Part shown: in pieces, positions 1-64,000 of the stretch
Numbering within the stretch: the stretch's first letter is position 1
How the letters are laid out: each line of letters begins with the position of its first letter
Assembly: GCF_023055435.1 (NCBI RefSeq)
Contig: NW_025964013.1
Location: forward strand, 5,518,001 to 5,582,000
Origin: Haliotis rufescens
Taxonomy: Eukaryota
Reading direction: 5' to 3'
Length of the DNA: 64,000 nt
Program-made: the position numbers and the translations under genes
Notes under the pieces: generated by a model
The model's input: the letters and a program-made list of their open reading frames with translations, nothing else
What the model was told of the DNA's origin: nothing
Database searches by the model: none

Positions 1-250
1 CACATGGCTGTCTACAAAGATATCCTTCTGTCCACCTGGCTGTCTACAAAGATATCCTACAGACCACCTGACTGTCTACAAAGATGTCTGACTGGCTACA
101 AAGATGTCCGCCTGTCCACCTGACTGTCTACAAAGACGTCCTACTGACCACCTGGCTGTCTACAAAGATGTCCTGCTGTCCAAGTCACTGTCTACAAATA
201 TGTCCTGCTGTCCAACTCACTGTCTACGCAGATGTCCTGCTGTCCACCTG
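1..250. repeat. Minisatellite, ~32-bp unit (tgtctacaaagatgtcctgctgtccacctggc)
   Basis: tgtctacaaa recurs at 9 and 41 and onward; the array runs off the left edge. Confidence 0.9.
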
Positions 251-937
251 TGCTTCGGCGACCACAGACAACGTTAAAAAAAAAAGCTTCAATCTCCTGA
301 TGAATCACTGGTGACACTTTGATTACATTGCAAATCTGTGCAACACTAAAACAACAGAATGGTAATGAACTGTCAATGAAAATATCAGGCTGAATTACCA
401 GGTGAGCTACAGCACCGTCGGCCATTATTATTCATCTGCAAAATAAAGGTGTAAAATTGCTCGAAAATACCGATCCATTATCATAGCGATATGTTTGTTA
501 ATGGCATTCATATTTATCATATATTACGATAATATATTTAATAAATGCAAGTGAGTGAAAATGTCTTTCAAGATGGTGGCAAATATAACTATATAATCAA
601 CATTAAAATATCTATATGCAGAGCCATATTAAAGAAAAAGCGTAGATCTAAATGTGAGGTTCATTCACGTGAGCTATCACCACTCATGATGGCAACCCTG
701 TCAAAAAGAACGTCCCCGTTCGTGTTCACTTGATCAAGACTTAGTGTCTTATCTTATCGTGATATCAAAGGGCACCTGCACTGAGAAACGAATATATACC
801 ACCACCCGACACGACTGGTCTTGGGACTATTTTAGTCATCTGAATCGTGAGACTTGGATGTTGCCGAAGTCAAGTTAGCAGAAATTGTCATGGATAATCC
901 TTAAAACTGGTTTCAAGTCATCAGTTCCATGTTCACT

Positions 938-2613
938 CTACTCATGTTCAACCTCATTCGTTGTGACCGAGGGCTCCACAGTGGTGGTCGCCTTCTCCAT
1001 GTCTTCCTCCGGAGTCACCTCTTCTCCCTTGGTCTCATCGGGCCCGGACCCAGGAGGAGGAAACAGCGGCTGTGTCATTGCTCTGTAGATGGCTAATGCG
1101 ATCTTCACAAGGAAAGCCACCACAGTCAGCGCCAACAGGACAAAGATAAAGATAGTATTAGCGTCAAGCAAATTATAGCCTCTTGCAATGATGCCCACAA
1201 ACGCCCAGATGACGACAGGATAGGGCGTGAAGGTGTAGCGGGTATACTTGTCAAATACGGAGAGGTCGACGACCACGTAGATGATGATGACAGCAGCCAG
1301 GAAGCCGAGAGCAATGGTTGAGGCAGTACCCGGGTCAATTGGGGGCAGAGACTGGTAGGTGATGACGATGGCCATGTTGATGAAGGTGGCCACAGTTGTC
1401 CATGCGGCGTACAGGGCCAGACCATTGTGGACAAATATAGAGATGAGGACAATATCTACCCTCCGACTTTGATTGGACAGGATGAACCTGTTCTTGTACA
1501 TAGCTAGGTAGGACAGGCCGAGGCAGATGTAGAGAGTGACTGAGATGCCAGCCAGAACCACGAATGCCAGTCCTATTAACTCTCGGTCGAACATGAACAA
1601 CCAGAACACATTGAGGACGAGGCTGAGGATGTAGATGCCGAAGAATGCTGTCGTCAGGAGGATCGGTTTCAGAAAGAGGGGTTCCCCCGAGGCCGACTTC
1701 CGGCAGAGAAGGGTCAGCTCGTAGATGATCCACACGAGCTGCCAGACGTATATCAGGCCCCAGATGATGAATGTGAAGCCGGCGGGGGTTATTTGTGAGA
1801 TGAACCGGTCAGAGATTGCGGCAGTTGTGGTCAGAAACACGAAAGCACCTGAAATTGAGGTATATTGGTTACAATCAAAGTGATATAAGGAACGTATTTA
1901 CGTGTTTCTTTGATGATGTAATTAATTACATATCACTAGTAAATCATATAACATACATTATGTCTGTAAAGGTTTGGCCCATTTGTAAAAGACTAATATT
2001 GAATATATGAACACAAGGTAGCAAGAGGCAGAAGTAGGTCTACTAGATCGTGCTTCACAACTGCATGGCACTGACATCTTAATGTGGAAGAAAATCCAAA
2101 ACTGACAAAAGCCAAAAAAGTAAACGGCCGGGGAACAAAAATTCAGCACCTGAAAATTGGATTTGATAAAAAATTATAAACGTTATCCAAACGCTGCTGG
2201 GCATCGAGTCGCCGCAACACTGCCAACATGTCCGAAACAAAACTGTAATACCCTGTCATATACATCATCGTCGAATAACCATTTGTTGTTTGTGTCAGCT
2301 TTAGCCACCATCAAATATTGGTGTATACTTTCTTTTGCCCAGCAGTTTCGTAGACCACACACTTTTTGTCCCGCGGTTGCAGTTCTAACAGACCACAGAT
2401 CAAGATGAGGTCGAATTTGGAATTGGAACCAATGAACATCGGATCCCGCCAGGCCTAGGACGCAACTCTGCACCCTGCTCACATGCCCTGTTGTGATGCC
2501 CCATGTTTACCTGTGCCTGGGAGACCGGCGAGGATGTTGAAGATCACTGTCACCAAAAACACCGGAAGCACCAGAATGGCGAAGGCTTGGAGGAGAGTGG
2601 TCTTGTTCACCAT
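938..2613 (-). CDS. Multi-pass membrane protein, TspO-like uncharacterised family, paralog 1; coding exons 2613-2511 and 1848-938
   Basis: Exon 1 (103 nt) reads MVNKTTLLQAFAILVLPVFLVTVIFNILAGLPGT. It has donor CAG|GTAAAC at 2510 and acceptor ATTTCAG| at 1849; the phase-1 join is in frame with the 300-aa ORF. Motifs ITPAGFTFIIWGLIYVWQ and NGLALYAAWTTVATFIN are present with about 8 hydrophobic segments. The family name comes from motif recall. Confidence 0.85.
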
Positions 2614-3179
2614 CTTCAGTCTACTGTATAACACAGAGAGTATCAAATACACATCAAATACTCACAACTGATTTGAAATACAATTACATGCAGCCGCCAT
2701 ATATTTCCATGTTTGGACTAATCACAGTTGACCTAATTCGTTTTCATAAAAACGTTGAGGCTGTGTTTACGTTTCTCATTTTCATCCAAACATTAAACAG
2801 CGAAATAACTATCAAAATCTAAACCAGTTTGTATTTACCTTGAACAGCATGCAACGTACCCTGTAGTTGTAGACCTAACCAGATATAATACTTTTCGACT
2901 CATTAATATATTCTTCCAGTCACCCCCTCCCCTGAAGCCGAACACAGGACACCTCCGTGGTCCAGTGGATAGAGCATTTGCCCAGTTCCCTGATTGTGTA
3001 ATGCGACAGGACTTTAACAGATGTACTTGTTTTACCCTGCCATACAACATACCCTTAAAGACATACAACAAGTCTGAGGTCTGAGTAGAGGATCCATGTT
3101 AAACTGCGGTGTGGTATCTCAGTGGGTTTGCACCATAACACTGGCATAAGTCCGGACTAGTACAAACGACAACAAATAT

Positions 3180-3510
3180 TGTTATGTTTTCAAGTACTAT
3201 GAAGGTTCACATTTGATCAGTCAGTTAGTAATATACTGTGAGAAATGGAAACTTAATGTTAATATGGATAAAACTGGTCTTTCGAAGGAAACAATTGTAA
3301 CTGTCACATTATATAAATACCTTGGGGTTTCATTTTCAAGCAAGTTATCCAGGAATACTAGTGTACTTGTCATGCAGCACCGTAAGCTTAGAAAATATTA
3401 TTAAGAATATTACAAAATTTAAAAACCGGAGTGATCTTTCTAATAACACATTATTAAAGATAAACGATGTAAAACTATGTGCTATACTTTTTAATTATGC
3501 CTCAAAGTGA
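3180..3510 (+). pseudogene. Decayed LINE reverse-transcriptase fragment
   Basis: YCEKWKLNVNMDKT and YKYLGV are typical of the post-FADD region of non-LTR RTs; the frame is broken. Confidence 0.7.
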
Positions 3511-4699
3511 GATTGACCAATCAGAGAGCAGAACGACTAACCCCCATATGAGCCCGTATACCGTCAGTAACAGCCATTTTAGATTTTGCAAAACCTGCCT
3601 GATATATTTCACATGAAAATTCTGGTACAGAAATTCTTTATTCGACACTGTCTTTTGTTTTACTATCATAAATTGTGATGCACAAGGACATTTGTGTTTA
3701 AAGAAACCACGTTCGTGACTTTATTAATAAACAGTATAAAGAAAAAAAAATTACAACGGAGGTCACTGAGTTACAAATAGCATAAACATAATATTGGATG
3801 ACGTCACAATCAAGAAACGTGACGCCAATGACTTCACATAGCAATAGAATTGATAGCAGCCCGTCGTTAGAGGTAAGCGGACTGCTGTAAGTTACAGTTG
3901 CCCGCAGATTTCTGTTAACATGCGAGTATTTTTATGAAAATTCGATACATTTTACCTATAAAACTTGTTTAAACATTCACATAATATCTTCCATTGTTAA
4001 CGTTTATGTTTACATTAAATCGGAAACATATGAACTGGTCCTGTCGTTTGTACCGGTTGTACGTTTTGACTTGACATGTGCCATAAAGATACCAAATAGT
4101 GTACACTTTTCGGAAACATATGGCCAAATATTTTTCTTCTAACCCAATATAACACCGTATACGGCCACTAAAGACCCAATAACTAATGATATGGCTCAGA
4201 GATACGGGGCTTCTATGGGTACAGGGCGATTGGACTAGTACACTTGTATGCATGTAAAAGATTTCTTGGTGTCAAACAGTGTACTGTGTACAGTGTAGTG
4301 TTATGATCTATGGCGAAAGTGGGCGGGTACCTTTTTGTGTTTCAGTACATTAGAATAAATAAAATCTTGGTTTAAAATTTTAAATATGCCTTTTACAGAT
4401 TGACAAGAAAATGTGAAAATATGATGTTGTTATATTAAAGCCATGGAGTTCAAAATTTGGTTTATTAATATGTAAAACGTTTGTTAAACGAATGTGGATA
4501 CAGTTATGTATGGAATGAACAATGTGTACCAGAAAGCCCAGATAAAGTATTGTTGTCCATTAGGCAAACACTTAAAGATATATACCTTCACAAAAACGCT
4601 TTCTATTGTAGACTCTTCTAGTAAATGTAATTGCAATAAGTTTTTAAAATCTCATACACACACCAGCTTATTTATTTATTTCAATCTTAGAAAATATAG

Positions 4700-5056
4700 A
4701 ATTACATAATTTCGATGAAATTCCCACAAACTAATTGAATGTACACAATTAAGATTTTGTAATCAGTGTAATCCAGATCTTATTGAAGATGGATATCACT
4801 TCCTGTTAATTTTCCATACATGTCATAATCTAAGAAGTCTGTACTTAAAAAATGAGAGCTTTTTGTGTACCAGTACCACAGACTTGTCACTCTAAAAGCT
4901 TCAGTTAAACTTGATGTCATACGCAATTTGTCAATATATATATCATGCTATGTCTGTTAGAAATAAGTTTATGTTGTATAAAACTGCTTCCTAAACGCTG
5001 TATACTATGGGCCTGTGGCCTCACAGTTTTGAACGAATAAATTATCTATCTATCTA
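4700..5056 (+). mobile_element. LINE 3' end fragment
   Basis: CNPDLIEDGYHFLL resembles the ORF2 C-terminal Cys/His motif. It is followed by AATAAA and a (TATC)n tail. Confidence 0.6.
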
Positions 5057-5769
5057 ACTGAAAAAGTTAAAAATACCAATAAATTTAAGACCACGCGAGC
5101 AGGCGTTGATGATGTCAACTGTTTGGTGTGACACCACGTCCTGCTACACCTGTACCGTGTCTTAAAGTGTGACCTTACATCAGTGTTAACTGGTTTCAAT
5201 GAGTCGATGTCTAATTCTACGGTTCGTTAAGTTTAGATTTGATGATAATGCGTTTGGATGACGTTCAAGTCCCGATGGCGCCGATGACTGAACGAGGCAG
5301 AGACGAGGATCACCCAACTCGTATCTTCTCAATAGTTGTCGCTGATCCCCAGGCGCTTGTGTGTACTAGAACGAATTCTGTTCATTTTCAGTACCATTTA
5401 CACATCTGTAATATTCAATAAAAAGAAACAGGTGCTTACCTTTTGTGTTATAATCAAGCATTGAAGGTACCGGAGAAAGCCGGACTCAGTCAGTTGGTAA
5501 ACGTGACGTGCCTCTCAAACGTGCTATGCGGGGTTACTGTATATGTGTAATTCGTATCCCTCGTTAAGCATCGCCTCGGTACATTACAAACATTCATGTC
5601 ACAATCAACTCGAAATCCACAGTAAATCACAACGTACAGTGTTTTATGACGAAAGCACTATTATAGTAGTTGTTTATAAAACCATAAATACTCATGTGCG
5701 TCGTAGTGAAAATTACATTGTCTAAATCTGTTGGATTTTGTTAAATGGAAATAATAACGTCAATATTTT

Positions 5770-6257
5770 GTAGTACAGATGATATTGGCGTCAACGGTTT
5801 CCAGTACAGATAATGTTGACTGTCAATGTTTTCTTGTACAGATACTATGGACCGTTAATGTTTTCTTGTACAGATAATATAGACCGTTAATGATATCTAG
5901 TACAGATAATATAGACCGTTAATGTTATCTAGTACAGATAATATAGACCGTTAATGTTATCTAGTACAGATAATAAAGACCGTCAGTCTTTTCTTTTACA
6001 GATAATATGGACCGTCAGTGGTATCTTACAGAGATACTTTGGACCGTCAATGTTTTCTCGTACAGATAATATGGACAATCCATGTTTTCTAGTACATATG
6101 ATATAGACCGTCAATGTTTTCTCGTACAGATAATATGGACAATCCATGTTTTCTAGTACATATAATATAGACCGTCAATGTTTCCAGTACAGATACTATG
6201 GACCGTCAGTGTGTTCTTGTACAGATAGTATGGACTGTCAATGTTTTATTGTACAGA
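5770..6257. repeat. Minisatellite, 32-bp unit (gtacagataatatagaccgttaatgttatcta)
   Basis: gtacaga recurs every 32 nt (e.g. 5900, 5932). Confidence 0.9.
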
Positions 6258-6974
6258 ACATATCACAATACGATTTCAAAAACAGGTCAAGCAAGTGTAG
6301 CACGCAAGGCACATCGCTGGCCCTGGACTTTCGCATGACGTGAATGTCTACCATACGTGCTCGGCATCAAGTATGTTACTGATGTTGGTATGTATATCTA
6401 TATTTTGCTCTGATTCACCTCAACTTCCACATCTGAGAAAATCAACGCCCAGCAAACTTACTAACATAACAAGAAACTGTATCGGAGGGGCAGTACTACT
6501 GAAGCAGAAAGATTCCTGTTATAGAGAAAAAAAACACGGGACTCTGTTGATCCTGAAGATGAATCATCTAGCCTTTTTCATATTCGAGTCATTCCCCCCA
6601 TGGTTGATTCATAATTTCTGTATGTTTCTGCATACAGACCTATAGCTGCGTTAGTTTTATGTGTTAGAATACACGTTCGGAATGGCCAATGAGTTCCTGG
6701 CTCAGAATCAGCTGCATCAACAATAACGAGATGTCGACATTATGTTTAATTCAGGCGAGATCCATGGCATGACAGTTTATCCAGCGTTTGGCATCACCTG
6801 ACAGACGCAGTCCTACCGTCACAGATCTAACGTTGATGATTGGTCGATGAAATTATCCCCGGGATAGGCGGTGTCACCTGTTTATACCATAGCACTCGGC
6901 AGCCACGAGGTTCTATCTATCTTCAATCTTCATGACAATTCATTGTGTGAGGTAAGCCATAGTTCATTGATACA

Positions 6975-8180
6975 ATTTGCAACATCTGTGTACACTGTAT
7001 ACATACCTCTATAAGCTACCTGTAGATGTAACAACATCTCTGTTAATTAACTGTATCTGTTACAACATCTCTATAAACTATCTGTAGATGTAACAACATC
7101 TCTGTTAACTAACTGTATATGTTACACAATCTCTAAAGACTACCTGTATATGTTACAACATCTCTATAAACTACCTGTAGATGTAACAACATCTTTGTTA
7201 ACTAACTGTATATGTTACAACATCTCTATAAACTACCTGTAGATATAACAACATCTTTGTTAACTAACTGTATATGTTACAACATCTCTATAAACTACCT
7301 GTAGATGTAACAACATCTTTGTTAACTAACTGTATATGTTACAACATCTCTATAAACTACCTGTAGATGTAACAACATCTTTGTTAACTAATTGCATTAT
7401 GTTACAAAATCGCTATTAACTACCTGTATATGTAACAACATCTCTATAAAGTACAAGTGTATGTACAATCTCTATAAACTACGTGTATGTGTTACAACAT
7501 CTCTATAACCTCCCTGTATATGTTAAAACATCTCTATAACCTCCCTGTATATGTTACAACATCACTATAACCTCCTTGTATATGTTACAACATATCTATA
7601 ACCTCTCTGTATATGTTAAAACATCTCTTTAACCTCCCTATATATGTTACAACATCTCTATAACCTCCCTGTATATGTTACAACATCTCTATAACCTCTC
7701 TGTATATGTTAAAACATCTCTTTAACCTCCCTATATATGTTACAACATCTCTATAACCTCCCTGTATATGTTACAACATCTCTATAACCTCCCTGTATAT
7801 GTTACAACATCTCTATAACCTCCCTGTATATGTTACAACATCTCTATAACCTCCCTGTATATGTTACAACATCTCTATAACCTCCCTATATATGTTACAA
7901 CATCTCTATAACCTCCCTGTATATGTTACAACATCTCTATAACCTCCTTGTATATGTTACAACATCTCTATAACCTCCCTGTATATGTTAAAACATCTCT
8001 TTAACCTCCCTATATATGTTACAACATCTCTATAACCTCCCTGTATATGTTACAACATCTCTTTAACCTCCTTGTATATGTTACAACATCTCTATAACCT
8101 CCCTGTATATGTTAAAACATCTCTTTAACCTCCCTATATATGTTACAACATCTCTATAAACTACCTGCAGGTGTTACATA
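6975..8180. repeat. Minisatellite, 31-bp unit (tgttacaacatctctataacctccctgtata), with a 62-bp dimeric left part
   Basis: Period is 31 (7801, 7832); variants alternate at 7010-7400. Confidence 0.95.
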
Positions 8181-9094
8181 GTTATAACCACACTATGTAT
8201 TGCGTTGACATATGCCGATTTATGGACATGTTTATTTTTGAAATGATGTTTTCAATGTGGTTTGTGTGGGGTCATCTTTAGCCGAGCTGATCATTACTCA
8301 CGTATGTTTATTGCCGTTTCTCATAATCTGTTCTACGGTGACCTTGCCCTTCTTTTCAAGGCGTTGCCAGCAATGTCCAAGCGTTCGAGAAACATTAACG
8401 TCATAGATGATGAAACCGATTTTCCTTTATGAACCGCCAGACAGTCCTATGACAGTAAATAAGAGCGACCAAACCATACAATCCACACCAAAATAGGAAC
8501 TTTTCCGACTATTTGATAAGAATGAGTTTACAGACCGCCGTCATATAGCTAAAATATTGCTGAGCGCGGCGTTAAAAAACCAACCAACCAACAACCAACT
8601 AAGTGGAGGATGTATCATCACCCCGTTTAATTAAATTACAGTTACAGAATTCAAACCGTCAACGTCAGATACAATCCGACTCGGATATCCTATTTTTAAC
8701 TCTCTGCCTGCAATGTCTATTGATGTTTAGAATAATCTGTCACATGTCATTACGTGGTTATATTGATTTCCCATTTCGAAAATGACAAGGACAGACAGAC
8801 TCTTGCTCAAAATATTTTTTGGTCGGGGTTATAGCGTACAATGCCCCAATATAGCTTTCAAAAGGATACGCTCAAATATATTCGAAAACATGTTGTCATC
8901 ACTGTTTGATAGTGATTCATAAACACATGTTCATGATATAGTCGGAATCGTACCATCGACTTTGCCTTTGACTGAGATTTCTATGAATATGGACAAGGGG
9001 CTTTGTCACTTATATTTACGTACAGAGTTGTTGTTTTCAGTATCACACAGTGCTGACGGCGTCGCCACTGTAGACTCGAATACGTGGCTTCAAA

Positions 9095-10112
9095 CCAACA
9101 TGTTTCTTGTAAGTTCCTCAGTCCGCACACTTTACCAACATGTTTCTTGTAAGTTCCTCAGTCCGCCCACTTTACCAACATGTTTCTTGTAAGTTCCTCA
9201 GTCCGCCCACTTTACCAACATGTTTCTTGTAAGTTCCTCAGTCCGCCCACTGTACCAACATGTTTCTTGTAAGTTCCTCAATCCGCCCACTTTACCAACA
9301 TGTTTCTTGTAAGCTACTCAGCCCACTCACTTTACCTTGTAAGTTCCTCAGTCCGCACACTTTACCAACATGTTTCTTGTAAGTTCCTCAGTCCGCCCAC
9401 TTTACCAACATGTTTCTTGTAAGTTCCTCAGTCCGCCCACTTTACCAACATGTTTCTTGTAAGTTCCTCAGTCCGCCCACTGTACCAACATGTTTCTTGT
9501 AAGTTCCTCAATCCGCCCACTTTACCAACATGTTTCTTGCAAGCTACTCAGCCCACTCACTTTACCAACATGTTTCTTGTAAGCTACTCAGTCCACTCAC
9601 TTTGCCAACATGTTCCTTGTACATTCCCCAGCACACTCACTTTACCAACACGTTTCTTGTACATTCCCCAGTCCACTCACTTTACCAACATGTTTCTTGT
9701 ACATTCCCCAGTCCACCCACTTTACCAACATGTACCTCGTACATTCCCCAGCCCACTCACTTTACTAACATGTTCCTTGTACATTCACCAGCCCACTCAC
9801 TTTACCAACATGTTCCTTGTACATTCCCCAGTCCACTCACTTTGCCAACATGTTCCTTGTACATTCCACAGTCCACTAACTTTACCAACATGTTCCTTGT
9901 GCATTCCCCAGTCCACCCACTTTACCAACATGTATCTGAAACAGGCCCCAGCCCACTCACTTTGCCAACATGTTCCTTGTACATTCCCAAGCCCACTCAC
10001 TTTACCAACACGTTTCTTGTAAGTTCCTTAGTCCACTCACTTTGCCAACATGTTTCTTGTACATCCTCAAGTCCACTCACTTTGCCAACATGTTACCACT
10101 TCACTTTACCAA
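9095..10112. repeat. Minisatellite, 40-bp unit (tttaccaacatgtttcttgtaagttcctcagtccgcccac)
   Basis: Exact 40-nt periodicity with a left-to-right variant gradient. Confidence 0.95.
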
Positions 10113-10404
10113 CGGCATCTAATTGAAGTCTCTCTTTTTGGAAGTTAACGTGATTGTGCCTCTGTGTGACATGCAATACCTATCATGATCGAGGTAACTA
10201 TCGTCAGCTATTGTTTTAATCCAACGCACTGGTGAGCTTTGTTGTACTGAAATATTGTTATTAAATCAGTGATGTATCTTTTTGGCGTGCTTTGGATATT
10301 GAAACGTGTTGTCGTCGCTATATGACTGAATTTAACTCACTCGCTCACTTAAATGTTTGTTCCTCTACGTGTTCTCTTTTGTTACTTAGTGAGCCTCAGT
10401 TACA

Positions 10405-11449
10405 ATGAAGTGGTCGGGCACCTCCCTGATTCTTCTCAACGTCTTGACCCTGCTGGTGTTTGTGGTGACAGTCATACTCACCTTCTTTGCCGAGCTTGGA
10501 GGATCAGGTAATTGCACTCATTCCACCCATTGTACCATCTCTTGGTACTTGTAAGAAATTATTATACCGTATACTCAAGGATCCCATGCATGCTGTACAT
10601 TTTTGTGTAAAAAATTGAATTCTTTGATATCAAATTTCAGACATTTTCCTGGATACAACAAACAATGTGTCCAACCTTAATAACAACGTGTTCAGGAAAG
10701 CCCGATGGTCTATCTACGTCTTTGCCTTCATATTTGCTCTTCAAATTCTCTGGCTCATCTTTTCGCTGACCCTGATCTGTAGGAAGGGCCCCGAGGGGCC
10801 TCTCTACCTCCACCCCGTCCTCTTCACCCCCGCCTTCTTCTGGGTGCACATCCTGGGTGATCTACTCTACATCGGCTGGCTGTTTCTCCTCGATAGACAG
10901 GCTCTGGAACTAGCCTTCGTCTTCCTCCTAGGTTCGGAGCTCTGTTACTACGCGTGTCTCGTCCTCAGCTACAGAACCAGGTTCGAACACAAGCTCGAGC
11001 TACAGAAGCAGGGACGGCATGTTGACAACGTGCTGTTCATACTATTTGTTGAGAATGCCATTGGTGCCTTTGCGATCTGGATTCTTGGTAATGCACTGTT
11101 CACCCTAGCTATGGTGATGACCTCCCTGTCCAGTACGCCACTGGGCCCAGTTGCAGGCGGATGTGTATCATTAGGGTTTCTTATTGTCCTATTGACAACG
11201 CTTGACATTGTTGACATTTTTGTGGTCAGGAAGTTTAGTGAGTACACCTTTAGTACTTACATTGCAAAATTAATTATTATTGTTTCAGTAGTGGATGCAA
11301 ACATTGGACGGACAAACCTAAACACAATCTTAACGTTAATTCCCCTTGGGATGGAGATCAGCTTTTTTCTTGTTAAGATTATCATTGTAGCTATGGACAA
11401 AATTAAACATTCTGTAGTGCCCAACACTGAGACTGAACTGTTAATGTAG
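10405..11449 (+). CDS. Multi-pass membrane protein, paralog 2; coding exons 10405-10507 and 10641-11449
   Basis: Exon 1 (103 nt) reads MKWSGTSLILLNVLTLLVFVVTVILTFFAELGGS, with donor CAG|GTAATT and acceptor AATTTCAG| at 10640. The phase-1 join is in frame. It shares LTLxCRKxxxG, WLFxxDR and YTF motifs with paralog 1. Confidence 0.85.
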
Positions 11450-12088
11450 AGCCATATTGCCTGTAGGTTTGATGTTGTGATTTTTATTGTGTAATCAATA
11501 GTATAATGCAAGCTTTAGTTTTCAAAAAGCTTCTTGGGTAATTTGTGCAACTGCACAGATTGGTGGACTGACTGATTTTTCACTCAATCCCTGAAGCACG
11601 TCCAAGTGTTGTATTTCTTTGGCCAAAACATTGGTACATTTTCCTTTTTTACAGATTTGCTTGAATATAAAAACAACGTAACACTTATTTACAGTCCACG
11701 GTTCGTTATGTTTTCACATTCTACCTCGCTCATGCATTGTTTACAACTAATAAATACTGGCAGTATTACCAGAGCTATCATTATCGTTATTCCACCCACA
11801 CATCGAAAAAAGACTCAAATGACAGGTAGTTGTCATTAGGTGAAATTCAGCCATATAAGTTTAGATTGAGAATTGTTTTATCCTTTTTGACAAATTATTC
11901 TTGACTTGAAACGCTGTAAACACTGCATCCCATACACGGAATATAACACGGTTCAGTTGTTTATGTGTTACGGATCACTTGCTGTCAAAACAGTACATAC
12001 ATGTAGTTTAGATTTTGTGACAAATAGATGTGTCTATCCCAACTTACCGATTGGTAATAATACTGAATCAACCGACACAATTTAACTA

Positions 12089-12226
12089 GAGTGAGTGAGC
12101 TTTCAGTATTACTTCAACAATATCAGGGTGGGGGACACCAGAAAAGGGCATCACACATTGTACCTATGTAGGGAATCGAACCCGGGTCTTCGGCGTGACG
12201 AGCGGACGCTTTAACTACTGGGCTAC
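12089..12226 (-). mobile_element. tRNA-derived SINE family A (partial)
   Basis: Reverse complement of the 30478 and 62886 copies; A/B boxes and (ACTC)n tail. Confidence 0.8.
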
Positions 12227-12562
12227 TTGAATTTAACAAAAACAGAATTACACTACACGTTCTTGAAATAAGACTGATCAAGCGAAAAAGTATTTTGTTC
12301 GTCAATGACCGCAAGAAAATGAACACAACTTTACTTTACTTTTCTAAGCAAACTACAAACAAAACCTCAATTATCCACAAAATGTGTCCGGAAAAAATAC
12401 GTTTTCTCTGCAATTAAAATCTCGAAAAACAGACATATCTTCCACCCGTTTCTGATTCTACTGTTGATTTATTAAGAATATGAAGAACAGAGAGTTCAGC
12501 CTCCAACCCTGACTCCAAAAGAAGTACAGAATATATATCTGTGATTGACTCGCACTGCGGCT

Positions 12563-12766
12563 GACCGCCTCCGTGGTCTATTGGTAGAGCGTCCGCCTGG
12601 AGAGCGGAAGGTCCGGGGTTCGATCCCCGCTCGCAACAAACCAAAAGACGTTGAAAGAATGTACTTGTTGTATATGGCGTCGTTTCCCTGTCACACGTGC
12701 ATGCAAGTCGCTATATAAGTGCAATAATCTTTGGCGTAACGTTAAAGCCCATTTCAACTCTCCTCA
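12563..12766 (+). mobile_element. tRNA-derived SINE family B, internally deleted
   Basis: Head gaccgcctccgtggtcta...ggttcgatcccc matches the 16781-17104 copy. Confidence 0.75.
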
Positions 12767-13016
12767 CATTACTGGGGTGGAGTGGCCGAGCGGTCTAAAG
12801 CGCGAGACAAGCAGGTCTTCACGGTACCGTCAATACCCCGAGTGTACGTTACATTCACTATGTGCACTCCAAACAAAACTACTCATCTGTTGGTTAAAAC
12901 ACGAATAGGAACATACACCCGTAGCACAAGTGTCAAAACGGTGTCATTTTACTATGGGCAGGTTACTTAGTTAAACGTACCCCTGTTTACCTAACAGGGA
13001 CGGGTACCCGATATAT

Positions 13017-13288
13017 GTTTGTTTGTTTATTTGTCGTTTAAAGCCGCACTCAGCAATATTCCAGCTTTATGACGGAGGTTTATGAATAATCGTGTCTGGA
13101 CCAGTCAATCATGAGAATCATGAGCATTATGAGCATCGATCCACGCAATTGGGATACGATGACATGCATCAATAAAGTCAGTGAGCCTGACCCCCCGGTC
13201 ACGTTAGTCGCCTCTTACGAGAAGCTTAGTCACCTTTTACGGCAAGCATGGGTTGCTGACGACCTATTCTACCCCGGATCTTCACGGC
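13017..13288 (-). mobile_element. Interspersed repeat/SINE family C
   Basis: Similar to copies at 14290, 15910 and 31659; (CAAA)n tail. Confidence 0.8.
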
Positions 13289-14289
13289 TACCCCGATATA
13301 TGAGACTATATACACCCGAGGGAGTTGAGAATGACGACCGGAATGAATACGGATCCACTGATCGAGGAACACATATAACATCAACGCCTTTGGGCAGATA
13401 TGTTTGGATAAGTACGGTATATAAATGAATGATATAATAATTAATTATACATATTTTCACATTTCCACTCTGCATCAAGTAAGAACAACAGTTTATTCTT
13501 CTCAACTGAATCAAAAGCCTTGCAAAAAATGAATGAATTCCGCGTAGAAATGATGCTTAGTTTTCAAATCAAAGACATTTACAACTGAGCTAACGACTGT
13601 ATATACAAGCGACAAAACCCTTTCCATTACCATTTGACGTACCTAAATCTAAGCACTGTTACCATTGTGCGATTCTGACCATAGCATAGGCAATACAAAA
13701 TCATTGTTTATAATTACTATAAAATAAGACAAATTGTCATGTCTGACACCAGTTTGTGACACTGTTATGACTTATCAGTAACTTCTACCGTACCCACTAT
13801 CCAATATGTTTGGCCGGGATTCTTGTTTAACACAGGCTAGTGTATCGGCCCCTGCTTCAAAACACGCACTTTGTGTCCCAAGAGTCCCACTATTTGAGTT
13901 TACTTCACCAGACATTATTTCAGAACATCCAACCACAAGTTACTTTTAGGGCTAAAACCTGGGGATAAATTAGTTTTTTAAATCCTTGGCAGCCCATCCC
14001 ACTCCCTCCAAATAGCAAATGCTCGATCCCAAACCAAGCGCGAAGATATATGAGAGTAGTACAAGTAAAACGTTTACCTGCTACATCTAATAGCGAAATA
14101 AGCTTGTTATCCCAATGTCCCTTTCTCAAATAAAAGCAATATCATCCCTATACTACAAGAGAATACCAACTTATGTATTGAATTTAACAATAAATATATA
14201 TACTTTGGAAATATATGTAAGACCGAATAACCACACATGACTGAAAAGCTGAGGCATTCACGTTTACATTCTCAATACTTTGTTTATTT

Positions 14290-14553
14290 CTTTGTTTCTT
14301 TGTTCGTTGTTTGTATGTAGCTGTATTGCAGCTATATGACGGCGGTCTGTAAATAATCGAGTCTGGACAAGACAATCCAGTGATTGATATCATGAGCATC
14401 GATCCACGCAATTGTGATACGATGACATGCATCAACCAAGTCAGCGAGCCTGACCACCAGATCCCGTTAGTCGTCTCTTACGACAAGCATAGTCACCTTT
14501 AACGGCAAGCATGGGTTGCTGAAGATCTATTCTACCCCGGATCTTCACGGGTC
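14290..14553 (-). mobile_element. Family C repeat
   Basis: Same sequence as the 13017 and 15910 copies. Confidence 0.8.
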
Positions 14554-14849
14554 TTCTCACTAGTAAGAAACCTATGAATAATTAACTGCTTCGTCAAAAA
14601 ACCGTTCATGATATAGCTAAACATTCCTTCATCGGGCCATGCATATCCGTCAGTGCCGCTGGTATTGAATCCGATACATGAATTTTAAACATTGCATAAG
14701 CTTTGATGTATGGGAACTGACAAGACATATGTAATATATTTAAAAAAACATTCTCGTCTGTATGTGCATACGTATGCGGGGGCAGGTGCGGGTGCGTGTG
14801 CGCGTGCGTACTTGTGTGTGCGTGTGTGTGTATATCATAAACATAAAAC

Positions 14850-15010
14850 GGCTCGCTGAATTGGTTGATGCATGTCATCGTATCCCACTTAAGTAGATCA
14901 ATGCTCATGATGTCAGTCATTTTGAATTGTTTGGTCCAGACTCGATTATTAACAGACCGCCGTCATATAGCTGCAATACAGCAGAGTGCGGCGTTACATA
15001 AACAAACAAA
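14850..15010 (+). mobile_element. Family C repeat, 5'-truncated
   Basis: 3' half of family C, inverted relative to the 14290 copy. Confidence 0.75.
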
Positions 15011-15396
15011 ACTGTTTACAGTCTGTTCGGATGTGTTCTTGTCAGACTTTGGTCTGAATAAGTAAAGGACACACAACTGAATACTGAATCTTTATTCACT
15101 GAAACAATCGTAGATACGTAGGTCAGATACACATGTTCACCCTGAATACATAAACGAAACACAATAAAAACAATCACACATAGAATATATCAGTGACAGT
15201 GTTGAAATACAAACGTGACAGTCATTCATCAATGTCTGAAGAATAACCCATCTAACTCGAATATCAAGGAAATTGCAACAGACTAATTTGAACAACTTTA
15301 TAGATGACAACTTATTAATTCTATTACAATCAATCAATCCTTGTTTCTAAATACAGAGAAGGCCATAGGCCTATATTACATGCATACAAAGTAGTT

Positions 15397-15670
15397 AAGG
15401 TGAGGTGAAATGGGGTTTAACGTCGCGTCCAAGATAATGGCAAATTATGTAGCGACGTGCATGCACGTGCGTGTGTGGCTGCTTGTGCTAGTCCGGAATG
15501 TTTATAATGAAGCCAACTGAGATACCATGCCGCTGTTTAACATGAATTCCCCACTCAGACACAGAATACTGACTCCGAGCCGACCATTGTTTTAGCCCAT
15601 CAATGTCGAGCACCAGGCAGGGCAACAACAAGTACAATTACTGTCTTTTGGTATGACGCGGCCGGCGATC
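15397..15670 (-). mobile_element. SINE family B, 5'-truncated
   Basis: Matches the body and (CCTCA)n tail of 16781-17104. Confidence 0.75.
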
Positions 15671-15909
15671 TGTGCGGACTAGACCTTGGAGACGGTCACA
15701 AAGTAGTTGAAGGTACATTTATTTATACAATATACAACAATAGCCATGGTAACTGATAAATAACATCAAGTCGTTGAATAAGTGCATGCTTTCTAAGATT
15801 CATGGCATTGAAGATGAACACTGACAAATGTTTAATTGTAGTAGTATTTGTAGTCTTCATTGGTAAATAAAATGTATACAATTGAGGACCTTGAAAAAAT
15901 AATCATAAA

Positions 15910-16168
15910 TGTTTTGTTTGTTTGTTGTTTAACGCCGCACTCAGCAATATTCCAGCTATATGACGGCGGTCTGTAAATAATTGAACAGACAATCCAGTGA
16001 TTGACATAATGAGCATCGATCCACGAAATTGGGATCAATGACATGCATCAATCAAGTCAGCTAGCCTGACCACCCGATTCCGTTAGTCACCTCTTACGGC
16101 AAGCATAGTCGCCTGTCACGGCAAGCATGGGTTGCTGAAGACCTATTCCACCCCGGATCTCCACGGTT
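15910..16168 (-). mobile_element. Family C repeat
   Basis: Same sequence family. Confidence 0.8.
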
Positions 16169-16780
16169 CTTTTGTTATGATTCAGGAATTATTTGGTTTT
16201 GCAACTAGAGAAATACCTACTCATGTTTTATTAAAAGTGTTGAAATACGAATAAATACATTCATAAATTTGGCTCTATATTTAGTGACATAATTACTATG
16301 AAAATTAAAATAAAAAATAATATTATGACCTAATAAAATAACACGTATTGTATGATCGTCATCTATTTGGAAGAGCTTTTCGTAAAATCCTAAATATACC
16401 CTTATGTTTTCGTTTCGCTGCTGTAACAAACATTGTTATGAATACCGTTTCAAAACACAGAAAGACGGGGGATAGACGAGAAATAAGACTAATAAATAAT
16501 ACTTCGAGAAAGCAGTTGTTTTATGTTCACTGGACATTCATTATATTCATAATTATTTTGAAAATGTGTGAATTTTACGTTTGCTATTTATGGGATATTT
16601 TACGCAAATTTAAAATGTCTCATCGTGTGTATTTGCTTGTTTAATGAATACTTGTAATTTTTCTCTCTTAAATTCAGATATTAAAACCGCTCATCCCCGT
16701 CCCACTTGATTTTAGACTTAAACATGTATGATTTTACACTTCAACTTGTATTTGTAGTTTAATTAATGATAAACTAAAGA

Positions 16781-17104
16781 GGTGAGGTGAGGTGAGGTGA
16801 AATTGGGTTATGTGTGTGTGTGTGTGTGTGTGTGTGGCTGCTTGTACTAGTCCGGACTGATGCCGATTTATAGTGCTAGCTCACTGAGATACCATGCCGC
16901 AGTTTAACATGAATACCCCACTCAGACACAGTATACTGACTCCGAGCCGACCAGTCCTTGTTTTAGCCCCTTAATGCCGAGCGCCAGACAGGGTAACAAC
17001 AAGTACATTTTTTTAACGTCTTTTTGTATGACGCGGCCCGGGATCGAACCCCGGACCTTCCGCTCTCCGGGCGGACGCTCTACCACAAGACCACGGAGGC
17101 GGTC
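16781..17104 (-). mobile_element. Full-length tRNA-derived SINE family B (Meta-SINE-like body)
   Basis: A and B boxes, internal (CA)n, (CCTCA)n tail, and a 13-bp TSD gataaactaaaga at 16768-16780 and 17105-17117. Confidence 0.9.
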
Positions 17105-17482
17105 GATAAACTAAAGACAACATAACTGACACGAATGTAAACAAAAAGAAACACAGGGGGATTCTACAACATTAATACACTGGGCAAGGTAGATTCTACG
17201 CTACTGGCTTATACAAAAGGAAACCACTACCACCTAGAGTATATATTACGATTAGCTGCCTTTGAGTTATCCAAAAGGTCAATGACGTTACTAATCGCTT
17301 GCAAGCGAAAAGGTATGTTGTTCCACACTTCTTTCAGCATTGGGTCGGGTAGGGTCGGAATAGTACTTTTGGCTATCGAATCGATAGTTATGTGGTTCAC
17401 TATCGATATTAACTATATGTATGACGTTAAATCTGTGGTGCATTCTTCGTGTTGTTGAAGTGTCGATTCGAGTCATAAAGTT

Positions 17483-17629
17483 AGTGTGAGTGAGTGCGTT
17501 AGATTTTACGCCGCTTTTAGCAATATTCCAACAATATCACACCAGACACCAGAAATGGGCTTCACATAATGTACCCATATCGGGAATCGAACCCGGGTCT
17601 TCGGCGTGACGAGCGAACGCTTTAACCAC
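17483..17629 (-). mobile_element. SINE family A, 5'-truncated
   Basis: Matches family A; flanked by cataaagtta direct repeats. Confidence 0.85.
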
Positions 17630-18196
17630 ATAAAGTTAACAAAATAAAGAGGCAATGTGTGAACGTAAAGCAGATTATTTGTGTGAACGATCTAAGCTAT
17701 TTAGGGTCCGTACCAAGTTTCGATTGTAGCTTACAATGATCTTAACCAACATTCGCTTTGTGCAAGTGGATGGCGATTGTAGCCGAAGCCTAAGATCGCG
17801 ATCTTAAGAATTTACAATAATTGTAGCGCTAAGATTGTTCTGTGCAAGTGGACGCTGGGCTTTTTAGCTATGCTTGGTGTTTTGTGCAGTGGGTTTTTAC
17901 AGAGTATGGCAGCTCTGTGAGCTCGCTGATATTGTTTATGTTGTTTGTGAGTTATGGGTGTGGTTGTGGCTGATGGGGCAGTTGTAAGCTTTTGTATTTC
18001 GTTGGCAAGAAAAGCTGCACTGAGCTGATGATGTGGTGTGGGTACAGGGTCGTTGGCAGGGGAGGGGTTGAAGGAAGTGGGCCTGGGAGGGATGACCTTT
18101 ATTGGTTCGGGGCTTGGATATGTTGCTTGTGATGCATGGGTTTGGGAAGTAGGGGTGGTTGTGGTGTGTAGTGATTGTAGTTTTAAATACAATGTA

Positions 18197-19737
18197 AACT
18201 GGCGCCCAAAGGAAACTTTACCAACTGAAAATATAAATTTTAGACAAAGTATAAAATCTTTTTCGATGAAGTCTATCTAAAACACATAACCTAAATACAA
18301 CAATAGTGTATGCTGAAAATGTTAATCGTCTCTTACATGTTTGCGAGATAACACGCGAAAAAGTGAAAAACACGTGCACCACGGACAACTGCAAATGCAC
18401 GTACGGGTAAGGGTATAAAACGATTGCAACGGCAAGTCAGACATCCACAGTGATAAAAAACACACAAAAGAAATGACACGACTCACATTCGAACAACGTG
18501 AACGAGCCTTGGGTATGGTACAGATGGGAGCCACCCACGCCCATATTGCAAGAACCTTCGGTTGCTCCCGTGTTGCCGTTACCAACTTGATGCAACGTTA
18601 CAGACAGACAGGGCGGACCGCTTACAGTCCAAGAACAGGCAGACCCAGGGTGACCACGCCCCATGATGACCGGTACTTGCGTACTTTGCACCTCCGAAAT
18701 CGCTTCCTGACAGTGACGTCATCGGCGACAAATGCCTTAGGTCACAGGGTTAGTCGACAGACAGTGGCCAGGAGACTCCGGGCTCATGGAATCAGGGCTT
18801 TTAGACCATACAGAGGACAGCTATTGACAGTGCAACATCGTCGTCTGCGATTGAGATCGGCCCGGACTGTACGACGTTGGCAACGACGTGACTGGCAGTG
18901 GGTTGTCTTCACTGACGAAAGTCGATTCTGTATGTTTAGGGCTGATGGAAGACAACGTGTTTACCGCCGAAGGGTTGAACGAACGGCGGCGTGTTGCGTG
19001 CAGGAGGTCGTACCATATGGTGGAGGGAGTGTCATGGTGTGGGGAGGGATCTGTGGGCAGGAGAGGACACCGCTGGTCATCGTTGACGGAAACTTGACAG
19101 CTCAGCGGTACATGGATAACATTCTTCGTCCAGTTGTCCTACCATTTCTCCAACAGCAGCCACGTGGCGTCATTTATCAGCATGACAACGCTAGAGCCCA
19201 TACAGCCAGAATTGTCACTAACTTCCTCGCAGCCAACAACGTCAACGTCCTGCCGTGGCCTGCACGCTCACCCGACATGTCCCCCATAGAACACCTCTAG
19301 GACTTGATGGATCGTCGTGTTCGACAACGACCACACTCTCCAGCCAACCGGAAAGAACTGATCTTGGCCCTCCAAGAAGAATGGCGTCAAATCCCACGTG
19401 ACCTCATCAGACGACTGACTTTTTCTGTGCGTCGAAGAGTTTTTGAGTGTTTTGAGGCATTTGGTGGTTTCACACGCTACTAATGACTTGTTATTGAACG
19501 TGAGCGATTGTTTATGTACTCTGCCTATTGACCCTGATTCTGAAAGCTCGAGTTTTGTACCACACCCAACTTTGGGAGCTCTGACGTCATTCTCGGCCGC
19601 GGTATGATGTCATTTTCAGTGTTGATTATGTTGATATATTGATCTTCTCAATACATTTTACTTCATGCATGTATGTTTTGTTGTTTTTGAGCAAGAGTGA
19701 TTTCAAACTCTGGTAAAGTTTCTTTTGGACGTCAGTT
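18197..19737 (+). mobile_element. Tc1/mariner DD34E transposon, full length; transposase 18473-19483 with one nonsense codon
   Basis: TIRs aactggcgcccaaaggaaactttacca / tggtaaagtttcttttggacgtcagtt with TA flanks. Catalytic residues VFTDES, HDNA-34aa-PIEHL. TAG at 19298-19300 replaces the W of IEHLWD, and the frame continues to GGFTRY-stop. Confidence 0.95.
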
Positions 19738-19901
19738 TATATAACACTGCCAAAACCTGCTTCATAGTTCTACCACGTAGACAACATATGTCTATCATCA
19801 ACGGATGCCAAGAGAGAAGGACGAGCCCTTATCAACTACATAAAAAGGTTTATCTAAGATATATTCATTTATATGTAAAAGGAGTTATTCTTAACATTCG
19901 T

Positions 19902-20247
19902 GACCGCTTCAGTGGTCTAGTCGTAGAGCGTCCGCCCGGAGAGCGGAAAGTCCGGAGTTCGATCCCCGGCCGCGTCATACCAAAATACGTTAAAATATGG
20001 TACTTGTTGTTACCCTGTCATTTAGCATTAAGATGCTAAAACAAGGACTGGTCGGCGCTGTGTCAGTCATACTGTGTCTGTGTGGGGTATTCATGTTAAA
20101 CTGCGGCATGGTATCACAAAGAGCTATCACTATAAAATCGACATTACACCGGACTAGTACAAGCAGCCAAACACACGTGCATGCACGTCGCTATATAAGC
20201 GCAATAATAGTGGACGCGACGTTAAACCCCATTTCATCGAAGCTCAC
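19902..20247 (+). mobile_element. SINE family B
   Basis: Full head, body and tail similar to the 16781 copy. Confidence 0.85.
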
Positions 20248-20412
20248 TTAACGCACGTTCCCAAAGTCGAATGATCGGTTGTTTAAATGTATTTTCAGTG
20301 GTGTCTGGTCATCACAGCCTCATATTTTGTTCATAGCATGATATTCATCTCACACACATAGCTATACTGTAACCTTAGCAACGTCAGCGGTACGTGGATT
20401 GGTTTGAAACAG

Positions 20413-20957
20413 CTGTCAACGCGCATGTTGACGGGGAATTAGCTCTCGGGGGAATAAAGGCAAAAAATCGACATCACTGTCAACTGCACAACATCACTGC
20501 ACAACATGTGAACAATAAACAACAATTGTACATTGAGCGGAATACCTGCTCTGACAACACAAACAAGGCGATGTGCGGACCTTCCAGCTCAGGCATACAT
20601 GAGGTGAGCGGAGCTCCAGCTCAACCTCAGGACGTTTCCTACGAGCGGCACATCCTGATCGAGGTCGTCCTTACACCCATGTCCGGATTCCAAGCTTGAC
20701 TAACACCATATAATAATAACACATATATAGAACAACAATATATATAATGAACAACAATGGACAGACAAAGAGACAACGACGTTGCTTTGGACATTGGACA
20801 TATGGGCGTGATTAACCGACACAGTTAGGGGAAGATCAATTAGGGCAATAAATGTCATACTATAAAAAGCAGTAGTTAAAGGGAAGTGATATGGTAGTCC
20901 AGGCTGACTGACAGTCACAATACAATGAAATGTTGGTGAAGATTAACACCGGGGATT
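20413..20957 (+). repeat. Left arm of a ~540-bp long inverted repeat (partner 23648-24172)
   Basis: tgtcaacgcgcatgttgacggggaattagctc...aatgaaatgttggtgaagattaaca is the diverged reverse complement of 23648-24172. Confidence 0.85.
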
Positions 20958-21344
20958 CCAATTTGGAATGAACGTTGGAATGCTTTAGAAAGATCGCTCA
21001 TTCCAAACTTTCCAAAGCTTGGAAGGATCGATCTTTCCAGAAAATCCCAAATTGGAATGGCAACATTTCCAAACATATTTCCAACACAGGAAATGTTTGG
21101 AATGACTTGGAATGGTTTCGAATGGTTTGGAATTGTTTGGAAATATGGTTAGAAGGAACAAGTTAAAATATGTTTTATCAGTAATTTGAACAATAAAAAG
21201 ACTATGAATTAATTTTTGAGGTTAAACTATATATAATAAATAATAAATTTATCTCAAACATTCACTACTTGTCTGTCTAGCGAGGGGCTTTTACAGTCGC
21301 ATTCTCCCTAAGGTGAGAGAGAGACCCGCACTTGACTCGAAAAG

Positions 21345-22330
21345 ACACTTACTTACTTACTTAAATTGGATATTTAACGTGCGCTTTCCGACTGCAAGCG
21401 TATGTCGCACACGGGCCCGGCCAGGCCATTTAATGTGTTTCCAAAAAGGGGAAAAGTGAGTTTGTGCAACCCAGGAGGGGGGGGCTTTAGGGGTTGCTTA
21501 TATAGTAATTTTGAAATTTTGAGATTTGGAAAGAATGCCAAGAATGGGTGGGGGACGAACTAAGGGAGCTAAGTGTGTCGGGTGGTTGTTAGATAAGGTA
21601 GTTTTGGTTTTAATATTTTATTTGAGGTTTAAATGCGACTAATTAGTCCTGTTTTAATTAGGTATAAACCTAAGGCTTTGAATTTTTCTAATTTATTTTG
21701 TGGATTTGGGATTGATTCTAGTGTAAGTCCGGTTTTAAGATTTAGGGTGGTCTGTAGTGTTGTTCGGTGTGTTTGGTAGTGTGTGCAGTGAATGAGTACG
21801 TGTTCTGGTGTTTCTTGTTGTTTGCAATGTGGGCAGTTTCCTGTTGTGTGTAGATTAGCTATTTTACGGTGGTTATTTAGTTTGGTGTGGCCTGTTTGTA
21901 GTTTAGTAATTATTCTGTCGATTTTTTTGGATGGGTGTAGTATTTTTGGTTTATTTAGGTTTTTTTGGTACTTTCCTGATTTGTCTGTTTAATTTTTGGT
22001 ATATATTTTGCCATTTTTTGTTTTTTTTGTTTAGTGAGACTTTTGATTTCTGATTTTGAGCTGGGTAAGTTTAAGCTTATTTCTGGGAGTTTAAGGGATA
22101 ATTTTGCTGCTTTATATGCCTTTTCATTTCCAAAGATTCCTACGTGGGCGGGGGTCCAAATGAACTCTATTTGTTTACCTGCCCTAGTTAAGTTGTTTGA
22201 GCTATTGAGTATTTGATTTATTAGTTTGGGGTGGTTTTTAGTGTTTTTATTTTTGAGGGCTTGTAGTCCACCGAGGGAGTCGGTTAGGATGAGAATTTTT
22301 TTTTGTTTTTTAGATTGCTGATTGTGTAGT
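21345..22330 (-). mobile_element. 3' part of an RNase H-containing non-LTR retrotransposon (I-group-like), decayed
   Basis: The minus strand encodes ILTDSLGGLQAL and IEFIWTPAHVGIFGNEKA (RNase H), then CPHCKQQETPEHVLIHC (CCHC knuckle), ending in a (TAAG)n tail at about 21345-21362. Confidence 0.85.
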
Positions 22331-23647
22331 GCTGAGACAACTAATAGGTCTCAAGATTAAGTATTCGGCTGGATGGCAGCTGCCATTGAATTACAAAACA
22401 GACAGTTGTCTAGACGGCTCACATGTAACTGCGCCGACATGTGCCTAAGATCATAAAATGGACAATCTTTGGTAACATCTAATTTATTGTTGTCTCACGC
22501 CAGAGCTGTGAATAATTCTGTTCATTGAACAATTGGAATTCAGGAAGTTATCAATGATTGTTTTACTTAACATAAGATAAGATAAGTTGTTTACAACATA
22601 ATATTATGATGTCAGGACGTTCTACAGTCAAAACCATATATTTTAAAATCAATTTAATGACAGACTATGATTTCCAAGTCCCGATTAGCAAATCAATGAG
22701 GTATCAGTTTCACCACATGTGCACAGACCGCCTATACTTATATATATATTTTTCATAACTATTCTCCAGTTAAAGTCCTATCCTCTTATCAAAAAATCTG
22801 TGAGAGTGATCATCATTATCGAAACTCATTCTCGTCAAAGAATACAGAACAAATGAAGAATCAGATGCATACATTTATTGCCATGCTTCATTCATCACGA
22901 AGTAGATTTACATACATTTGTGAATAGCACTTAAACTGTGATAATGAATTTTACCATTGTCCATATTATATTATAAATATTAACCATAATATGGATTTCC
23001 GAATATATAAACGACTCCAACGTTGATATTTCAGACAAAAACAAAGTCAGCTGTCTTTTAACGTTCAGGGGAAAAGGATTTGCTTTCACAATTGAACATT
23101 TGTTTTCACCAAATCAAGCCAAAAACACGAAAAATACACATATATGGTTAGCGACCGTCATTATACAGAAGAAGAAGAAGAAGAAAATATTTATTTTCGT
23201 GTCACACACTGTACAGCAGTGACAATAAAAAAAATTTTCGGGTGTCCAAAATTATGAGACAAACCATCAGAGTTGGTCTGTCCAATTCATGTCGCTGTGC
23301 ACATTTTGGTTTTGTTGCAATTATTAGATTTTGAGTTAGTAAGCAATTCATCGGTCTCAAATGTACCTTGGAACCGTACTTGTGCAACAGTCTACATTTT
23401 GTAATCTCTACGTAGATAATACCTTCATCTACGTAGATGGTATTTTTAGACTAATACGTTTCCATGCATAACTACGTGAATATGTAGGGAAAGTAGTATT
23501 TGGTGTTGCTTATTGACTAGACCCCGCCTCAGTATTGTCATAGCGACTGATTTACGACTACCATTGTCTGAAGTACATTTGACTCCAAAGGCAAATTACC
23601 CTGTAGCCATGTCTCCATAACTTAATTGTCATTACGTTTTAGGCGCT

Positions 23648-24172
23648 AATACCCGTTGTTAATCCTCACCAACATTTCATTGTATATTGACTGAGAGCCA
23701 AACTGGGCTACTTTATCACTTCCCGTTAATTACTGTTATTTATAGTATGACATTTATTGCCTTAATTGTTCATCCCCTGAGTTGTGTCGGTACGTCGCCC
23801 CCGGAAGTCCCATGTCCAGAGCAACGTTATTGTATTTCCATTGTTCAGTACTATATATGTGCTACCATTACACAGTTACTACGGTGTTAGTCAGGCTTGG
23901 TATTCCGAGTGCTGGTGTAGGGACGACCTCGAGCAGGATGTGCCGCTCGTAGAAAACGCCCTGAGGTTAGCTGGAGCTCCGCTCACCTCTTGTACACCTA
24001 AGCTGGAAGGTCCGCTCATCCATGTGTTGGTGTTGTCAGAGCAGGTATTCCGCTCATTGTGCAATTGTTGTTTATTGTTTACATGTTGTGCATAAAGCGT
24101 TCCGGGACAGTGATGTCGATTTTGTCCTTTATTCCCCCAAGAGCTAATTCCCCGTCAACATGCGCGTTGACA
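23648..24172 (-). repeat. Right arm of the long inverted repeat
   Basis: Ends ...ccccgtcaacatgcgcgttgaca, the reverse complement of the 20413 start. Confidence 0.85.
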
Positions 24173-24417
24173 TTATTATATCGGCCCTGTGATGGTAGTA
24201 AGTACGTTTAACTAGTGAGTTACGTCGGTGCAATGACTAGTTCCTACTCTCCATTGGCCGTAGCATCAATACATGCGACAAAACTCTCTTCATTAGCCCA
24301 AGAAACGTCTACTAAACACGTCTAAGGTATGTGCCATTTCTCTTCCCCATTTACCTGACACGCAAATATTGTCTAAAGCAGCGTTAAACACAACGCACAA
24401 CCACTCCTTCTTTGTGA

Positions 24418-24700
24418 AGGGGGCACGGGTGGCCCAGTCGTCTAAGGCGCCGCGATTCGCTGTGCAGAGTTGCGTCCCTTGGGCACCCCAGAAACCTATG
24501 ATTGTGGGTTCGAATCCCGGTTCGCCCAGATTATGTTTCTAGGTTTGTCAGAACCATACCCGTGCTCGTGGGTTTCACCGAAGTGGTAAACGTCTGAGAC
24601 CTGCATCACTTCGGGCTTTCCTCCCACATTAAGCTGACACGCCGCGATATAACTGGAATACTGTTAAAAGCGGCGTTAAACCAAACTCACTCACTCACTC
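24418..24700 (+). mobile_element. tRNA(Leu-like)-derived SINE family D
   Basis: A box tggcccagtcgtctaagg, B box ggttcgaatcc, (ACTC)n tail, direct repeat tttgtgaagg; second copy at 32322. Confidence 0.85.
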
Positions 24701-25733
24701 TTTTGTGAAGGCGCAACACCTCATAGGTACATAGGTCAGTACAACATCTCATAGGTATTAGTTAAAGTTATTGAAATATTTAATAATTTACTTCTTTTTG
24801 GAAAGTTTGGGATTTAATGACTCTAATCCAATCGAACACTTGCTTGTGAGCAAATACTGTATCAATCACTGCCACATGAGAGCAATATGCGGTTTCGATT
24901 CATATTGTTGCAGTAGCACGCTGCCAAAAATGTATCTGCTTCAAATATCACAAAATCATGCATTCTCAAAACGTATCATAGCATGTTGTCTTTACAACAT
25001 ATATATGGAGGGTACCATCACTCAAAAAAAGTTATTGGTGAATTAGAATTCGGTGGCCTATGGGGTAACCAGTTTTTCTACATTGAGGCCAATCTTCATC
25101 GGGATGACCACATCCATATCCTATGCCTATACACATAGCTGGATAAATGTCAGGGTTATTTAGGATTTATTATATTAATACATTCAAAACAAGGCGTTAA
25201 CATTCCACATCATTCCAAGCATGCATAAATATGAAACATTATTTGGTTCATTAATTAAGCATATGTAAAGTTTCTCTTATTTAAATTTGCAAATGAGGAA
25301 AGATCTTTTGTCCCATGAAAATATTGTAAGCCTTTTTTTGTGAAGTATTCTTTTGTTTTTATCTTTCACTGTATGTACAAAAAGACCAGCTACTACATCC
25401 ATAAATATACGACTGACCAATATATGACAGAAACGTTCACTGTTGAATACGTGTAAACAATACAGATAATGAGTGTTTAATGTGCAGTTCACGTGTACGT
25501 CGCATTTCAAAACCTCCTGTCGTGTCCATGCAGAACTATTTCAGGAGCGTCCCCACCAGAATGTGGTCCCGGAGATGTCAATGAATGTACTGAAAACAGT
25601 CTCCTTACGCAAGTGACGTGGTTGAAATGTAAGTCTACCTACGCAATCACCACATGTTGCTCTCTGTCCACTGGTTGTGAAGTCGGTGTAACGGTATATA
25701 CTGTATATTTCATTTTGAAATTTCAGGGTGAGT

Positions 25734-28700
25734 GTGAGTGAGTGAGTGAGTTTATTTCAGCAAAAGAGGCCACTGGCCCATTATACAATATGGATACAGT
25801 GGATTACAACGATAGTAGGCGCCAGATAATACAAGTGATATACATAGTGAAACAATTGAATTATTGCATACATTTGAAAAACTGTTGTCGTTTCTTAAAA
25901 GCAAGAAAAATATATCTAGCTAATTTATTAATAACATGTTCATTTTGGCAAGACATAAGCGTGGCAGAATTTATCATATGAAGGTTTTGAATGGTAATTC
26001 TTTGGTATAAGACTATTTCTCAGATCTGAGTAAAATTGACATTCAATGCAGAAATGATACTCAGTTTCAATTACACGGACTAGACAAAATGGACATAAGC
26101 GTTCATCTCTAGAAAGACCAATTTTTCTACCTTCTTTCAGCATTAGGTTATGGCTAGAACAACGGAAAGAACTAAGAGCAAATTGACATACTCTAACAGG
26201 TATTGATGTTAAATATCTTTCTAATACAATGCATAGTTCAATTTGTGAATTCATTGTAACTTTGAAAAATGTTTTTATTTTACTTAACCAAGTTTGCTGA
26301 TCTATATCTATACATCTTTGCTTAAAACAAACAATAAACATATTTACATTTGGAACATCTTGATTACACCAAACAGAACCAAAACCATATGATGATAATA
26401 ATTCTTTTAAATTAAAAGCCCAACATTCAATACCTTTATCCGCCAAGGACACTTTGTAATCATAAACATGTTTAAAAATAGGATTATCAGTTTGAAATAA
26501 CAATCTAGTCCAATAATAATTTTCATATATTGGTTTACTTTTAGTGAATAACAACCTATCTCCCCCCTTGCAACAATATTAGGTGTACTCCGTCTTAAAT
26601 GTAAAAGCTCTTTACAGAAATTGTCATGGACTGTATTAATATCAGGTGAAGGATGAACCCCCCAGACTTCACTGCCATACAACAAGATTGGTAGAAGCTT
26701 GACATCAAATACATGAGTCAAAACATGTAAAAGTAACTTCTGAAAATCGATAATGTTTGTTTTTAGTGACTGAAAAACTTTATTGGCCTGGAGAGTTTTC
26801 TGTGTATTAAACCATGAACCAGAGCTTGAAAGATAGTCACCTAAATATTTATACACTGAAACAATTTCAAACGGACATGTATTTAGAGAAAGAAATGCAT
26901 ATGTCTTTAATGGACCGTCTTTGCGAAAGACAATTACCTTGCTCTTGACATTATTTATTTGCAGCTGCCATTTATCACAATATTGGGAAAGTTTATTTAA
27001 TCTCCTTTGAAGACCAACAACTGAACTATCTATTACTACAATGTCATCTGCAAAAAGCAGCATAAATAACTGTACCTATACTAATACACTAATACAGTCA
27101 AAGAATTTAGTAAATCCAGAATTCAGAGATACGCATGTTTTCACATTTTCATACATATTTCTAAGTAATCTAAAACAGAACCTTTAATATTACCAGTCCA
27201 AAGTTTGTACATCAGAGCACTATGTGACACAGAGTCAAAGGCTGCTTTTAAATCAATAAAGGCACAGTATAGTCTACCTTTATGTAATCTTAGATATTTA
27301 TCAATAATAGTTTGAAGTAGAAATATATTATCCACAGTTTGAAACCCCTTTCTGAAACCTGCTTGTTCAGGGATAATAACATTTCCATCAGTTGCCCAAT
27401 TGGTGAGCCTAGTACATATAATTTTACCAAAGATTTTACCAGATATTTCTAAAAGAGTAAAAGATCTGTAATTACTAGGGTCATTTACATTACCCTTTTT
27501 ATGCAAAGGAAGAATGACACCTAAAGTCTACTCCTCTGGATAAGTACCTGTCAATAAGATTTTATTAAACAAGGATAACAGCATTTCAAAACACATGGGA
27601 GGGGCATATTTAAAATATTCAATGGGTACACCACTAAACCCTGGGGCTTTCTATTTGGCATATCATTTACAGCTTTAAATATTTCATCTAAAGTTATTCA
27701 ACTATCTAACCCACTGTCATCTACAGAAGAGTTATTCAACTCTTCACTAATAGATTCTACAAAATGTTGAACATCTGTATAAAACTGTTTCTCACATTCA
27801 GCAAAATTAGTGCCTTGGAACAGATGATTGAAATCCAATAACCAAGAATCCGGTGAACTTGAATTACTTTTAAATTACCTTTTTTTAACAAAAAGACCAG
27901 AACTGTCTACTATTATGCGTTGATAAAGCATTGTTAATGTCTGTGATATAACACTGAAACACAGATGTCGATTTCTGTTTGCATAGGCTTCTGTACGACT
28001 TCCACGAGTCAATATACCGTTGTCGGTTGTTGTCACTGCTAGAATCATGATATGCACGGAGAAGACGGCGAGCGGTTGCACGTGCGTCCCAACATTCTTG
28101 ATCAAACCAGTTATGCCCCATCCTTATGCGTTTTCGAATTTATCTTGGTGTTTTTTTTACAAAAGTCTGCACAACATTCAATCAAATTTTGAAATGTTGA
28201 AAAGGCATTTTGATTGTCATCATTGGATATACATGAATTGAAAGTACTTACAAGGTTTTCTGGTAAACAATCCCAGTTTTGACGGTAACGTATCTAGGTT
28301 GAAGTGGTATTTCTGCCAGCGGAATGTCATCGTGACCCCGTGTCAACTCCAAAGAGTAGGTCAATGGCATGTGCGAACTTTCAACTCGACTGTAAAGTAC
28401 TTCAAAATTAGTGATGAAGTTAAAGGTGTTTTCAAGGCACAAAACGTAGTCCACAACACTATTGCCATCATTTACAAAACATGTGAAAAGACCGATATTT
28501 TTATCTTTACCCAGTCTGCCGTTGCATAATCTTAGACCTGTTAGTTTACACATATCAATTAGGAAACGTCCACGCTTATTGATGCTCTTGTCTTGAGAAA
28601 CTCGTGGAAGTTTGATATCCTCAATACATCCCACATCTTCATCAACTGGCAAATATGTGGTATCGTCATCAACAATGTAGTCACAAAAGGAGCCATCACC

Positions 28701-30162
28701 TGTCCGCGCATTTAAATTGCCCTGAAGAATGATGTCACAATCCTGATATGCCGTTTTAAACTTGGCAACGTCAGCTATTAGTATTTCAAACAAACGATTC
28801 GTCTGCATGCTAACTCGATCCTTCGGGTGAATAGTAAACAGTTGCATGGTAAACATTTCTATGATCTGGAATGTCAATTTCTAACCAAATTATATTACAA
28901 GAGTCACCTTTAAGGAGATTACAAAAGTTTACAATAGATTTCTTTATGTAAACTTGGATTCCACCAGTTTCTAATAGCACCGTGTGTTTTAGCACGTATT
29001 GAACTAAATCCTGTATAATCCTGAATGTCCACACAGTCATTATCACATCATGTTTCCACAAATGAAATTAGATCATATTTGTTGATAAAATTAATAAAGT
29101 CGGATTTCTGTAAATGCTTACTCAAACCTTCAATGTTCCATGACATACATTTGACGAAAGGGATAATATTTACGTTGTTAGGACCTTGGACACACCTTTA
29201 TTCTTTAGCTTTACGTGTTTTTGAGAATGTTTTTACGAGCTTAGTTGTGTTGGATTCATCGTCCCATGTTTACATTTTGTTGTCAATAATCAGACTATCA
29301 GACCTCAACACAGAGAAACCATTTTCACGAGCTTCATCCTTGAAGTCTTTCAATTTGGCGCTAGATTCTCTCACTTTCTTCGTGAAATCATCTGCAACCC
29401 CAATCTTAGTTCCCTTAAGTTTTTCCTGTTGATTTCAGCACTGTAGACTTCGACTTAAAGTCTTTGAACTTCACAAGAATGGGTCTTGCCCCTAGTGATT
29501 TACTCGGTAGTCTCTTCACACTCAATCCCGGCGTCCTCGTCTATTTTCATCGTCCTTTCAATGATGTTAGTAATCTTATTTTCAATATCCGACGGCTTTT
29601 CTTCAGAAGTCTCACTTACATTGAAAAACAGCAGGTTGTTCCTCCGACTGCTTGCTTCGAGAAAATCAATCCTTTCTGTCAGTTCTGTATCTGTTCACTG
29701 TCGTCTGCTAGTGAAGATAATTCACGTTCCATTTTCCCTATTCTCGTAGACAGCATACTGAAATTCTCATTCATTTCACATCTCATTTCACGTATTTCTT
29801 TCAAAAATTCGTTAGGACTCAACTCGTCACCAAGAGTCACTTGTCTTTTAGGAGGTCCTGGGTATTTCTCGACATCGCTGCTTATCAGAATGAAAAGCAA
29901 CGAAAAGACGAACACACCTCGTAGCTCGGTCCCCGAGCCTGCCGGAACGTGCAGCACGTGCTTGAACAAGGTTGACTGGAAACAGCAGATTCTGGATCTA
30001 TAAAGTTCATTATCACATCCCATCCTGTTTACTGGCTTGAAGTATGGTAAGGGTTAGAAGATATATGTTGAAACTTGCGATTTAAACTTTGTATTTTACC
30101 AGTTTCAACGGAGCTCATGTGTTGCACGTCTGAACCCGACATTCGCTAGGTGGCGCCCCCTC
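25734..30162 (-). mobile_element. Full-length decayed LINE (ORF1 plus APE-RT ORF2; CR1/L2-group-like)
   Basis: 13-bp TSD tttcagggtgagt at 25721-25733 and 30163-30175. APE motifs (SWNIEGL, GNLNART, SVVDY, SSHMPL), RT motifs (EQAGFRKG, FIDLKAAFDSV, LLFADD, YKYLG), C-terminal CPFC..ETEYHF..EC, and an AATAAA(CTCA)n tail. Many stops and frameshifts. Confidence 0.92.
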
Positions 30163-30477
30163 TTTCAGGGTGAGTTGTATTGAACAGAAAATCAGCCTGG
30201 AACTCGAATAATTAGCAAATCAGATTGTAAACATCATGTTTAAAAATCGAGTCTTGATATATCAATTATGTTGTACAATGCTCCGTATATTGTCCTCAAC
30301 CCAAATGTTCAAATCAACTTATAGAAATTAGTGATGATCACTCCAGCAAATCCTCAACTTGATGTTTTGCTACTAGACGATTGCAACGCCCCTCTCTGGC
30401 AAGGGAAGTAAGTCGTCATAGCTGACCTAGGTAATGTGTAACCACCAGGGTTACCTGCAACTCATCGTTTACTCCCC

Positions 30478-30642
30478 GGGGCGGTCGGGTAGCCTAGTGG
30501 TTAAAGCGTTCGCTCGTCACGCCGAAAACCCGGGTTCGATTCCCGATATGGGTACAATGTATGAAGCCCATTTCTGGTGTCCCCCACCGTGATATTGCTG
30601 GAATATTGCTAAAAGCGGCGTAAAATCAAACTCACTCACTCA
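30478..30642 (+). mobile_element. Full-length SINE family A (tRNA head with GTC anticodon-like loop)
   Basis: A/B boxes, (ACTC)n tail, and a 12-bp TSD cgtttactcccc at 30466-30477 and 30643-30654. Confidence 0.92.
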
Positions 30643-30670
30643 CGTTTACTCCCCAAGGTCTGGCCACACA

Positions 30671-33600
30671 ATGAAGGATGATCACGCCACCAGATCGGCT
30701 CTCCACGCCATCGTTGTCGTGGTCTTCATCTCTGCAGCGGTGTTCGGTGCAGCGTTTCAGCAAGGTGTACCAGGTAACAACAGTAGCCACAGCACAACAC
30801 TTCCAGTTCCACATGACCAGTTTACAGATATGATTGCAGAATTATTCAGAATCCTGCTTGTATCTAGCAAAGGCAGTATTACTAACAACAAACCTTCATT
30901 TTCCCTAACGCTGTTATATACCTTAGAAACGGTAAACAGTCTTGAAAAGGACTTAGATTTGAAAGTAATTGCCAAAGCAGTATATTACATGAAAAATAAC
31001 TCTTTTGAATTCTTTATATAAAGTAATCAATACTTGCATTACAAACAGGCTAAAAGTTACTTCTGATATTCTTGTTCATGAAAATCAAACTGGTTTTATT
31101 CCTAGGACAACTATTAGTGAAAATACGCGACTTTTTTATGATTCGATTTTTGAACAAGAAAAATAATGTTATTACTACTTATTGATTTCGAAAAGGTATT
31201 CGACACTGTCTCTAAACAGTTTATTCTTAGTACTTAGGAAATATAGAATACTAAACGTGCTCCCGTGTATGTCTTGGACCATTTACAAACATCCTGAAGG
31301 ACATATTCAGGGTTGAGAAATACATAGCAATGGATAATAATAGCATTCCCAATTTCAACAATAGGTGGCAAGCACTGATGAACAGATTATAATGCCTGAG
31401 TATATATCTAGTATAAAACAACATTCTATCATGCTATAATTTAACATCTATTGCACTAGATCGTATAAGATGATGTCTACAATGTACAGTATCACATGCC
31501 ATGCTTGTTCTGTAAATGTAACATATTGCTGGAATGAATAAACAAAGTGAAAATAACCTGTAACATAGCTGTAACAGACCTCAGGTTAAAAATCAGACAT
31601 GATCACTCACTGAACTTTTCTTTACGTTATGTCAGAGTATTCGGTGTGAACATTTAACACATGAAGATCCGGGTCAGAATAGGTCTTCAGTAACCCATGC
31701 TTGCCGTAAAAGGCGACTATGCTTGTCGTCAGAGGAGACTAACGGGATCGGGTGGATAGGATCGGTGACTTGGTTGATGCATGTCATCGTATCCCAATTG
31801 CGAGTATCGATGCTCATGATGTCAGTTAATGGATTGTCTTGTCCAGACTCGATTATTTACAAACCGCCGTCATAGAGCTGGAATATTGCTGAGTGCGGCG
31901 TTAAACAACAAACAAACAATAAACAAAAAAACAATTGCATAGTTGTGAGTTCCCTTATAGGTGTGCAAACTTTGCCGTCTGTGTGCTAGGGCATCACGTA
32001 CGCGTGCTGTTCATGCATGATGTGTAATTTCATTGTTATTGGATGATGAGTTCAGTTGCAATGCCACGTTTTTATATTGTAAATGTACCCCTTAACGAAA
32101 GTCACATTCAAATAATTTTTCCCTTAGTCTTTGTCTGTAGTTTGCATAATAGTTACTGAATACACAAACTGTTCCAATCACAACTCGGACAAAACACAGA
32201 TACACATAATATGAAATGAAATATATACAGTCATTTATTAATTACCTACTGTGATTTATATATCATACTGCATAAATACAACACAATAATAACTTAAAAA
32301 TACTGATCTTGTCTCTTCCAAGAGTGCGTGAGTTGGATTGAACGCCGCTTTTAACTGTATTCCAGTTATATCACGGCGTGTCAGCTTAATTTGGGAGGAA
32401 AGCCCGAAGTGATGCAGGTCTCAGACGTTTACCACTTCGGTGAAACCCACGGGCACGGGTATGGTGCTGACAAACCTAGAAACATAATCTGGGCGAACCG
32501 GGATTTGAACCCACAATCATAGGTTTCTGGCGTGCCCAAGGGACGCAACTCTGCACAGCGAATCGCGGCGCCTTAGACAACTGGGCCACCAGTGCCCCCC
32601 TCTTCCAAGATGAGCGTGTGGTGTGAGTGGGAGGTACAGTGAATCTACTCCACCAAACTTCAAGATTACCACGAGCAGAGCTTAAGAAAAGACTTCACTA
32701 ATGATGCTTAGGTAACAACCACTCGAACATTTACGCAGCCTGAATGAGAAATACAGTTGGTGTAGGTTCATCAGTGAAGATGATTGCTTCATAAATCTGA
32801 AATAAATGCAATAAATAAGTTTTTGCATTATCTGAAATATACATAATAGCAGTATTTACAACATACTGAAGTGAAACAACTAATCAATAAATCCAGAAAA
32901 TACTATCTTCCACAATATCACACTGTCAGGGAGAAAGCGGCAATACTTGGTGTACTTGTGCCCAATCCCCTTGTCTTTATGAACAATAAATTATGTTTAA
33001 TATAAGACTGTTGACAACCTTTCTCGGTTATAGGCTTATTCCTGGCGCCCTTCCAACCTGAAATGTTCCGGACTGAGTTGACACAGGGAACGTGGTCAGC
33101 GTACATCTTCATCGCTGTCTTTGCCTGGCAAGCTTTGTGGATCCTCTATTCTCTAACCCTCCACTGCAGGAAGGGTCCTAACGGTTCACACATCGACCAC
33201 CCTTACCTCTTCTCCACTCTTTTCCTCCTAGTCTACATACTGGGGCTTCTCCTCTACATCAGCTGGCTCTTCCTCCTGGATAGAGAAGCTTTAGAGTTGG
33301 CCTTTATTGTTATTTTGGGGTCCACTGTTTGTTTTGCTATTTGCATTGGAAGGGCCCACCTGCAACTCTACAGATCCAGGTTTGATCTGGCGAAACAAGG
33401 CAGGCGATATGATGATGTCCTGTTCCGATTGTTTGTAAGCAATGGAGTGTCTGCGATGTTTACATGGAGTCTTAGTCATGCAGTTAACTCGTTGAGTAAA
33501 GTTATTGCTTTCAGGTCCGTTTCACCTCTTGGTCCTAGCACCGCCTCGACAATTGCATTTAGTATTATGATACTGACAGTTGTCGTCCTCAGTATGATTG

Positions 33601-33857
33601 ACGTTGCTTGTAATGAGCTGTACACCCGTTATACCTTTGGGTCAGATATCACAAGAATAATTATATACAGTGCCATCACCGACAACAATTTCGGTATTAC
33701 AAAGGTAAACACTATCATGTTTATTCTAATTCTCGGGATCACATTGGGAATTGTAGCAATTAAGATCGCGCTCATATTACTGAGGTACAAGACTGACCCG
33801 GTATTCCCATCCGAGAAATATGTCCTCGAGAAGGATACATCCTTGTGCGAGATTTAA
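30671..33857 (+). CDS. Multi-pass membrane protein, paralog 3; coding exons 30671-30773 and 33034-33857
   Basis: Exon 1 (103 nt) reads MKDDHATRSALHAIVVVVFISAAVFGAAFQQGVP, with donor CAG|GTAACA and acceptor TTATAG| at 33033. The phase-1 join gives GLFLAPFQPEMFRT in frame. It is clearly homologous to paralog 2 (CRKGP, WLFLLDRxALELAF, KQGR). Confidence 0.85.
30820..31240 (+). pseudogene. Intronic L1/Tx1-like RT remnant
   Basis: LVHENQTGFIP...ISENTRL and LIDFEKVFDTVS motifs, frame broken. Confidence 0.65.
31659..31918 (+). mobile_element. Family C repeat (intronic)
   Basis: Full-length match to the other family C copies. Confidence 0.8.
32322..32600 (-). mobile_element. SINE family D (intronic)
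   Basis: Reverse complement of the 24418 copy; TSD ctcttccaaga. Confidence 0.88.
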
Positions 33858-33962
33858 ACTTTTGAGACATGCATCACTTCGGGCTTTCCTCCCACATAAA
33901 GCTGACACGCTGTGATATAACTGGAATACTGTTAAAAGCGGCGTTAAACCCAGCTCACTCAC
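33855..33962 (+). mobile_element. 5'-truncated SINE family D (also in units B and C)
   Basis: taaacttttgagacatgcatcacttcgggctttcctcccaca matches 24587 onward. Confidence 0.8.
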
Positions 33963-34049
33963 CATCTTGTCCTACAGGAAAACTAAGGAGAATACAACAT
34001 AGCCTTTCTTAGCCAGCAGAAACCGAATAAAAATTACTTATGCTGAAAC

Positions 34050-34600
34050 ACTACATACCGCCACGATTGGTCAAACATTTGTTCATACGGAATGGCATGG
34101 TCCAAATCAATCTTCCAATGACAAATTGAGAGAGTCCTGTCAACTCCTCTTGCAGCGCCTGGCCAAGTTCTGCTAACGTAGCGGATGGCCTTTGACATCA
34201 CCGCGCACGTCTCCGGATCATGTCCCAGGCATACTCTGTTTGGGAAAGGTGAGGACTCTGGCTGGCCATTGCATCCTAGTAATGTTTCGCTGCTGGAGGT
34301 ACTCAGTTATTTGCGCCTTGTGCGGAGCCGATTGTTAACATATTGTAACTGCAGAAACCTGTTCCAAATTCCAAGGATAGAACTAATGTGTTGCTGTGTA
34401 TAATAAAAGTTTACAATACCAATTGCTCAGAGCAATTGGACGATTTTCTCTTAAGTGTCAAAATTAAGAATGACCGCCTAACAGGGTGCACGGAGGAAGT
34501 GCATGGTCCATGTGTAATGTTAAGATTTGGTTCCGAAACCGTCCTCTGGTAGTCGTTTTTCAAAGCCGATCTTCCTTCTGATGACTGATCATAAAATTTA
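34050..34600 (-). pseudogene. Highly decayed Tc1 transposase remnant (repeated near 43390 and 51088)
   Basis: SPHLS..EYAWDMIRRR...LAELGQALQE...RLIWTMP...GG resembles a Tc1 C-terminus. Confidence 0.7.
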
Positions 34601-34699
34601 TATCTGAACATCCCCTACATTTTGTAGGAGTATATGTTTAGCATTCTATCTACAATCTAAACACATTATCAAATCTAAATGTGTTTAAAACTTAAATAG

Positions 34700-35021
34700 G
34701 ACTCCGTAGCTCGGTGGTAGAGCGTTTGTCGGGAGAGCGGAAGGTCGGGGATCCGAAACCCGGACGCCTCATTCCAAAAGATGTTAAGAGATGGTACTTG
34801 TTGTTACCCTGTCTGGCGCTCGTCATTAAGGGACTAAAACAAGGACTGGCTGCTTGGAGTCAGTATACTGTGTCTGAGTGGGATATTATGTTACACTGCG
34901 GCATGGTATCTCAGTGGTCTAGCACTATAAAACCGGACTAGTACAAGCAGCCACACATACGTCATGTAAGTGGCTAAAGTCAGAAATCAGGAATGCGACG
35001 TTACACTCCATACCACCTCAC
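34700..35021 (+). mobile_element. SINE family B (unit A only)
   Basis: Family B head and body. Confidence 0.8.
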
Positions 35022-35338
35022 GTCTTTGTGTGATAGCATTTTCAGTGATTAATCGGATAACCATATGTTAATCACATCTTCCAGTCGAAATACGTTTATG
35101 CATTAAAACTTAAGACACTGAATGTGTTTGGTTTTTATTTCGCTTTGTTAACTACAGATGCACGCACGTGTCATGGTTCACTGAAGTGGTACATGGTGAA
35201 ACTCTTATTGTCTTACACAACCTAGCAGAGAAAATATACGTGTCGGTGACGTCAAGTGCCATTATATCCTGGTAGTGTTAACAAACTTTACACTTATCAC
35301 GTCAGTGTTATATATACCTGGAGAACAACACAGGCGCC

Positions 35339-35450
35339 GGGACCCCGTTTGACGACGCGATCGCAGGGGTAAGTTAGTCTATGTAAGCCTGTGTTGAGCT
35401 ATGGGAGTAACGGCAGCCGTAACTTTACGATTGCTTCGTGAAACGGGCCC
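35339..35450. mobile_element. Small MITE-like element
   Basis: Imperfect TIRs gggaccccgtttgacgacgcgatcg / cgattgcttcgtgaaacgggccc. Confidence 0.55.
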
Positions 35451-36106
35451 AAGGCCGTTGGTTCGTTGGCCTTGAGTGGATACTGAAAAGTGCCGTTTGT
35501 TCGAGTTGTTCACAATATACACTGATATAATATCCACGGAACTCCAACATTCGGCTGTGATTTGAGACAGAGAGAGGACTCGTGACAGTACGTCATCAAA
35601 TGGAACAACTGTGACAACAATAGGGCTCGGCCTTGCATCGCCCTTTGATCTCGCTCTGCACCTTTGTCAAGATAAAGTATTGCTGCGGTTACCGTGTCAC
35701 TGTGCTGCTGCCCATAGACGAGTTTGACCTGACTTGTTGCTTCACAGACCTTACGATTGTAAGGATAAAATATATAGATGAACAGCTTATTTATTACAAT
35801 TAGGAGCGAGGTTTTTGAGTAGGTTCTAACACCATTATCAAGCATGTACATGTACAGAGTATATTACGATTGTGAATACGTTGAGCCTAAACACGTTTAA
35901 ATCCTAAGCACATTTATGAACGTGTCATTGATTGACATTAAACATCACAAGGTGTGTATGTTTGTGGTGATGTTGATCACTTCCATAGCTCGATGTCATC
36001 TCTCACAAACGTTGAGTGACTCAACAACACAGAGTATCCTTGCTCGGGAACAACGTTTTTTTCCAGTTTTCTATGAATACACGATGCCGTTTAGAAAGTG
36101 GTCAGA

Positions 36107-36217
36107 TGTAACTGATGTTACATTGGGATAACACTTCCTTAGTAAAGTACAATCCTCAAAAGTATTAGAGTGTGTACTTTACTAAGGAAGTGTTATCCCA
36201 ATATAACATTTGTTACA
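36107..36217. repeat. Long hairpin: 30-bp perfect stem, 21-nt loop
   Basis: attgggataacacttccttagtaaagtaca (36122-36151) pairs with tgtactttactaaggaagtgttatcccaat (36173-36202). Confidence 0.9.
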
Positions 36218-37180
36218 GTTTTCTTTGTTCACAAGAAACATTCAGAACAGAACTGTATTTTACTCAGGTCGAGAATCTCGGTATTTGGCAGACATTCATG
36301 TCCGTGATTGGCAGACAGTAGTTAACAGGAAAGTATACATATTACATACCAAAAACATCAGAATTTACCTTATTTCTATTAATTGAAATAGGTGTTGAAA
36401 TCATACCACGTTAGCATGTCGTCGCCATTGCCCCAAACTGCACATCAAGATACTCGGGTGAACAATTGACTTGCCTTTGCATGTGTTTGTGACGGGTGCC
36501 ACCGGTGGGGCAGGATACGCATACCTTTTCGCGAACACCTGGTATCATTACTCTTTGATAGTGATTAATAAACACATGCTCATGATATAGTCGGAATTTT
36601 ACAATCGACTCTGCTTAATGCAGTGTTTTCCATTGATTATGGAAAGGGTTTTGTCGCTTTATTTTTATGAATATGGAAATGGTTTTGTTGCTGCTTTTTT
36701 TTTATATGGCGACAAACAATTATAACCATTATAATATATTAAGTAAATAAGTAAACAAACTTTGTGTTATATAACACACATTGTTTTTGTTACTCACTGA
36801 CACAACCCCTTTACTTATCTGAAAGTGACAAACACTTTCCAAATATGAGTCCATTGTTTGGTTCCGACTGTGCCTTGAGCATGTGTTTATGAAGCATAAT
36901 CAAATTGTGAGGATACCAAGTGTTCGTGAAAAAGTGAGCGGGCACCGGTCACAAACACAAACAGTGGCAAATCAATTGATCACGGAAAAATATCAGGCAC
37001 CAATGATTAGTTCACAGGCTGTTTATTTAATCATAAACACGAAACACAATGTAGACAACGAAACGAAATGAGTGACGTTCAGTGCAGTAATCTAATTTTA
37101 TCAATTTATATAGCGCTGAAGTTTCTGAGTACCTGTTCACAGGCGCTTTTAGTTCCCCGACCAGTGAATCCGTTTGTATT

Positions 37181-37470
37181 ACCGCCTCCGTGGTCTAGTG
37201 GTAGAGCGATCACCCGGAGAGAGCAAGGTCCGGGGATCGATCCCCGGCCTTGTCATATCGAATATACGTTCAAAGATGGTACTTGTTGTTACCCTGTCTG
37301 GGGCTCGGCATTAAGGGGCAAAAACAAGGACTGGTCTGTTCGAAGTCAGTATACTGTGTCTGAGTGGGGTATTCATGTTAAACTGCGACATGGTATATCA
37401 GGGTGCTAGCTGTATAAAATCGGCATTTGTATATAAGTGCAATAATCTTGGACGCGACGTTACACCTCAC
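37181..37470 (+). mobile_element. SINE family B (copies at 44824-45112 and 52522-52812)
   Basis: Family B sequence carried within the triplicated unit. Confidence 0.8.
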
Positions 37471-38739
37471 ATCCAGTTATCGTTCTCAACTCCCTGGGGA
37501 GTATGCACACCTGTGCAGTCAGTCGGGTGCTAGACATTTGCACGCAAATCACCATCTCTTGCCTGCGTGGACGCCTCGCTATCAACACCGTCACCACGTG
37601 ACCATCATGTGACAGGAAGTTACTAAACGGTTTGATGTGAGGTTCCTATCAACAGAGTTAGGAACGTCATGATGACATTGCTTCATCAACATAACTGCTG
37701 ATCAATCAAACACGGCTTCACTTCCACAGCTAAATGTGCTCAGTGATGTGTGGATTCCAGAAGCGTGAGGGTATCTTGGATTACTGCTTGTTTAGCTGGA
37801 CATAATCCAACATGAGATTGCACATATTGTACCCATGTGGGGAATAGAACCCGGCCCGCGAACGCTTTAACCTTCAGGCTACCCTACCGCCAATCACGAA
37901 GTGAAGACAAAACACAAATTGCTGGAACATCAGTTTATTTACATTTAGGTATAGGAAGGAGAAGAATCTATATCCAACTGATATGTAACATTTTGTGTAC
38001 AACCGTGATAATTGATAATTGTGCATACTATTAATATTGACAGTACCTTCGCAGAGAATCTTAACTAAACTGTTACCAAGGGCAACTGATGCCCTGTTAA
38101 CCATTATAATCGATCTACCACACACAGGGGTTGAACTTGGATTCCCCTCCATACCAAGACACTATTTCACCGAGTTCCGTATGCAGTGGAGATGTTGCGA
38201 CGTCCGCTAAAATATAAAAACAAAACTGTGTCTGAAATTACGCTGGTGGTAAGTCATGGATTGTTGTATACCTACTTGATTGGGCACAAAGGGCCCATGT
38301 CGTGGCGTCAGGCAATAAATACTTACATTTCTATGCAAATTGTTTGAATGGCGGATGCTTACCCTTTTCGGTAGCACCAGTGGTCATCCCTAATTTTCAA
38401 TTGTTCATTCATATAATTTTCAAATGGAATCTGTTTCGTTGGATAATCCGGTTATTCTCTTGCATTGACAATTTATATTTGTGAACTAATTGAATTACTC
38501 TATATGGGCATCAACATATTGGTGTTAAATTTACTGGCAAAGCCATAAATACTCTATAAGTCGTTGTTTAACATGGCGCTATTTCAGCTGTCTGAATTGT
38601 TTGAACTGATACACTGATGCAAGTATTGTTTAGATAATGTGTTGAAACAGAAACAGTTCTATCCAATTTACGAAAGGAATGTGTTTGCCGGCATCACAAT
38701 TATGTAAACATTTGCAATAAGGTCTGAGGCTTACCTGTA

Positions 38740-39781
38740 TTAACCTGAACAGCAGGTATACGAGCCCACATAGTCTGCAACAAGAAGATTGTCACATTTC
38801 GCCGCCAGCGTCCCAGTACTACACAGTGAAGCCACTAGGTCGCTGCGGACACATCGTTGCGTGCACCCAGTTACTGAAATCAAGATAAAAAACAATTCAA
38901 TAAACACCAGTATGCATTCAACATTCTCACTGTAAGACTTCTACCTCTCAAAGGAACACTTCTCTATTGTGAAATACCTACAGGCCTACAGTTCTAAATA
39001 AGTGTCATGAAACCAAAACCATTTATAAGATTATATTTGAGATTATGACCTGTCTTATTGCACCACACCAAGGCTCTTAATATCATTACACGTGGAACAA
39101 ATACTAGTGTATCGAAGACCGACCCAACACAAACGTCTCCACGTTTCTAAGGACTCAAACCATCTGACATAATGTCTACATGTACAGCATTGATATCAAG
39201 GGAAAGGAAAGGTTCATACAGAAGGTTTTATCCGCGACTGTCGGCATTGTTGATTCTGCTGGTGGTGGGGTCGGTGGTGCTGTGGTCGGTGGTGGGGTCG
39301 GTGGTGCTGTGGTCGGTGGTGGAGTCGGTGGTGCTGTGGTCGGTGGTGGGGTCGGTGGTGCTGTTGTCGGTGGTGGAGTCGGTGGTGCTGTGGTCGGTGG
39401 TGGGGTCGGTGGTGCTGTTGTCGGTGGTGGGGTCGGTGGTGCTGTGGTCGGTGGTGGGGTCGGTGGTGCTGTGGTCGGTGGTGGAGTCGGTGGTGCTGTG
39501 GTCGGCTCTGGTTCCTTTGATTTGGGTTTCCTTGATTTGGGTTTCCTTGATTTTGGATTCCTTGACCATGGTTTCCTTGGTCCTCGTGTCTGCTTCCCGG
39601 GGTTTCGGACTGGTGCGGGTCCTGACGCTTGGTTGACTTGACAGTAGTCAGAATAGTACTTTTTAGCCAGTGTACACATGAAGTTAATATCGTATTTGTC
39701 GACGTATGTCGGACGTCCATGCGAGTACGATAGTTGGACTGAGCACGCGAACAGCAGGAGAACAAGCACGAAGGACGCCAT
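38740..39781 (-). CDS. Secreted Pro/Thr-rich, cationic-repeat, 6-Cys-domain protein, copy A (231 aa); exons 39781-39220 and 38873-38740
   Basis: Signal peptide MASFVLVLLLFACSVQLSYS; donor TCT|GTATGA; acceptor ATTTCAG|. The phase-1 join yields LTGCTQRCVRSDLVASLCSTGTLAAKCDNLLVADYVGSYTCCSG-stop. Contains 9 PTTAPPTPP units. Confidence 0.82.
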
Positions 39782-39801
39782 CTTGGATCCAAAGAACAAG
39801 T

Positions 39802-39834
39802 AGTGATATTCTCCTGTCGACATTCTCTTTTATA
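39802..39834 (-). promoter_or_regulatory. TATA box plus Inr core promoter of the secreted-protein gene
   Basis: TATAAAAG (39834-39827) lies exactly 30 nt upstream of the A in TCACT (39804). The TATA box is conserved in all three units. Confidence 0.7.
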
Positions 39835-40438
39835 GACGTGTCCTGAAACACATTTGTCTTATTGCTGACACCGATACAAGTGATAGTCTCTAATCTGTTA
39901 TTGAATGTATCTCACATGTCTTTAATATCAGAGAATTAGAATATTCGGTTACAGAGGTAACCTTCTCAATGGCAAGCACCCAGTAATAGATGCCTATGCG
40001 ATTAATTCATGCAACTTATTAAAAATACAGGAAATTAAGTTAATATGAGAGGATTGTCTTTTGACAACCGATTGAAGATGAGTTAATCGTCAGCATTTGC
40101 TCTTGATGGTAACCTCAATGTTTGACACTAGTTCATAGTTCTCAAAACGAGATACGTCCCTCCATGTGTAATAAAAAGGACAATCAGTCCAAACCCTTCC
40201 ACAATGTCAGCTCAAACGCTAAAACCACATTTTGGGGTTTAGTATTGACTTCGTCGAGCTGGCGGTTCATTTTATCCACATAGTGTCACGTGACACCTGC
40301 CATACTCTACATTCATTTCAAATTAGCTGAATTTCATTTGAGTTACAGTTCAAATTAATATTTCCAATATGTAACTCATTCTAACAAATGATGCGTATTT
40401 GAACCAACTTCAACGTAGCAAAAAGAGGACATAAGATA

Positions 40439-41451
40439 ATCTGGGCAGCAAAAGAAAGTATAGGTATAGGTCGAGTTCCATGATCAACCAGAGTTTGAAT
40501 GAAATTGTGCAATCACAGGTAATGTAAGCTCGAGCAAAACAATGGTGGGGTAAGAAAATTCATTTTCAAAAGTTGTCTGAAATGTCACCAAACAATTGTC
40601 AGACACACTACAAGTTCATTGCCAACACAGTTGCCTTTAATAGCGTGTATGACCTCCAGCTGCCTCAATGAATGCTGTGATACGCCGCCTCATCGATGAC
40701 GTGGACTGTAATCCGTTGCCACTCGTCTCTAAGGACCTGCTGCAATTCTTGTCTGTTGACGGGAGACGGATGGCGTGCTCTAATCTGTCTTTCAGATAGT
40801 CCCACGGCATTGTCGTGTTGAAACAATGTCCCCTGCTGTTGGTTTTGTAAGAACGGAAGCACAACTGGCTGCAACACTTGGTCTCTGTACTGCACAGCGT
40901 TCAGGTTTCCCTGTATAATCACCAACTCAGTCTTCTGATCTCCACAAATACCGCCCCACACCATGACACCTCCCCTGCCGAATGGATGGACCTCTAGAAT
41001 ACACGCCGGAGCCAAACGTTCCCTTCTGCGTCGATAAACTCGTTCACTGCCGTCATTTCGAAACAAGTTAAACCGACTTTCATCAGTAAACAGCACCCGA
41101 CGCCAATTTCTCACTTGCCAGCGTCGAACCTGCCTCGCCCATCGTAGTCTCAGGCGCCGATGTTTAGCAGTCAGTACCATTCCTCGGAAAGAAGTCGTCG
41201 TAGTACTGTACGTTGGCTTATGGGATTTCCAAACGCTGTTGCTGCCGTCGCCGTCGCCGTTACGAATCGGTTTCGCAGGTGAATGAGACGTATCTGACCG
41301 TCTTCCGGTGGTGTTGTCACTCGGGGTCGTCCGGTTCTAGGCCTGTCCTCCCTGTCTGCCTGTACCGTTGAATCAGCCTGGCTACTGTCAGTGGTTTACA
41401 ACCAAACCTTGCAATTTGGACCTGTGTTGCCCCAATTTCGGCCATACCGAT

Positions 41452-41529
<78 letters not shown>

Positions 41530-41825
41530 TCCTGTGACAGTCGTGGTATTTATTTTGTGTGCTTTCGTCAAGTGTGGTTTTACCCTGCAGACGAACGCAT
41601 TTATATAGCTAACATGCACGTGCAGTTTATGCCATAGGCGGGAAACCTGTTTCACCACTTTATTGTCAACGCACGAGCGCCGTCAAAAGTGACGCGCACG
41701 GGTGAGATGTTTTTTGGTACCCGTTCCTAGGCAGTCATATTCCCCATACCCACTTTCCACCAGTTATCGCTGTTTTTTTGGAAAATTACAAATTGCCAAC
41801 CTATACTTTCTTTTGCCGCTTAGTT
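40439..41825 (-). mobile_element. Decayed Tc1 element, unit A copy
   Basis: TIR (a)actnagcggcaaaagaaagtatagg with TA flanks; VLFTDES, VMVWGGI, HDNA; internal deletion; (GA)n expansion. Confidence 0.9.
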
Positions 41826-42919
41826 TACTTAAATGTTTCTACATAATTGTATAGATGCAGATGAACACGCTGATACTGAGATGAATACATAACAGCTAAC
41901 TGTTAAGAACGTGAAACATAATTCTTTTACTCTGTTTCTGAACGCGGCACTCGACATTATTCAAGAAACAGGAAAATTTCATTAAACTTAAATAAAATAC
42001 TGCGTTGGTTCATAATTTTGAATTATGTTCCAAGATTGAAAGTATTGAGGGAAATTAACCAATGTCCAGATACATACGTTAATTAGTAATATATAGTAGT
42101 TTGGATAAAACACTTTAATTGTCAAGCGGGTTAAATGTGTTCTTATTTTCCTGTCAATGATCCAAGTCACTTATTTGAGATGACTTCATGATCAACTGTA
42201 CGATTAATCCCTGGTAGAATGTCAAAAACGGCAGCTTCAGCTCTTTCACAATTTCCGAGGTACAATCGAGCATGCTCCTTGTACCAAGATTCCAAAGAGC
42301 CTGAGACGTTGTTTAATCAAGATTACAGTAAGGCCTCAGTAAAGCTTTCAAAACGTTTTAGTGTTGACATGTTTGTCACTTTCATTCACGCCACTTTGAA
42401 CAGCATTTCATTTTTGTCACGGAAAGGTCTGCGTAATGTGGGAGAAATGCCTGAAGTAATGAAGGTCGTAGACGTTCAGCATTTTAGTGGATTCCATGAG
42501 TACCGTTAGGCACTGGAGAACTTCCCTGGAGGGATGTGACCCTGTGATGATCAGATTCTGAAATGACTGAGGGATGCACCTGTTCACGCGATCTACCAAT
42601 CAATAAGCGGGTATAGAGTTTCTTAATAATGAAAGGTTGTCCAGGCGAACACTGTCCATAGACCTAGTTTCCCTTTGCACTTAAGATTAAATAGTTTGTT
42701 ATTTGTTTTCTATTTATAACTTATTCACTAATTAAGTACTGGGTAACTGATAGCGAGGTCGGGAGCGACATGACAATACTGGTGAGTGACACACTCATAT
42801 GACTAATCTTGTCATCTCATTCTCGCTCACAGTAACGCGGCGAAGCCAGGAAACGTCCAACCATCCTAAAGTAAGTTTATTTATTTAAAATTGGAAATGT
42901 CGAATCGCCAGTTTGTTCA

Positions 42920-43115
42920 TTATGTACTGACAGTTGTCGTCCTCAGTATGATTGACGTTGCTTGTAATGATCGTGTTTATTCTAATTCTCGGGATAACAA
43001 ATTAGATTGTAGCAATTAAGATCGCGCTCATATTACTGAGGTACAAGACTGACCCTATATTCCGATCCACGAAATATGTCCACCAGATGGATACATCCTT
43101 GTGCAAGATTTAAAC
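42920..43115 (+). pseudogene. Duplicated, internally deleted 3' fragment of membrane paralog 3
   Basis: Matches 33565-33857 with an internal deletion. Confidence 0.85.
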
Positions 43116-46100
43116 TTTTGAGACATTCATCTCTTCGGGCTTTCCCCCCACACAAAGCTGACACGCTGTGATATAAGTGGAATACTGTTAAAAGCGGCGT
43201 TAAACCAAACTCACTCACTATCTGGTCCTTCAGGAAAACGATTTTAAAATAGTTCCTTTGATGAATGTATACATCCAGCGTGCTTGCAGGATACGTCCGG
43301 CAATTTCGGACAATACATTAAATAAGGAAAATACAACAAAGCCTTTCTAAGCCAGCAGAAACCGAATAAAAATTACTTATGCTGAAACACTACATACCGC
43401 CACGATTGGTCAAACATTTGTTCATACAGAATGGCATGGTCCGAATCAATCTTCCAATGACAAATTGAGAGAGTCCTGTCAACTTCTCTTGCAGCGCCTG
43501 GCCCAGTTCTGCTAACGTAGCGGATGGCCTTTGACATCGCCGCGCACGTCTCCGGATCATGTCCAAGGCATACTCTGTTGGGGAAAGGTGAAGACTCTGG
43601 CTGGCCATTGCATTCTGGTAATGTTTCGCTGCTTGAGGTACTCAGTTATTTGCGCCTTGTGCGGAGCCGATTGTTAACATTTTGTAACTGCAGAAACCTG
43701 TTCCAAATTCCAAGAAAAGAACTAACGTGTTGCTGTGGATAATAAAAGTTTACAATACCAATTGCTCAGAGCAATTGGACGATTTTCTCTTAAGTGTCAA
43801 AATTAAGAATGACCACATAACAGGGTGCACGGAGGAAGTGCATGGTCCATGTGGAATTTTATGATTTAGTCCCGAAACCGTCCTCTGGTAGTCGTTTTTC
43901 AAAGCCGATCTTTCTTCTGACGACCGATCATGAAAACAACACAGGCGCCGGGACCCCGTTAACAGGAAAAGTATACATATTACATACCAGAAACATAAGA
44001 ATTTACCTTATTTCTATTAATTGAAATAGGTGTTGAAATCATACCACGTTAGCATGTCGTCGCAATTGCCCCAAACTGCGCATCAACGTACTACGGTGAA
44101 CAACTGACTTCCCTTTGCATGTGTTTGTGACGGGTGCCACCGGTGGGGCAGGATACGCTTACCGTTTCGCGAACACCTGGTATCATTACTTTTTGATATT
44201 GATTCATAAACACGTGCTCATGATACAGTCGAAATTCTACAATCGACTCTGCTTTATGCAGTGTTTTCTATTGGATATGGAAAGGGTTTTGTCGCTTTAT
44301 TTTTATGAATATGGAAGGGGTTTTGTTGCTTATGTTTTATATGGCGACAAACAATTATAACCATTATAATATATTAAGTAAATAAGTAAACAAGCTTTGT
44401 GTAGTATAACACACATAATTTTTGTTACTCACTCACACAACCCCTTTACTATGAAAGTGACAAACCCTTTCCAAAATCATGTCAAAAATGAGTCCATTGT
44501 CTGATTCCGACTATGCCTTGAGCATGTGTTTATGAAGCATAATCAAATTGTGAGGATACCAAGTGTTCGTGAAAAAGTGAGCGTGCACCGGTCACAAACA
44601 CAAACATGGGCAAATCAATTGATCACGGAAAAATATCAGGCACCAATAGTTAGTTCACAGGCTGTTTATTCAATCATAAACACGAAACACAATGTAGACA
44701 ACGAAACGAAATAAGTGACGTTCAGTGCAGTAATCTAATTTTATCAATTTATATAGCGCTGAAGTTTCAGAGTACCTGTTCACAGGCGCTTTTAGTTCCC
44801 CGACCAGTGAATCCGTTTGTATTACCACCTCAGTGGTCTAGTGGTAGAGCGTTCGCCCGGAGAGCGCAAGCTCCGGGGATCGATCCCCGGCCTTGTCATA
44901 TCGAATATACGTTCAAAGATGGTACTTGTTGTTACCCTGTCTGGGGCTCGGCATTAAGGGGCAAAAACAAGGACTGGTCTGTTCGAAGTCAGTATACTGT
45001 GTCTGAGTGGGATATTCATGTTAAACTGCGACATGGTATATCAGGGTGCTACCTGTATAAAATCGGCATTTGTATATAAGTGCAATAATCTTGGACGCGA
45101 CGTTACATCTCACATCCAGTTATCGTTCTCAACTCCCTGGGGAGTATGCACACCTGTGCAGTCAGTCGGGTGCTAGACATTTGCACTCAAATCACCATCT
45201 TTTGCTTGCGTGGACGCCTCGCCATCAACACCGTCACCACGTGACCATCATGTGACAGGAAGTTACTAAACGGTTTGATGTGAGGTTCCTATCAACAAAG
45301 TTAGGAACGTCATGATGACATTGCATCATCAACATAACTGCTGATCAATCAAACACGGCTTCACTTCCACAGCTAAATGAGCTCAGTGATGTGTGACATC
45401 ACGGGACATGTTGGATTCCAGAAGCGTAAGGCCATTTTGGATTACTGCTTGTTTAGCTGGACATAATCCAACATGTGATTGCAGATATTGTACTCATGTT
45501 GGGAATAGAACCCGGCCCGCGAACGCTTTAACCTCCAGGCTACCCCACCGGAAATCACGAAGTGAAGACAAAACACAAATTGCTGGAACATCAGTTTATT
45601 TATATTTAGGTATAGGAAGGAGAAGAATCTATATCCAACTGATATGTAACATTTTGTGTACAACCGTGATAATTTATAATTGTGCATACTATTAATATTG
45701 ACATTACCTTCGCAGAGAATCTTAAGTAAACTGTTACCAAGGGCAACTGATGCCCTGTTAACCATTGTAATCGATCTACCACACATAGGGGTTGAACTTG
45801 GATTCCCCTTCATACCAAGACACTATTTCACCGAGTTCCGTATGCAGTGAGTGTTCCGACGTCCGCTAAAATATAAAAACAAAACTGTGTCTGAAATTAC
45901 GCTGGTGGTAAGTCATGGATTGTTGTATACCTACTTGATTGGGCACAAAGGGCCCATGTCGTGGCGTCAGGCAATAAATACTTACATTTCTATGCAAATT
46001 GTTTGAATGGCGGATGCTTACCCTTTTCGGGAACACAAGTGGTCATCCCTAATTTTCAATTGTTCATTCATATAATTTTCAAATGGAATCTGTTTCGTTG

Positions 46101-46398
46101 GATAATCCGGTTATTCTCTTGCATTGACAATTTATATTTGTGAACTAATTGAATTACTCCAAATGGGCATCAAAATAGTGGTGTTAAATTTACTGGCAAA
46201 GCCATAAATACTCTATAAGTCGTTGTTTAACATGGCGCTATTTCAGCTGTCTGAATTGTTTGAACTGATACACTGATGCAAGTATTGTTTAGATAATGTG
46301 TTGAAACAGAAACAGTTCTATCCAATTTACGAAAGGAATGTGTTTGCCAGCATCAAAATTATGTAAACATTTGCAATAAGGTCAAAGGCTTACCTGTT

Positions 46399-47426
46399 TT
46401 AACCTGAACAGCAGGTATACGAGCCCACATAGTCTGCAACAAGAAGATTGTCACATTTCGTCGCCAGCGTCCCAGTACTACACAGTGAAGCGACTAGGTC
46501 GCTGCGGACACATCGTTGTGTGCACCCAGTTACTGAAATCAAGATAAAAAACAATTCAATAAACACCAGTATGCATTCAACATTCTCACTGTAAGACTTC
46601 TACCTCTCAAAGGAACACTTCTCTATTGTGAAATACCTACAGGCCTACAGTTCTAAATAAGTGTCATGAAACCAAAACTCAGTGTGATACCATGCATGTC
46701 CAAATGAGCTGCCATTTATAAGATTATATTTGAGATTATGACCTGTCTTATTGCACAACACCAAGGCTCTTAATATCATTACACGTGGAACAAATACTAG
46801 TGTATCGAAGACCGACCCAACACAAACGTCTCCACGTTTCTATGGACTCAAACCATCTGACATAATGTCTACATGTACAGCATTGATATCAAGGGAAAGG
46901 AAAGGTTCATACAGAAGGTTTTATCCGCGACTGTCGGCATTGTTGATTCTGCTGGTGGTGGGGTCGGTGGTGCTGTGGTTGGTGGTGGAGTCGGTGGTGC
47001 TGTGGTCGGTGGTGGAGTCGGTGGTGCTGTGGTCGGTGGTGGGGTCGGTGGTGCTGTGGTCGGTGCTGGGGTCGGTGGTGCTGTGGTCGGTGCTGGTGGA
47101 GTCGGTGGTGCTGTGGTCGGTGGTGGTGGGGTCGGTGGTGCTGTGGTCGGCTCTGGTTCCTTTGATTTGGGTTTCCTTGATTTGGGTTTCCTTGATTTTG
47201 GATTCCTTGACCATGGTTTCCTTGGTCCTCGTGTCTGCTTCCCGGGGTTTCGGACTGGTGCGGGTCCTGACGCTTGGTTGACTTGACAGTAGTCAGAATA
47301 GTACTTTTTAGCCAGTGTACACATGAAGTTAATATCGTATTTGTCGACGTATGTCGGACGTCCATGAGAGTACGATAGTTGGACTGAGCACGCGAACAGC
47401 AGGAGAACAAGCACGAAGGACGCCAT
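46399..47426 (-). CDS. Secreted Pro/Thr-rich 6-Cys protein, copy B (215 aa); exons 47426-46913 and 46532-46399
   Basis: Same splice sites and intact frame; 7 Pro/Thr units; all cysteines conserved. Confidence 0.8.
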
Positions 47427-48083
47427 CTTGGATCCAAAGAACAAGTAGTTATATTCTCCTGTCGACATTCTCTTTTATAGACGTGTCCTGAAACACATTT
47501 GTCTTATTGCTGACACCGATACAAGTGATAGTCTCTAATCTGTTATTGAATGTATCCCACATGTCTTTAATATCAGAGAATTAGAATATTCGGTTACAGA
47601 GGTAACCTTCTCAATGGCAAGCACCCAGTAATAGATGCCTATGCGATTAATTTATGCAACTTATTAAAAATACAGGAAATTAAGTTAATATAAGAGGATT
47701 GTCTTTAGACAACCGATTGAAGATGAGTTAATCGTCAGCATTTGATCTTGATGGTAACCTCAATGTTTGACACTAGTTCATAGTTCTCAAAACGAGATAC
47801 GTCCCTCCATGTGTAATAAAATGTACAATCAGTCCAAACCCTTCCACAATGTCAGCTGAAACGCTAAAACCACATTTTGGGGTTAAGTATTGACTTCGTC
47901 AAGCTGGCGGTTCATTTTATCCACATAGTGTCATGTGACACCTGCCATACTCTACATTCATTTCAAATTAGCTGAATTTCATTTGAGTTACAGTTCAAAT
48001 TAATATTTCCAATATGTAACTCATTCTAACAAATGATGCGTTTTTGAACCCACTTCAACGTAGCAAAAAGAGGACATAAGATA

Positions 48084-49429
48084 AACTGGGCAGCAAAAGA
48101 AAGTATAGGTATAGGTCGAGTTCCATGATCAACCACAGTTTGAATGAAATTGTGCAATCACAGGTAATGTAAGCTCGAGGTAAACAATGGTGGGGTAAGA
48201 AAATTCATTTTCAAAAGTTGTCTGAAATGTCACCAAAAAATTGTCATACACACTACAAGTTCGTTGCCAACACAGTTGCCTTTAATAGCGTGTATGACCT
48301 CCAGCTGCCTCAATGCATGCTGTGATACGCCGCCTCATCGATGACGTCAGTCTTCCGATGACGTGGACTGTAATCCGTTGCCACTCGTCTCTAAGGGCCT
48401 GCTGCAATTCTTGTCTGTTGACGGGAGACGGATGGCGTGCTCTAATCTGTCTGTCAGATAGTCCCACGGCATTGTCGTGTTGCAACAATGTCCCCTGCTG
48501 TTGGTTTTGTAAGAACGGAAGCACAACTGGCTGCAACACTTGGTCTCTGTACTGCACAGCGTTCAGGTTTCCCTGTATAATCACCAAATCAGTCTTCTAA
48601 TCTCCACAAATACCGCCCCACACCATGACACCTCCCCTGCCGAATGGATGGACCTCTAGAATACACGCCGGAGCCAAACGTTCCCTTCTGCGTCGATAAA
48701 CTCGTTCACTGCCGTCATTTCGAAACAAGTTAAACCGACTTTCATCAGTAAACAGCACCCGACGCCAATTTCTCACTTGCCAGCGTCGAACCTGCCTCGC
48801 CCATCGCAGTCTCAGGCGCCGATGTTTAGCAGTCAGTACCATTCCTCGGAACGAAGTCGTCGTAGTACTGTACGTTGGCTTATGGGATTTCCCAACGCTG
48901 TTGCTGCCGTCGCCGTCGCCGTTACGAATCGGTTTCGCAGGTGAATGAGCCGTATCTGACCGTCTTCCAGTGGTGTGACACTCGGGGTCGTCCGGTTCTA
49001 GGCCTGTCCTCCCTGTCTGCCTGTACCGTTGAATCAGCCTGGCTACTGTCAGTGGTGTACAACCAAACCTTGCAATTTGGACCTGTGTTGCCCCAATTTC
49101 GGCCATACCGATGGCTCTCTCTCTCTCTCTCTGCTCCTGTGACAGTCGTGGTATTTCTTTTGTGTGCTTTCGTCAAGTGTTGCTATACCCTGCAGACGAA
49201 CGCATTTATACAGCTAACATGCACGTGCAATTTATGCCATAGGCGGGAAACCTGTTTCACCATTTTTTTGTCACCGCACGAGCGCCGTCAAAGGTGGCGC
49301 GTACGGGTGAGATGTTTTTTGGTACCCGTTCCTGTGCAGTCATATTCCCCATACCCACTTTCCACCAGTTATCGCTGTTTTTTGAAAAATTACAAATTGC
49401 CAACCTATAATTTCTTTTGCCGCTTAGTT
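48084..49429 (-). mobile_element. Decayed Tc1 element, unit B copy
   Basis: Same TIRs; shares the HDNA-VGLS deletion with the unit A copy. Confidence 0.9.
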
Positions 49430-50523
49430 TACTTAAATGTTTCTACATAATTGTATAGATGCAGATGAACACGCTGATACTGAGATGAATACATAACAGC
49501 TAACTGTTAAGAACGTGAAACATAATTCTTTTACTCTGTTTCTGAACGCGGCACTCGACATTATTCAAGAAACAGGAAAATTTCATTAAACTTAAATAAA
49601 ATACTGCGTTGGTTCATAATTTTGAATTATGTTCCAAGATTGAAAGTATTGAGGGAAATTAACCAATGTCCAGATACATAGGTAAATTAGTAATATATAG
49701 TAGTTTGGATAAAACACTTTTATTGACAGGCGGGTTAAATGTGTTTTTATTTTCCTGTCAATTATCCAAGTCACTTATTTGAGATGACTTCATGATCAAC
49801 TGTACGATTAATCCCTGGTAGAATGTCAAAAACGGCAGCTTCAGCTCTTTCACAATTTCCGAGGTACAATCGAGCATGCTCCTTGTACCAAGATTCCAAA
49901 GAGCCTGAGACGTTGTTTAATCAAGATTACAGTAAGGCCTCAGTAAAGCTTTTAAAACGTTTTAGTGTTGACATGTTTGTCACTTTCATTCACGCCACTT
50001 TGAACAGCATTTCATTTTTGTCACGGAAAGGTCTGCGTAATGTGGGAGAAATGCCTGAAGTAATGAAGGTCGTAGACGTTCAGCATTTTAGTGGATTCCA
50101 TGAGTACCGTTAGGCACTGGAGAACTTCCCTTGAGGGATACGACCCTGTGATGATCAGATTCTGAAATGACTGAGGGATGCACCTGTTCACGCGATCTAC
50201 CAATCAATAAGCGGGTATAGAGTTTCTTAATAATGAAAGGTTGTCCAGGCGAACACTGTCCATAGACCTAGTTTCCCTTTGCACTTAAGATTAAATAGTT
50301 TGTTATTTGTTTTCTATTTATAACTTATTCACTAATTAAGTACTGGGTAACTGATAGCGAGGTCGGGAGCGACATGACAATACTGGTGAGTGACACACTC
50401 ATATGACTAATCTTGTCATCTCATTCTCGCTCACAGTAGCGCGGCGAAGCCAGGAAACGTCCAACCATGCTAAAGTAAGTTTATTTATTTGAAATTGGAA
50501 ATGTCGAATCGCCAGTTTGTTCA

Positions 50524-50810
50524 TTATGTACTGACAGTTGTCGTCCTCAGTATGATTGACGCTGCTTGTAATGAGCTGTACACCCGTTATACCTTTGGGT
50601 CAGATATCACAAGAATAATTATATACAGTGCCATCACCGTAAACAATTTCGGCATGACAAAGGTAAACACTATCATGTTTATTCTAATTCTCGGGATAAC
50701 AATAGGAATTGTAGCAATTAAGATCGCGCTCATATTACTGAGGTACAAGACCCTGTATTCCCATCCACGAAATATGTCCACCAGATGGATACATCCTTGT
50801 GCGAGATTTA
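50524..50810 (+). pseudogene. Duplicated 3' fragment of membrane paralog 3
   Basis: LTVVVLSMIDAACNELYTRYTFGSD...LLRYKT, followed by a frameshift. Confidence 0.85.
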
Positions 50811-53800
50811 AACTTTTGAGACATGCATCTCTTCAGGCTTTCCTCCCACATAAAGCTGACACGCTGTGATATAAGTGGAATATTGTTAAAAGCGGCGTTA
50901 TACCCAACTCACTCACCATCTGGTCCTTCAGGAAAACGATTTTAAAATAGTTCCTTTGATGAATGTATACATCCAGCGTGCTTGCAGGATACGTCCGGCA
51001 ATTTCGGACAATACATGAAATAAGGAAAATACAACAAAGCCTTTCTTAGCCAGCAGAAACCGAATAAAAATTACTCATGCTGAAACACTACACACCGCCA
51101 CGATTGGTCAAACATTTGTTCATACAGAATGGCATGGTCCAAATCAATCTTCCAATGACAAATTGAGATAGTCCTGTCAAATCCTCTTGCAGCGCCTGGC
51201 CCAGTTCTGCTAACGTAGCGGATGGCCTTTGACATCGCCGCGAACGTCTCCGGATCATGTCCCAGGCATACTCTGTTTGGGAAAGGTGAGGACTCTGGCT
51301 GGCCATTGCATTCTGGTAATGTTTCGCTGCTTGAGGTACTCAGTTATTTGCGCCTTGTGCAGAGCCGATTGTTAACATTTTGTAACTGCCGAAACCTGTT
51401 CCAAATTCCAAGAAAAGAACTAACGTGTTGCTGTGGATAATAAAAGTTTACAATACCAATTGCTCAGAGCAATTGGACGATTTTCTCTTAAGTTTCAAAA
51501 TTAAGAATGACCACCTAACAGGGTGCACGGAGGAAGTGCATGGTCCATGTGTAATTTTATGATTTAGTTCCGAAACCGTCCTCTGGTAGTCGTTTTTCAA
51601 AGCCGATCTTTCTTCTGACGACCGATCATAAAAACAACACAGGCGCCGGGACCCCGTTAACAGGAAAAGTATACATATTACATACCAGAAACATAAGAAT
51701 TTACCTTATTTCTATTAATTGAAATAGGTGTTGAAATCATACCACGTTAGCATGTCGTCGCCATTGCCCCAAACTGCGCATCAACGTACTACGGTGAACA
51801 ACTGACTTCCCTTTGCATGTGTTTGTGACGGGTGCCACCGGTGGGGCAGGATACGCTTACCTTTTCGCGAACACCTGGTATCATTACTCTTTGATATTGA
51901 TTCATAAACACGTGCTCATGATACAGTCGAAATTCTACAATCGACTCTGCTTTATGCAGTGTTTTCTATTGGATATGGAAAGGGTTTTGTCGCTTTATTT
52001 TTATGAATATGGAAGGGGTTTTGTTGCTTATGTTTTATATGGCGACAAACAATTATAACCATTATAATATATTTAGTAAATAAGTAAACAAGCTTTGTGT
52101 AGTATAACACACATAATTTTTGTTACTCACTCACACAACCCCTTTACTATGAAAGTGACAAACCCTTTCCAAAATCATGTCAAAAATGAGTCCATTGTCT
52201 GATTCCGACTGTGCCTTGAGCATGTGTTTATGAAGCATAATCAAATTGTGAGGATACCAAGTGTTCGTGAAAAAGTGAGCGTGCACCGGTCACAAACACA
52301 AACATGGGCAAATCAATTGATCACGGAAAAATATCAGGCACCAATAATTAGTTCACAGGCTGTTTATTCAATCATAAACACGAAACACAATGTAGACAAC
52401 GAAACGAAATAAGTGACGTTCAGTGCAGTAATCTAATTTTATCAATTTATATAGCGCTGAAGTTTCTGAGTACCTGTTCACAGGCGCTTTTAGTTCCCCG
52501 ACCAGTGAATCCGTTTGTATTACCACCTCAGTGGTCTAGTGGTAGAGCGTTCGCCCGGAGAGCGCAAGCTCCGGGGATCGATCCCCGGCCTTGTCATATC
52601 GAATATACGTTCAAAGATGGTACTTGTTGTTACCCTGTCTGGGGCTCGGCATTAAGGGGCAAAAACAAGGACTGGTCTGTTCGAAGTCAGTATACTGTGT
52701 CTGAGTGGGATATTCATGTTAAACTGCGACATGGTATATCAGGGTGCTAGCTGTATAAAATCGGCATTTGTATATAAGTGCAATAATCTTGGACGCGACG
52801 TTACACCTCACATCCAGTTATCGTTCTCAACTCCCTGGGGAGTATGCACACCTGTGCAGTCAGTCGGGTGCTAGACATTTGCACTCAAATCACCATCTTT
52901 TGCCTGCGTGGACGCCTCGCCATCAACACCGTCACCACGTGACCATCATGTGACAGGAAGTTACTAAACGGTTTGATGTGAGGTTCCTATCAACAAAGTT
53001 AGGAACGTCATGATGACATTGCATCATCAACATAACTGCTGATTAATCAAACACGGCTTCACTTCCACAGCTAAATGTGCTCAGTGATGTGTGACATCAG
53101 GGGACATGTTGGATTCCAGAAGCGTAAGGCCATTTTGGATTACTGCTTGTTTAGCTGGACATTATCCAACATGAGATTGCAGATATTGTACTCATGTTGG
53201 GAATAGAACCCGGGCCGCGAACGCTTTAACCTCCAGGCTACCCCACCGGAAATCACGAAGCGAAGACAAAACACAAATTGCTGGAACATCAGTTTATTTG
53301 CATTTAGGTATAGGAAGGAGAAGAATCTATATCCAACTGATATGTAACATTTTGTGTACAACCGTGATAATTGATAATTGTGCATACTATTAATATTGAC
53401 AGTACCTTCGCAGAGAATCTTAAGTAAACTGTTACCAAGGGCAACTGATGCCCTGTTAACCATTGTAATCGATCTACCACACATAGGGGTTGAACTTGGA
53501 TTCCCCTCCATACCAAGACACTATTTCACCGAGTTCCGTATGCACTGCAGATGTTCCGACGTCCGCTAAAATATAAAAACAAAACTGTGTCTGAAATTAC
53601 GCTGGTGGTAAGTCATGGATTGTTGTATACCTACTTGATTGGGCACAAAGGGCCCATGTCGTGGCGTCAGGCAATAAATACTCACATTTCTATGCAAATT
53701 GTTTGAATGGCGGATGCTTACTCTTTTCGGGAACACCAGTGGTCATCCCTAATTTTCAATGGTTCATTCATATAATTTTCAAATGGAATCTGTTTCGTTG

Positions 53801-54066
53801 GTTATTCTCTTGCATTGACAATTTATATTTGTGAACTAATTGAATTACTCTATATGGGTATCAACATATTGGTGTTAAATTTACAAGTCGTTGTTTAACA
53901 TGGCGCTATTTCAGCTGTCTGAATTGTTTGAACTGATACACTGATGCAAGTATTGTTTAGATAATGTGTTGAAACAGAAACAGTTCTATCCAATTTACGA
54001 AAGGAATGTGTTTGCCAGCATCAAAATTATGAAAACATTTGCAATAAGGTCTGAGGCTTACCTGTA

Positions 54067-55611
54067 TTAACCTGAACAGCAGGTATACGAGCCCACATAC
54101 TCTGCAACTAGAAGATTGTCACATTTCGTCGCCAGCGTCCCAGTACCACACAGTGAAGCCACTAGGTCGCTGCGGACACATCGTTGTGTGCACCCAGTTA
54201 CTGAAATCAAGATAAAAAACAATTCATTTAACACCAGTATGCATTCAACATTCTCACTGTAAGACTTCTACCTCTCAAAGGAACACTTCTCTATTGTGAA
54301 ATACCTACAGGCCTACAATTCTAAATAAGTGTCATGAAACCAAAACTCAGTGTGATACCATGCATGTCCAAATGAGCTGCCATTTATAAGATTATATTTG
54401 AGATTATGACCTGTCTTATTGCACCACACCAAGGCTCTTAATATCATTACACGTGGAACAAATACTAGTGTATGGAAGACCGACCCAACACAAACGTCTC
54501 CACGTTTCTAAGGACTCAAACCATCTGACATAATGTCTACATGTACAGCATTGATATCAAGGGAAAGGAAAGGTTCATACAGAAGGTTTTATCCGCGACT
54601 GTCGGCATTGTTGATTCTGCTGGTGGTGGGGTCGGTGGTGCTGTGGTTGGTGGTGGGGTCGGTGGTGCTGTGGTCGGTGGTGGAGTCGGTGGTGCTGTGG
54701 TCGGTGGTGGGGTCGGTGGTGCTGTGGTCGGTGGTGGAGTCGGTGGTGCTGTGGTCGGTGGTGGGGTGGGTGGTGCTGTGGTCGGTGGTGGGGTCGGTGG
54801 TGCTGTGGTCGGTGGTGGGGTCGGTGGTGCTGTGGTCGGTGGTGGAGTCGGTGGTGCTGTGGTCGGTGGTGGAGTCGGTGGTGCTGTGGTCGGCGGTGGG
54901 GTCGGTGGTGCTGTGGTCGGTGCTGGTGGAGTCGGTGGTGCTGTGGTCGGTGGTGGGGTCGGTGGTGCTGTGGTCGGTGGTGGAGTCGGTGGTGCTGTGG
55001 TCGGTGGTGGGGTCGGTGGTGCTGTGGTCGGTGCTGGGGTCGGTGGTGCAGTGGTCGGTCGTGGTGGAGTCGGTGGTGCTGTGGTCGGTGGTGCTGGGGT
55101 CGGTGGTGCTGTGGTCGGAGGTGGTGGGGTCGGTGGTGCTGTGGTCGGATGTGCTGGGGTCGGTGATGCTGTGGTCCTTGATTTGGGTTTCCTTGATTTG
55201 GGTTTCCTTGATTTGCGTCTCCTTGATTTGGGTTTCCTTGATTTGGGATTCCTTGATTTGGGTTTCCTTGATTTGGGTTTCCTCGATTTTGGATTCCTTG
55301 ATTTGGGTTTCCTTGATTTGGGATTCCTTGATTCGGGATTCCTTGATTTGGGATTCCTTGATTTGGGTTTCCTTGATTTGGGTTTCCTTGATTTGGGATT
55401 CCTTGACCATGGTTTCCTTGGTCCTCGTGTCTGCTTCCCGGGGTTTCGGACTGGTGCGGGTCCTGACGCTTGGTTGACTTGACAGTAGTCAGAATAGTAC
55501 TGTTTAGCCAGGGTACACATCGTATTTGTCGACGTATGTCGGACGTCCATGCGAGTACGATAGTTGGACTGAGCACGCGAACAGCAGGAGAACAAGCACG
55601 AAGGACGCCAT
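54067..55611 (-). pseudogene. Secreted Pro/Thr-rich 6-Cys protein, copy C; frameshifted by an 11-nt deletion; exons 55611-54581 and 54200-54067
   Basis: gaagttaatat is missing at about 55520 relative to A and B, giving ...VDKYDVYPG-stop (TAA 55506-55504). The downstream frame is open, with 15 basic pentapeptides, 20 Pro/Thr units and an intact Cys exon. Confidence 0.75.
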
Positions 55612-56058
55612 CTTGGATCCAAAGAACAAGTGGTGATATTCTCCTGTCGACATTCTCTTTTATAGACGTGTCCTGAAACACATTTGTCTTATTGCTGACA
55701 CCGATACAAGTGATAGTCTCTAATCTGTCATTGAATGTATCTCACATGTCTTTAATATCAGAGAATTAGAATATTCGGTTACAGAGGTAACCTTCTCAAT
55801 GGCAAGCAGTCCAAACCCTTCCACAATGTCAGCTCAAACGCTAAAACCACATTTTGGGGGTAAGTTTTGACTTCGTCGAGCTGGCGGTTCATTTTATCCA
55901 CATAGTGTCATGTGACACCTGCCATACTCTACATTCATTTCAAATTAGCTGAATTTCATTTGAGTTACAGTTCAAACTAATATTTCCAATATGTAACTGA
56001 TTCTAACAAATAATGTGTATTTGAACACACACACACAGCAAAAAGAGGACATAAGATA

Positions 56059-57219
56059 AACTGAGCGGCAAAAGAAAGTATAGGTCGAGTTCCATGACCG
56101 ATAAAAAAATAACATGAAGAGGTTTTGTTGTGAATTATAATATAATCTAGGGAGGGGTAACAAATGATTGATCAACCACAGTTTGAATGAAATTGTGCAA
56201 TCACAGGTAATTTAAGTTCAAGTTAAACAATGGTGTGGTAAGAAATTTCATTTTCAAAAGTTGTCTGAAATGTCACCAAAAACTTCAATAGTGTGTATGA
56301 CCTCCAGCTGTCTCAATGCGTGCTGTGATACGCCGCCTCATCGATGACGTCAGTCTTCCGATGACGTGGACTGTAATCCGTTGCCACTCGTCTCTCAGGG
56401 CCTGCTGCAATTCTTGTCTGTTGACGGGAGGCTGATGGCGTGCTCTAATCTGTCTGTCAAGATGGTCCCACAGATGTTCAATAGGATTCATATCGGGTGA
56501 GTGGGAAGGCCGGGACAAAACGTCAGCGTTCTGCTGGTTTAGAAAGTTCCGAGTCAGTCTTGCAGTATGGGGCCTGGCATTGTCGTGTTGAAACAATGTC
56601 CCCTGCTGTTGGTTTTGTAAGAACGGAAGCACAACTGGTTGCAACACTTGGTCTCTGTACTGCACAGCGTTCAGGTTTCCCTGTATAATCACCAAATCAG
56701 TCTTCTGATCTCAACAAGTACCGCCCCACACCATGAAAACCTCCCCTGCCGAATGGATGGACCTCTCGAATACACGCCGGAGCCAAACGTTCCCCTTTGC
56801 GTCGTCAAACTCGTTCTCTGCCGACATTTCGAAACAAGTTAAACCGACTTTCATCAGTAAACAGCACCCGACGTCAATTTCTCACTTGCCAGCGTCGAAC
56901 CTGCCTCGCTCATCAGGCGTCGATATTCAGCAGTGAGTACCAATCCTCGGAACGAAGTTGTTGTAGTACTGTACGTTGGCTTATGGGATTTCCCAACGCT
57001 GCTGTCGCTGTCGCCGTCGCCGTTACGAATCTGTTTCGCAGGTGAATGAGCCGTATCTGACCGTCTTCCAGTGGTGTTGTCACTCGGGGTCGTCCGGTTC
57101 TAGGCCTGTCCTGTGTCCTCCCTGTCTGCCTGTACCGTTGAATCAGCCTGGCTACTGTCAGTGGTGTACAACAAAATCTTGGACCTGTGTTGCCCCAATT
57201 TTGGCCATACCGATGGCTC

Positions 57220-57274
<55 letters not shown>

Positions 57275-57559
57275 TCCTGTGACACTCGTGGTATTTCTTT
57301 TATGTGCTTTCGTCACGTGTGGTTATACCCTGCATTTATACAGCTAACATGCACGTGCAGTTTATGCCATAGGCGGGAAACCTGTTTCGCCATTTTATTG
57401 TCACCGCGAGAGCGCCGTCAAAGGTGGCGCTTACGGATGAGATGTTTTTTGGTACCCGTTCCTAGGCAGTCATATTCCCCATACCCACTTTCCACCAGTT
57501 ATCGCTGTTTTTAGGAAAATTACAAATTGCCAACCTATACTTTCTTTTGCCGCTTAGTT
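56059..57559 (-). mobile_element. Decayed Tc1 element, unit C copy (most complete catalytic region)
   Basis: TIRs; HDNARPH...SPDMNPIEHLWD retained; frameshifts upstream. Confidence 0.9.
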
Positions 57560-58937
57560 TACTTAAATGTTTCTAACAAATTGCATAGATCCAGATGAAC
57601 ACGCTGATACTGAGATGAATACATAACAGCTAACTGTTAAGGACGTGTAAAATCATTCTTTTATTCGGTTTCTAAACGCGGCACTCAATTTTATTTAGGA
57701 AACAGGAAAAATTCATTAAACTTAAATAAAATACTGCGTTGGTTCATAATTTTGAATTATGTTACAAGATTGAAAGTATTGAGGGAAATTAACCAAGAAA
57801 GACCGTCACCAATGTTCAGATACATACGTAAATTAGTAATATATAGTAGTTTGGATAAAACACTTTTATTGACGGGCGGGTTTAATGTGTTCTAATTTTC
57901 CTGTCAATGATCCAAGTCACTTATTTGAGATGACTTCATGATCAACTATACGATTAATCCCTGGTAGAATGTCAAAAACTGCAGCTTCAGCTCTTTCACA
58001 ATTTCCGAGGTACAATCGAGCATGCTCCTTGTACCAAGATTCCAAAGAGCCTGAGACGTTGTTTAATCAAGGTTACAGTAAGGCCTCGGTTAAGCTTTCA
58101 AAACGTTTTAGTGTTGACATGTAGGGGTCATTAGCAAATTCAGAAACAAAAATGGATGTCTGATCCAATTCTTTATTCTAACTATGGTTCGTGTTTTGTT
58201 CTTCTGGTTAACAACTGACTTGCTTTGGTATGTGTTTACGTCGGGTGCCACCGGTGAGGCAGGAAAGGCACACCTTTTGGAAAGTGATGCATAAACACAT
58301 GCTCATGATATAGTCGACATCGTATTATCCACTCTGACTTTGGCAGAGTTTTGATAAAAAATAGAAAGGGGTTTGTCACTTTCATTCCCGCCACTTTGAA
58401 CAGCATTTCATTTTTGTCACGGAAAGGCCTGCGTAATGTGGGAGAAATGCCTGAAGTAATGTAGGTCGTGGGCGTTCAGCATTTTAGTGGATTCCATGAG
58501 TACCGTTAGGCACTGGAGAACTTCCCTGGAGGGATACGACCCTGTAATGATCAGAAATGACTGAGGGATGCACCTGTTCACGCGATCTACCAATCAATAA
58601 GCGGGTATAGAGTTTCTTAATAATGAAAGGTTGTCCAGCCGAACACTGTCCATAGACCTAGTTTCCCTTTGCACTTAAGATTAAATAGTTTGTTATTTGT
58701 TTTCTATTTATAACTTATTCACTAATTAAGTACTGGGTAACTGATAGCGAGGTCGGGAGCGACATGACAATACTGGTGAGTGACACATTCATATGACTAA
58801 TCTTGTCATCTCATTCTCGCTCACAGAAACGCGCCGAAGCCAGGAAACGTCCAACCATGCTAAAGTAAGTTTATTTATTTAAAATCAGATTTGTTAAATC
58901 GCCAGTTTGTTCAATGTGTAATGAACCATCTGAAACA

Positions 58938-60500
58938 ATTACTCATGAAGTTAGGGGTCACATCATTTCGAGAGTATGAAAATGTCAATCATTGTGTACA
59001 CCCAGTTGGTTGTATTTTGAGAAATGTTTTGAAAAGAATTGATGATACGCGAATCAAATTGAAGGACCATGTGCAAATCATGGAGATTGAACGAGTTTGT
59101 GGGTGCATCAGGAGGTGCTTTGAGAAATGTCAAATTCAAACAAAAAATGACATCCATTGACGTCGATCATGGCTATCGAACACAACTTTTACTTATCCTT
59201 GTCTCATCAAATGCACGTGCATCATGTGCCGTTTTTGCTTAAATTCCGCCAACGATTCTGTACGAGTCACATGTTTCATCCGACTTGAATGTTGAACATG
59301 CCTCGACGTCAGCTAAGCCTTGTTGATCGTGGAAGAGCCATTGCATGGCTTCAGGACGGTCTCAGTCAGAGAAATGTTGCCCAGAGAATCAGTTGTAGCC
59401 AAAGTGTGATTGGTAAACTGTGGCAGAGATTTCAAATGACCAATTCCATTCAAAATCGCCCTCGTTCTGGAAGACCCAGGTCAACTTCACAACGTGAAGA
59501 CCGGTATGTCACAAACCTGGCATTGCGTCAACGAACTGTCACAGCAAGACATCTTAGAGATGCACTGCGCTTTGCAACAGGAACCCAAGTGTCTGACCAG
59601 ACAATCCGTAACCGACTACGGGCCAACAACATCCGGTCACGGCGCCAAGCAGTTCGGCCACCTCTTCTGCAACATCATCGTAGAGCACGTGCAGACTGGT
59701 GTAGACGTCACAGACGCTGGACACACCCTGAATGGCAGAGAGTGCTCTTCACAGACTAATCCCGGTTTGCACTGCAGTTCAACGATGCCAGAATTCGTGT
59801 CCACGTCGTCCTGGGGAACGGTTGCCGACGTCAACGTCAGACAACGTCACAGATATGGTGGAGGCTCAGTGATGGTGTGGGCTGGAATTTCTGTTCACCA
59901 CAGGACATCTCTTTACGTCGTTCAGGGTAATCTGACAGGAATCCGGTATAGGGACGAGATTATTCAACCCCTTGTTCTTCCTGCACTTCGTCAAATTGGA
60001 CGTGGCGCCATTTTGCAGGACGACAATGCCAGACCTCATCGGGCTCGGGTGGTAGCTGATTTCTTGGCACAAAACGGTGTGCAACGAATGGATTGGCCAG
60101 CGTACTCACCAGATTTGGCACCGATTGAACACGCCTGGGACGACTGTGGTAGACGTGTCGCAAACAATCAACGGCAACCTGTAAATCTGCAAGAACTGAC
60201 ACAATTCCTTCAAGCAGAGTGGCAGGCTATCCCCCAACAGTTCTTTCGACGCTTAATTGACAGTATGCGACAACAAGGGGCGGTTTTACTCGCTATTGAC
60301 ATGGCATGACGTGTGTTTTTGACCCCCTGTTATTCACAAGTGGTGGGCCGTTTGTACCGATGTCGCCACTGTTGAATGATTTTGCCGCTCTTGTTCAGCA
60401 GTGATTGGCAACTGTTACTGTGTCTTTTATTTACACCAGCATATGAAATCTGAAATTTTACAGACAATAAATTATTTGACCCTTAACTTCTTTTGAGTAG
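58938..60500 (+). mobile_element. Tc1/mariner element with a disrupted transposase (59298-60309)
   Basis: HTH N-terminus MPRRQLS..; VLFTD-stop (TAA for GAA); frameshift; QDDNARPH..SPDLAPIEHAWD; degenerate TIRs tactcatgaagttagggg / cccttaacttcttttgagtag. Confidence 0.88.
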
Positions 60501-61530
60501 TATATTATGTGAATGTCACTATGTTGCAGATATATGGACGAAACTTTCAGATTGGCCTGGAAACTACACAGTTAATTTTAGTAATAAACACAAACTGTTT
60601 GGATTGAAAGAGAAGAATAACAATTCACGCAATGTAGATATTATGGTAACAAAATCTCTGCTGTACACATTTAATAGAAAAAAAAGTTAAACCAATCTTC
60701 TCACTAATTCAAAACGAAAATCGTAGATATTGTGAAATTACAAAACATGTTGCATATTCAAATTGTAATGATGCAAGTATCCATGGCGTTGTATTGTTTA
60801 CAAAACCCGTATAACTGTGAAATATGATTAGTCCATGCTACAAACATGCACATGTCACAATTACTCCATGCACACTCTATGTATGACATTGACATGTACG
60901 ATTTGATGGGAAATGAAATATGGAATAAAAAGAAAATGAGATAAATGATAAAGTATGTGATGCCAGGATTAGGCAATCCGCGTTCTCGTAAATCCACGTA
61001 GTTATTACTGCGTTACGTTCATGTTGGTGTGTCATGTCATTGATTAAGTAGCGCAAAATTACAATATAAAACGCCAAAGCCAGAGAATAAAAAGACTCGA
61101 TTATCCGGCGAAACAGATTCCATTAGGCGGAAAAGACCAAATAACGGTGAAAACACTGTTTATTCTCTAGCGTTATTATCATTGCTATTTTGCAGACTTC
61201 AATCAATGAAATTAACTATAAGTGAATCGACATCAGTGAAACATGCAGAGGAAGCTTCCTTCACATCGTCATGTACATCACTATCATTAATAGAATTGGT
61301 AAATGCAACATCATTCGAAAACAATTTTCTTAAAGTCATCTTTGGGCATGTATTATGTATTTGACCAAGTTCTAATGTTCGTAATTATCTCAAATATAAA
61401 TTATTTAGAAGGGCAGTGGACAGTCACTGGGTTTTTAGCCACATACGCGTAACAGATTTATACTTTCTGCAGATTGCTTTGTATTCATTTTTCTCTTTGC
61501 AACAAATATTTCTGTATGAATCAGTACGTT

Positions 61531-62291
61531 ATACCCCCATTCCACTAAGCCGCGCTCTGTGACGCTCTTACAAATCGCCATAGATCGCCATTTAGAGCGC
61601 TAAGATCTCCAAAAGCGTTAAAGGATCGCTGTCTGATCTCCATGATCGTCAAGGTCGCCGTCTGTCGACGTCCCTGCACAAAGACCTGTGGCGCTCTGCC
61701 CAGAATGCCGTCAGATCGTTTCTTGATCGCCCATATCGCCATCGGAGCGCTACGTGATCGCCAAGGTCGTATTTAGAGCGCTATCGTATCACCTTATAGC
61801 GCCGCCGGTCGCCACGAAAGACTGGGACCTACCCCTCTTCTACCAAGCGTAGATCTGATGAGCGCCTCAGAACGCTACGGATCGGACCCAAAATTCGGCG
61901 ATCAGGTCGCAATAGGATCCCATAGAGCGAATGGATCTCCATAGGACGCTAGATCGCTCTCGGATTGGAGTAGAGTGCATTAGATCGCCATCGGAGCGTA
62001 AATAGAGCGCCATCGGAGCGCTACGTGATCGCCAAGGTCGTAACCAGAGCGCTATCGTATCACCTTAGAGCGCCGCCGATCGCCACGAAAGACTGGGACC
62101 TACCACTTTGCTACCAAGCGATATGACGCTAGATCGCTCTCGGACTGAGTAGAGTGCATTAGATTGCCATCGGAGCGTAAATAGAGCGCCATTGGATCGC
62201 ATCCTGATCACCTTGGATCGCAAAAGGAGCGGGAACTGATCGTGCAAGATCGCCACATTTTGAGTTGTTTGGTTACGAGCAATGGGGGTAT
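61531..62291. mobile_element. Non-autonomous DNA-transposon-like element rich in GATC/AGCGCT
   Basis: 11-bp TIR atacccccatt / aatgggggtat; GC-rich interior with internal duplications. Confidence 0.65.
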
Positions 62292-62885
62292 TCAGTGCTG
62301 TCAATGTTTTTCGAACACTTCGTCTAACAATCGTACATTCGACATTAAATATGCTTCATTATTTTGGTCAGTCACACGTCTTGTTCCGTCTTTCATATTA
62401 TCTGTATAATCTAAACAAACAAGGAGCGAGCTTGCTCAGAAGTATTTTATTAGATGACAACATCACGGTCCCCTATATTCAACATGTTAATATATTGACG
62501 TTTCATGCCAAGACGATGGGCACGGATAACGTCAGCTGGTTGGCACGTTTCACACGTTACATGTTCCTGACAAAGTTACGTAACCTATTCCTTGCAGGGT
62601 TGCCGTCCTTGCCAATGAGTTCATCTGATGAAGGTTCGACCTGAAATAGCCTTGACGCATCTTTACAAAGAATAAAAATGTTGTAAGGTCTACATGTTCT
62701 TTATCCGAAACAGCATCAATATATATCAGCGTACAGCAGCCAAAGAAATAATTCTTCTCAGTTTATCTTATCATGTATTTACTATTCAGTTGAAAATATA
62801 GGGATATTTTATCCAAAATATTAACTGTAATTACGCTCAGTCAGCACTCAGAATATTTCTACATGATATTATTCTAAAAGATATA

Positions 62886-63049
62886 GGGGCGGTCGGGTAG
62901 CCTAGTGGTTAAAGCGTTGGCTCGTCACGCCGAAGACCCGGGTTCGATTCCCGACATGGGTTCAATGTGTGAAGCCCATTTCTGGTGTCCCCCGCCGTGA
63001 TACTGATGGAATATTGCTAAAAGCGGCGTAAAACCATACTCACTCACTC
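62886..63049 (+). mobile_element. Full-length SINE family A
   Basis: Near-identical to 30478-30642. Confidence 0.9.
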
Positions 63050-63783
63050 GCTTAAAAATATAACTTGATTAACATCTTTCAAAAATTATAAATAATCACA
63101 ACTGCTGATGACAGTTTATTTTTGAATAAAATTACTCAGCCACAGTTTACTTATTTGGAAATGTTGCAGGAATGAGTGATAGTTTAATAGAAATAATCAA
63201 ATCTAACAATAGTTTGGTTTAATTTTTAATTACATAAAAAAGAAACTCGGTATACTTTCGTCTGCCCCTCAATAAAGTTGAATTTCATATCACCGACATG
63301 AGGTCTGAGACTGCAGGTTGTCAGAGGAGGTAGCAATCACATTATGTTTCAAAACTGTTGTTGCTAATTCCGATTTGACGTCACGAAACCCATTCACTGT
63401 AGCGTTCCTTACTTCTTCTAGGTTAGAGGTTAGTTTCAAGATCATTCGAACACAAAGATCTGTGTGATGAAACCCACGGGCAGGGCGTTCACGTGCAACC
63501 AAAATAACCCAATGCATGGACAAACGTAGTTTACAATCCAATGCCGTGACGTTTCATGACACACACATGAGGATAATTATTTTGGCAAATACTGATCAAA
63601 ATTATTTTTCCCTGCTGTGCCCTCGGATAGGTTAAAGAGGCGATTCTCGCTCCATACACATTAATCAATATCATGTTTTAGTCAGGAGTACGATCACATT
63701 GCTATTTTCATTCTTAGCGTCGGCAGAGTAGTGTATGTTTACTGACTCGGCGTATATTTTAAACAAAACATTCCACGGCATAA

Positions 63784-63991
63784 ATGGTGTTATCACAGCC
63801 AAGGGTACGTCATGTGTGCTCAAACTTAACAGTAAGGCTTCTGACGAGTCAGAGTCAACAACTTGAAGGAACTATTCTCAGACCTTCCTCTGATTCCAGT
63901 TCAACTCGGCGTTGTGTGTTCAAGAACAGGGCACTGATGACCATGTTGATTCTGGCAGCTGTGTCCATGACAGCAACCCTAGTCCTCCTTA
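63784..63991 (+). CDS. Probable coding exon of a type II membrane protein (gene continues beyond the window)
   Basis: Open frame from ATG 63784 ending RRCVFKNRALMTMLILAAVSMTATLVLL (basic residues, then a hydrophobic helix), followed by the consensus donor A|GTAAGT at 63992. The true 5' boundary is uncertain. Confidence 0.5.
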
Positions 63992-64000
63992 GTAAGTATG

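What the first reader, a model, noticed from the sequence alone, without database searches (positions are those of the whole stretch)
39260..55410. Two independently varying coding repeat arrays across the three paralogs
Seen: Pro/Thr units number 9, 7 and 20, and basic pentapeptides 3, 3 and 15, in copies A, B and C. All changes within the arrays are in frame (27/30-nt and 15-nt units), while the signal peptide and Cys exon are almost invariant. Inference: stalk length and net charge vary by slippage or unequal crossover, so the locus may be hypervariable between individuals.
Basis: partly seen in the sequence, partly recalled or inferred. Interest (0 to 1): 0.7.

Follow-up and report, generated by a model that had tools for sequence, protein, structure and literature searches.

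The report
Abalone mucin-like genes with slipping repeats
Three side-by-side copies of an abalone gene for a small, likely secreted, positively charged mucus-type protein differ in two repeat tracts exactly as reported, but the copy with the longest repeats is frameshifted in this sequence, and the length differences are likely ordinary repeat slippage.

Summary
The counts are right: Pro/Thr units 9/7/20 and basic pentapeptides 3/3/15. A and B equal public Haliotis rufescens proteins; both introns are spliced in 2 probable RNA runs. The genes are a derived, internally shortened branch of an uncharacterised family found only in Haliotis: signal, 12-Cys basic domain, acidic Thr/Pro stalk, 6-Cys tail. 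The window branch lost about 125 residues of that domain, gained an SRKPK-type array and became cationic (+12 versus -5 to +4). C's long basic array occurs in other runs and, with 8 units, in an intact H. cracherodii orthologue, so it is no assembly artefact. Non-repeat coding DNA is no more conserved than the intron, and a non-coding (CT)n in the same duplicated unit varies as much (37/9/25). Best reading: slippage in a young tandem array of a mucin/glue-like protein, as in Drosophila Sgs genes. Variation between individuals and function are untested.

The parts
39220..39781 (-). Copy A coding exon 1: hydrophobic leader (about 20 aa), 2-Cys remnant, linker, basic array, Pro/Thr array
   Evidence: spliced product identical to P0025, 231 aa
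39521..39565 (-). Copy A basic array, 3 x 15 nt (SRNPK, SRKPK, SRKPK)
39260..39502 (-). Copy A Pro/Thr array, 9 x 27 nt (TTAPPTPPP)
38735..38873 (-). Copy A exon 2: 6-Cys C-terminal domain, stop 5 nt before the next donor
37923..38206 (-). Copy A non-coding exon 3 (ends approximate)
   Evidence: by homology to copy C exon 3
46913..47426 (-). Copy B coding exon 1
   Evidence: spliced product identical to P0011, 215 aa
47166..47210 (-). Copy B basic array, 3 x 15 nt
46953..47147 (-). Copy B Pro/Thr array, 7 units (2 x 30 nt, 5 x 27 nt)
46394..46532 (-). Copy B exon 2: 6-Cys domain
54581..55611 (-). Copy C exon 1, frameshifted: open for 35 codons from the leader ATG
55504..55520 (-). Copy C frameshift site (11 nt fewer than A; likely loss of one unit of a 14-nt duplicate) and premature stop
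   Evidence: the 14-nt duplicate is inferred from the protein P0010 only
55182..55406 (-). Copy C basic array, 15 x 15 nt, out of frame with the leader
   Evidence: C-type unit junctions in runs X7, X11, X15, X16
54621..55175 (-). Copy C Pro/Thr array, 20 units (5 x 30 nt, 15 x 27 nt), out of frame with the leader
54062..54200 (-). Copy C exon 2: 6-Cys domain
   Evidence: splice joints 54200>54581 (380 nt) and 53565>54062 (496 nt) in X15 and X16 laid on C; they may come from A or B transcripts
53282..53565 (-). Non-coding exon 3 (3' UTR with AATAAA)
36321..58924 (.). Three tandem duplication units of about 7.6-7.7 kb, each with one gene copy, Tc1-like fragments and a (CT)n tract
41454..41527 (.). 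Non-coding (CT)n used as internal control: 37 units in A, 9 in B (49115), 25 in C (57223), 38 in the out-of-window copy A'

Best explanation
Copies A and B are intact, spliced abalone genes for a small, likely secreted, mucin- or glue-like cationic protein, and their repeat counts likely differ by ordinary slippage and unequal crossover after recent tandem duplication, while copy C is frameshifted in this sequence. Shown: gene structure, counts, frameshift, splicing, family, charge. Inferred origin: the branch arose from a Haliotis family (leader, 12-Cys basic domain, acidic Thr/Pro/Glu stalk, 6-Cys tail) by an internal deletion that left only the last two-Cys helix of the N-domain, followed by growth of an SR(K/N)PK array and loss of acidic residues. 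Inferred mechanism: the Pro/Thr tract would be an extended, O-glycosylated spacer; the polycation patch would bind polyanions (sulphated mucus glycans, surfaces or microbes); the disulfide-bonded tail would be the conserved binding or assembly head. Because both arrays are disordered and made of whole codons, unit gains and losses would be tolerated and mostly neutral. C's break is best explained as loss of one unit of a 14-nt tandem duplicate that its H. cracherodii orthologue appears to keep, i.e. the same slippage acting on a unit that is not a multiple of three.
For: Counts and frames. A and B identical to P0025 and P0011. Both introns spliced in 2 of 2 probable RNA runs of organism A, one study. 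Family: 11 paralogs at G000:C235:4.04-4.15 Mb, 10 with the whole N-domain, and homologs only in Haliotis. Window-type proteins form one clade (99/97) inside the family, and both outer groups carry the N-domain. Net charge of mature A and B +12, P0010 +20, six full-length proteins -5 to +4. 6-Cys exon dN below dS in 8 of 8 pairs, ratio about 0.3-0.6, few changes. No excess conservation over intron. Non-coding (CT)n varies 38/37/9/25 across the same units. An 8-for-11 templated replacement in A gives P0010's residues 1-36 exactly, and removing 14 nt then gives C's first 98 nt. Same pattern (repeat-number variation, premature stops, no clear positive selection) in Drosophila glue genes (PMC6352337, passages).
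Against: Tissue, secretion, glycosylation and binding are untested; no signal-peptide predictor was run. The runs are only guessed to be RNA and come from one study. The frameshift was seen in none of the 4 DNA runs laid: each shows a contig across the site in the A/B form, also X7 and X11, which hold C-type array and flank junctions (contigs drop variants and 14 pieces were hidden). So C may be intact in other animals, or the break may be an assembly error. The 14-nt duplicate is inferred from a protein, not from DNA; a pure duplication from C fits with one mismatch, so the order of events is not proven. Stalks of the 11 distant paralogs are much more uniform (78 aa in 9 of 11), so this branch's arrays are more labile than the family norm.
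Confidence: 0.6

Rival explanations
1. The arrays are a selected tuning device: individuals carry different stalk lengths and charges, and copy C is an on/off allele switched by 14-nt slippage, adjusting adhesion or mucus cohesion.
For: P0010 and C differ in both arrays (8 vs 15 basic units, about 6 vs 20 Pro/Thr units). Basic-array contigs branch in the DNA runs. A run of another organism (X17) skips 39 nt just before the basic array. The motif resembles the Mlig-ap1 peptide SRKPRRKNRKSRKP, which impaired flatworm detachment (PMC6410801, passages).
Against: No allelic counts were obtained; the extreme copy is frameshifted here; a neighbouring non-coding microsatellite varies as much; short K/R/S/P motifs converge easily; Mlig-ap1's vWD, lectin and EGF domains are absent.
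Confidence: 0.15
2. The protein is a cationic defence protein or precursor of Pro/Arg/Lys-rich antimicrobial peptides, with the 6-Cys tail as partner domain (penaeidin-like layout, recalled).
For: Net +12 and a Pro-, Lys-, Arg-rich segment with a Trp next to the basic array; 6-Cys tail.
Against: No Pfam family matched; each RK pair is followed by Pro, which usually blocks convertase cutting (own knowledge); an 80-residue Pro/Thr spacer is typical of mucin-like proteins.
Confidence: 0.12
3. It is a shell-matrix protein of the repetitive low-complexity kind, secreted by the mantle.
For: Leader plus low-complexity repeats in a lineage-restricted family fits the class described in PMC4897951 (passages).
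Against: No tissue data; not Has-vm2 (PMC2034539, passages); no paper held names the 5 accessions or locus ids tried.
Confidence: 0.1
4. The length differences are assembly artefacts.
For: The window lies partly in a 79-kb head-to-tail duplicate that is nearly identical over most of its length and may itself be a false duplication.
Against: C-type junctions of the basic array occur in X7, X15 and X16 (82-nt joined form: 3 mismatches to C, 18 to A or B) and the C-only SRRRK letters in X7 and X11; the orthologue shares the unit order; units carry distinct variants. The 20-unit Pro/Thr count itself was not checked in reads.
Confidence: 0.03

Closest known systems
Uncharacterised Haliotis proteins with automatic RefSeq names (P0025, P0011, P0010; full-length relatives P0005-P0009, P0021; second subfamily P0026, P0027)
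   Same: Same leader, same phase-1 intron position before the 6-Cys tail in the copies examined, same tail; P0025 and P0011 are copies A and B themselves, so they are not independent evidence.
   Different: Full-length relatives carry a 100-150 aa Cys-rich domain and an acidic stalk and are near neutral; the window branch lacks most of that domain, has a basic pentapeptide array and is cationic.
Drosophila salivary glue proteins Sgs1/Sgs3/Sgs4 (PMC6352337, abstract and passages)
   Same: Secreted Thr/Pro repeat proteins rich in cysteine, in duplicated genes; repeat number differs between paralogs, species and individuals; premature stops segregate.
   Different: No sequence homology found for the 6-Cys tail; the RefSeq label 'Sgs-3-like' likely reflects composition only; glue function here is untested.
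[quoted passage not shown]
   Same: Lineage-restricted, duplicated, repeats changing by slippage, domain gain and loss.
   Different: Mantle expression and shell occlusion not shown; different motifs.
Flatworm cohesive protein Mlig-ap1 (PMC6410801, section 5 and passages)
   Same: Lys/Arg-rich repeats with an SRKP motif in the antibody peptide; binds polyanions in the authors' model.
   Different: Mlig-ap1 has 5,407 aa with C-lectin, vWD and EGF domains; the abalone protein has 215-231 aa and none of these.

Membership tests
Molluscan secreted RLCD proteins | Repetitive low-complexity domain | tested here: met
Molluscan secreted RLCD proteins | Signal peptide | tested here: inconclusive
   Hydrophobic 20-residue leader shared with all relatives; no predictor was run
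Molluscan secreted RLCD proteins | Mantle expression or presence in shell | not testable with these tools
   Run tissues are not given
Drosophila Sgs1/3/4 glue proteins | Thr/Pro-rich repeats plus Cys-rich C-terminal part | tested here: met
   against PMC6352337
Drosophila Sgs1/3/4 glue proteins | Sequence homology of the Cys-rich part | tested here: not met
   Profile of the 6-Cys tail gave 8 hits at E <= 0.001; 5 full-length ones are Haliotis, 3 are unrelated repeat proteins matching part of the profile
Drosophila Sgs1/3/4 glue proteins | Repeat-number variation within populations | tested here: inconclusive
Gel-forming mucins and Mlig-ap1-type adhesives | vWD, C8, lectin or EGF domains | tested here: not met
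   0 Pfam families for P0001-P0004, P0010, P0025-P0027
Gel-forming mucins and Mlig-ap1-type adhesives | O-glycosylated stalk; cohesion or adhesion function | not testable with these tools
   composition only
Has-vm2 | Leader plus 5 residues, then 20 Pro-rich motifs with Leu, Ile, Val, Glu | tested here: not met
   PMC2034539 passages
Penaeidin-type antimicrobial peptides (layout recalled) | Match to a curated family model | tested here: not met
   No Pfam match; that Pfam holds such a model is recalled
Any solved fold for the 6-Cys tail | Structural match | tested here: inconclusive
   Model pLDDT 61.9; Foldseek 0 matches; VIA best Z 2.2

The most novel reading that the evidence does not exclude
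An abalone-specific secreted family swapped a folded basic 12-Cys domain for a newly grown SRKPK polycation array, converging on the motif of the flatworm cohesive protein Mlig-ap1; array length sets charge from about +12 to over +40, and a 14-nt slippage switch turns the most charged copy on or off among individuals, tuning temporary adhesion or mucus cohesion.
Probability: 0.12. Interest if true: 0.65.

Novelty: new member of a known kind. Interest (0 to 1): 0.3.

Why it matters
Repeat-number change in secreted Pro/Thr proteins is well known, so the observation itself is ordinary. What has value is the family: an undescribed, Haliotis-only, apparently well-transcribed secreted family of about 20 genome matches with a 6-Cys tail of no known fold, in which one young branch lost its folded basic domain and became a polycation. 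If tied to foot mucus or adhesion it would give a small, tractable protein for testing how charge repeats work in marine temporary adhesion, and a simple PCR marker for repeat and copy-number variation in abalone.

Tried and rejected
Pfam: 0 families for 4 of 4 queries at E <= 1 and for P0010, P0025, P0026, P0027. PDB sequence searches: nothing under E 0.5. ESM Atlas: no usable hit for either domain. AlphaFold2: full-length P0005 pLDDT 42.9, not searched; tail pLDDT 61.9, no Foldseek match, VIA best Z 2.2; no fold claim is made. Has-vm2 and HGAP rejected as identities. No run on record as RNA was listed as holder; X15-X17 are guesses. Contig depths differ among runs (shared part 23, 38, 103, 38; a look-alike locus 13, 25, 34, 17) and might hint at 1.5 to 3 copies, but the tool says depth is no copy number, so it is not used. 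The low depth of the C-type joint in X15 and X16 (22.5 and 74.9 against about 900-2200) would fit decay of a frameshifted message but cannot rank expression. The C-type upstream junction showed in 3 of 4 DNA runs, not X1; absence in contigs proves nothing. The second ATG of C (55550) opens the array frame without a leader but lies behind a strong-context first ATG and inside its short ORF, so it was judged unlikely to be used. Literature: 9 searches found no paper on this family; most were seen as listings only, supplements were not read, and the McDougall 2013 KRMP paper is not held. Earlier-findings look-ups by place and by sequence found nothing. The own genome could not be searched with a profile, so distant paralogs beyond the 20 may exist.
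Full report
1. Observation. The region holds three tandem units of about 7.6-7.7 kb, each with one minus-strand gene. Exon 1 carries a hydrophobic leader, a two-Cys stretch, a linker, a basic 15-nt array and a Pro/Thr array; a phase-1 intron (346, 380, 380 nt) precedes a 6-Cys exon. Pro/Thr units number 9, 7 and 20, of 27 or 30 nt; basic pentapeptides number 3, 3 and 15. The spliced products of A (231 aa) and B (215 aa) are identical to P0025 and P0011, which the source names as Haliotis rufescens proteins with automatic labels; they are the same genes, not independent support.

2. Copy C has 11 nt fewer than A after codon 31 and stops after 35 residues, at 55504-55506, ahead of both arrays. 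In this sequence the longest arrays are therefore not translated with the leader. No C-length protein came up in the searches. A C-type orthologue from H. cracherodii, P0010 (228 aa), is intact: it shares C's diagnostic residues and the order of the first eight basic units, including the rare RNPE unit at place 5, and reads KYD-TTNT-MCT at the break. Modelling shows that replacing 8 nt of A by an 11-nt copy of the adjacent sequence gives P0010's residues 1-36 exactly and creates a 14-nt tandem duplicate; losing one unit gives C's first 98 nt. A duplication that rescues an older deletion fits with one mismatch, so the order is likely, not proven, and the orthologue's DNA was not seen. Against a common break: each of 4 DNA runs from 4 studies shows a contig across the site in the A/B form and none shows a gap, though contigs drop variants and 14 pieces were hidden.

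3. Is it real and expressed? Laid on copy C, 2 of 2 probable RNA runs of organism A (one study) show both introns removed with GT-AG ends (380 and 496 nt), which also reveals a non-coding third exon. One X16 contig crosses the frameshift site in the intact form. A joint that goes back 45 nt in the basic array occurs in X7 (DNA), X15 and X16; the joined 82 nt match C's array with 3 mismatches against 18 for A or B, and the letters of C's unique SRRRK unit occur in X7 and X11. So a long C-type basic array exists outside this assembly.

4. Independence and constraint. Within the window A and B differ only in Pro/Thr units and C is longest in both (r = 0.99, n = 3), so independence is not shown there. 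P0010 (8 basic units, 58-aa Pro/Thr tract against 3 units and 81 or 65 aa) supplies the missing contrast. In-frame change follows from unit lengths of 15 and 27 nt and from period-3 CCA runs, so it needs no ongoing selection; that the units are multiples of three does suggest they arose in coding DNA (2 of 16 other arrays listed have such a period). Non-repeat coding DNA differs by 4 of 387, 7 of 376 and 7 of 376 nt, intron 1 by 2 of 346, 4 of 346 and 6 of 380 (p 0.55-0.79): the copies are simply young. A non-coding (CT)n in the same unit has 37, 9 and 25 repeats, and 38 in a fourth copy. Over longer distances the 6-Cys exon has dN below dS in 8 of 8 pairs (about 0.3-0.6, small counts), and all six Cys are invariant in 9 aligned exons.

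5. The family. The genome has 20 matches to the 6-Cys exon among 22 candidates: 4 window-type, 11 at G000:C235:4.04-4.15 Mb, 5 on C334. The 11 have a Thr/Pro/Glu stalk; 10 carry a whole 150-residue, 12-Cys basic domain after the leader and one is cut at its 5' end. The window genes align to them in the leader and then only in the last 25 or so residues of that domain. The C334 type has a shorter related Cys domain. Homologs were found only in Haliotis (cracherodii, rufescens, asinina, rubra); a profile of the tail against 1.84 billion representatives gave 8 hits, 5 Haliotis and 3 unrelated repeat proteins. In a tree of 13 proteins (74 columns, leader plus tail) the three window-type proteins form a clade (99/97) inside the C235 family; its sister group is unresolved, but both outer groups have the N-domain, so the loss is likely derived. 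Mature A and B have net charge +12, P0010 +20, six full-length proteins -5 to +4, of which the N-domain gives +11 to +17 in five and +4 in one; C's array frame would give +44. No Pfam, PDB, Atlas or fold match was found.

6. How it likely works. Shown: anatomy, splicing, ancestry, charge. Inferred from established behaviour of Pro/Thr-rich tracts (own knowledge): an extended O-glycosylated spacer between a disulfide-bonded tail and a polycation patch that would bind polyanions in mucus or on surfaces. Unit gains and losses in such disordered tracts are tolerated. Drosophila glue genes show the same set of features: repeat-number variation between paralogs and within populations, premature stops, no clear positive selection (PMC6352337, abstract and passages). 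Molluscan repetitive secreted proteins evolve by slippage and domain loss (PMC4897951, passages). The SRKPK motif resembles the Mlig-ap1 peptide SRKPRRKNRKSRKP (PMC6410801, section 5 and passages); I treat this as an analogy, reached through an earlier scan note, not as homology.

7. Context. Window bases 1-45243 are the end of the second copy of a 79-kb head-to-tail duplicate (G000:C235:5405546-5484363 and 5484364-5563243), 99.9-100% identical in 12 of 16 blocks of 5 kb; it holds copy A', with the same 9 and 3 units as A. It may be very recent or a false duplication.

8. Verdict. Observation partly confirmed; interpretation partly supported. This is a new, undescribed member of a known kind (secreted repeat proteins of mucin or glue type with slipping coding repeats). 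No paper on the family was found in 9 searches; supplements were not read and could list these genes. Interest 0.3.

Noticed in passing
G000:C235:5405546-5563243 (covers window 1-45243): 79-kb head-to-tail duplicate, mostly 99.9-100% identical, no gap at the junction; holds a fourth gene copy A' (5477991-5478899). Very recent duplication or assembly artefact.
   Followed up: partly
G000:C235:4043000-4150200 (L001-L012): Cluster of 11 paralogs with a 12-Cys, probably helical, basic N-domain of no known family; one copy (near 4104000) is cut at its 5' end and has a shorter stalk.
   Followed up: partly
G000:C334:51.2 Mb and 54.2-54.4 Mb (L021-L025): Second subfamily with the same 6-Cys tail, whose Thr-rich stalk grows by tandem duplication of whole exon-intron units of about 2.4 kb rather than by repeats inside one exon.
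   Followed up: partly
window 55803-55808: Copy C lacks about 200 nt of upstream DNA present in A and B, some 200 nt before the ATG; the C-type junction shows in 3 of 4 DNA runs.
   Followed up: partly
window 47223-47263 (run X17): A probable RNA run of another organism skips 39 nt (13 codons) just before the basic array and keeps intron 2 in a high-depth contig.
   Followed up: no
window 938-1594 (-), 11111-11449 (+), 33063-33857 (+), 50501-50869 (+): Related ORFs for multi-pass hydrophobic proteins; no Pfam family for the three tested; a fragment was carried into the tandem unit.
   Followed up: partly
window 18473-19300, 40665-41180, 48597-49106, 59289-60309: Tc1/mariner-like transposase ORFs and fragments; 18473-19300 matches DDE_3 and HTH_Tnp_Tc3_2.
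   Followed up: partly
window 25940-28856 (-): Fragments of a LINE-like element; weak RVT_1 match.
   Followed up: no
window 5758-6257, 7007-8178, 9094-10094: Non-coding minisatellites of 32, 31 and 40 nt period.
   Followed up: no

What the first reader, a model, noticed from the sequence alone, without database searches (positions are those of the whole stretch)
38740..39781. Modular secreted protein with a hidden 6-Cys C-terminal domain on a mucin-like stalk and a polycationic repeat
Seen: splicing at canonical sites replaces the ORF-track tail with a 44-aa exon, C-x3-C-x9-C-x8-C-x13-CC-S-G-stop. The full architecture is signal peptide, C-x10-C loop, (K/N)PKSR repeats, (PTTAPPTPP)n, then the 6-Cys domain. 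Established: six Cys ending in CC is the beta-defensin/big-defensin-type arrangement (the spacing here differs), a terminal Gly is the PAM amidation signal, and Pro/Thr repeats are O-glycosylated stalks. Inference: an uncharacterised family of mucosal-defence, adhesive or shell-matrix proteins. I do not recognise it as a named protein.
Basis: partly seen in the sequence, partly recalled or inferred. Interest (0 to 1): 0.85.

Follow-up and report, generated by a model that had tools for sequence, protein, structure and literature searches.

The report
Abalone secreted mucin-like six-cysteine family
This is a real red-abalone gene, already predicted in the public annotation under a misleading name, for a small secreted sugar-coated protein whose conserved six-cysteine tail marks a 20-copy gene family found so far only in abalones and never studied.

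Summary
On the minus strand, exon 1 (39781-39220) joins exon 2 (38873-38740) across a GT..AG phase-1 intron. The product has a signal peptide, a C-x10-C loop, 4.7 basic 5-aa repeats, 9 PTTAPPTPP repeats and a 43-aa tail, C-x3-C-x9-C-x8-C-x13-CC-S-G-stop.

The exon is not hidden from annotation. RefSeq protein XP_048236513/4 of Haliotis rufescens (231 aa, "vegetative cell wall protein gp1-like") is exactly this model.

The Cys exon occurs 20 times in this genome, in three clusters. All six Cys and the final Gly are invariant. The phase-1 intron sits at the same codon in 19 of 20 copies. A second splice donor 5 nt after the stop is conserved in all 20, so the gene probably has a third, untranslated exon.

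A profile search of 1.84 billion proteins found the domain only in Haliotis, always at the C-terminus, behind three different N-terminal modules. There is no Pfam, PDB-sequence or literature match.

The only fold matches are two beta-defensin-fold peptides, and they are weak (Z 2.2). The domain is neutral to acidic, and the defensin HMMs miss it.

The function is inferred: an O-glycosylated mucus, coat or glue-type protein. I obtained no RNA evidence. The scan's two earlier notes concern this same window.

The parts
39827..39834 (-). TATAAAAG box, 46-53 nt upstream of the ATG
   Evidence: Read directly. The same box precedes unit 3.
39220..39781 (-). Exon 1 coding part: 187 codons plus the first base of a split Leu codon. 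It encodes the signal peptide, the C-x10-C loop, the basic repeat and the Pro/Thr repeat.
   Evidence: Translation. Identical to residues 1-187 of RefSeq model P0009.
39716..39781 (-). Signal peptide, about 22 residues with a hydrophobic core FVLVLLLFA. The cleavage site is inferred.
   Evidence: The homologous N-termini of all family members are aligned. No SignalP run was available.
39641..39676 (-). C-x10-C loop (Cys36..Cys47). It is homologous to the last Cys pair of the large helical N-domain of the long subfamily.
   Evidence: FMCTLAKKYYSDYCQV here against FMCKLAENFYSNCCQV in P0010.
39509..39579 (-). Polycationic (K/N)PKSR repeat, 15 nt x 4.7 copies. The basic block, residues 53-91, has net charge +13.
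   Evidence: TRF; charge. Unit 3 has 15.5 copies.
39261..39505 (-). PTTAPPTPP repeat, 27 nt x 9.1 copies. The 85-residue block holds 46 Pro and 27 Thr and is a putative O-glycosylated stalk.
   Evidence: TRF; composition. Units 2 and 3 have 7.0 and 20 copies.
38874..39219 (-). Intron 1: 346 nt, GT..AG, phase 1
   Evidence: The same position and phase occur in 19 of 20 paralogs, with intron lengths of 342-911 nt. The RefSeq model uses it.
38740..38873 (-). Exon 2 coding part: the last two bases of the Leu codon, the 43-aa six-Cys domain and the stop TAA
38729..38739 (-). TACAG|GTAAGC: a consensus splice donor 5 nt after the stop, conserved in all 20 paralogs
   Evidence: Similarity to the distant C334 paralogs stops here. 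Its use in RNA has not been shown.
37915..38206 (-). Candidate untranslated third exon. A polypyrimidine tract and AG lie at 38208-38207, and AATAAA lies at 37939-37934. The limits are approximate and inferred.
   Evidence: The block starting at the AATAAA aligns with the matching place of paralog L006.
46399..47426 (-). Tandem unit 2: an intact paralog of 215 aa = RefSeq XP_048236515.1. Exon 2 lies at 46399-46532.
54067..55611 (-). Tandem unit 3: a paralog with much expanded repeats whose signal peptide is out of frame with the body. Exon 2 at 54067-54200 is intact.

Best explanation
Shown: this is a real gene of the red abalone (Haliotis rufescens). It has two coding exons and probably a third, untranslated one. 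It encodes a 231-aa secreted modular protein, and the public annotation already predicts it under a name taken from its proline-rich repeat. It belongs to a family of at least 20 genes in three tandem clusters, found so far only in abalones. The family is defined by one cassette: the last residues of the preceding exon (P-x-V-A-x-K-T-F) followed by a 43-aa exon with six invariant Cys and an invariant final Gly. That cassette sits behind three unrelated N-terminal modules, always across a Pro/Thr- or Thr-rich linker of variable length. The type in this window nests with the long type on a tree of the tail. It appears to have lost most of the helical Cys-rich N-domain and gained a polycationic repeat. 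It is seen only in H. rufescens and H. cracherodii. Inferred mechanism: these are abundantly secreted, heavily O-glycosylated extracellular proteins of a mucus, surface coat or glue. The stiff glycosylated stalk would act as a spacer or hydrated brush. The disulfide-knotted tail, possibly C-terminally amidated, would be the common docking end for a shared partner. The N-terminal module would set the second specificity; here that is a +13 block that would stick electrostatically to polyanions such as sulfated glycans, biofilmed or mineral surfaces, or microbial envelopes.
For: Gene structure and coding status come, and from identity with RefSeq P0009. Family size and conservation: 20 exon copies with six Cys and the terminal Gly invariant, and dN/dS of 0.3-0.5 between subfamilies. 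Cassette behaviour: similarity to distant paralogs is confined to exon 2 plus both splice sites, a donor after the stop is conserved in all 20 copies, and the same tail follows three different N-modules. Taxon range: a profile search against 1.84 billion proteins gave five true clusters, all Haliotis, and two further searches returned only Haliotis relatives. Derived origin of the window type: tree (support 91/93 and 99/99), plus the shared signal peptide and last Cys loop. Secreted mucin-like character: the hydrophobic N-terminus, a linker of 46 Pro and 27 Thr in 85 residues, repeat numbers that differ between paralogs at 9.1/7.0/20 and 4.7/4.7/15.5, a TATA box, and arrays of up to 11 nearly identical genes, at least nine of them with an intact exon 1. 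Mature proteins have an even number of Cys, which fits closed intramolecular knots.
Against: I have no expression, tissue or protein evidence. O-glycosylation, amidation and any binding partner are inferences. The AlphaFold models are mediocre: pLDDT 67 for the domain alone and 70-78 for it in the full-length context. No VWD, CTCK or other mucin-assembly domain is present, so these proteins are not gel-forming mucins. Nothing excludes a role in shell, periostracum, egg coat or radula.
Confidence: 0.5

Rival explanations
1. The tail is a highly diverged beta-defensin or big-defensin-type (trans-defensin) domain, and the proteins are mucosal antimicrobial effectors. In the window type the polycationic repeat would do the killing or the tethering to microbes.
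For: The domain has six Cys ending in a CC dyad. The model places that dyad in the last strand (residues 38-41; CC is 40-41). Of 48,161 PDB chains, only two reach Z 2 or more, and both are beta-defensin-fold peptides: 1b8w platypus DLP-1 and 6qet AvBD11 second domain, at Z 2.2, rmsd 2.0-2.3 A over 32 residues. The domain sits on its own exon behind a phase-1 intron, as I recall for beta-defensins and big defensins; that recollection is my own knowledge and was not tested here. The basic block carries +13. There is a hint of dN above dS among the young C334 paralogs, but each comparison rests on only a few changes.
Against: The Cys spacing is outside the defensin ranges. Pfam Defensin_beta and Defensin_big give nothing on the domain at E up to 10, and genome-wide they hit none of the 20 exons. 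The domain's net charge is 0 to -4. It is the most conserved part of the proteins, not the most variable. Z 2.2 on a pLDDT-67 model is within noise, and AlphaFold may simply follow the Cys pattern. Two of the three subfamilies have no cationic block.
Confidence: 0.12
2. These are shell-matrix, periostracum or other hard-part proteins secreted by the mantle. The basic block and the knot would bind mineral or chitin.
For: Lineage-restricted, repetitive, tandemly amplified secreted genes are typical of molluscan mantle secretomes, which is the theme of PMC1676022 and PMC5400390 as listed. Basic Lys-rich matrix proteins are known in molluscs (my own knowledge).
Against: A motif search of the supplementary sequence files of the H. 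laevigata nacre and prism proteome found no family member, though that file was cut when stored. The 14 H. asinina shell proteins described in PMC2989941 do not include a protein of this kind. There is no Pfam chitin-binding match.
Confidence: 0.15
3. The protein is a precursor. The conserved C-terminal knot would be cut off and released as an amidated, disulfide-rich peptide such as a pheromone, hormone or toxin-like signal. The rest would be a carrier.
For: The terminal Gly is invariant in every copy, as in amidated molluscan peptides. A Lys is nearly invariant five residues before the first Cys, and it is Arg-Lys in the C334 type.
Against: There is no conserved dibasic site. The Lys is absent in H. 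asinina P0013. The residues around the putative cut (K-T-F-L-T) are themselves conserved as part of the module. A long glycosylated stalk with variable repeat number is not typical of propeptides.
Confidence: 0.08
4. It is not a functional gene: a chance ORF plus chance splice sites, or a dead copy.
For: One of the three units in the window is frameshifted.
Against: Twenty conserved copies, conserved splice sites, intact orthologs or paralogs in four Haliotis species, dN below dS between subfamilies, and an identical RefSeq model.
Confidence: 0.02

Closest known systems
Drosophila salivary glue protein Sgs-3 and similar small secreted mucin-type glues (my own knowledge; RefSeq's automatic name for family members P0001 and P0015 is 'salivary glue protein Sgs-3-like')
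   Same: Both are small secreted proteins with a signal peptide, a central Thr/Pro-rich tandem repeat of variable copy number and a short Cys-rich end. Both are encoded by clustered paralogs.
   Different: There is no sequence relationship outside the low-complexity repeat. The six-Cys tail matches no Pfam family. The automatic name rests on composition only.
Lubricin / PRG4 (my own knowledge)
   Same: Both have a Pro/Thr repeat of the KEPAPTTP kind between two end domains. In lubricin the ends anchor a hydrated brush to a surface, which makes it a functional analogy for a stalk with sticky ends.
   Different: Lubricin is far larger and has somatomedin-B and hemopexin end domains, which are absent here. 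The similarity is an analogy, not homology.
[quoted passage not shown]
   Same: Both have six Cys ending in CC, a small domain of about 40 aa carried on its own exon, and the only fold matches found, which are weak.
   Different: The spacing is C-x3-C-x9-C-x8-C-x13-CC. The domain is neutral or acidic. There is no HMM match. It is fused to a mucin-like stalk and is the most conserved part of the protein rather than the most variable.
Plant GASA/snakin ('gibberellin-regulated protein 14-like') and Chlamydomonas GP1 ('vegetative cell wall protein gp1-like'), the automatic RefSeq names of the genes in this window
   Same: Only the proline-rich composition is shared.
   Different: There is no GASA 12-Cys domain and no Pfam match at all. 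The names are composition artefacts and should not be taken as function.

Membership tests
Beta-defensin / big-defensin C-domain (trans-defensin) | Six Cys with a terminal CC dyad | tested here: met
   The pattern is invariant in 11 distinct paralog sequences and in 12 public proteins.
Beta-defensin / big-defensin C-domain (trans-defensin) | Canonical Cys spacing: about C-x6-C-x3-4-C-x9-14-C-x4-6-CC (my own knowledge) | tested here: not met
   Here the spacing is C-x3-C-x9-C-x8-C-x13-CC.
Beta-defensin / big-defensin C-domain (trans-defensin) | Match to the family HMMs (Pfam PF00711 Defensin_beta, PF14862 Defensin_big) | tested here: not met
   There is no Pfam hit at E up to 10 on the domain. 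Genome-wide scans with both HMMs hit none of the 20 exons.
Beta-defensin / big-defensin C-domain (trans-defensin) | Beta-defensin fold (three-stranded sheet, CC in the last strand) | tested here: inconclusive
   The AlphaFold model has pLDDT 67 and strand-helix-strand-strand order. Foldseek found nothing. The wide VIA search gave only 1b8w and 6qet, both beta-defensin fold, at Z 2.2.
Beta-defensin / big-defensin C-domain (trans-defensin) | Cationic mature domain | tested here: not met
   Net charge is 0 for the window type and -3 to -4 for the other types.
Beta-defensin / big-defensin C-domain (trans-defensin) | Disulfide map C1-C5, C2-C4, C3-C6 | not testable with these tools
   No model coordinates were available to me. 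This needs chemistry or NMR.
Gel-forming or secreted mucins | Pro/Thr/Ser-rich tandem-repeat domain of variable copy number | tested here: met
   The linker length differs among family members.
Gel-forming or secreted mucins | VWD, C8, TIL or CTCK assembly domains | tested here: not met
   No Pfam domain was found in four full-length members.
Gel-forming or secreted mucins | Dense O-glycosylation | not testable with these tools
   Inferred from composition only.
C-terminally amidated secretory peptides (PAM substrates) | Gly as the last encoded residue, or Gly followed by basic residues | tested here: met
   Gly-stop is present in all 20 genomic copies and in all public homologs. Actual amidation was not tested.
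GASA/snakin (the RefSeq name of unit 2) | 12-Cys GASA domain (a Pfam family) | tested here: not met
   No Pfam match on window-type proteins. Members have 8 Cys after signal-peptide removal.
Unnamed Haliotis family defined here | C-terminal cassette P-x-V-A-x-K-T-F / phase-1 intron / 43-aa exon with C-x3-C-x9-C-x8-C-x13-CC-x-G-stop, then a donor 5 nt after the stop | tested here: met

The most novel reading that the evidence does not exclude
The 43-aa cassette is an undescribed disulfide-knot domain, possibly an extremely diverged and de-cationised trans-defensin, that arose in or before the abalone lineage. It would have spread by exon shuffling onto at least three different secreted N-terminal modules as a common, probably amidated, docking end. 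The Californian abalones would then have turned one member into a polycationic mucin-like anchor.
Probability: 0.15. Interest if true: 0.6.

Novelty: new variant of a known kind. Interest (0 to 1): 0.4.

Why it matters
Abalones are farmed and several species are endangered. Their mucus, adhesion, shell and mucosal defence depend on secreted proteins that are largely lineage-specific and unnamed. This family is large, at 20 genes, with arrays of up to 11 near-identical copies. It is cleanly defined by one cassette exon, and it currently carries misleading automatic names (plant cell-wall, gibberellin-regulated, fly glue). Naming the domain and finding where it is expressed would correct the annotation. 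It would also give a compact 43-residue domain that could be synthesised for structural work, and a tidy example of exon shuffling and repeat expansion creating new secreted proteins. It is not a surprise of principle, because molluscan genomes hold many such families, as other notes of this scan on the same genome also show.

Tried and rejected

A search for short protein fragments ending in the domain, which might have come from transcript assemblies, found nothing.

These searches gave nothing:
- Pfam on the exons and on four full-length members.
- A PDB sequence profile search, best E 0.41.
- Foldseek against the PDB.
- pdb_via, which had nothing to compare because Foldseek found no chain, so that job was wasted.
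- ESM Atlas on the domain and on the long N-domain.
- A fold search of the full-length long-type model, which gave only generic helical matches at Z 5.3 or below.

Literature searches on accessions, RefSeq names and sequence motifs found nothing; the two motif hits looked unrelated. General searches found no description either. I checked the H. laevigata and H. asinina shell proteome papers without a match.

I rejected the GASA/snakin, GP1 and Sgs-3 names as composition artefacts.

I searched them separately by reference, and for full-length work I used the public protein P0009, which a tool returned.

Full report
**What is in the sequence**

The gene lies on the minus strand. A TATAAAAG box sits at 39834-39827 and the ATG at 39781. 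Exon 1 runs to 39220 and translates to 187 residues. It contains:
- a hydrophobic signal-type N-terminus;
- a C-x10-C loop (Cys36 to Cys47);
- a basic (K/N)PKSR repeat, 15 nt x 4.7 copies at 39509-39579;
- a PTTAPPTPP repeat, 27 nt x 9.1 copies at 39261-39505.

Base 39220 is the first base of a codon. The intron begins with GTATGA at 39219 and ends with TTTCAG at 38874. Exon 2 supplies the other two bases, giving Leu, and then 43 residues with the pattern C-x3-C-x9-C-x8-C-x13-CC-S-G followed by TAA at 38742-38740.

**Is it more than chance?**

A six-frame search of the window's own assembly (1.33 Gb, 615 contigs) with the 43-aa exon found 20 copies in three places:
- four at C235 5.48-5.57 Mb, of which three are in this window and one identical copy lies 79 kb away;
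- eleven at C235 4.04-4.15 Mb;
- five on C334 at 51-54 Mb.

Identity to the window copy ranges from 100% down to 53%. Even so, 22 of 43 positions are invariant, including all six Cys and the final Gly, and every copy ends Gly-stop.

In 19 of the 20 copies a simple pattern search finds ..K-T-F followed by a GT donor upstream, at the same codon and phase. Introns are 342-911 nt long and each exon is preceded by a polypyrimidine tract and AG.

Between subfamilies dN/dS is 0.3-0.5 with dS near 0.7-1.0. DNA similarity to the distant C334 copies begins 0-14 nt before exon 2 and ends 8 nt after the stop. This is a conserved coding exon.

In all 20 copies the stop is followed by TACAG|GTAAG or GTATG (in one copy TAAAG), a consensus splice donor. 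Exon 2 is therefore probably an internal exon, and the transcript would carry a 3'UTR intron.

In this gene a plausible acceptor lies at 38208-38207 and an AATAAA at 37939-37934. The block starting at that AATAAA aligns with the matching place in a paralog of the other C235 cluster. This third exon is an inference.

**Identity of the genome and prior annotation**

I built a profile from 11 distinct paralog exons (A1) and scored it against 1.84 billion representative proteins. It gave eight hits. Three are repeat artefacts. Five are true, and each carries the domain at its extreme C-terminus.

All five are RefSeq models from Haliotis rufescens, H. cracherodii and H. rubra. A further search added H. 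asinina.

P0009 (XP_048236513.1 and XP_048236514.1, H. rufescens, 231 aa, "vegetative cell wall protein gp1-like") is letter for letter exon 1 + Leu + exon 2 of this gene. P0003 (XP_048236515.1, "gibberellin-regulated protein 14-like") is the middle unit of the window.

So the exon is hidden only from an ORF track.

I searched them by reference separately, and I used the public protein id for full-length work.

**Family anatomy**

The conserved module starts before the intron: P-x-V-A-x-K-T-F, then the split Leu (Met in one member), T, and the six-Cys exon. It follows three different fronts:
- (a) The long type has a helical domain of about 150 aa with 12 Cys. This covers the eleven-gene array at 4.04-4.15 Mb and includes P0010, P0012, P0013 and P0014. 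At least nine of the eleven have a complete, intact exon 1.
- (b) The C334 type has another Cys-rich front and Thr-rich repeats (P0001, P0002).
- (c) The window type is the one described above.

The window type shares its signal peptide and its C-x10-C loop with the last Cys pair of the long type's N-domain. It nests with the long type on a tree of the last 56 residues, with support 91/93 and 99/99; the tree is rooted at the midpoint for drawing only. It occurs only in H. rufescens and H. cracherodii.

The simplest history is loss of most of the N-domain and gain of a polycationic repeat in the Californian abalones. Repeat numbers differ freely between the three units of the window, at 9.1/7.0/20 and 4.7/4.7/15.5 copies, and between species.

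**What the domain is**

- Sequence searches gave nothing: no Pfam family at E up to 10, no PDB sequence relative and no ESM Atlas look-alike.
- AlphaFold on the 11-sequence alignment gives a mediocre model with pLDDT 67 and strand-helix-strand-strand order.
- The domain reaches pLDDT 70-78 within a full-length long-type model, which also shows a helical N-domain and a disordered linker.
- Foldseek finds nothing in the PDB.
- An exhaustive comparison with 48,161 chains gives only two at Z 2 or more. Both are beta-defensin-fold peptides: platypus DLP-1 (1b8w) and the second domain of avian AvBD11 (6qet), at Z 2.2 and rmsd 2.0-2.3 A over 32 residues.

Several results count against membership:
- the spacing is different;
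- the Pfam Defensin_beta and Defensin_big models miss all 20 exons in a genome-wide scan;
- the domain's net charge is 0 to -4;
- the domain is the most conserved part of these proteins, whereas the parts in front of it are exchanged.

**How it most likely works**

The steps shown are that the protein is secreted-type, modular, tandemly amplified, variable in repeat number, and built around a conserved knot.

The rest is inferred:
- A linker of 46 Pro and 27 Thr in 85 residues should be densely O-glycosylated and extended.
- Mature proteins have an even number of Cys, so the knot is probably closed on itself and acts as a binding end rather than a cross-linker.
- The invariant final Gly fits C-terminal amidation.
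- The +13 block would bind polyanions.

I therefore read the family as mucus, coat or glue-type glycoproteins with a common docking tail and exchangeable heads. They would be functionally comparable to small mucin-type glues (Sgs-3) or to lubricin-like brushes. My confidence in the whole statement is about 0.5. My confidence in the gene-level part alone is above 0.9.

The rivals are a defensin-like antimicrobial (0.12), a shell or periostracum matrix protein (0.15), a precursor of a released amidated peptide (0.08) and a non-functional locus (0.02).

**Limits**

Literature searches on accessions, automatic names and motifs found nothing. The abalone shell proteome papers I checked do not contain the family, although one supplementary file was truncated.

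The restriction to Haliotis rests on annotated proteomes only. No other mollusc genome could be searched here.

**Verdict**

The gene models are already public, but the domain and the family are undescribed as far as I could find. This is a new variant of a known kind, a small secreted mucin-like protein with a terminal disulfide knot, and it is of moderate interest.

Noticed in passing
window 54067-55611 (minus), especially 55500-55560: In the third tandem unit, exon 1 is 1031 nt long (3n+2 where 3n+1 is needed). It has 11 nt fewer than unit 1 between ..DKYD and MCTLAK.., so the signal peptide is out of frame with the body. The body frame there reads like the H. cracherodii ortholog P0015. 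Its repeats are expanded to 15.5 basic units and 20 Pro/Thr units. It is either a pseudogene or an assembly indel.
   Followed up: partly
L001 (G000:C235:5476361-5479489), 79 kb before the window gene: A fourth copy of the window-type gene has exon 1 and exon 2 translations identical to the gene under study. This may explain why two RefSeq accessions, XP_048236513 and XP_048236514, share one sequence.
   Followed up: partly
L006-L015 (G000:C235:4.07-4.15 Mb): An array of ten near-identical long-type genes, spaced 4-20 kb apart, shows the same two-coding-exon structure. One of them (L006) has a broken exon 1.
   Followed up: partly
L016-L020 (G000:C334:51.2-54.4 Mb): Among the young paralogs of the C334 cluster, non-synonymous changes in the Cys exon outnumber synonymous ones in most pairs (dN/dS about 2-3). 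Each comparison rests on only a few changes, mostly in the loop between Cys4 and the CC dyad. This is a hint of diversifying selection, not a result.
   Followed up: no
window 5758-6257, 7007-8178, 9094-10094: There are three AT-rich minisatellites: 32 nt x 15.7 copies, 31 nt x 37.9 copies and 40 nt x 25.3 copies, with 81-87% matches.
   Followed up: no
window 20414-20957 and 23648-24172: An inverted pair of segments of about 0.5 kb at 81% identity, probably copies of a mobile element.
   Followed up: no
whole genome G000: Pfam Defensin_big and Defensin_beta HMMs find no convincing gene anywhere in this abalone assembly. The best hits are 24-26 bits, and both contain in-frame TGA codons.
   Followed up: partly

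What the first reader, a model, noticed from the sequence alone, without database searches (positions are those of the whole stretch)
42920..50523. Middle unit is a chimera, with the crossover apparently inside the Pro-repeat exon
Seen: on the left, B and C share derived deletions absent from A (loss of about 34600-35325 and 35350-36320), a ~34-nt segment (46677/54347) that A lacks, and repeat variants (gtggtt, PAP). On the right, A and B share derived deletions absent from C (Tc1 HDNA-VGLS deletion; loss of the 58120-58375 block) and the 3x basic repeat plus KEPEP. Inference: an A-C tandem pair produced A-(C/A)-C by unequal crossover within the PTTAPPTPP array, so the coding minisatellite itself may drive gene amplification.
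Basis: partly seen in the sequence, partly recalled or inferred. Interest (0 to 1): 0.7.

Follow-up and report, generated by a model that had tools for sequence, protein, structure and literature searches.

The report
Hybrid middle copy of abalone gene
The middle of three side-by-side copies of an abalone gene region is a hybrid of its two neighbours, likely made by an ordinary unequal crossover whose exact site cannot be pinned to the gene's proline repeat.

Summary
The mosaic is real; the claim about its site is not established. Three tandem units (A 33564-42919, B 42920-50522, C 50523-58913) each carry a two-exon gene for a predicted secreted Pro/Thr-rich protein with a six-cysteine tail; C is frameshifted. 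B is 2.1% from C and 5.2% from A on its left, and 1.9% from A and 4.7% from C on its right (MaxChi 112.6, 0 of 10,000 permutations). One 7.45-kb block aligns across the junction, as one unequal exchange in an A-C pair predicts. But over the gene all three copies are only 1.4-2.6% apart and outgroup-polarised sites conflict. Unpolarised sites put the switch at about 45.75-46.4 kb, 0.55-1.2 kb from the array; polarised sites tie three intervals, one being the array. I put the crossover in the array at about 0.25. Other duplication breakpoints here lie outside the array, and a paralog cluster shows exchange all along its genes, so 'the minisatellite drives amplification' is unsupported. This is a new example of a textbook process.

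The parts
33564..42919 (.). Unit A (left tandem copy; joins unique left flank)
42920..50522 (.). Unit B (middle copy; C-like left, A-like right)
50523..58913 (.). Unit C (right copy; runs into unique right flank)
42920..45860 (.). C-like part of B: 2.1% from C, 5.2% from A
   Evidence: 2,825 columns
45861..47150 (.). Unresolved zone that holds the switch: 3' flank, exon 2, intron and Pro array; conflicting polarised sites
47151..50522 (.). A-like part of B: 1.9% from A, 4.7% from C
   Evidence: (3,021 columns)
46913..47426 (-). B gene exon 1 (coding): signal-peptide-like start, short Cys segment, basic repeat, Pro/Thr array
   Evidence: identical to annotated protein P0006 over 171 aa
46399..46532 (-). 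B gene exon 2 (coding): six-cysteine tail and stop; GT-AG phase-1 intron 46533-46912
   Evidence: P0006 joins the exons this way
46953..47150 (-). B Pro array: 7 units of 27 or 30 nt (PTTAPPTPP type)
38740..39781 (-). A gene, open; 9 pure 27-nt array units at 39261-39505; 34-nt A-only deletion in the intron
54067..55611 (-). C gene, broken: 11-nt deletion near 55518 gives a stop after 35 codons; Pro array expanded to about 20 units, basic repeat to about 15
48090..49420 (-).
42916..42930 (.). A/B junction: same breakpoint and same 1-nt deletion as the B/C junction; B-only 98-nt deletion follows at 42970
50519..50534 (.). B/C junction; crossed by a contig of run X1 (50077-50558)
1..45243 (.). 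Right-hand part of the second copy of a 78.8-kb near-identical tandem duplication that ends inside B at 45243; the first copy lies upstream of the window and holds a fourth gene copy (A')

Best explanation
Unit B is a mosaic, C-like on its left and A-like on its right, and it likely arose by one unequal homologous exchange between the two units of an older A-C tandem pair, at a site somewhere in 45.75-47.15 kb that these data cannot narrow. Shown: the switch, the shared junction, and the single 7.45-kb block that spans it. Inferred: (1) an older duplication with a short-homology junction gave A-C, now 4-6% apart in their flanks; (2) gene conversion, perhaps with selection, kept the gene zone of A and C about 2% apart, making it the best substrate for misaligned pairing; (3) an exchange in that zone copied 'right of A + junction + left of C' to give B; (4) later short conversions, array turnover and alleles shared among animals scrambled the markers in the zone; C then lost its frame. 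The Pro array is one possible site (my estimate about 0.25), not a demonstrated cause.
For: Distances switch for B while A-C stays at 4.6% and 5.0% on the two sides. MaxChi 112.6, 0 of 10,000 permutations reach it. Right side: 15 A+B-derived, 0 B+C-derived, 2 A+C-derived of 85 polarisable sites. Left side: of 27 rows at 43105-44649 where run X14 differs from B, 12 carry A's letter at B+C sites and none carries C's letter at an A+B site (one search showed only 40 of 377 rows). 39506-46952 aligns with 47151-54621 in one piece across the junction, 143 mismatches. Both junctions share breakpoint and a 1-nt deletion. A contig of run X1 crosses the B/C junction by 35 letters and another spans both left-hand deletion points without a gap, so these forms exist in a public run that differs from this assembly. 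A two-change-point model puts an evenly low-divergence zone at about 45.6-45.9 to 47.6-48.0 kb.
Against: Sequence alone cannot separate one crossover from two long conversion tracts. B's halves are not identical to their donors (1.3% at 43951-45860, 3.8% at 42920-43950, 2.0% at 47901-50522), so the event is old or involved other alleles. X14 is only 2-4% from B in the zone and may be an ortholog of one unit rather than a true outgroup; paralogs and X14 disagree at 46559 and 46650. On polarised markers alone the array gets 0.24-0.51 of the weight, more than its 10-13% share of the zone's length, and B's array resembles C's up to 47150 while A-like sequence starts at 47151. No read depth or phased long reads of the assembled animal were seen.
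Confidence: 0.78

Rival explanations
1. The exchange fell inside the Pro array or at its 5' edge (46980-47151); later conversion or shared alleles explain the conflicting sites to its left.
For: B's array units resemble C's through 47150 and A-like KEPEP begins at 47151. B+C-derived sites at 46349, 46356, 46461 and probably 46980 (inferred: all other units start with the other letter). The interval ties for fewest conflicts and is the longest of the three tied ones. One of the two longest perfect A-C runs (173 nt, 46807-46979) ends in the array.
Against: A+B-derived sites at 46479 and 46432 lie left of the array. In the 500 columns around the array B is 0.4% from A and 2.2% from C. Unpolarised fits are 6 changes or 9.5-10.7 log units worse. 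The 10-residue units are also in P0007, so A's pure array may simply have turned over.
Confidence: 0.25
2. No single crossover: three copies arose by two duplications and were then homogenised by long gene-conversion tracts (B with C on the left, A with B on the right).
For: Conversion-like scrambling is visible in the zone (all three groupings occur) and in the paralog cluster (459 of 1,596 site pairs incompatible). B-C divergence on the left is uneven (0.4-5%).
Against: Needs two tracts of about 3 kb that meet exactly at a shared junction; one 7.45-kb block across the junction is explained by a single event.
Confidence: 0.13
3. One unit is a second haplotype falsely assembled in tandem.
For: The same region holds a 78.8-kb duplication with only 34 difference events outside repeat arrays, which could itself be an assembly effect. 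No raw genomic reads were available.
Against: A, B and C are three distinct sequences, each with its own changes, more than one diploid single-copy locus holds. The end-to-start junction is crossed by a contig of run X1.
Confidence: 0.05

Closest known systems
Non-allelic homologous recombination (unequal crossing over) between direct repeats, as reviewed in PMC2583991 (passages read)
   Different: Human cases are mapped from many recurrent events; here there is one assembled haplotype, repeats of 8-9 kb, and no hotspot can be shown.
Stickleback spiggin tandem family (PMC4989455; passages read)
   Same: Tandem genes for a secreted repeat-rich protein; one assembled locus (spiggin B3) is a chimera of two neighbours; unequal crossing over and conversion are invoked.
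   Different: Unrelated protein (MUC19-derived); there the authors propose L1 elements as the substrate; chimeras were also seen as transcripts, which I did not test here.
KIR hybrid genes (PMC2816608; passages read) and Drosophila Sdic array (PMC7475035; passages read)
   Same: Copy number change and hybrid genes in tandem arrays by unequal exchange, with conversion homogenising copies.
   Different: KIR breakpoints were mapped to 44-93 bp because both parent haplotypes were sequenced; here the parents are not in hand and the window is 1.4 kb wide.
Human salivary proline-rich protein genes (title of Lyons, Stein and Smithies 1988 seen in a reference list; the PRB2/1 fusion gene is recalled from memory, not read)
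   Different: Unrelated sequence; the paper itself was not held, so its breakpoints were not compared.

Membership tests
Hybrid unit made by unequal homologous exchange in a tandem array | Direct tandem repeats of high identity | tested here: met
   Three direct units, 91-98% alike in aligned blocks
Hybrid unit made by unequal homologous exchange in a tandem array | Middle unit switches affinity once, left part like the downstream unit and right part like the upstream unit | tested here: met
   MaxChi 112.6, 0 of 10,000 permutations; distances 5.2/2.1% left and 1.9/4.7% right; polarised right side 15:0:2
Hybrid unit made by unequal homologous exchange in a tandem array | No new junction: the old junction is copied and the exchange lies in homologous sequence | tested here: met
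   Both junctions share breakpoint and 1-nt deletion; one block aligns across the junction
Hybrid unit made by unequal homologous exchange in a tandem array | Reciprocal or other copy-number haplotypes in the population | tested here: inconclusive
   Contigs of five runs laid show junction and alleles but, by the tool's own statement, give no copy number
Minisatellite-driven recombination hotspot | Exchange maps inside the minisatellite | tested here: inconclusive
   Three tied intervals on polarised markers; unpolarised fits prefer 45.75-46.4 kb
Minisatellite-driven recombination hotspot | Independent events cluster at the minisatellite | tested here: not met
   Unit junction 3.4 kb from the array; 78.8-kb duplication ends 1.7 kb from it with one base of homology; in 9 of the 11 paralog-cluster genes, 16 non-overlapping exchange intervals over 3.2 kb, 1 of which spans the Thr/Pro repeat. 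These are indirect: the paralog repeat is more degenerate and only one A/C exchange is in hand.
Minisatellite-driven recombination hotspot | Raised exchange rate measured in gametes or pedigrees | not testable with these tools
   Needs sperm typing or crosses

The most novel reading that the evidence does not exclude
The coding Pro array is a recurrent exchange hotspot: it both changes the protein's linker length and seeds whole-gene copy number change in an abalone-restricted family of secreted cysteine/Pro-Thr proteins, with B the product of an exchange at the array's 5' edge.
Probability: 0.08. Interest if true: 0.45.

Novelty: new member of a known kind. Interest (0 to 1): 0.2.

Why it matters
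As it stands, little: a two-copy tandem that grows to three by unequal exchange must give a hybrid middle unit unless the exchange hits the junction, so the mosaic is expected. It is a clean example in an uncharacterised, still-amplifying abalone gene family (20 matches to exon 2 in this genome) whose function is open. It would matter more if many independent exchanges mapped to the 200-nt coding array, which would tie protein repeat evolution to gene copy number in a natural population.

Tried and rejected
Pfam scan of 5 proteins: no family at E <= 1 for the B exons, P0001 or P0003; one sub-threshold X8 hit (E 0.2) for P0005. Atlas search of P0001: no usable hit, which shows nothing about novelty. 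No family scan of the Tc1-like element was answered (one search failed on a frame error in another query and the element was left out). No RNA holder is on record in the run search; expression was not tested. First lay of contigs on all of B was swamped by dispersed repeats (337 of 377 difference rows not shown). Contig depth was not used as copy number. I first read the MaxChi peak (45786/45847) as the crossover and dropped that: it marks where A's old divergence ends, and the star-like zone cannot reject an exchange further right (binomial p = 0.10 for A-only 6 of 29). I also dropped the paralog-only polarisation that made exon 2 and intron look A-like (4 sites): X14 reverses two of them (46559, 46650). 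The weighting of intervals uses penalties I chose (0.1, 0.25, 0.5) and 9 markers, one of them (46980) polarised only by inference; it ignores single-copy changes. Two of the 11 cluster genes (the divergent one at 4.043 Mb and the partial one at 4.104 Mb) were left out of the cluster alignment. Earlier scan notes near this place: none. Papers PMC1203497 and PMC1914931 were not held. A search for Haliotis with three automatic protein names returned 1 unrelated paper; one search does not show the family is undescribed. No supplements were read. No fold was predicted.
Full report
Setting. A self-comparison shows three direct repeats: A 33564-42919, B 42920-50522, C 50523-58913. The window is G000:C235:5518001-5582000 in a 1.33-Gb genome. 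Each unit holds a two-exon gene on the minus strand. B's exon 1 is identical over 171 residues to a database protein that its source labels Haliotis rufescens, with one close relative labelled H. cracherodii (P0006, P0007), so this is an abalone locus. The product has a signal-peptide-like start, a short cysteine segment, a basic repeat, a Pro/Thr array and a six-cysteine tail; secretion is inferred from the start. The database names (glue-like, gp1-like, gibberellin-regulated-like) look like automatic matches to low-complexity sequence; Pfam finds nothing. All 7 hits that reach the cysteine parts and whose names I saw are Haliotis proteins (P0001-P0005, P0021, P0022); the other 17 of 22 hits were weak (E 3e-9 or higher), centred on the Thr/Pro stretch, and were not looked up. 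Exon 2 has 20 matches in this genome: 4 at this locus, 11 in a cluster 1.4 Mb away, 5 on another contig. A and B are open; C has an 11-nt deletion and stops after 35 codons, and both its repeats are expanded.

Is B a mosaic? Yes. In 6,872 ungapped columns, 145 group B with C and 150 group A with B, and they are sorted by position: MaxChi 112.6 against a maximum of 24.4 in 10,000 permutations. Over 42920-45860, B is 2.1% from C and 5.2% from A; over 47151-50522, 1.9% from A and 4.7% from C; A-C stays at 4.6% and 5.0%. That B changes while A-C does not marks B as the recombinant. On the right I could polarise with five dispersed copies of the Tc1-like element: of 85 sites with outgroup letters (7 more had none), 15 are A+B-derived, none B+C-derived, 2 A+C-derived, the rest single-copy changes or unclear; three deletions (74, 104, 7 nt) are A+B-derived. 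On the left, 12 of 27 displayed rows for run X14 carry A's letter at B+C sites and none carries C's letter at an A+B site, though only 40 of 377 rows were shown.

Mechanism. Both junctions have the same breakpoint and the same 1-nt deletion relative to A's left end, and 'right of A + junction + left of B' aligns to 'right of B + junction + left of C' as one 7.45-kb block with 143 mismatches. One unequal homologous exchange in an A-C pair gives exactly this; established theory (PMC2583991, passages) says such exchanges favour stretches of uninterrupted identity and carry conversion near the crossover. The exchange itself is inferred. A false tandem assembly is unlikely: three distinct sequences, and a contig of run X1 crosses the B/C junction by 35 letters. 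Copy number in other animals could not be read from contigs.

Where is the switch? Unpolarised sites peak at 45786/45847, with support from about 45550 to 46400; the array is 9.5-10.7 log units worse and needs 63 changes against 57. But that peak mainly marks the end of A's old divergence. Between 45861 and 46952 the three copies are 1.7-2.2% apart with 6 A-only, 12 C-only and 11 B-only changes, compatible with a star (p = 0.34). Polarising the 37 variable sites at 45715-46945 with run X14 gives B+C-derived at 45767, 46349, 46356, 46461, A+B-derived at 46479, and A+C-derived at 46160 and 46757; 46432 is A+B-derived by P0007 and four paralogs. Right of the array, KEPEP with the short basic repeat and site 47306 are A+B-derived by P0007. 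With 46980 counted as B+C-derived (inferred), three intervals tie at two conflicts: 46356-46432, 46461-46479, 46980-47151; weighting by length gives the array 0.24-0.51. Against that, the 500 columns round the array put B 0.4% from A and 2.2% from C. Taking both views I estimate about 0.25. Letters that are single-copy in this assembly also occur in other runs (B's letters at 46037, 46757, 46843 in X1; A's at 46031, 46033 in X5 and X8), so alleles are shared among animals and one haplotype cannot resolve the site.

The 34-nt segment is present in paralogs and spanned without a gap in 4 of 4 runs: an A-only loss.

Does the array drive amplification? Nothing here says so. The unit junction is 3.4 kb from B's array. 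A much younger 78.8-kb tandem duplication, which copied gene A whole, ends at 45243 inside B and joins unrelated sequence with one base of homology. The paralog cluster reached 11 copies with a more degenerate Thr/Pro repeat; among 9 of them, 459 of 1,596 site pairs are incompatible and the 16 minimal exchange intervals run along the whole 3.2 kb, one spanning the repeat.

Comparison. Hybrid units in tandem arrays are well documented: spiggin B3 in stickleback (PMC4989455, passages), KIR hybrids (PMC2816608, passages), Sdic (PMC7475035, passages). Minisatellites near exchange hotspots are noted in PMC2583991, and unequal crossing over in a coding proline repeat is the title of a 1988 paper seen only in a reference list. 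Verdict: a real, ordinary hybrid copy; site unresolved; causal role of the array unsupported. Interest 0.2.

Noticed in passing
G000:C235 about 5405546-5484363 and 5484363-5563243 (second copy ends at window 45243): A 78.8-kb tandem duplication with 34 difference events outside repeat arrays, most of them in one 4-kb patch, and a junction with one base of homology. It adds a fourth gene copy (A', annotated as the same protein as A) and a gene-less left piece of B. Very recent duplication or assembly effect; not tested with reads.
   Followed up: partly
G000:C235:4043000-4151000 (L033-L044): Tandem cluster of 11 paralogs on the opposite strand, periods 5.6-8 kb, 92-99% alike, with a long Arg/Cys-rich N-terminal region that the window's genes lack; copies are mosaics of each other.
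   Followed up: partly
window 54067-55611: The frameshifted copy C has the longest arrays (about 20 Pro units and 15 basic units against 7-9 and about 3 in A and B); its basic repeat is nearer the long form in P0007.
   Followed up: partly
G000:C334:51248905-54377236: Five more distant matches to the six-cysteine exon (53-58% identity); relatives P0021 and P0022 share the same layout. The family has no Pfam match and no function in hand.
   Followed up: no
G000:C235 about 5626455-5661856 (L027-L030): A satellite of 810-nt units, 97-99% alike, running at least 35 kb downstream of the window.
   Followed up: no
window 42996-43005 and 42970: B has a 98-nt deletion just after its junction and a tight cluster of changes 26-35 nt further on; B-C divergence in the first kilobase (3.8%) is three times that of the next two.
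   Followed up: no
window 1-250, 5758-6257, 7007-8178, 9094-10094: Minisatellite arrays with 31-, 32- and 40-nt units, all inside the large duplication.
   Followed up: no
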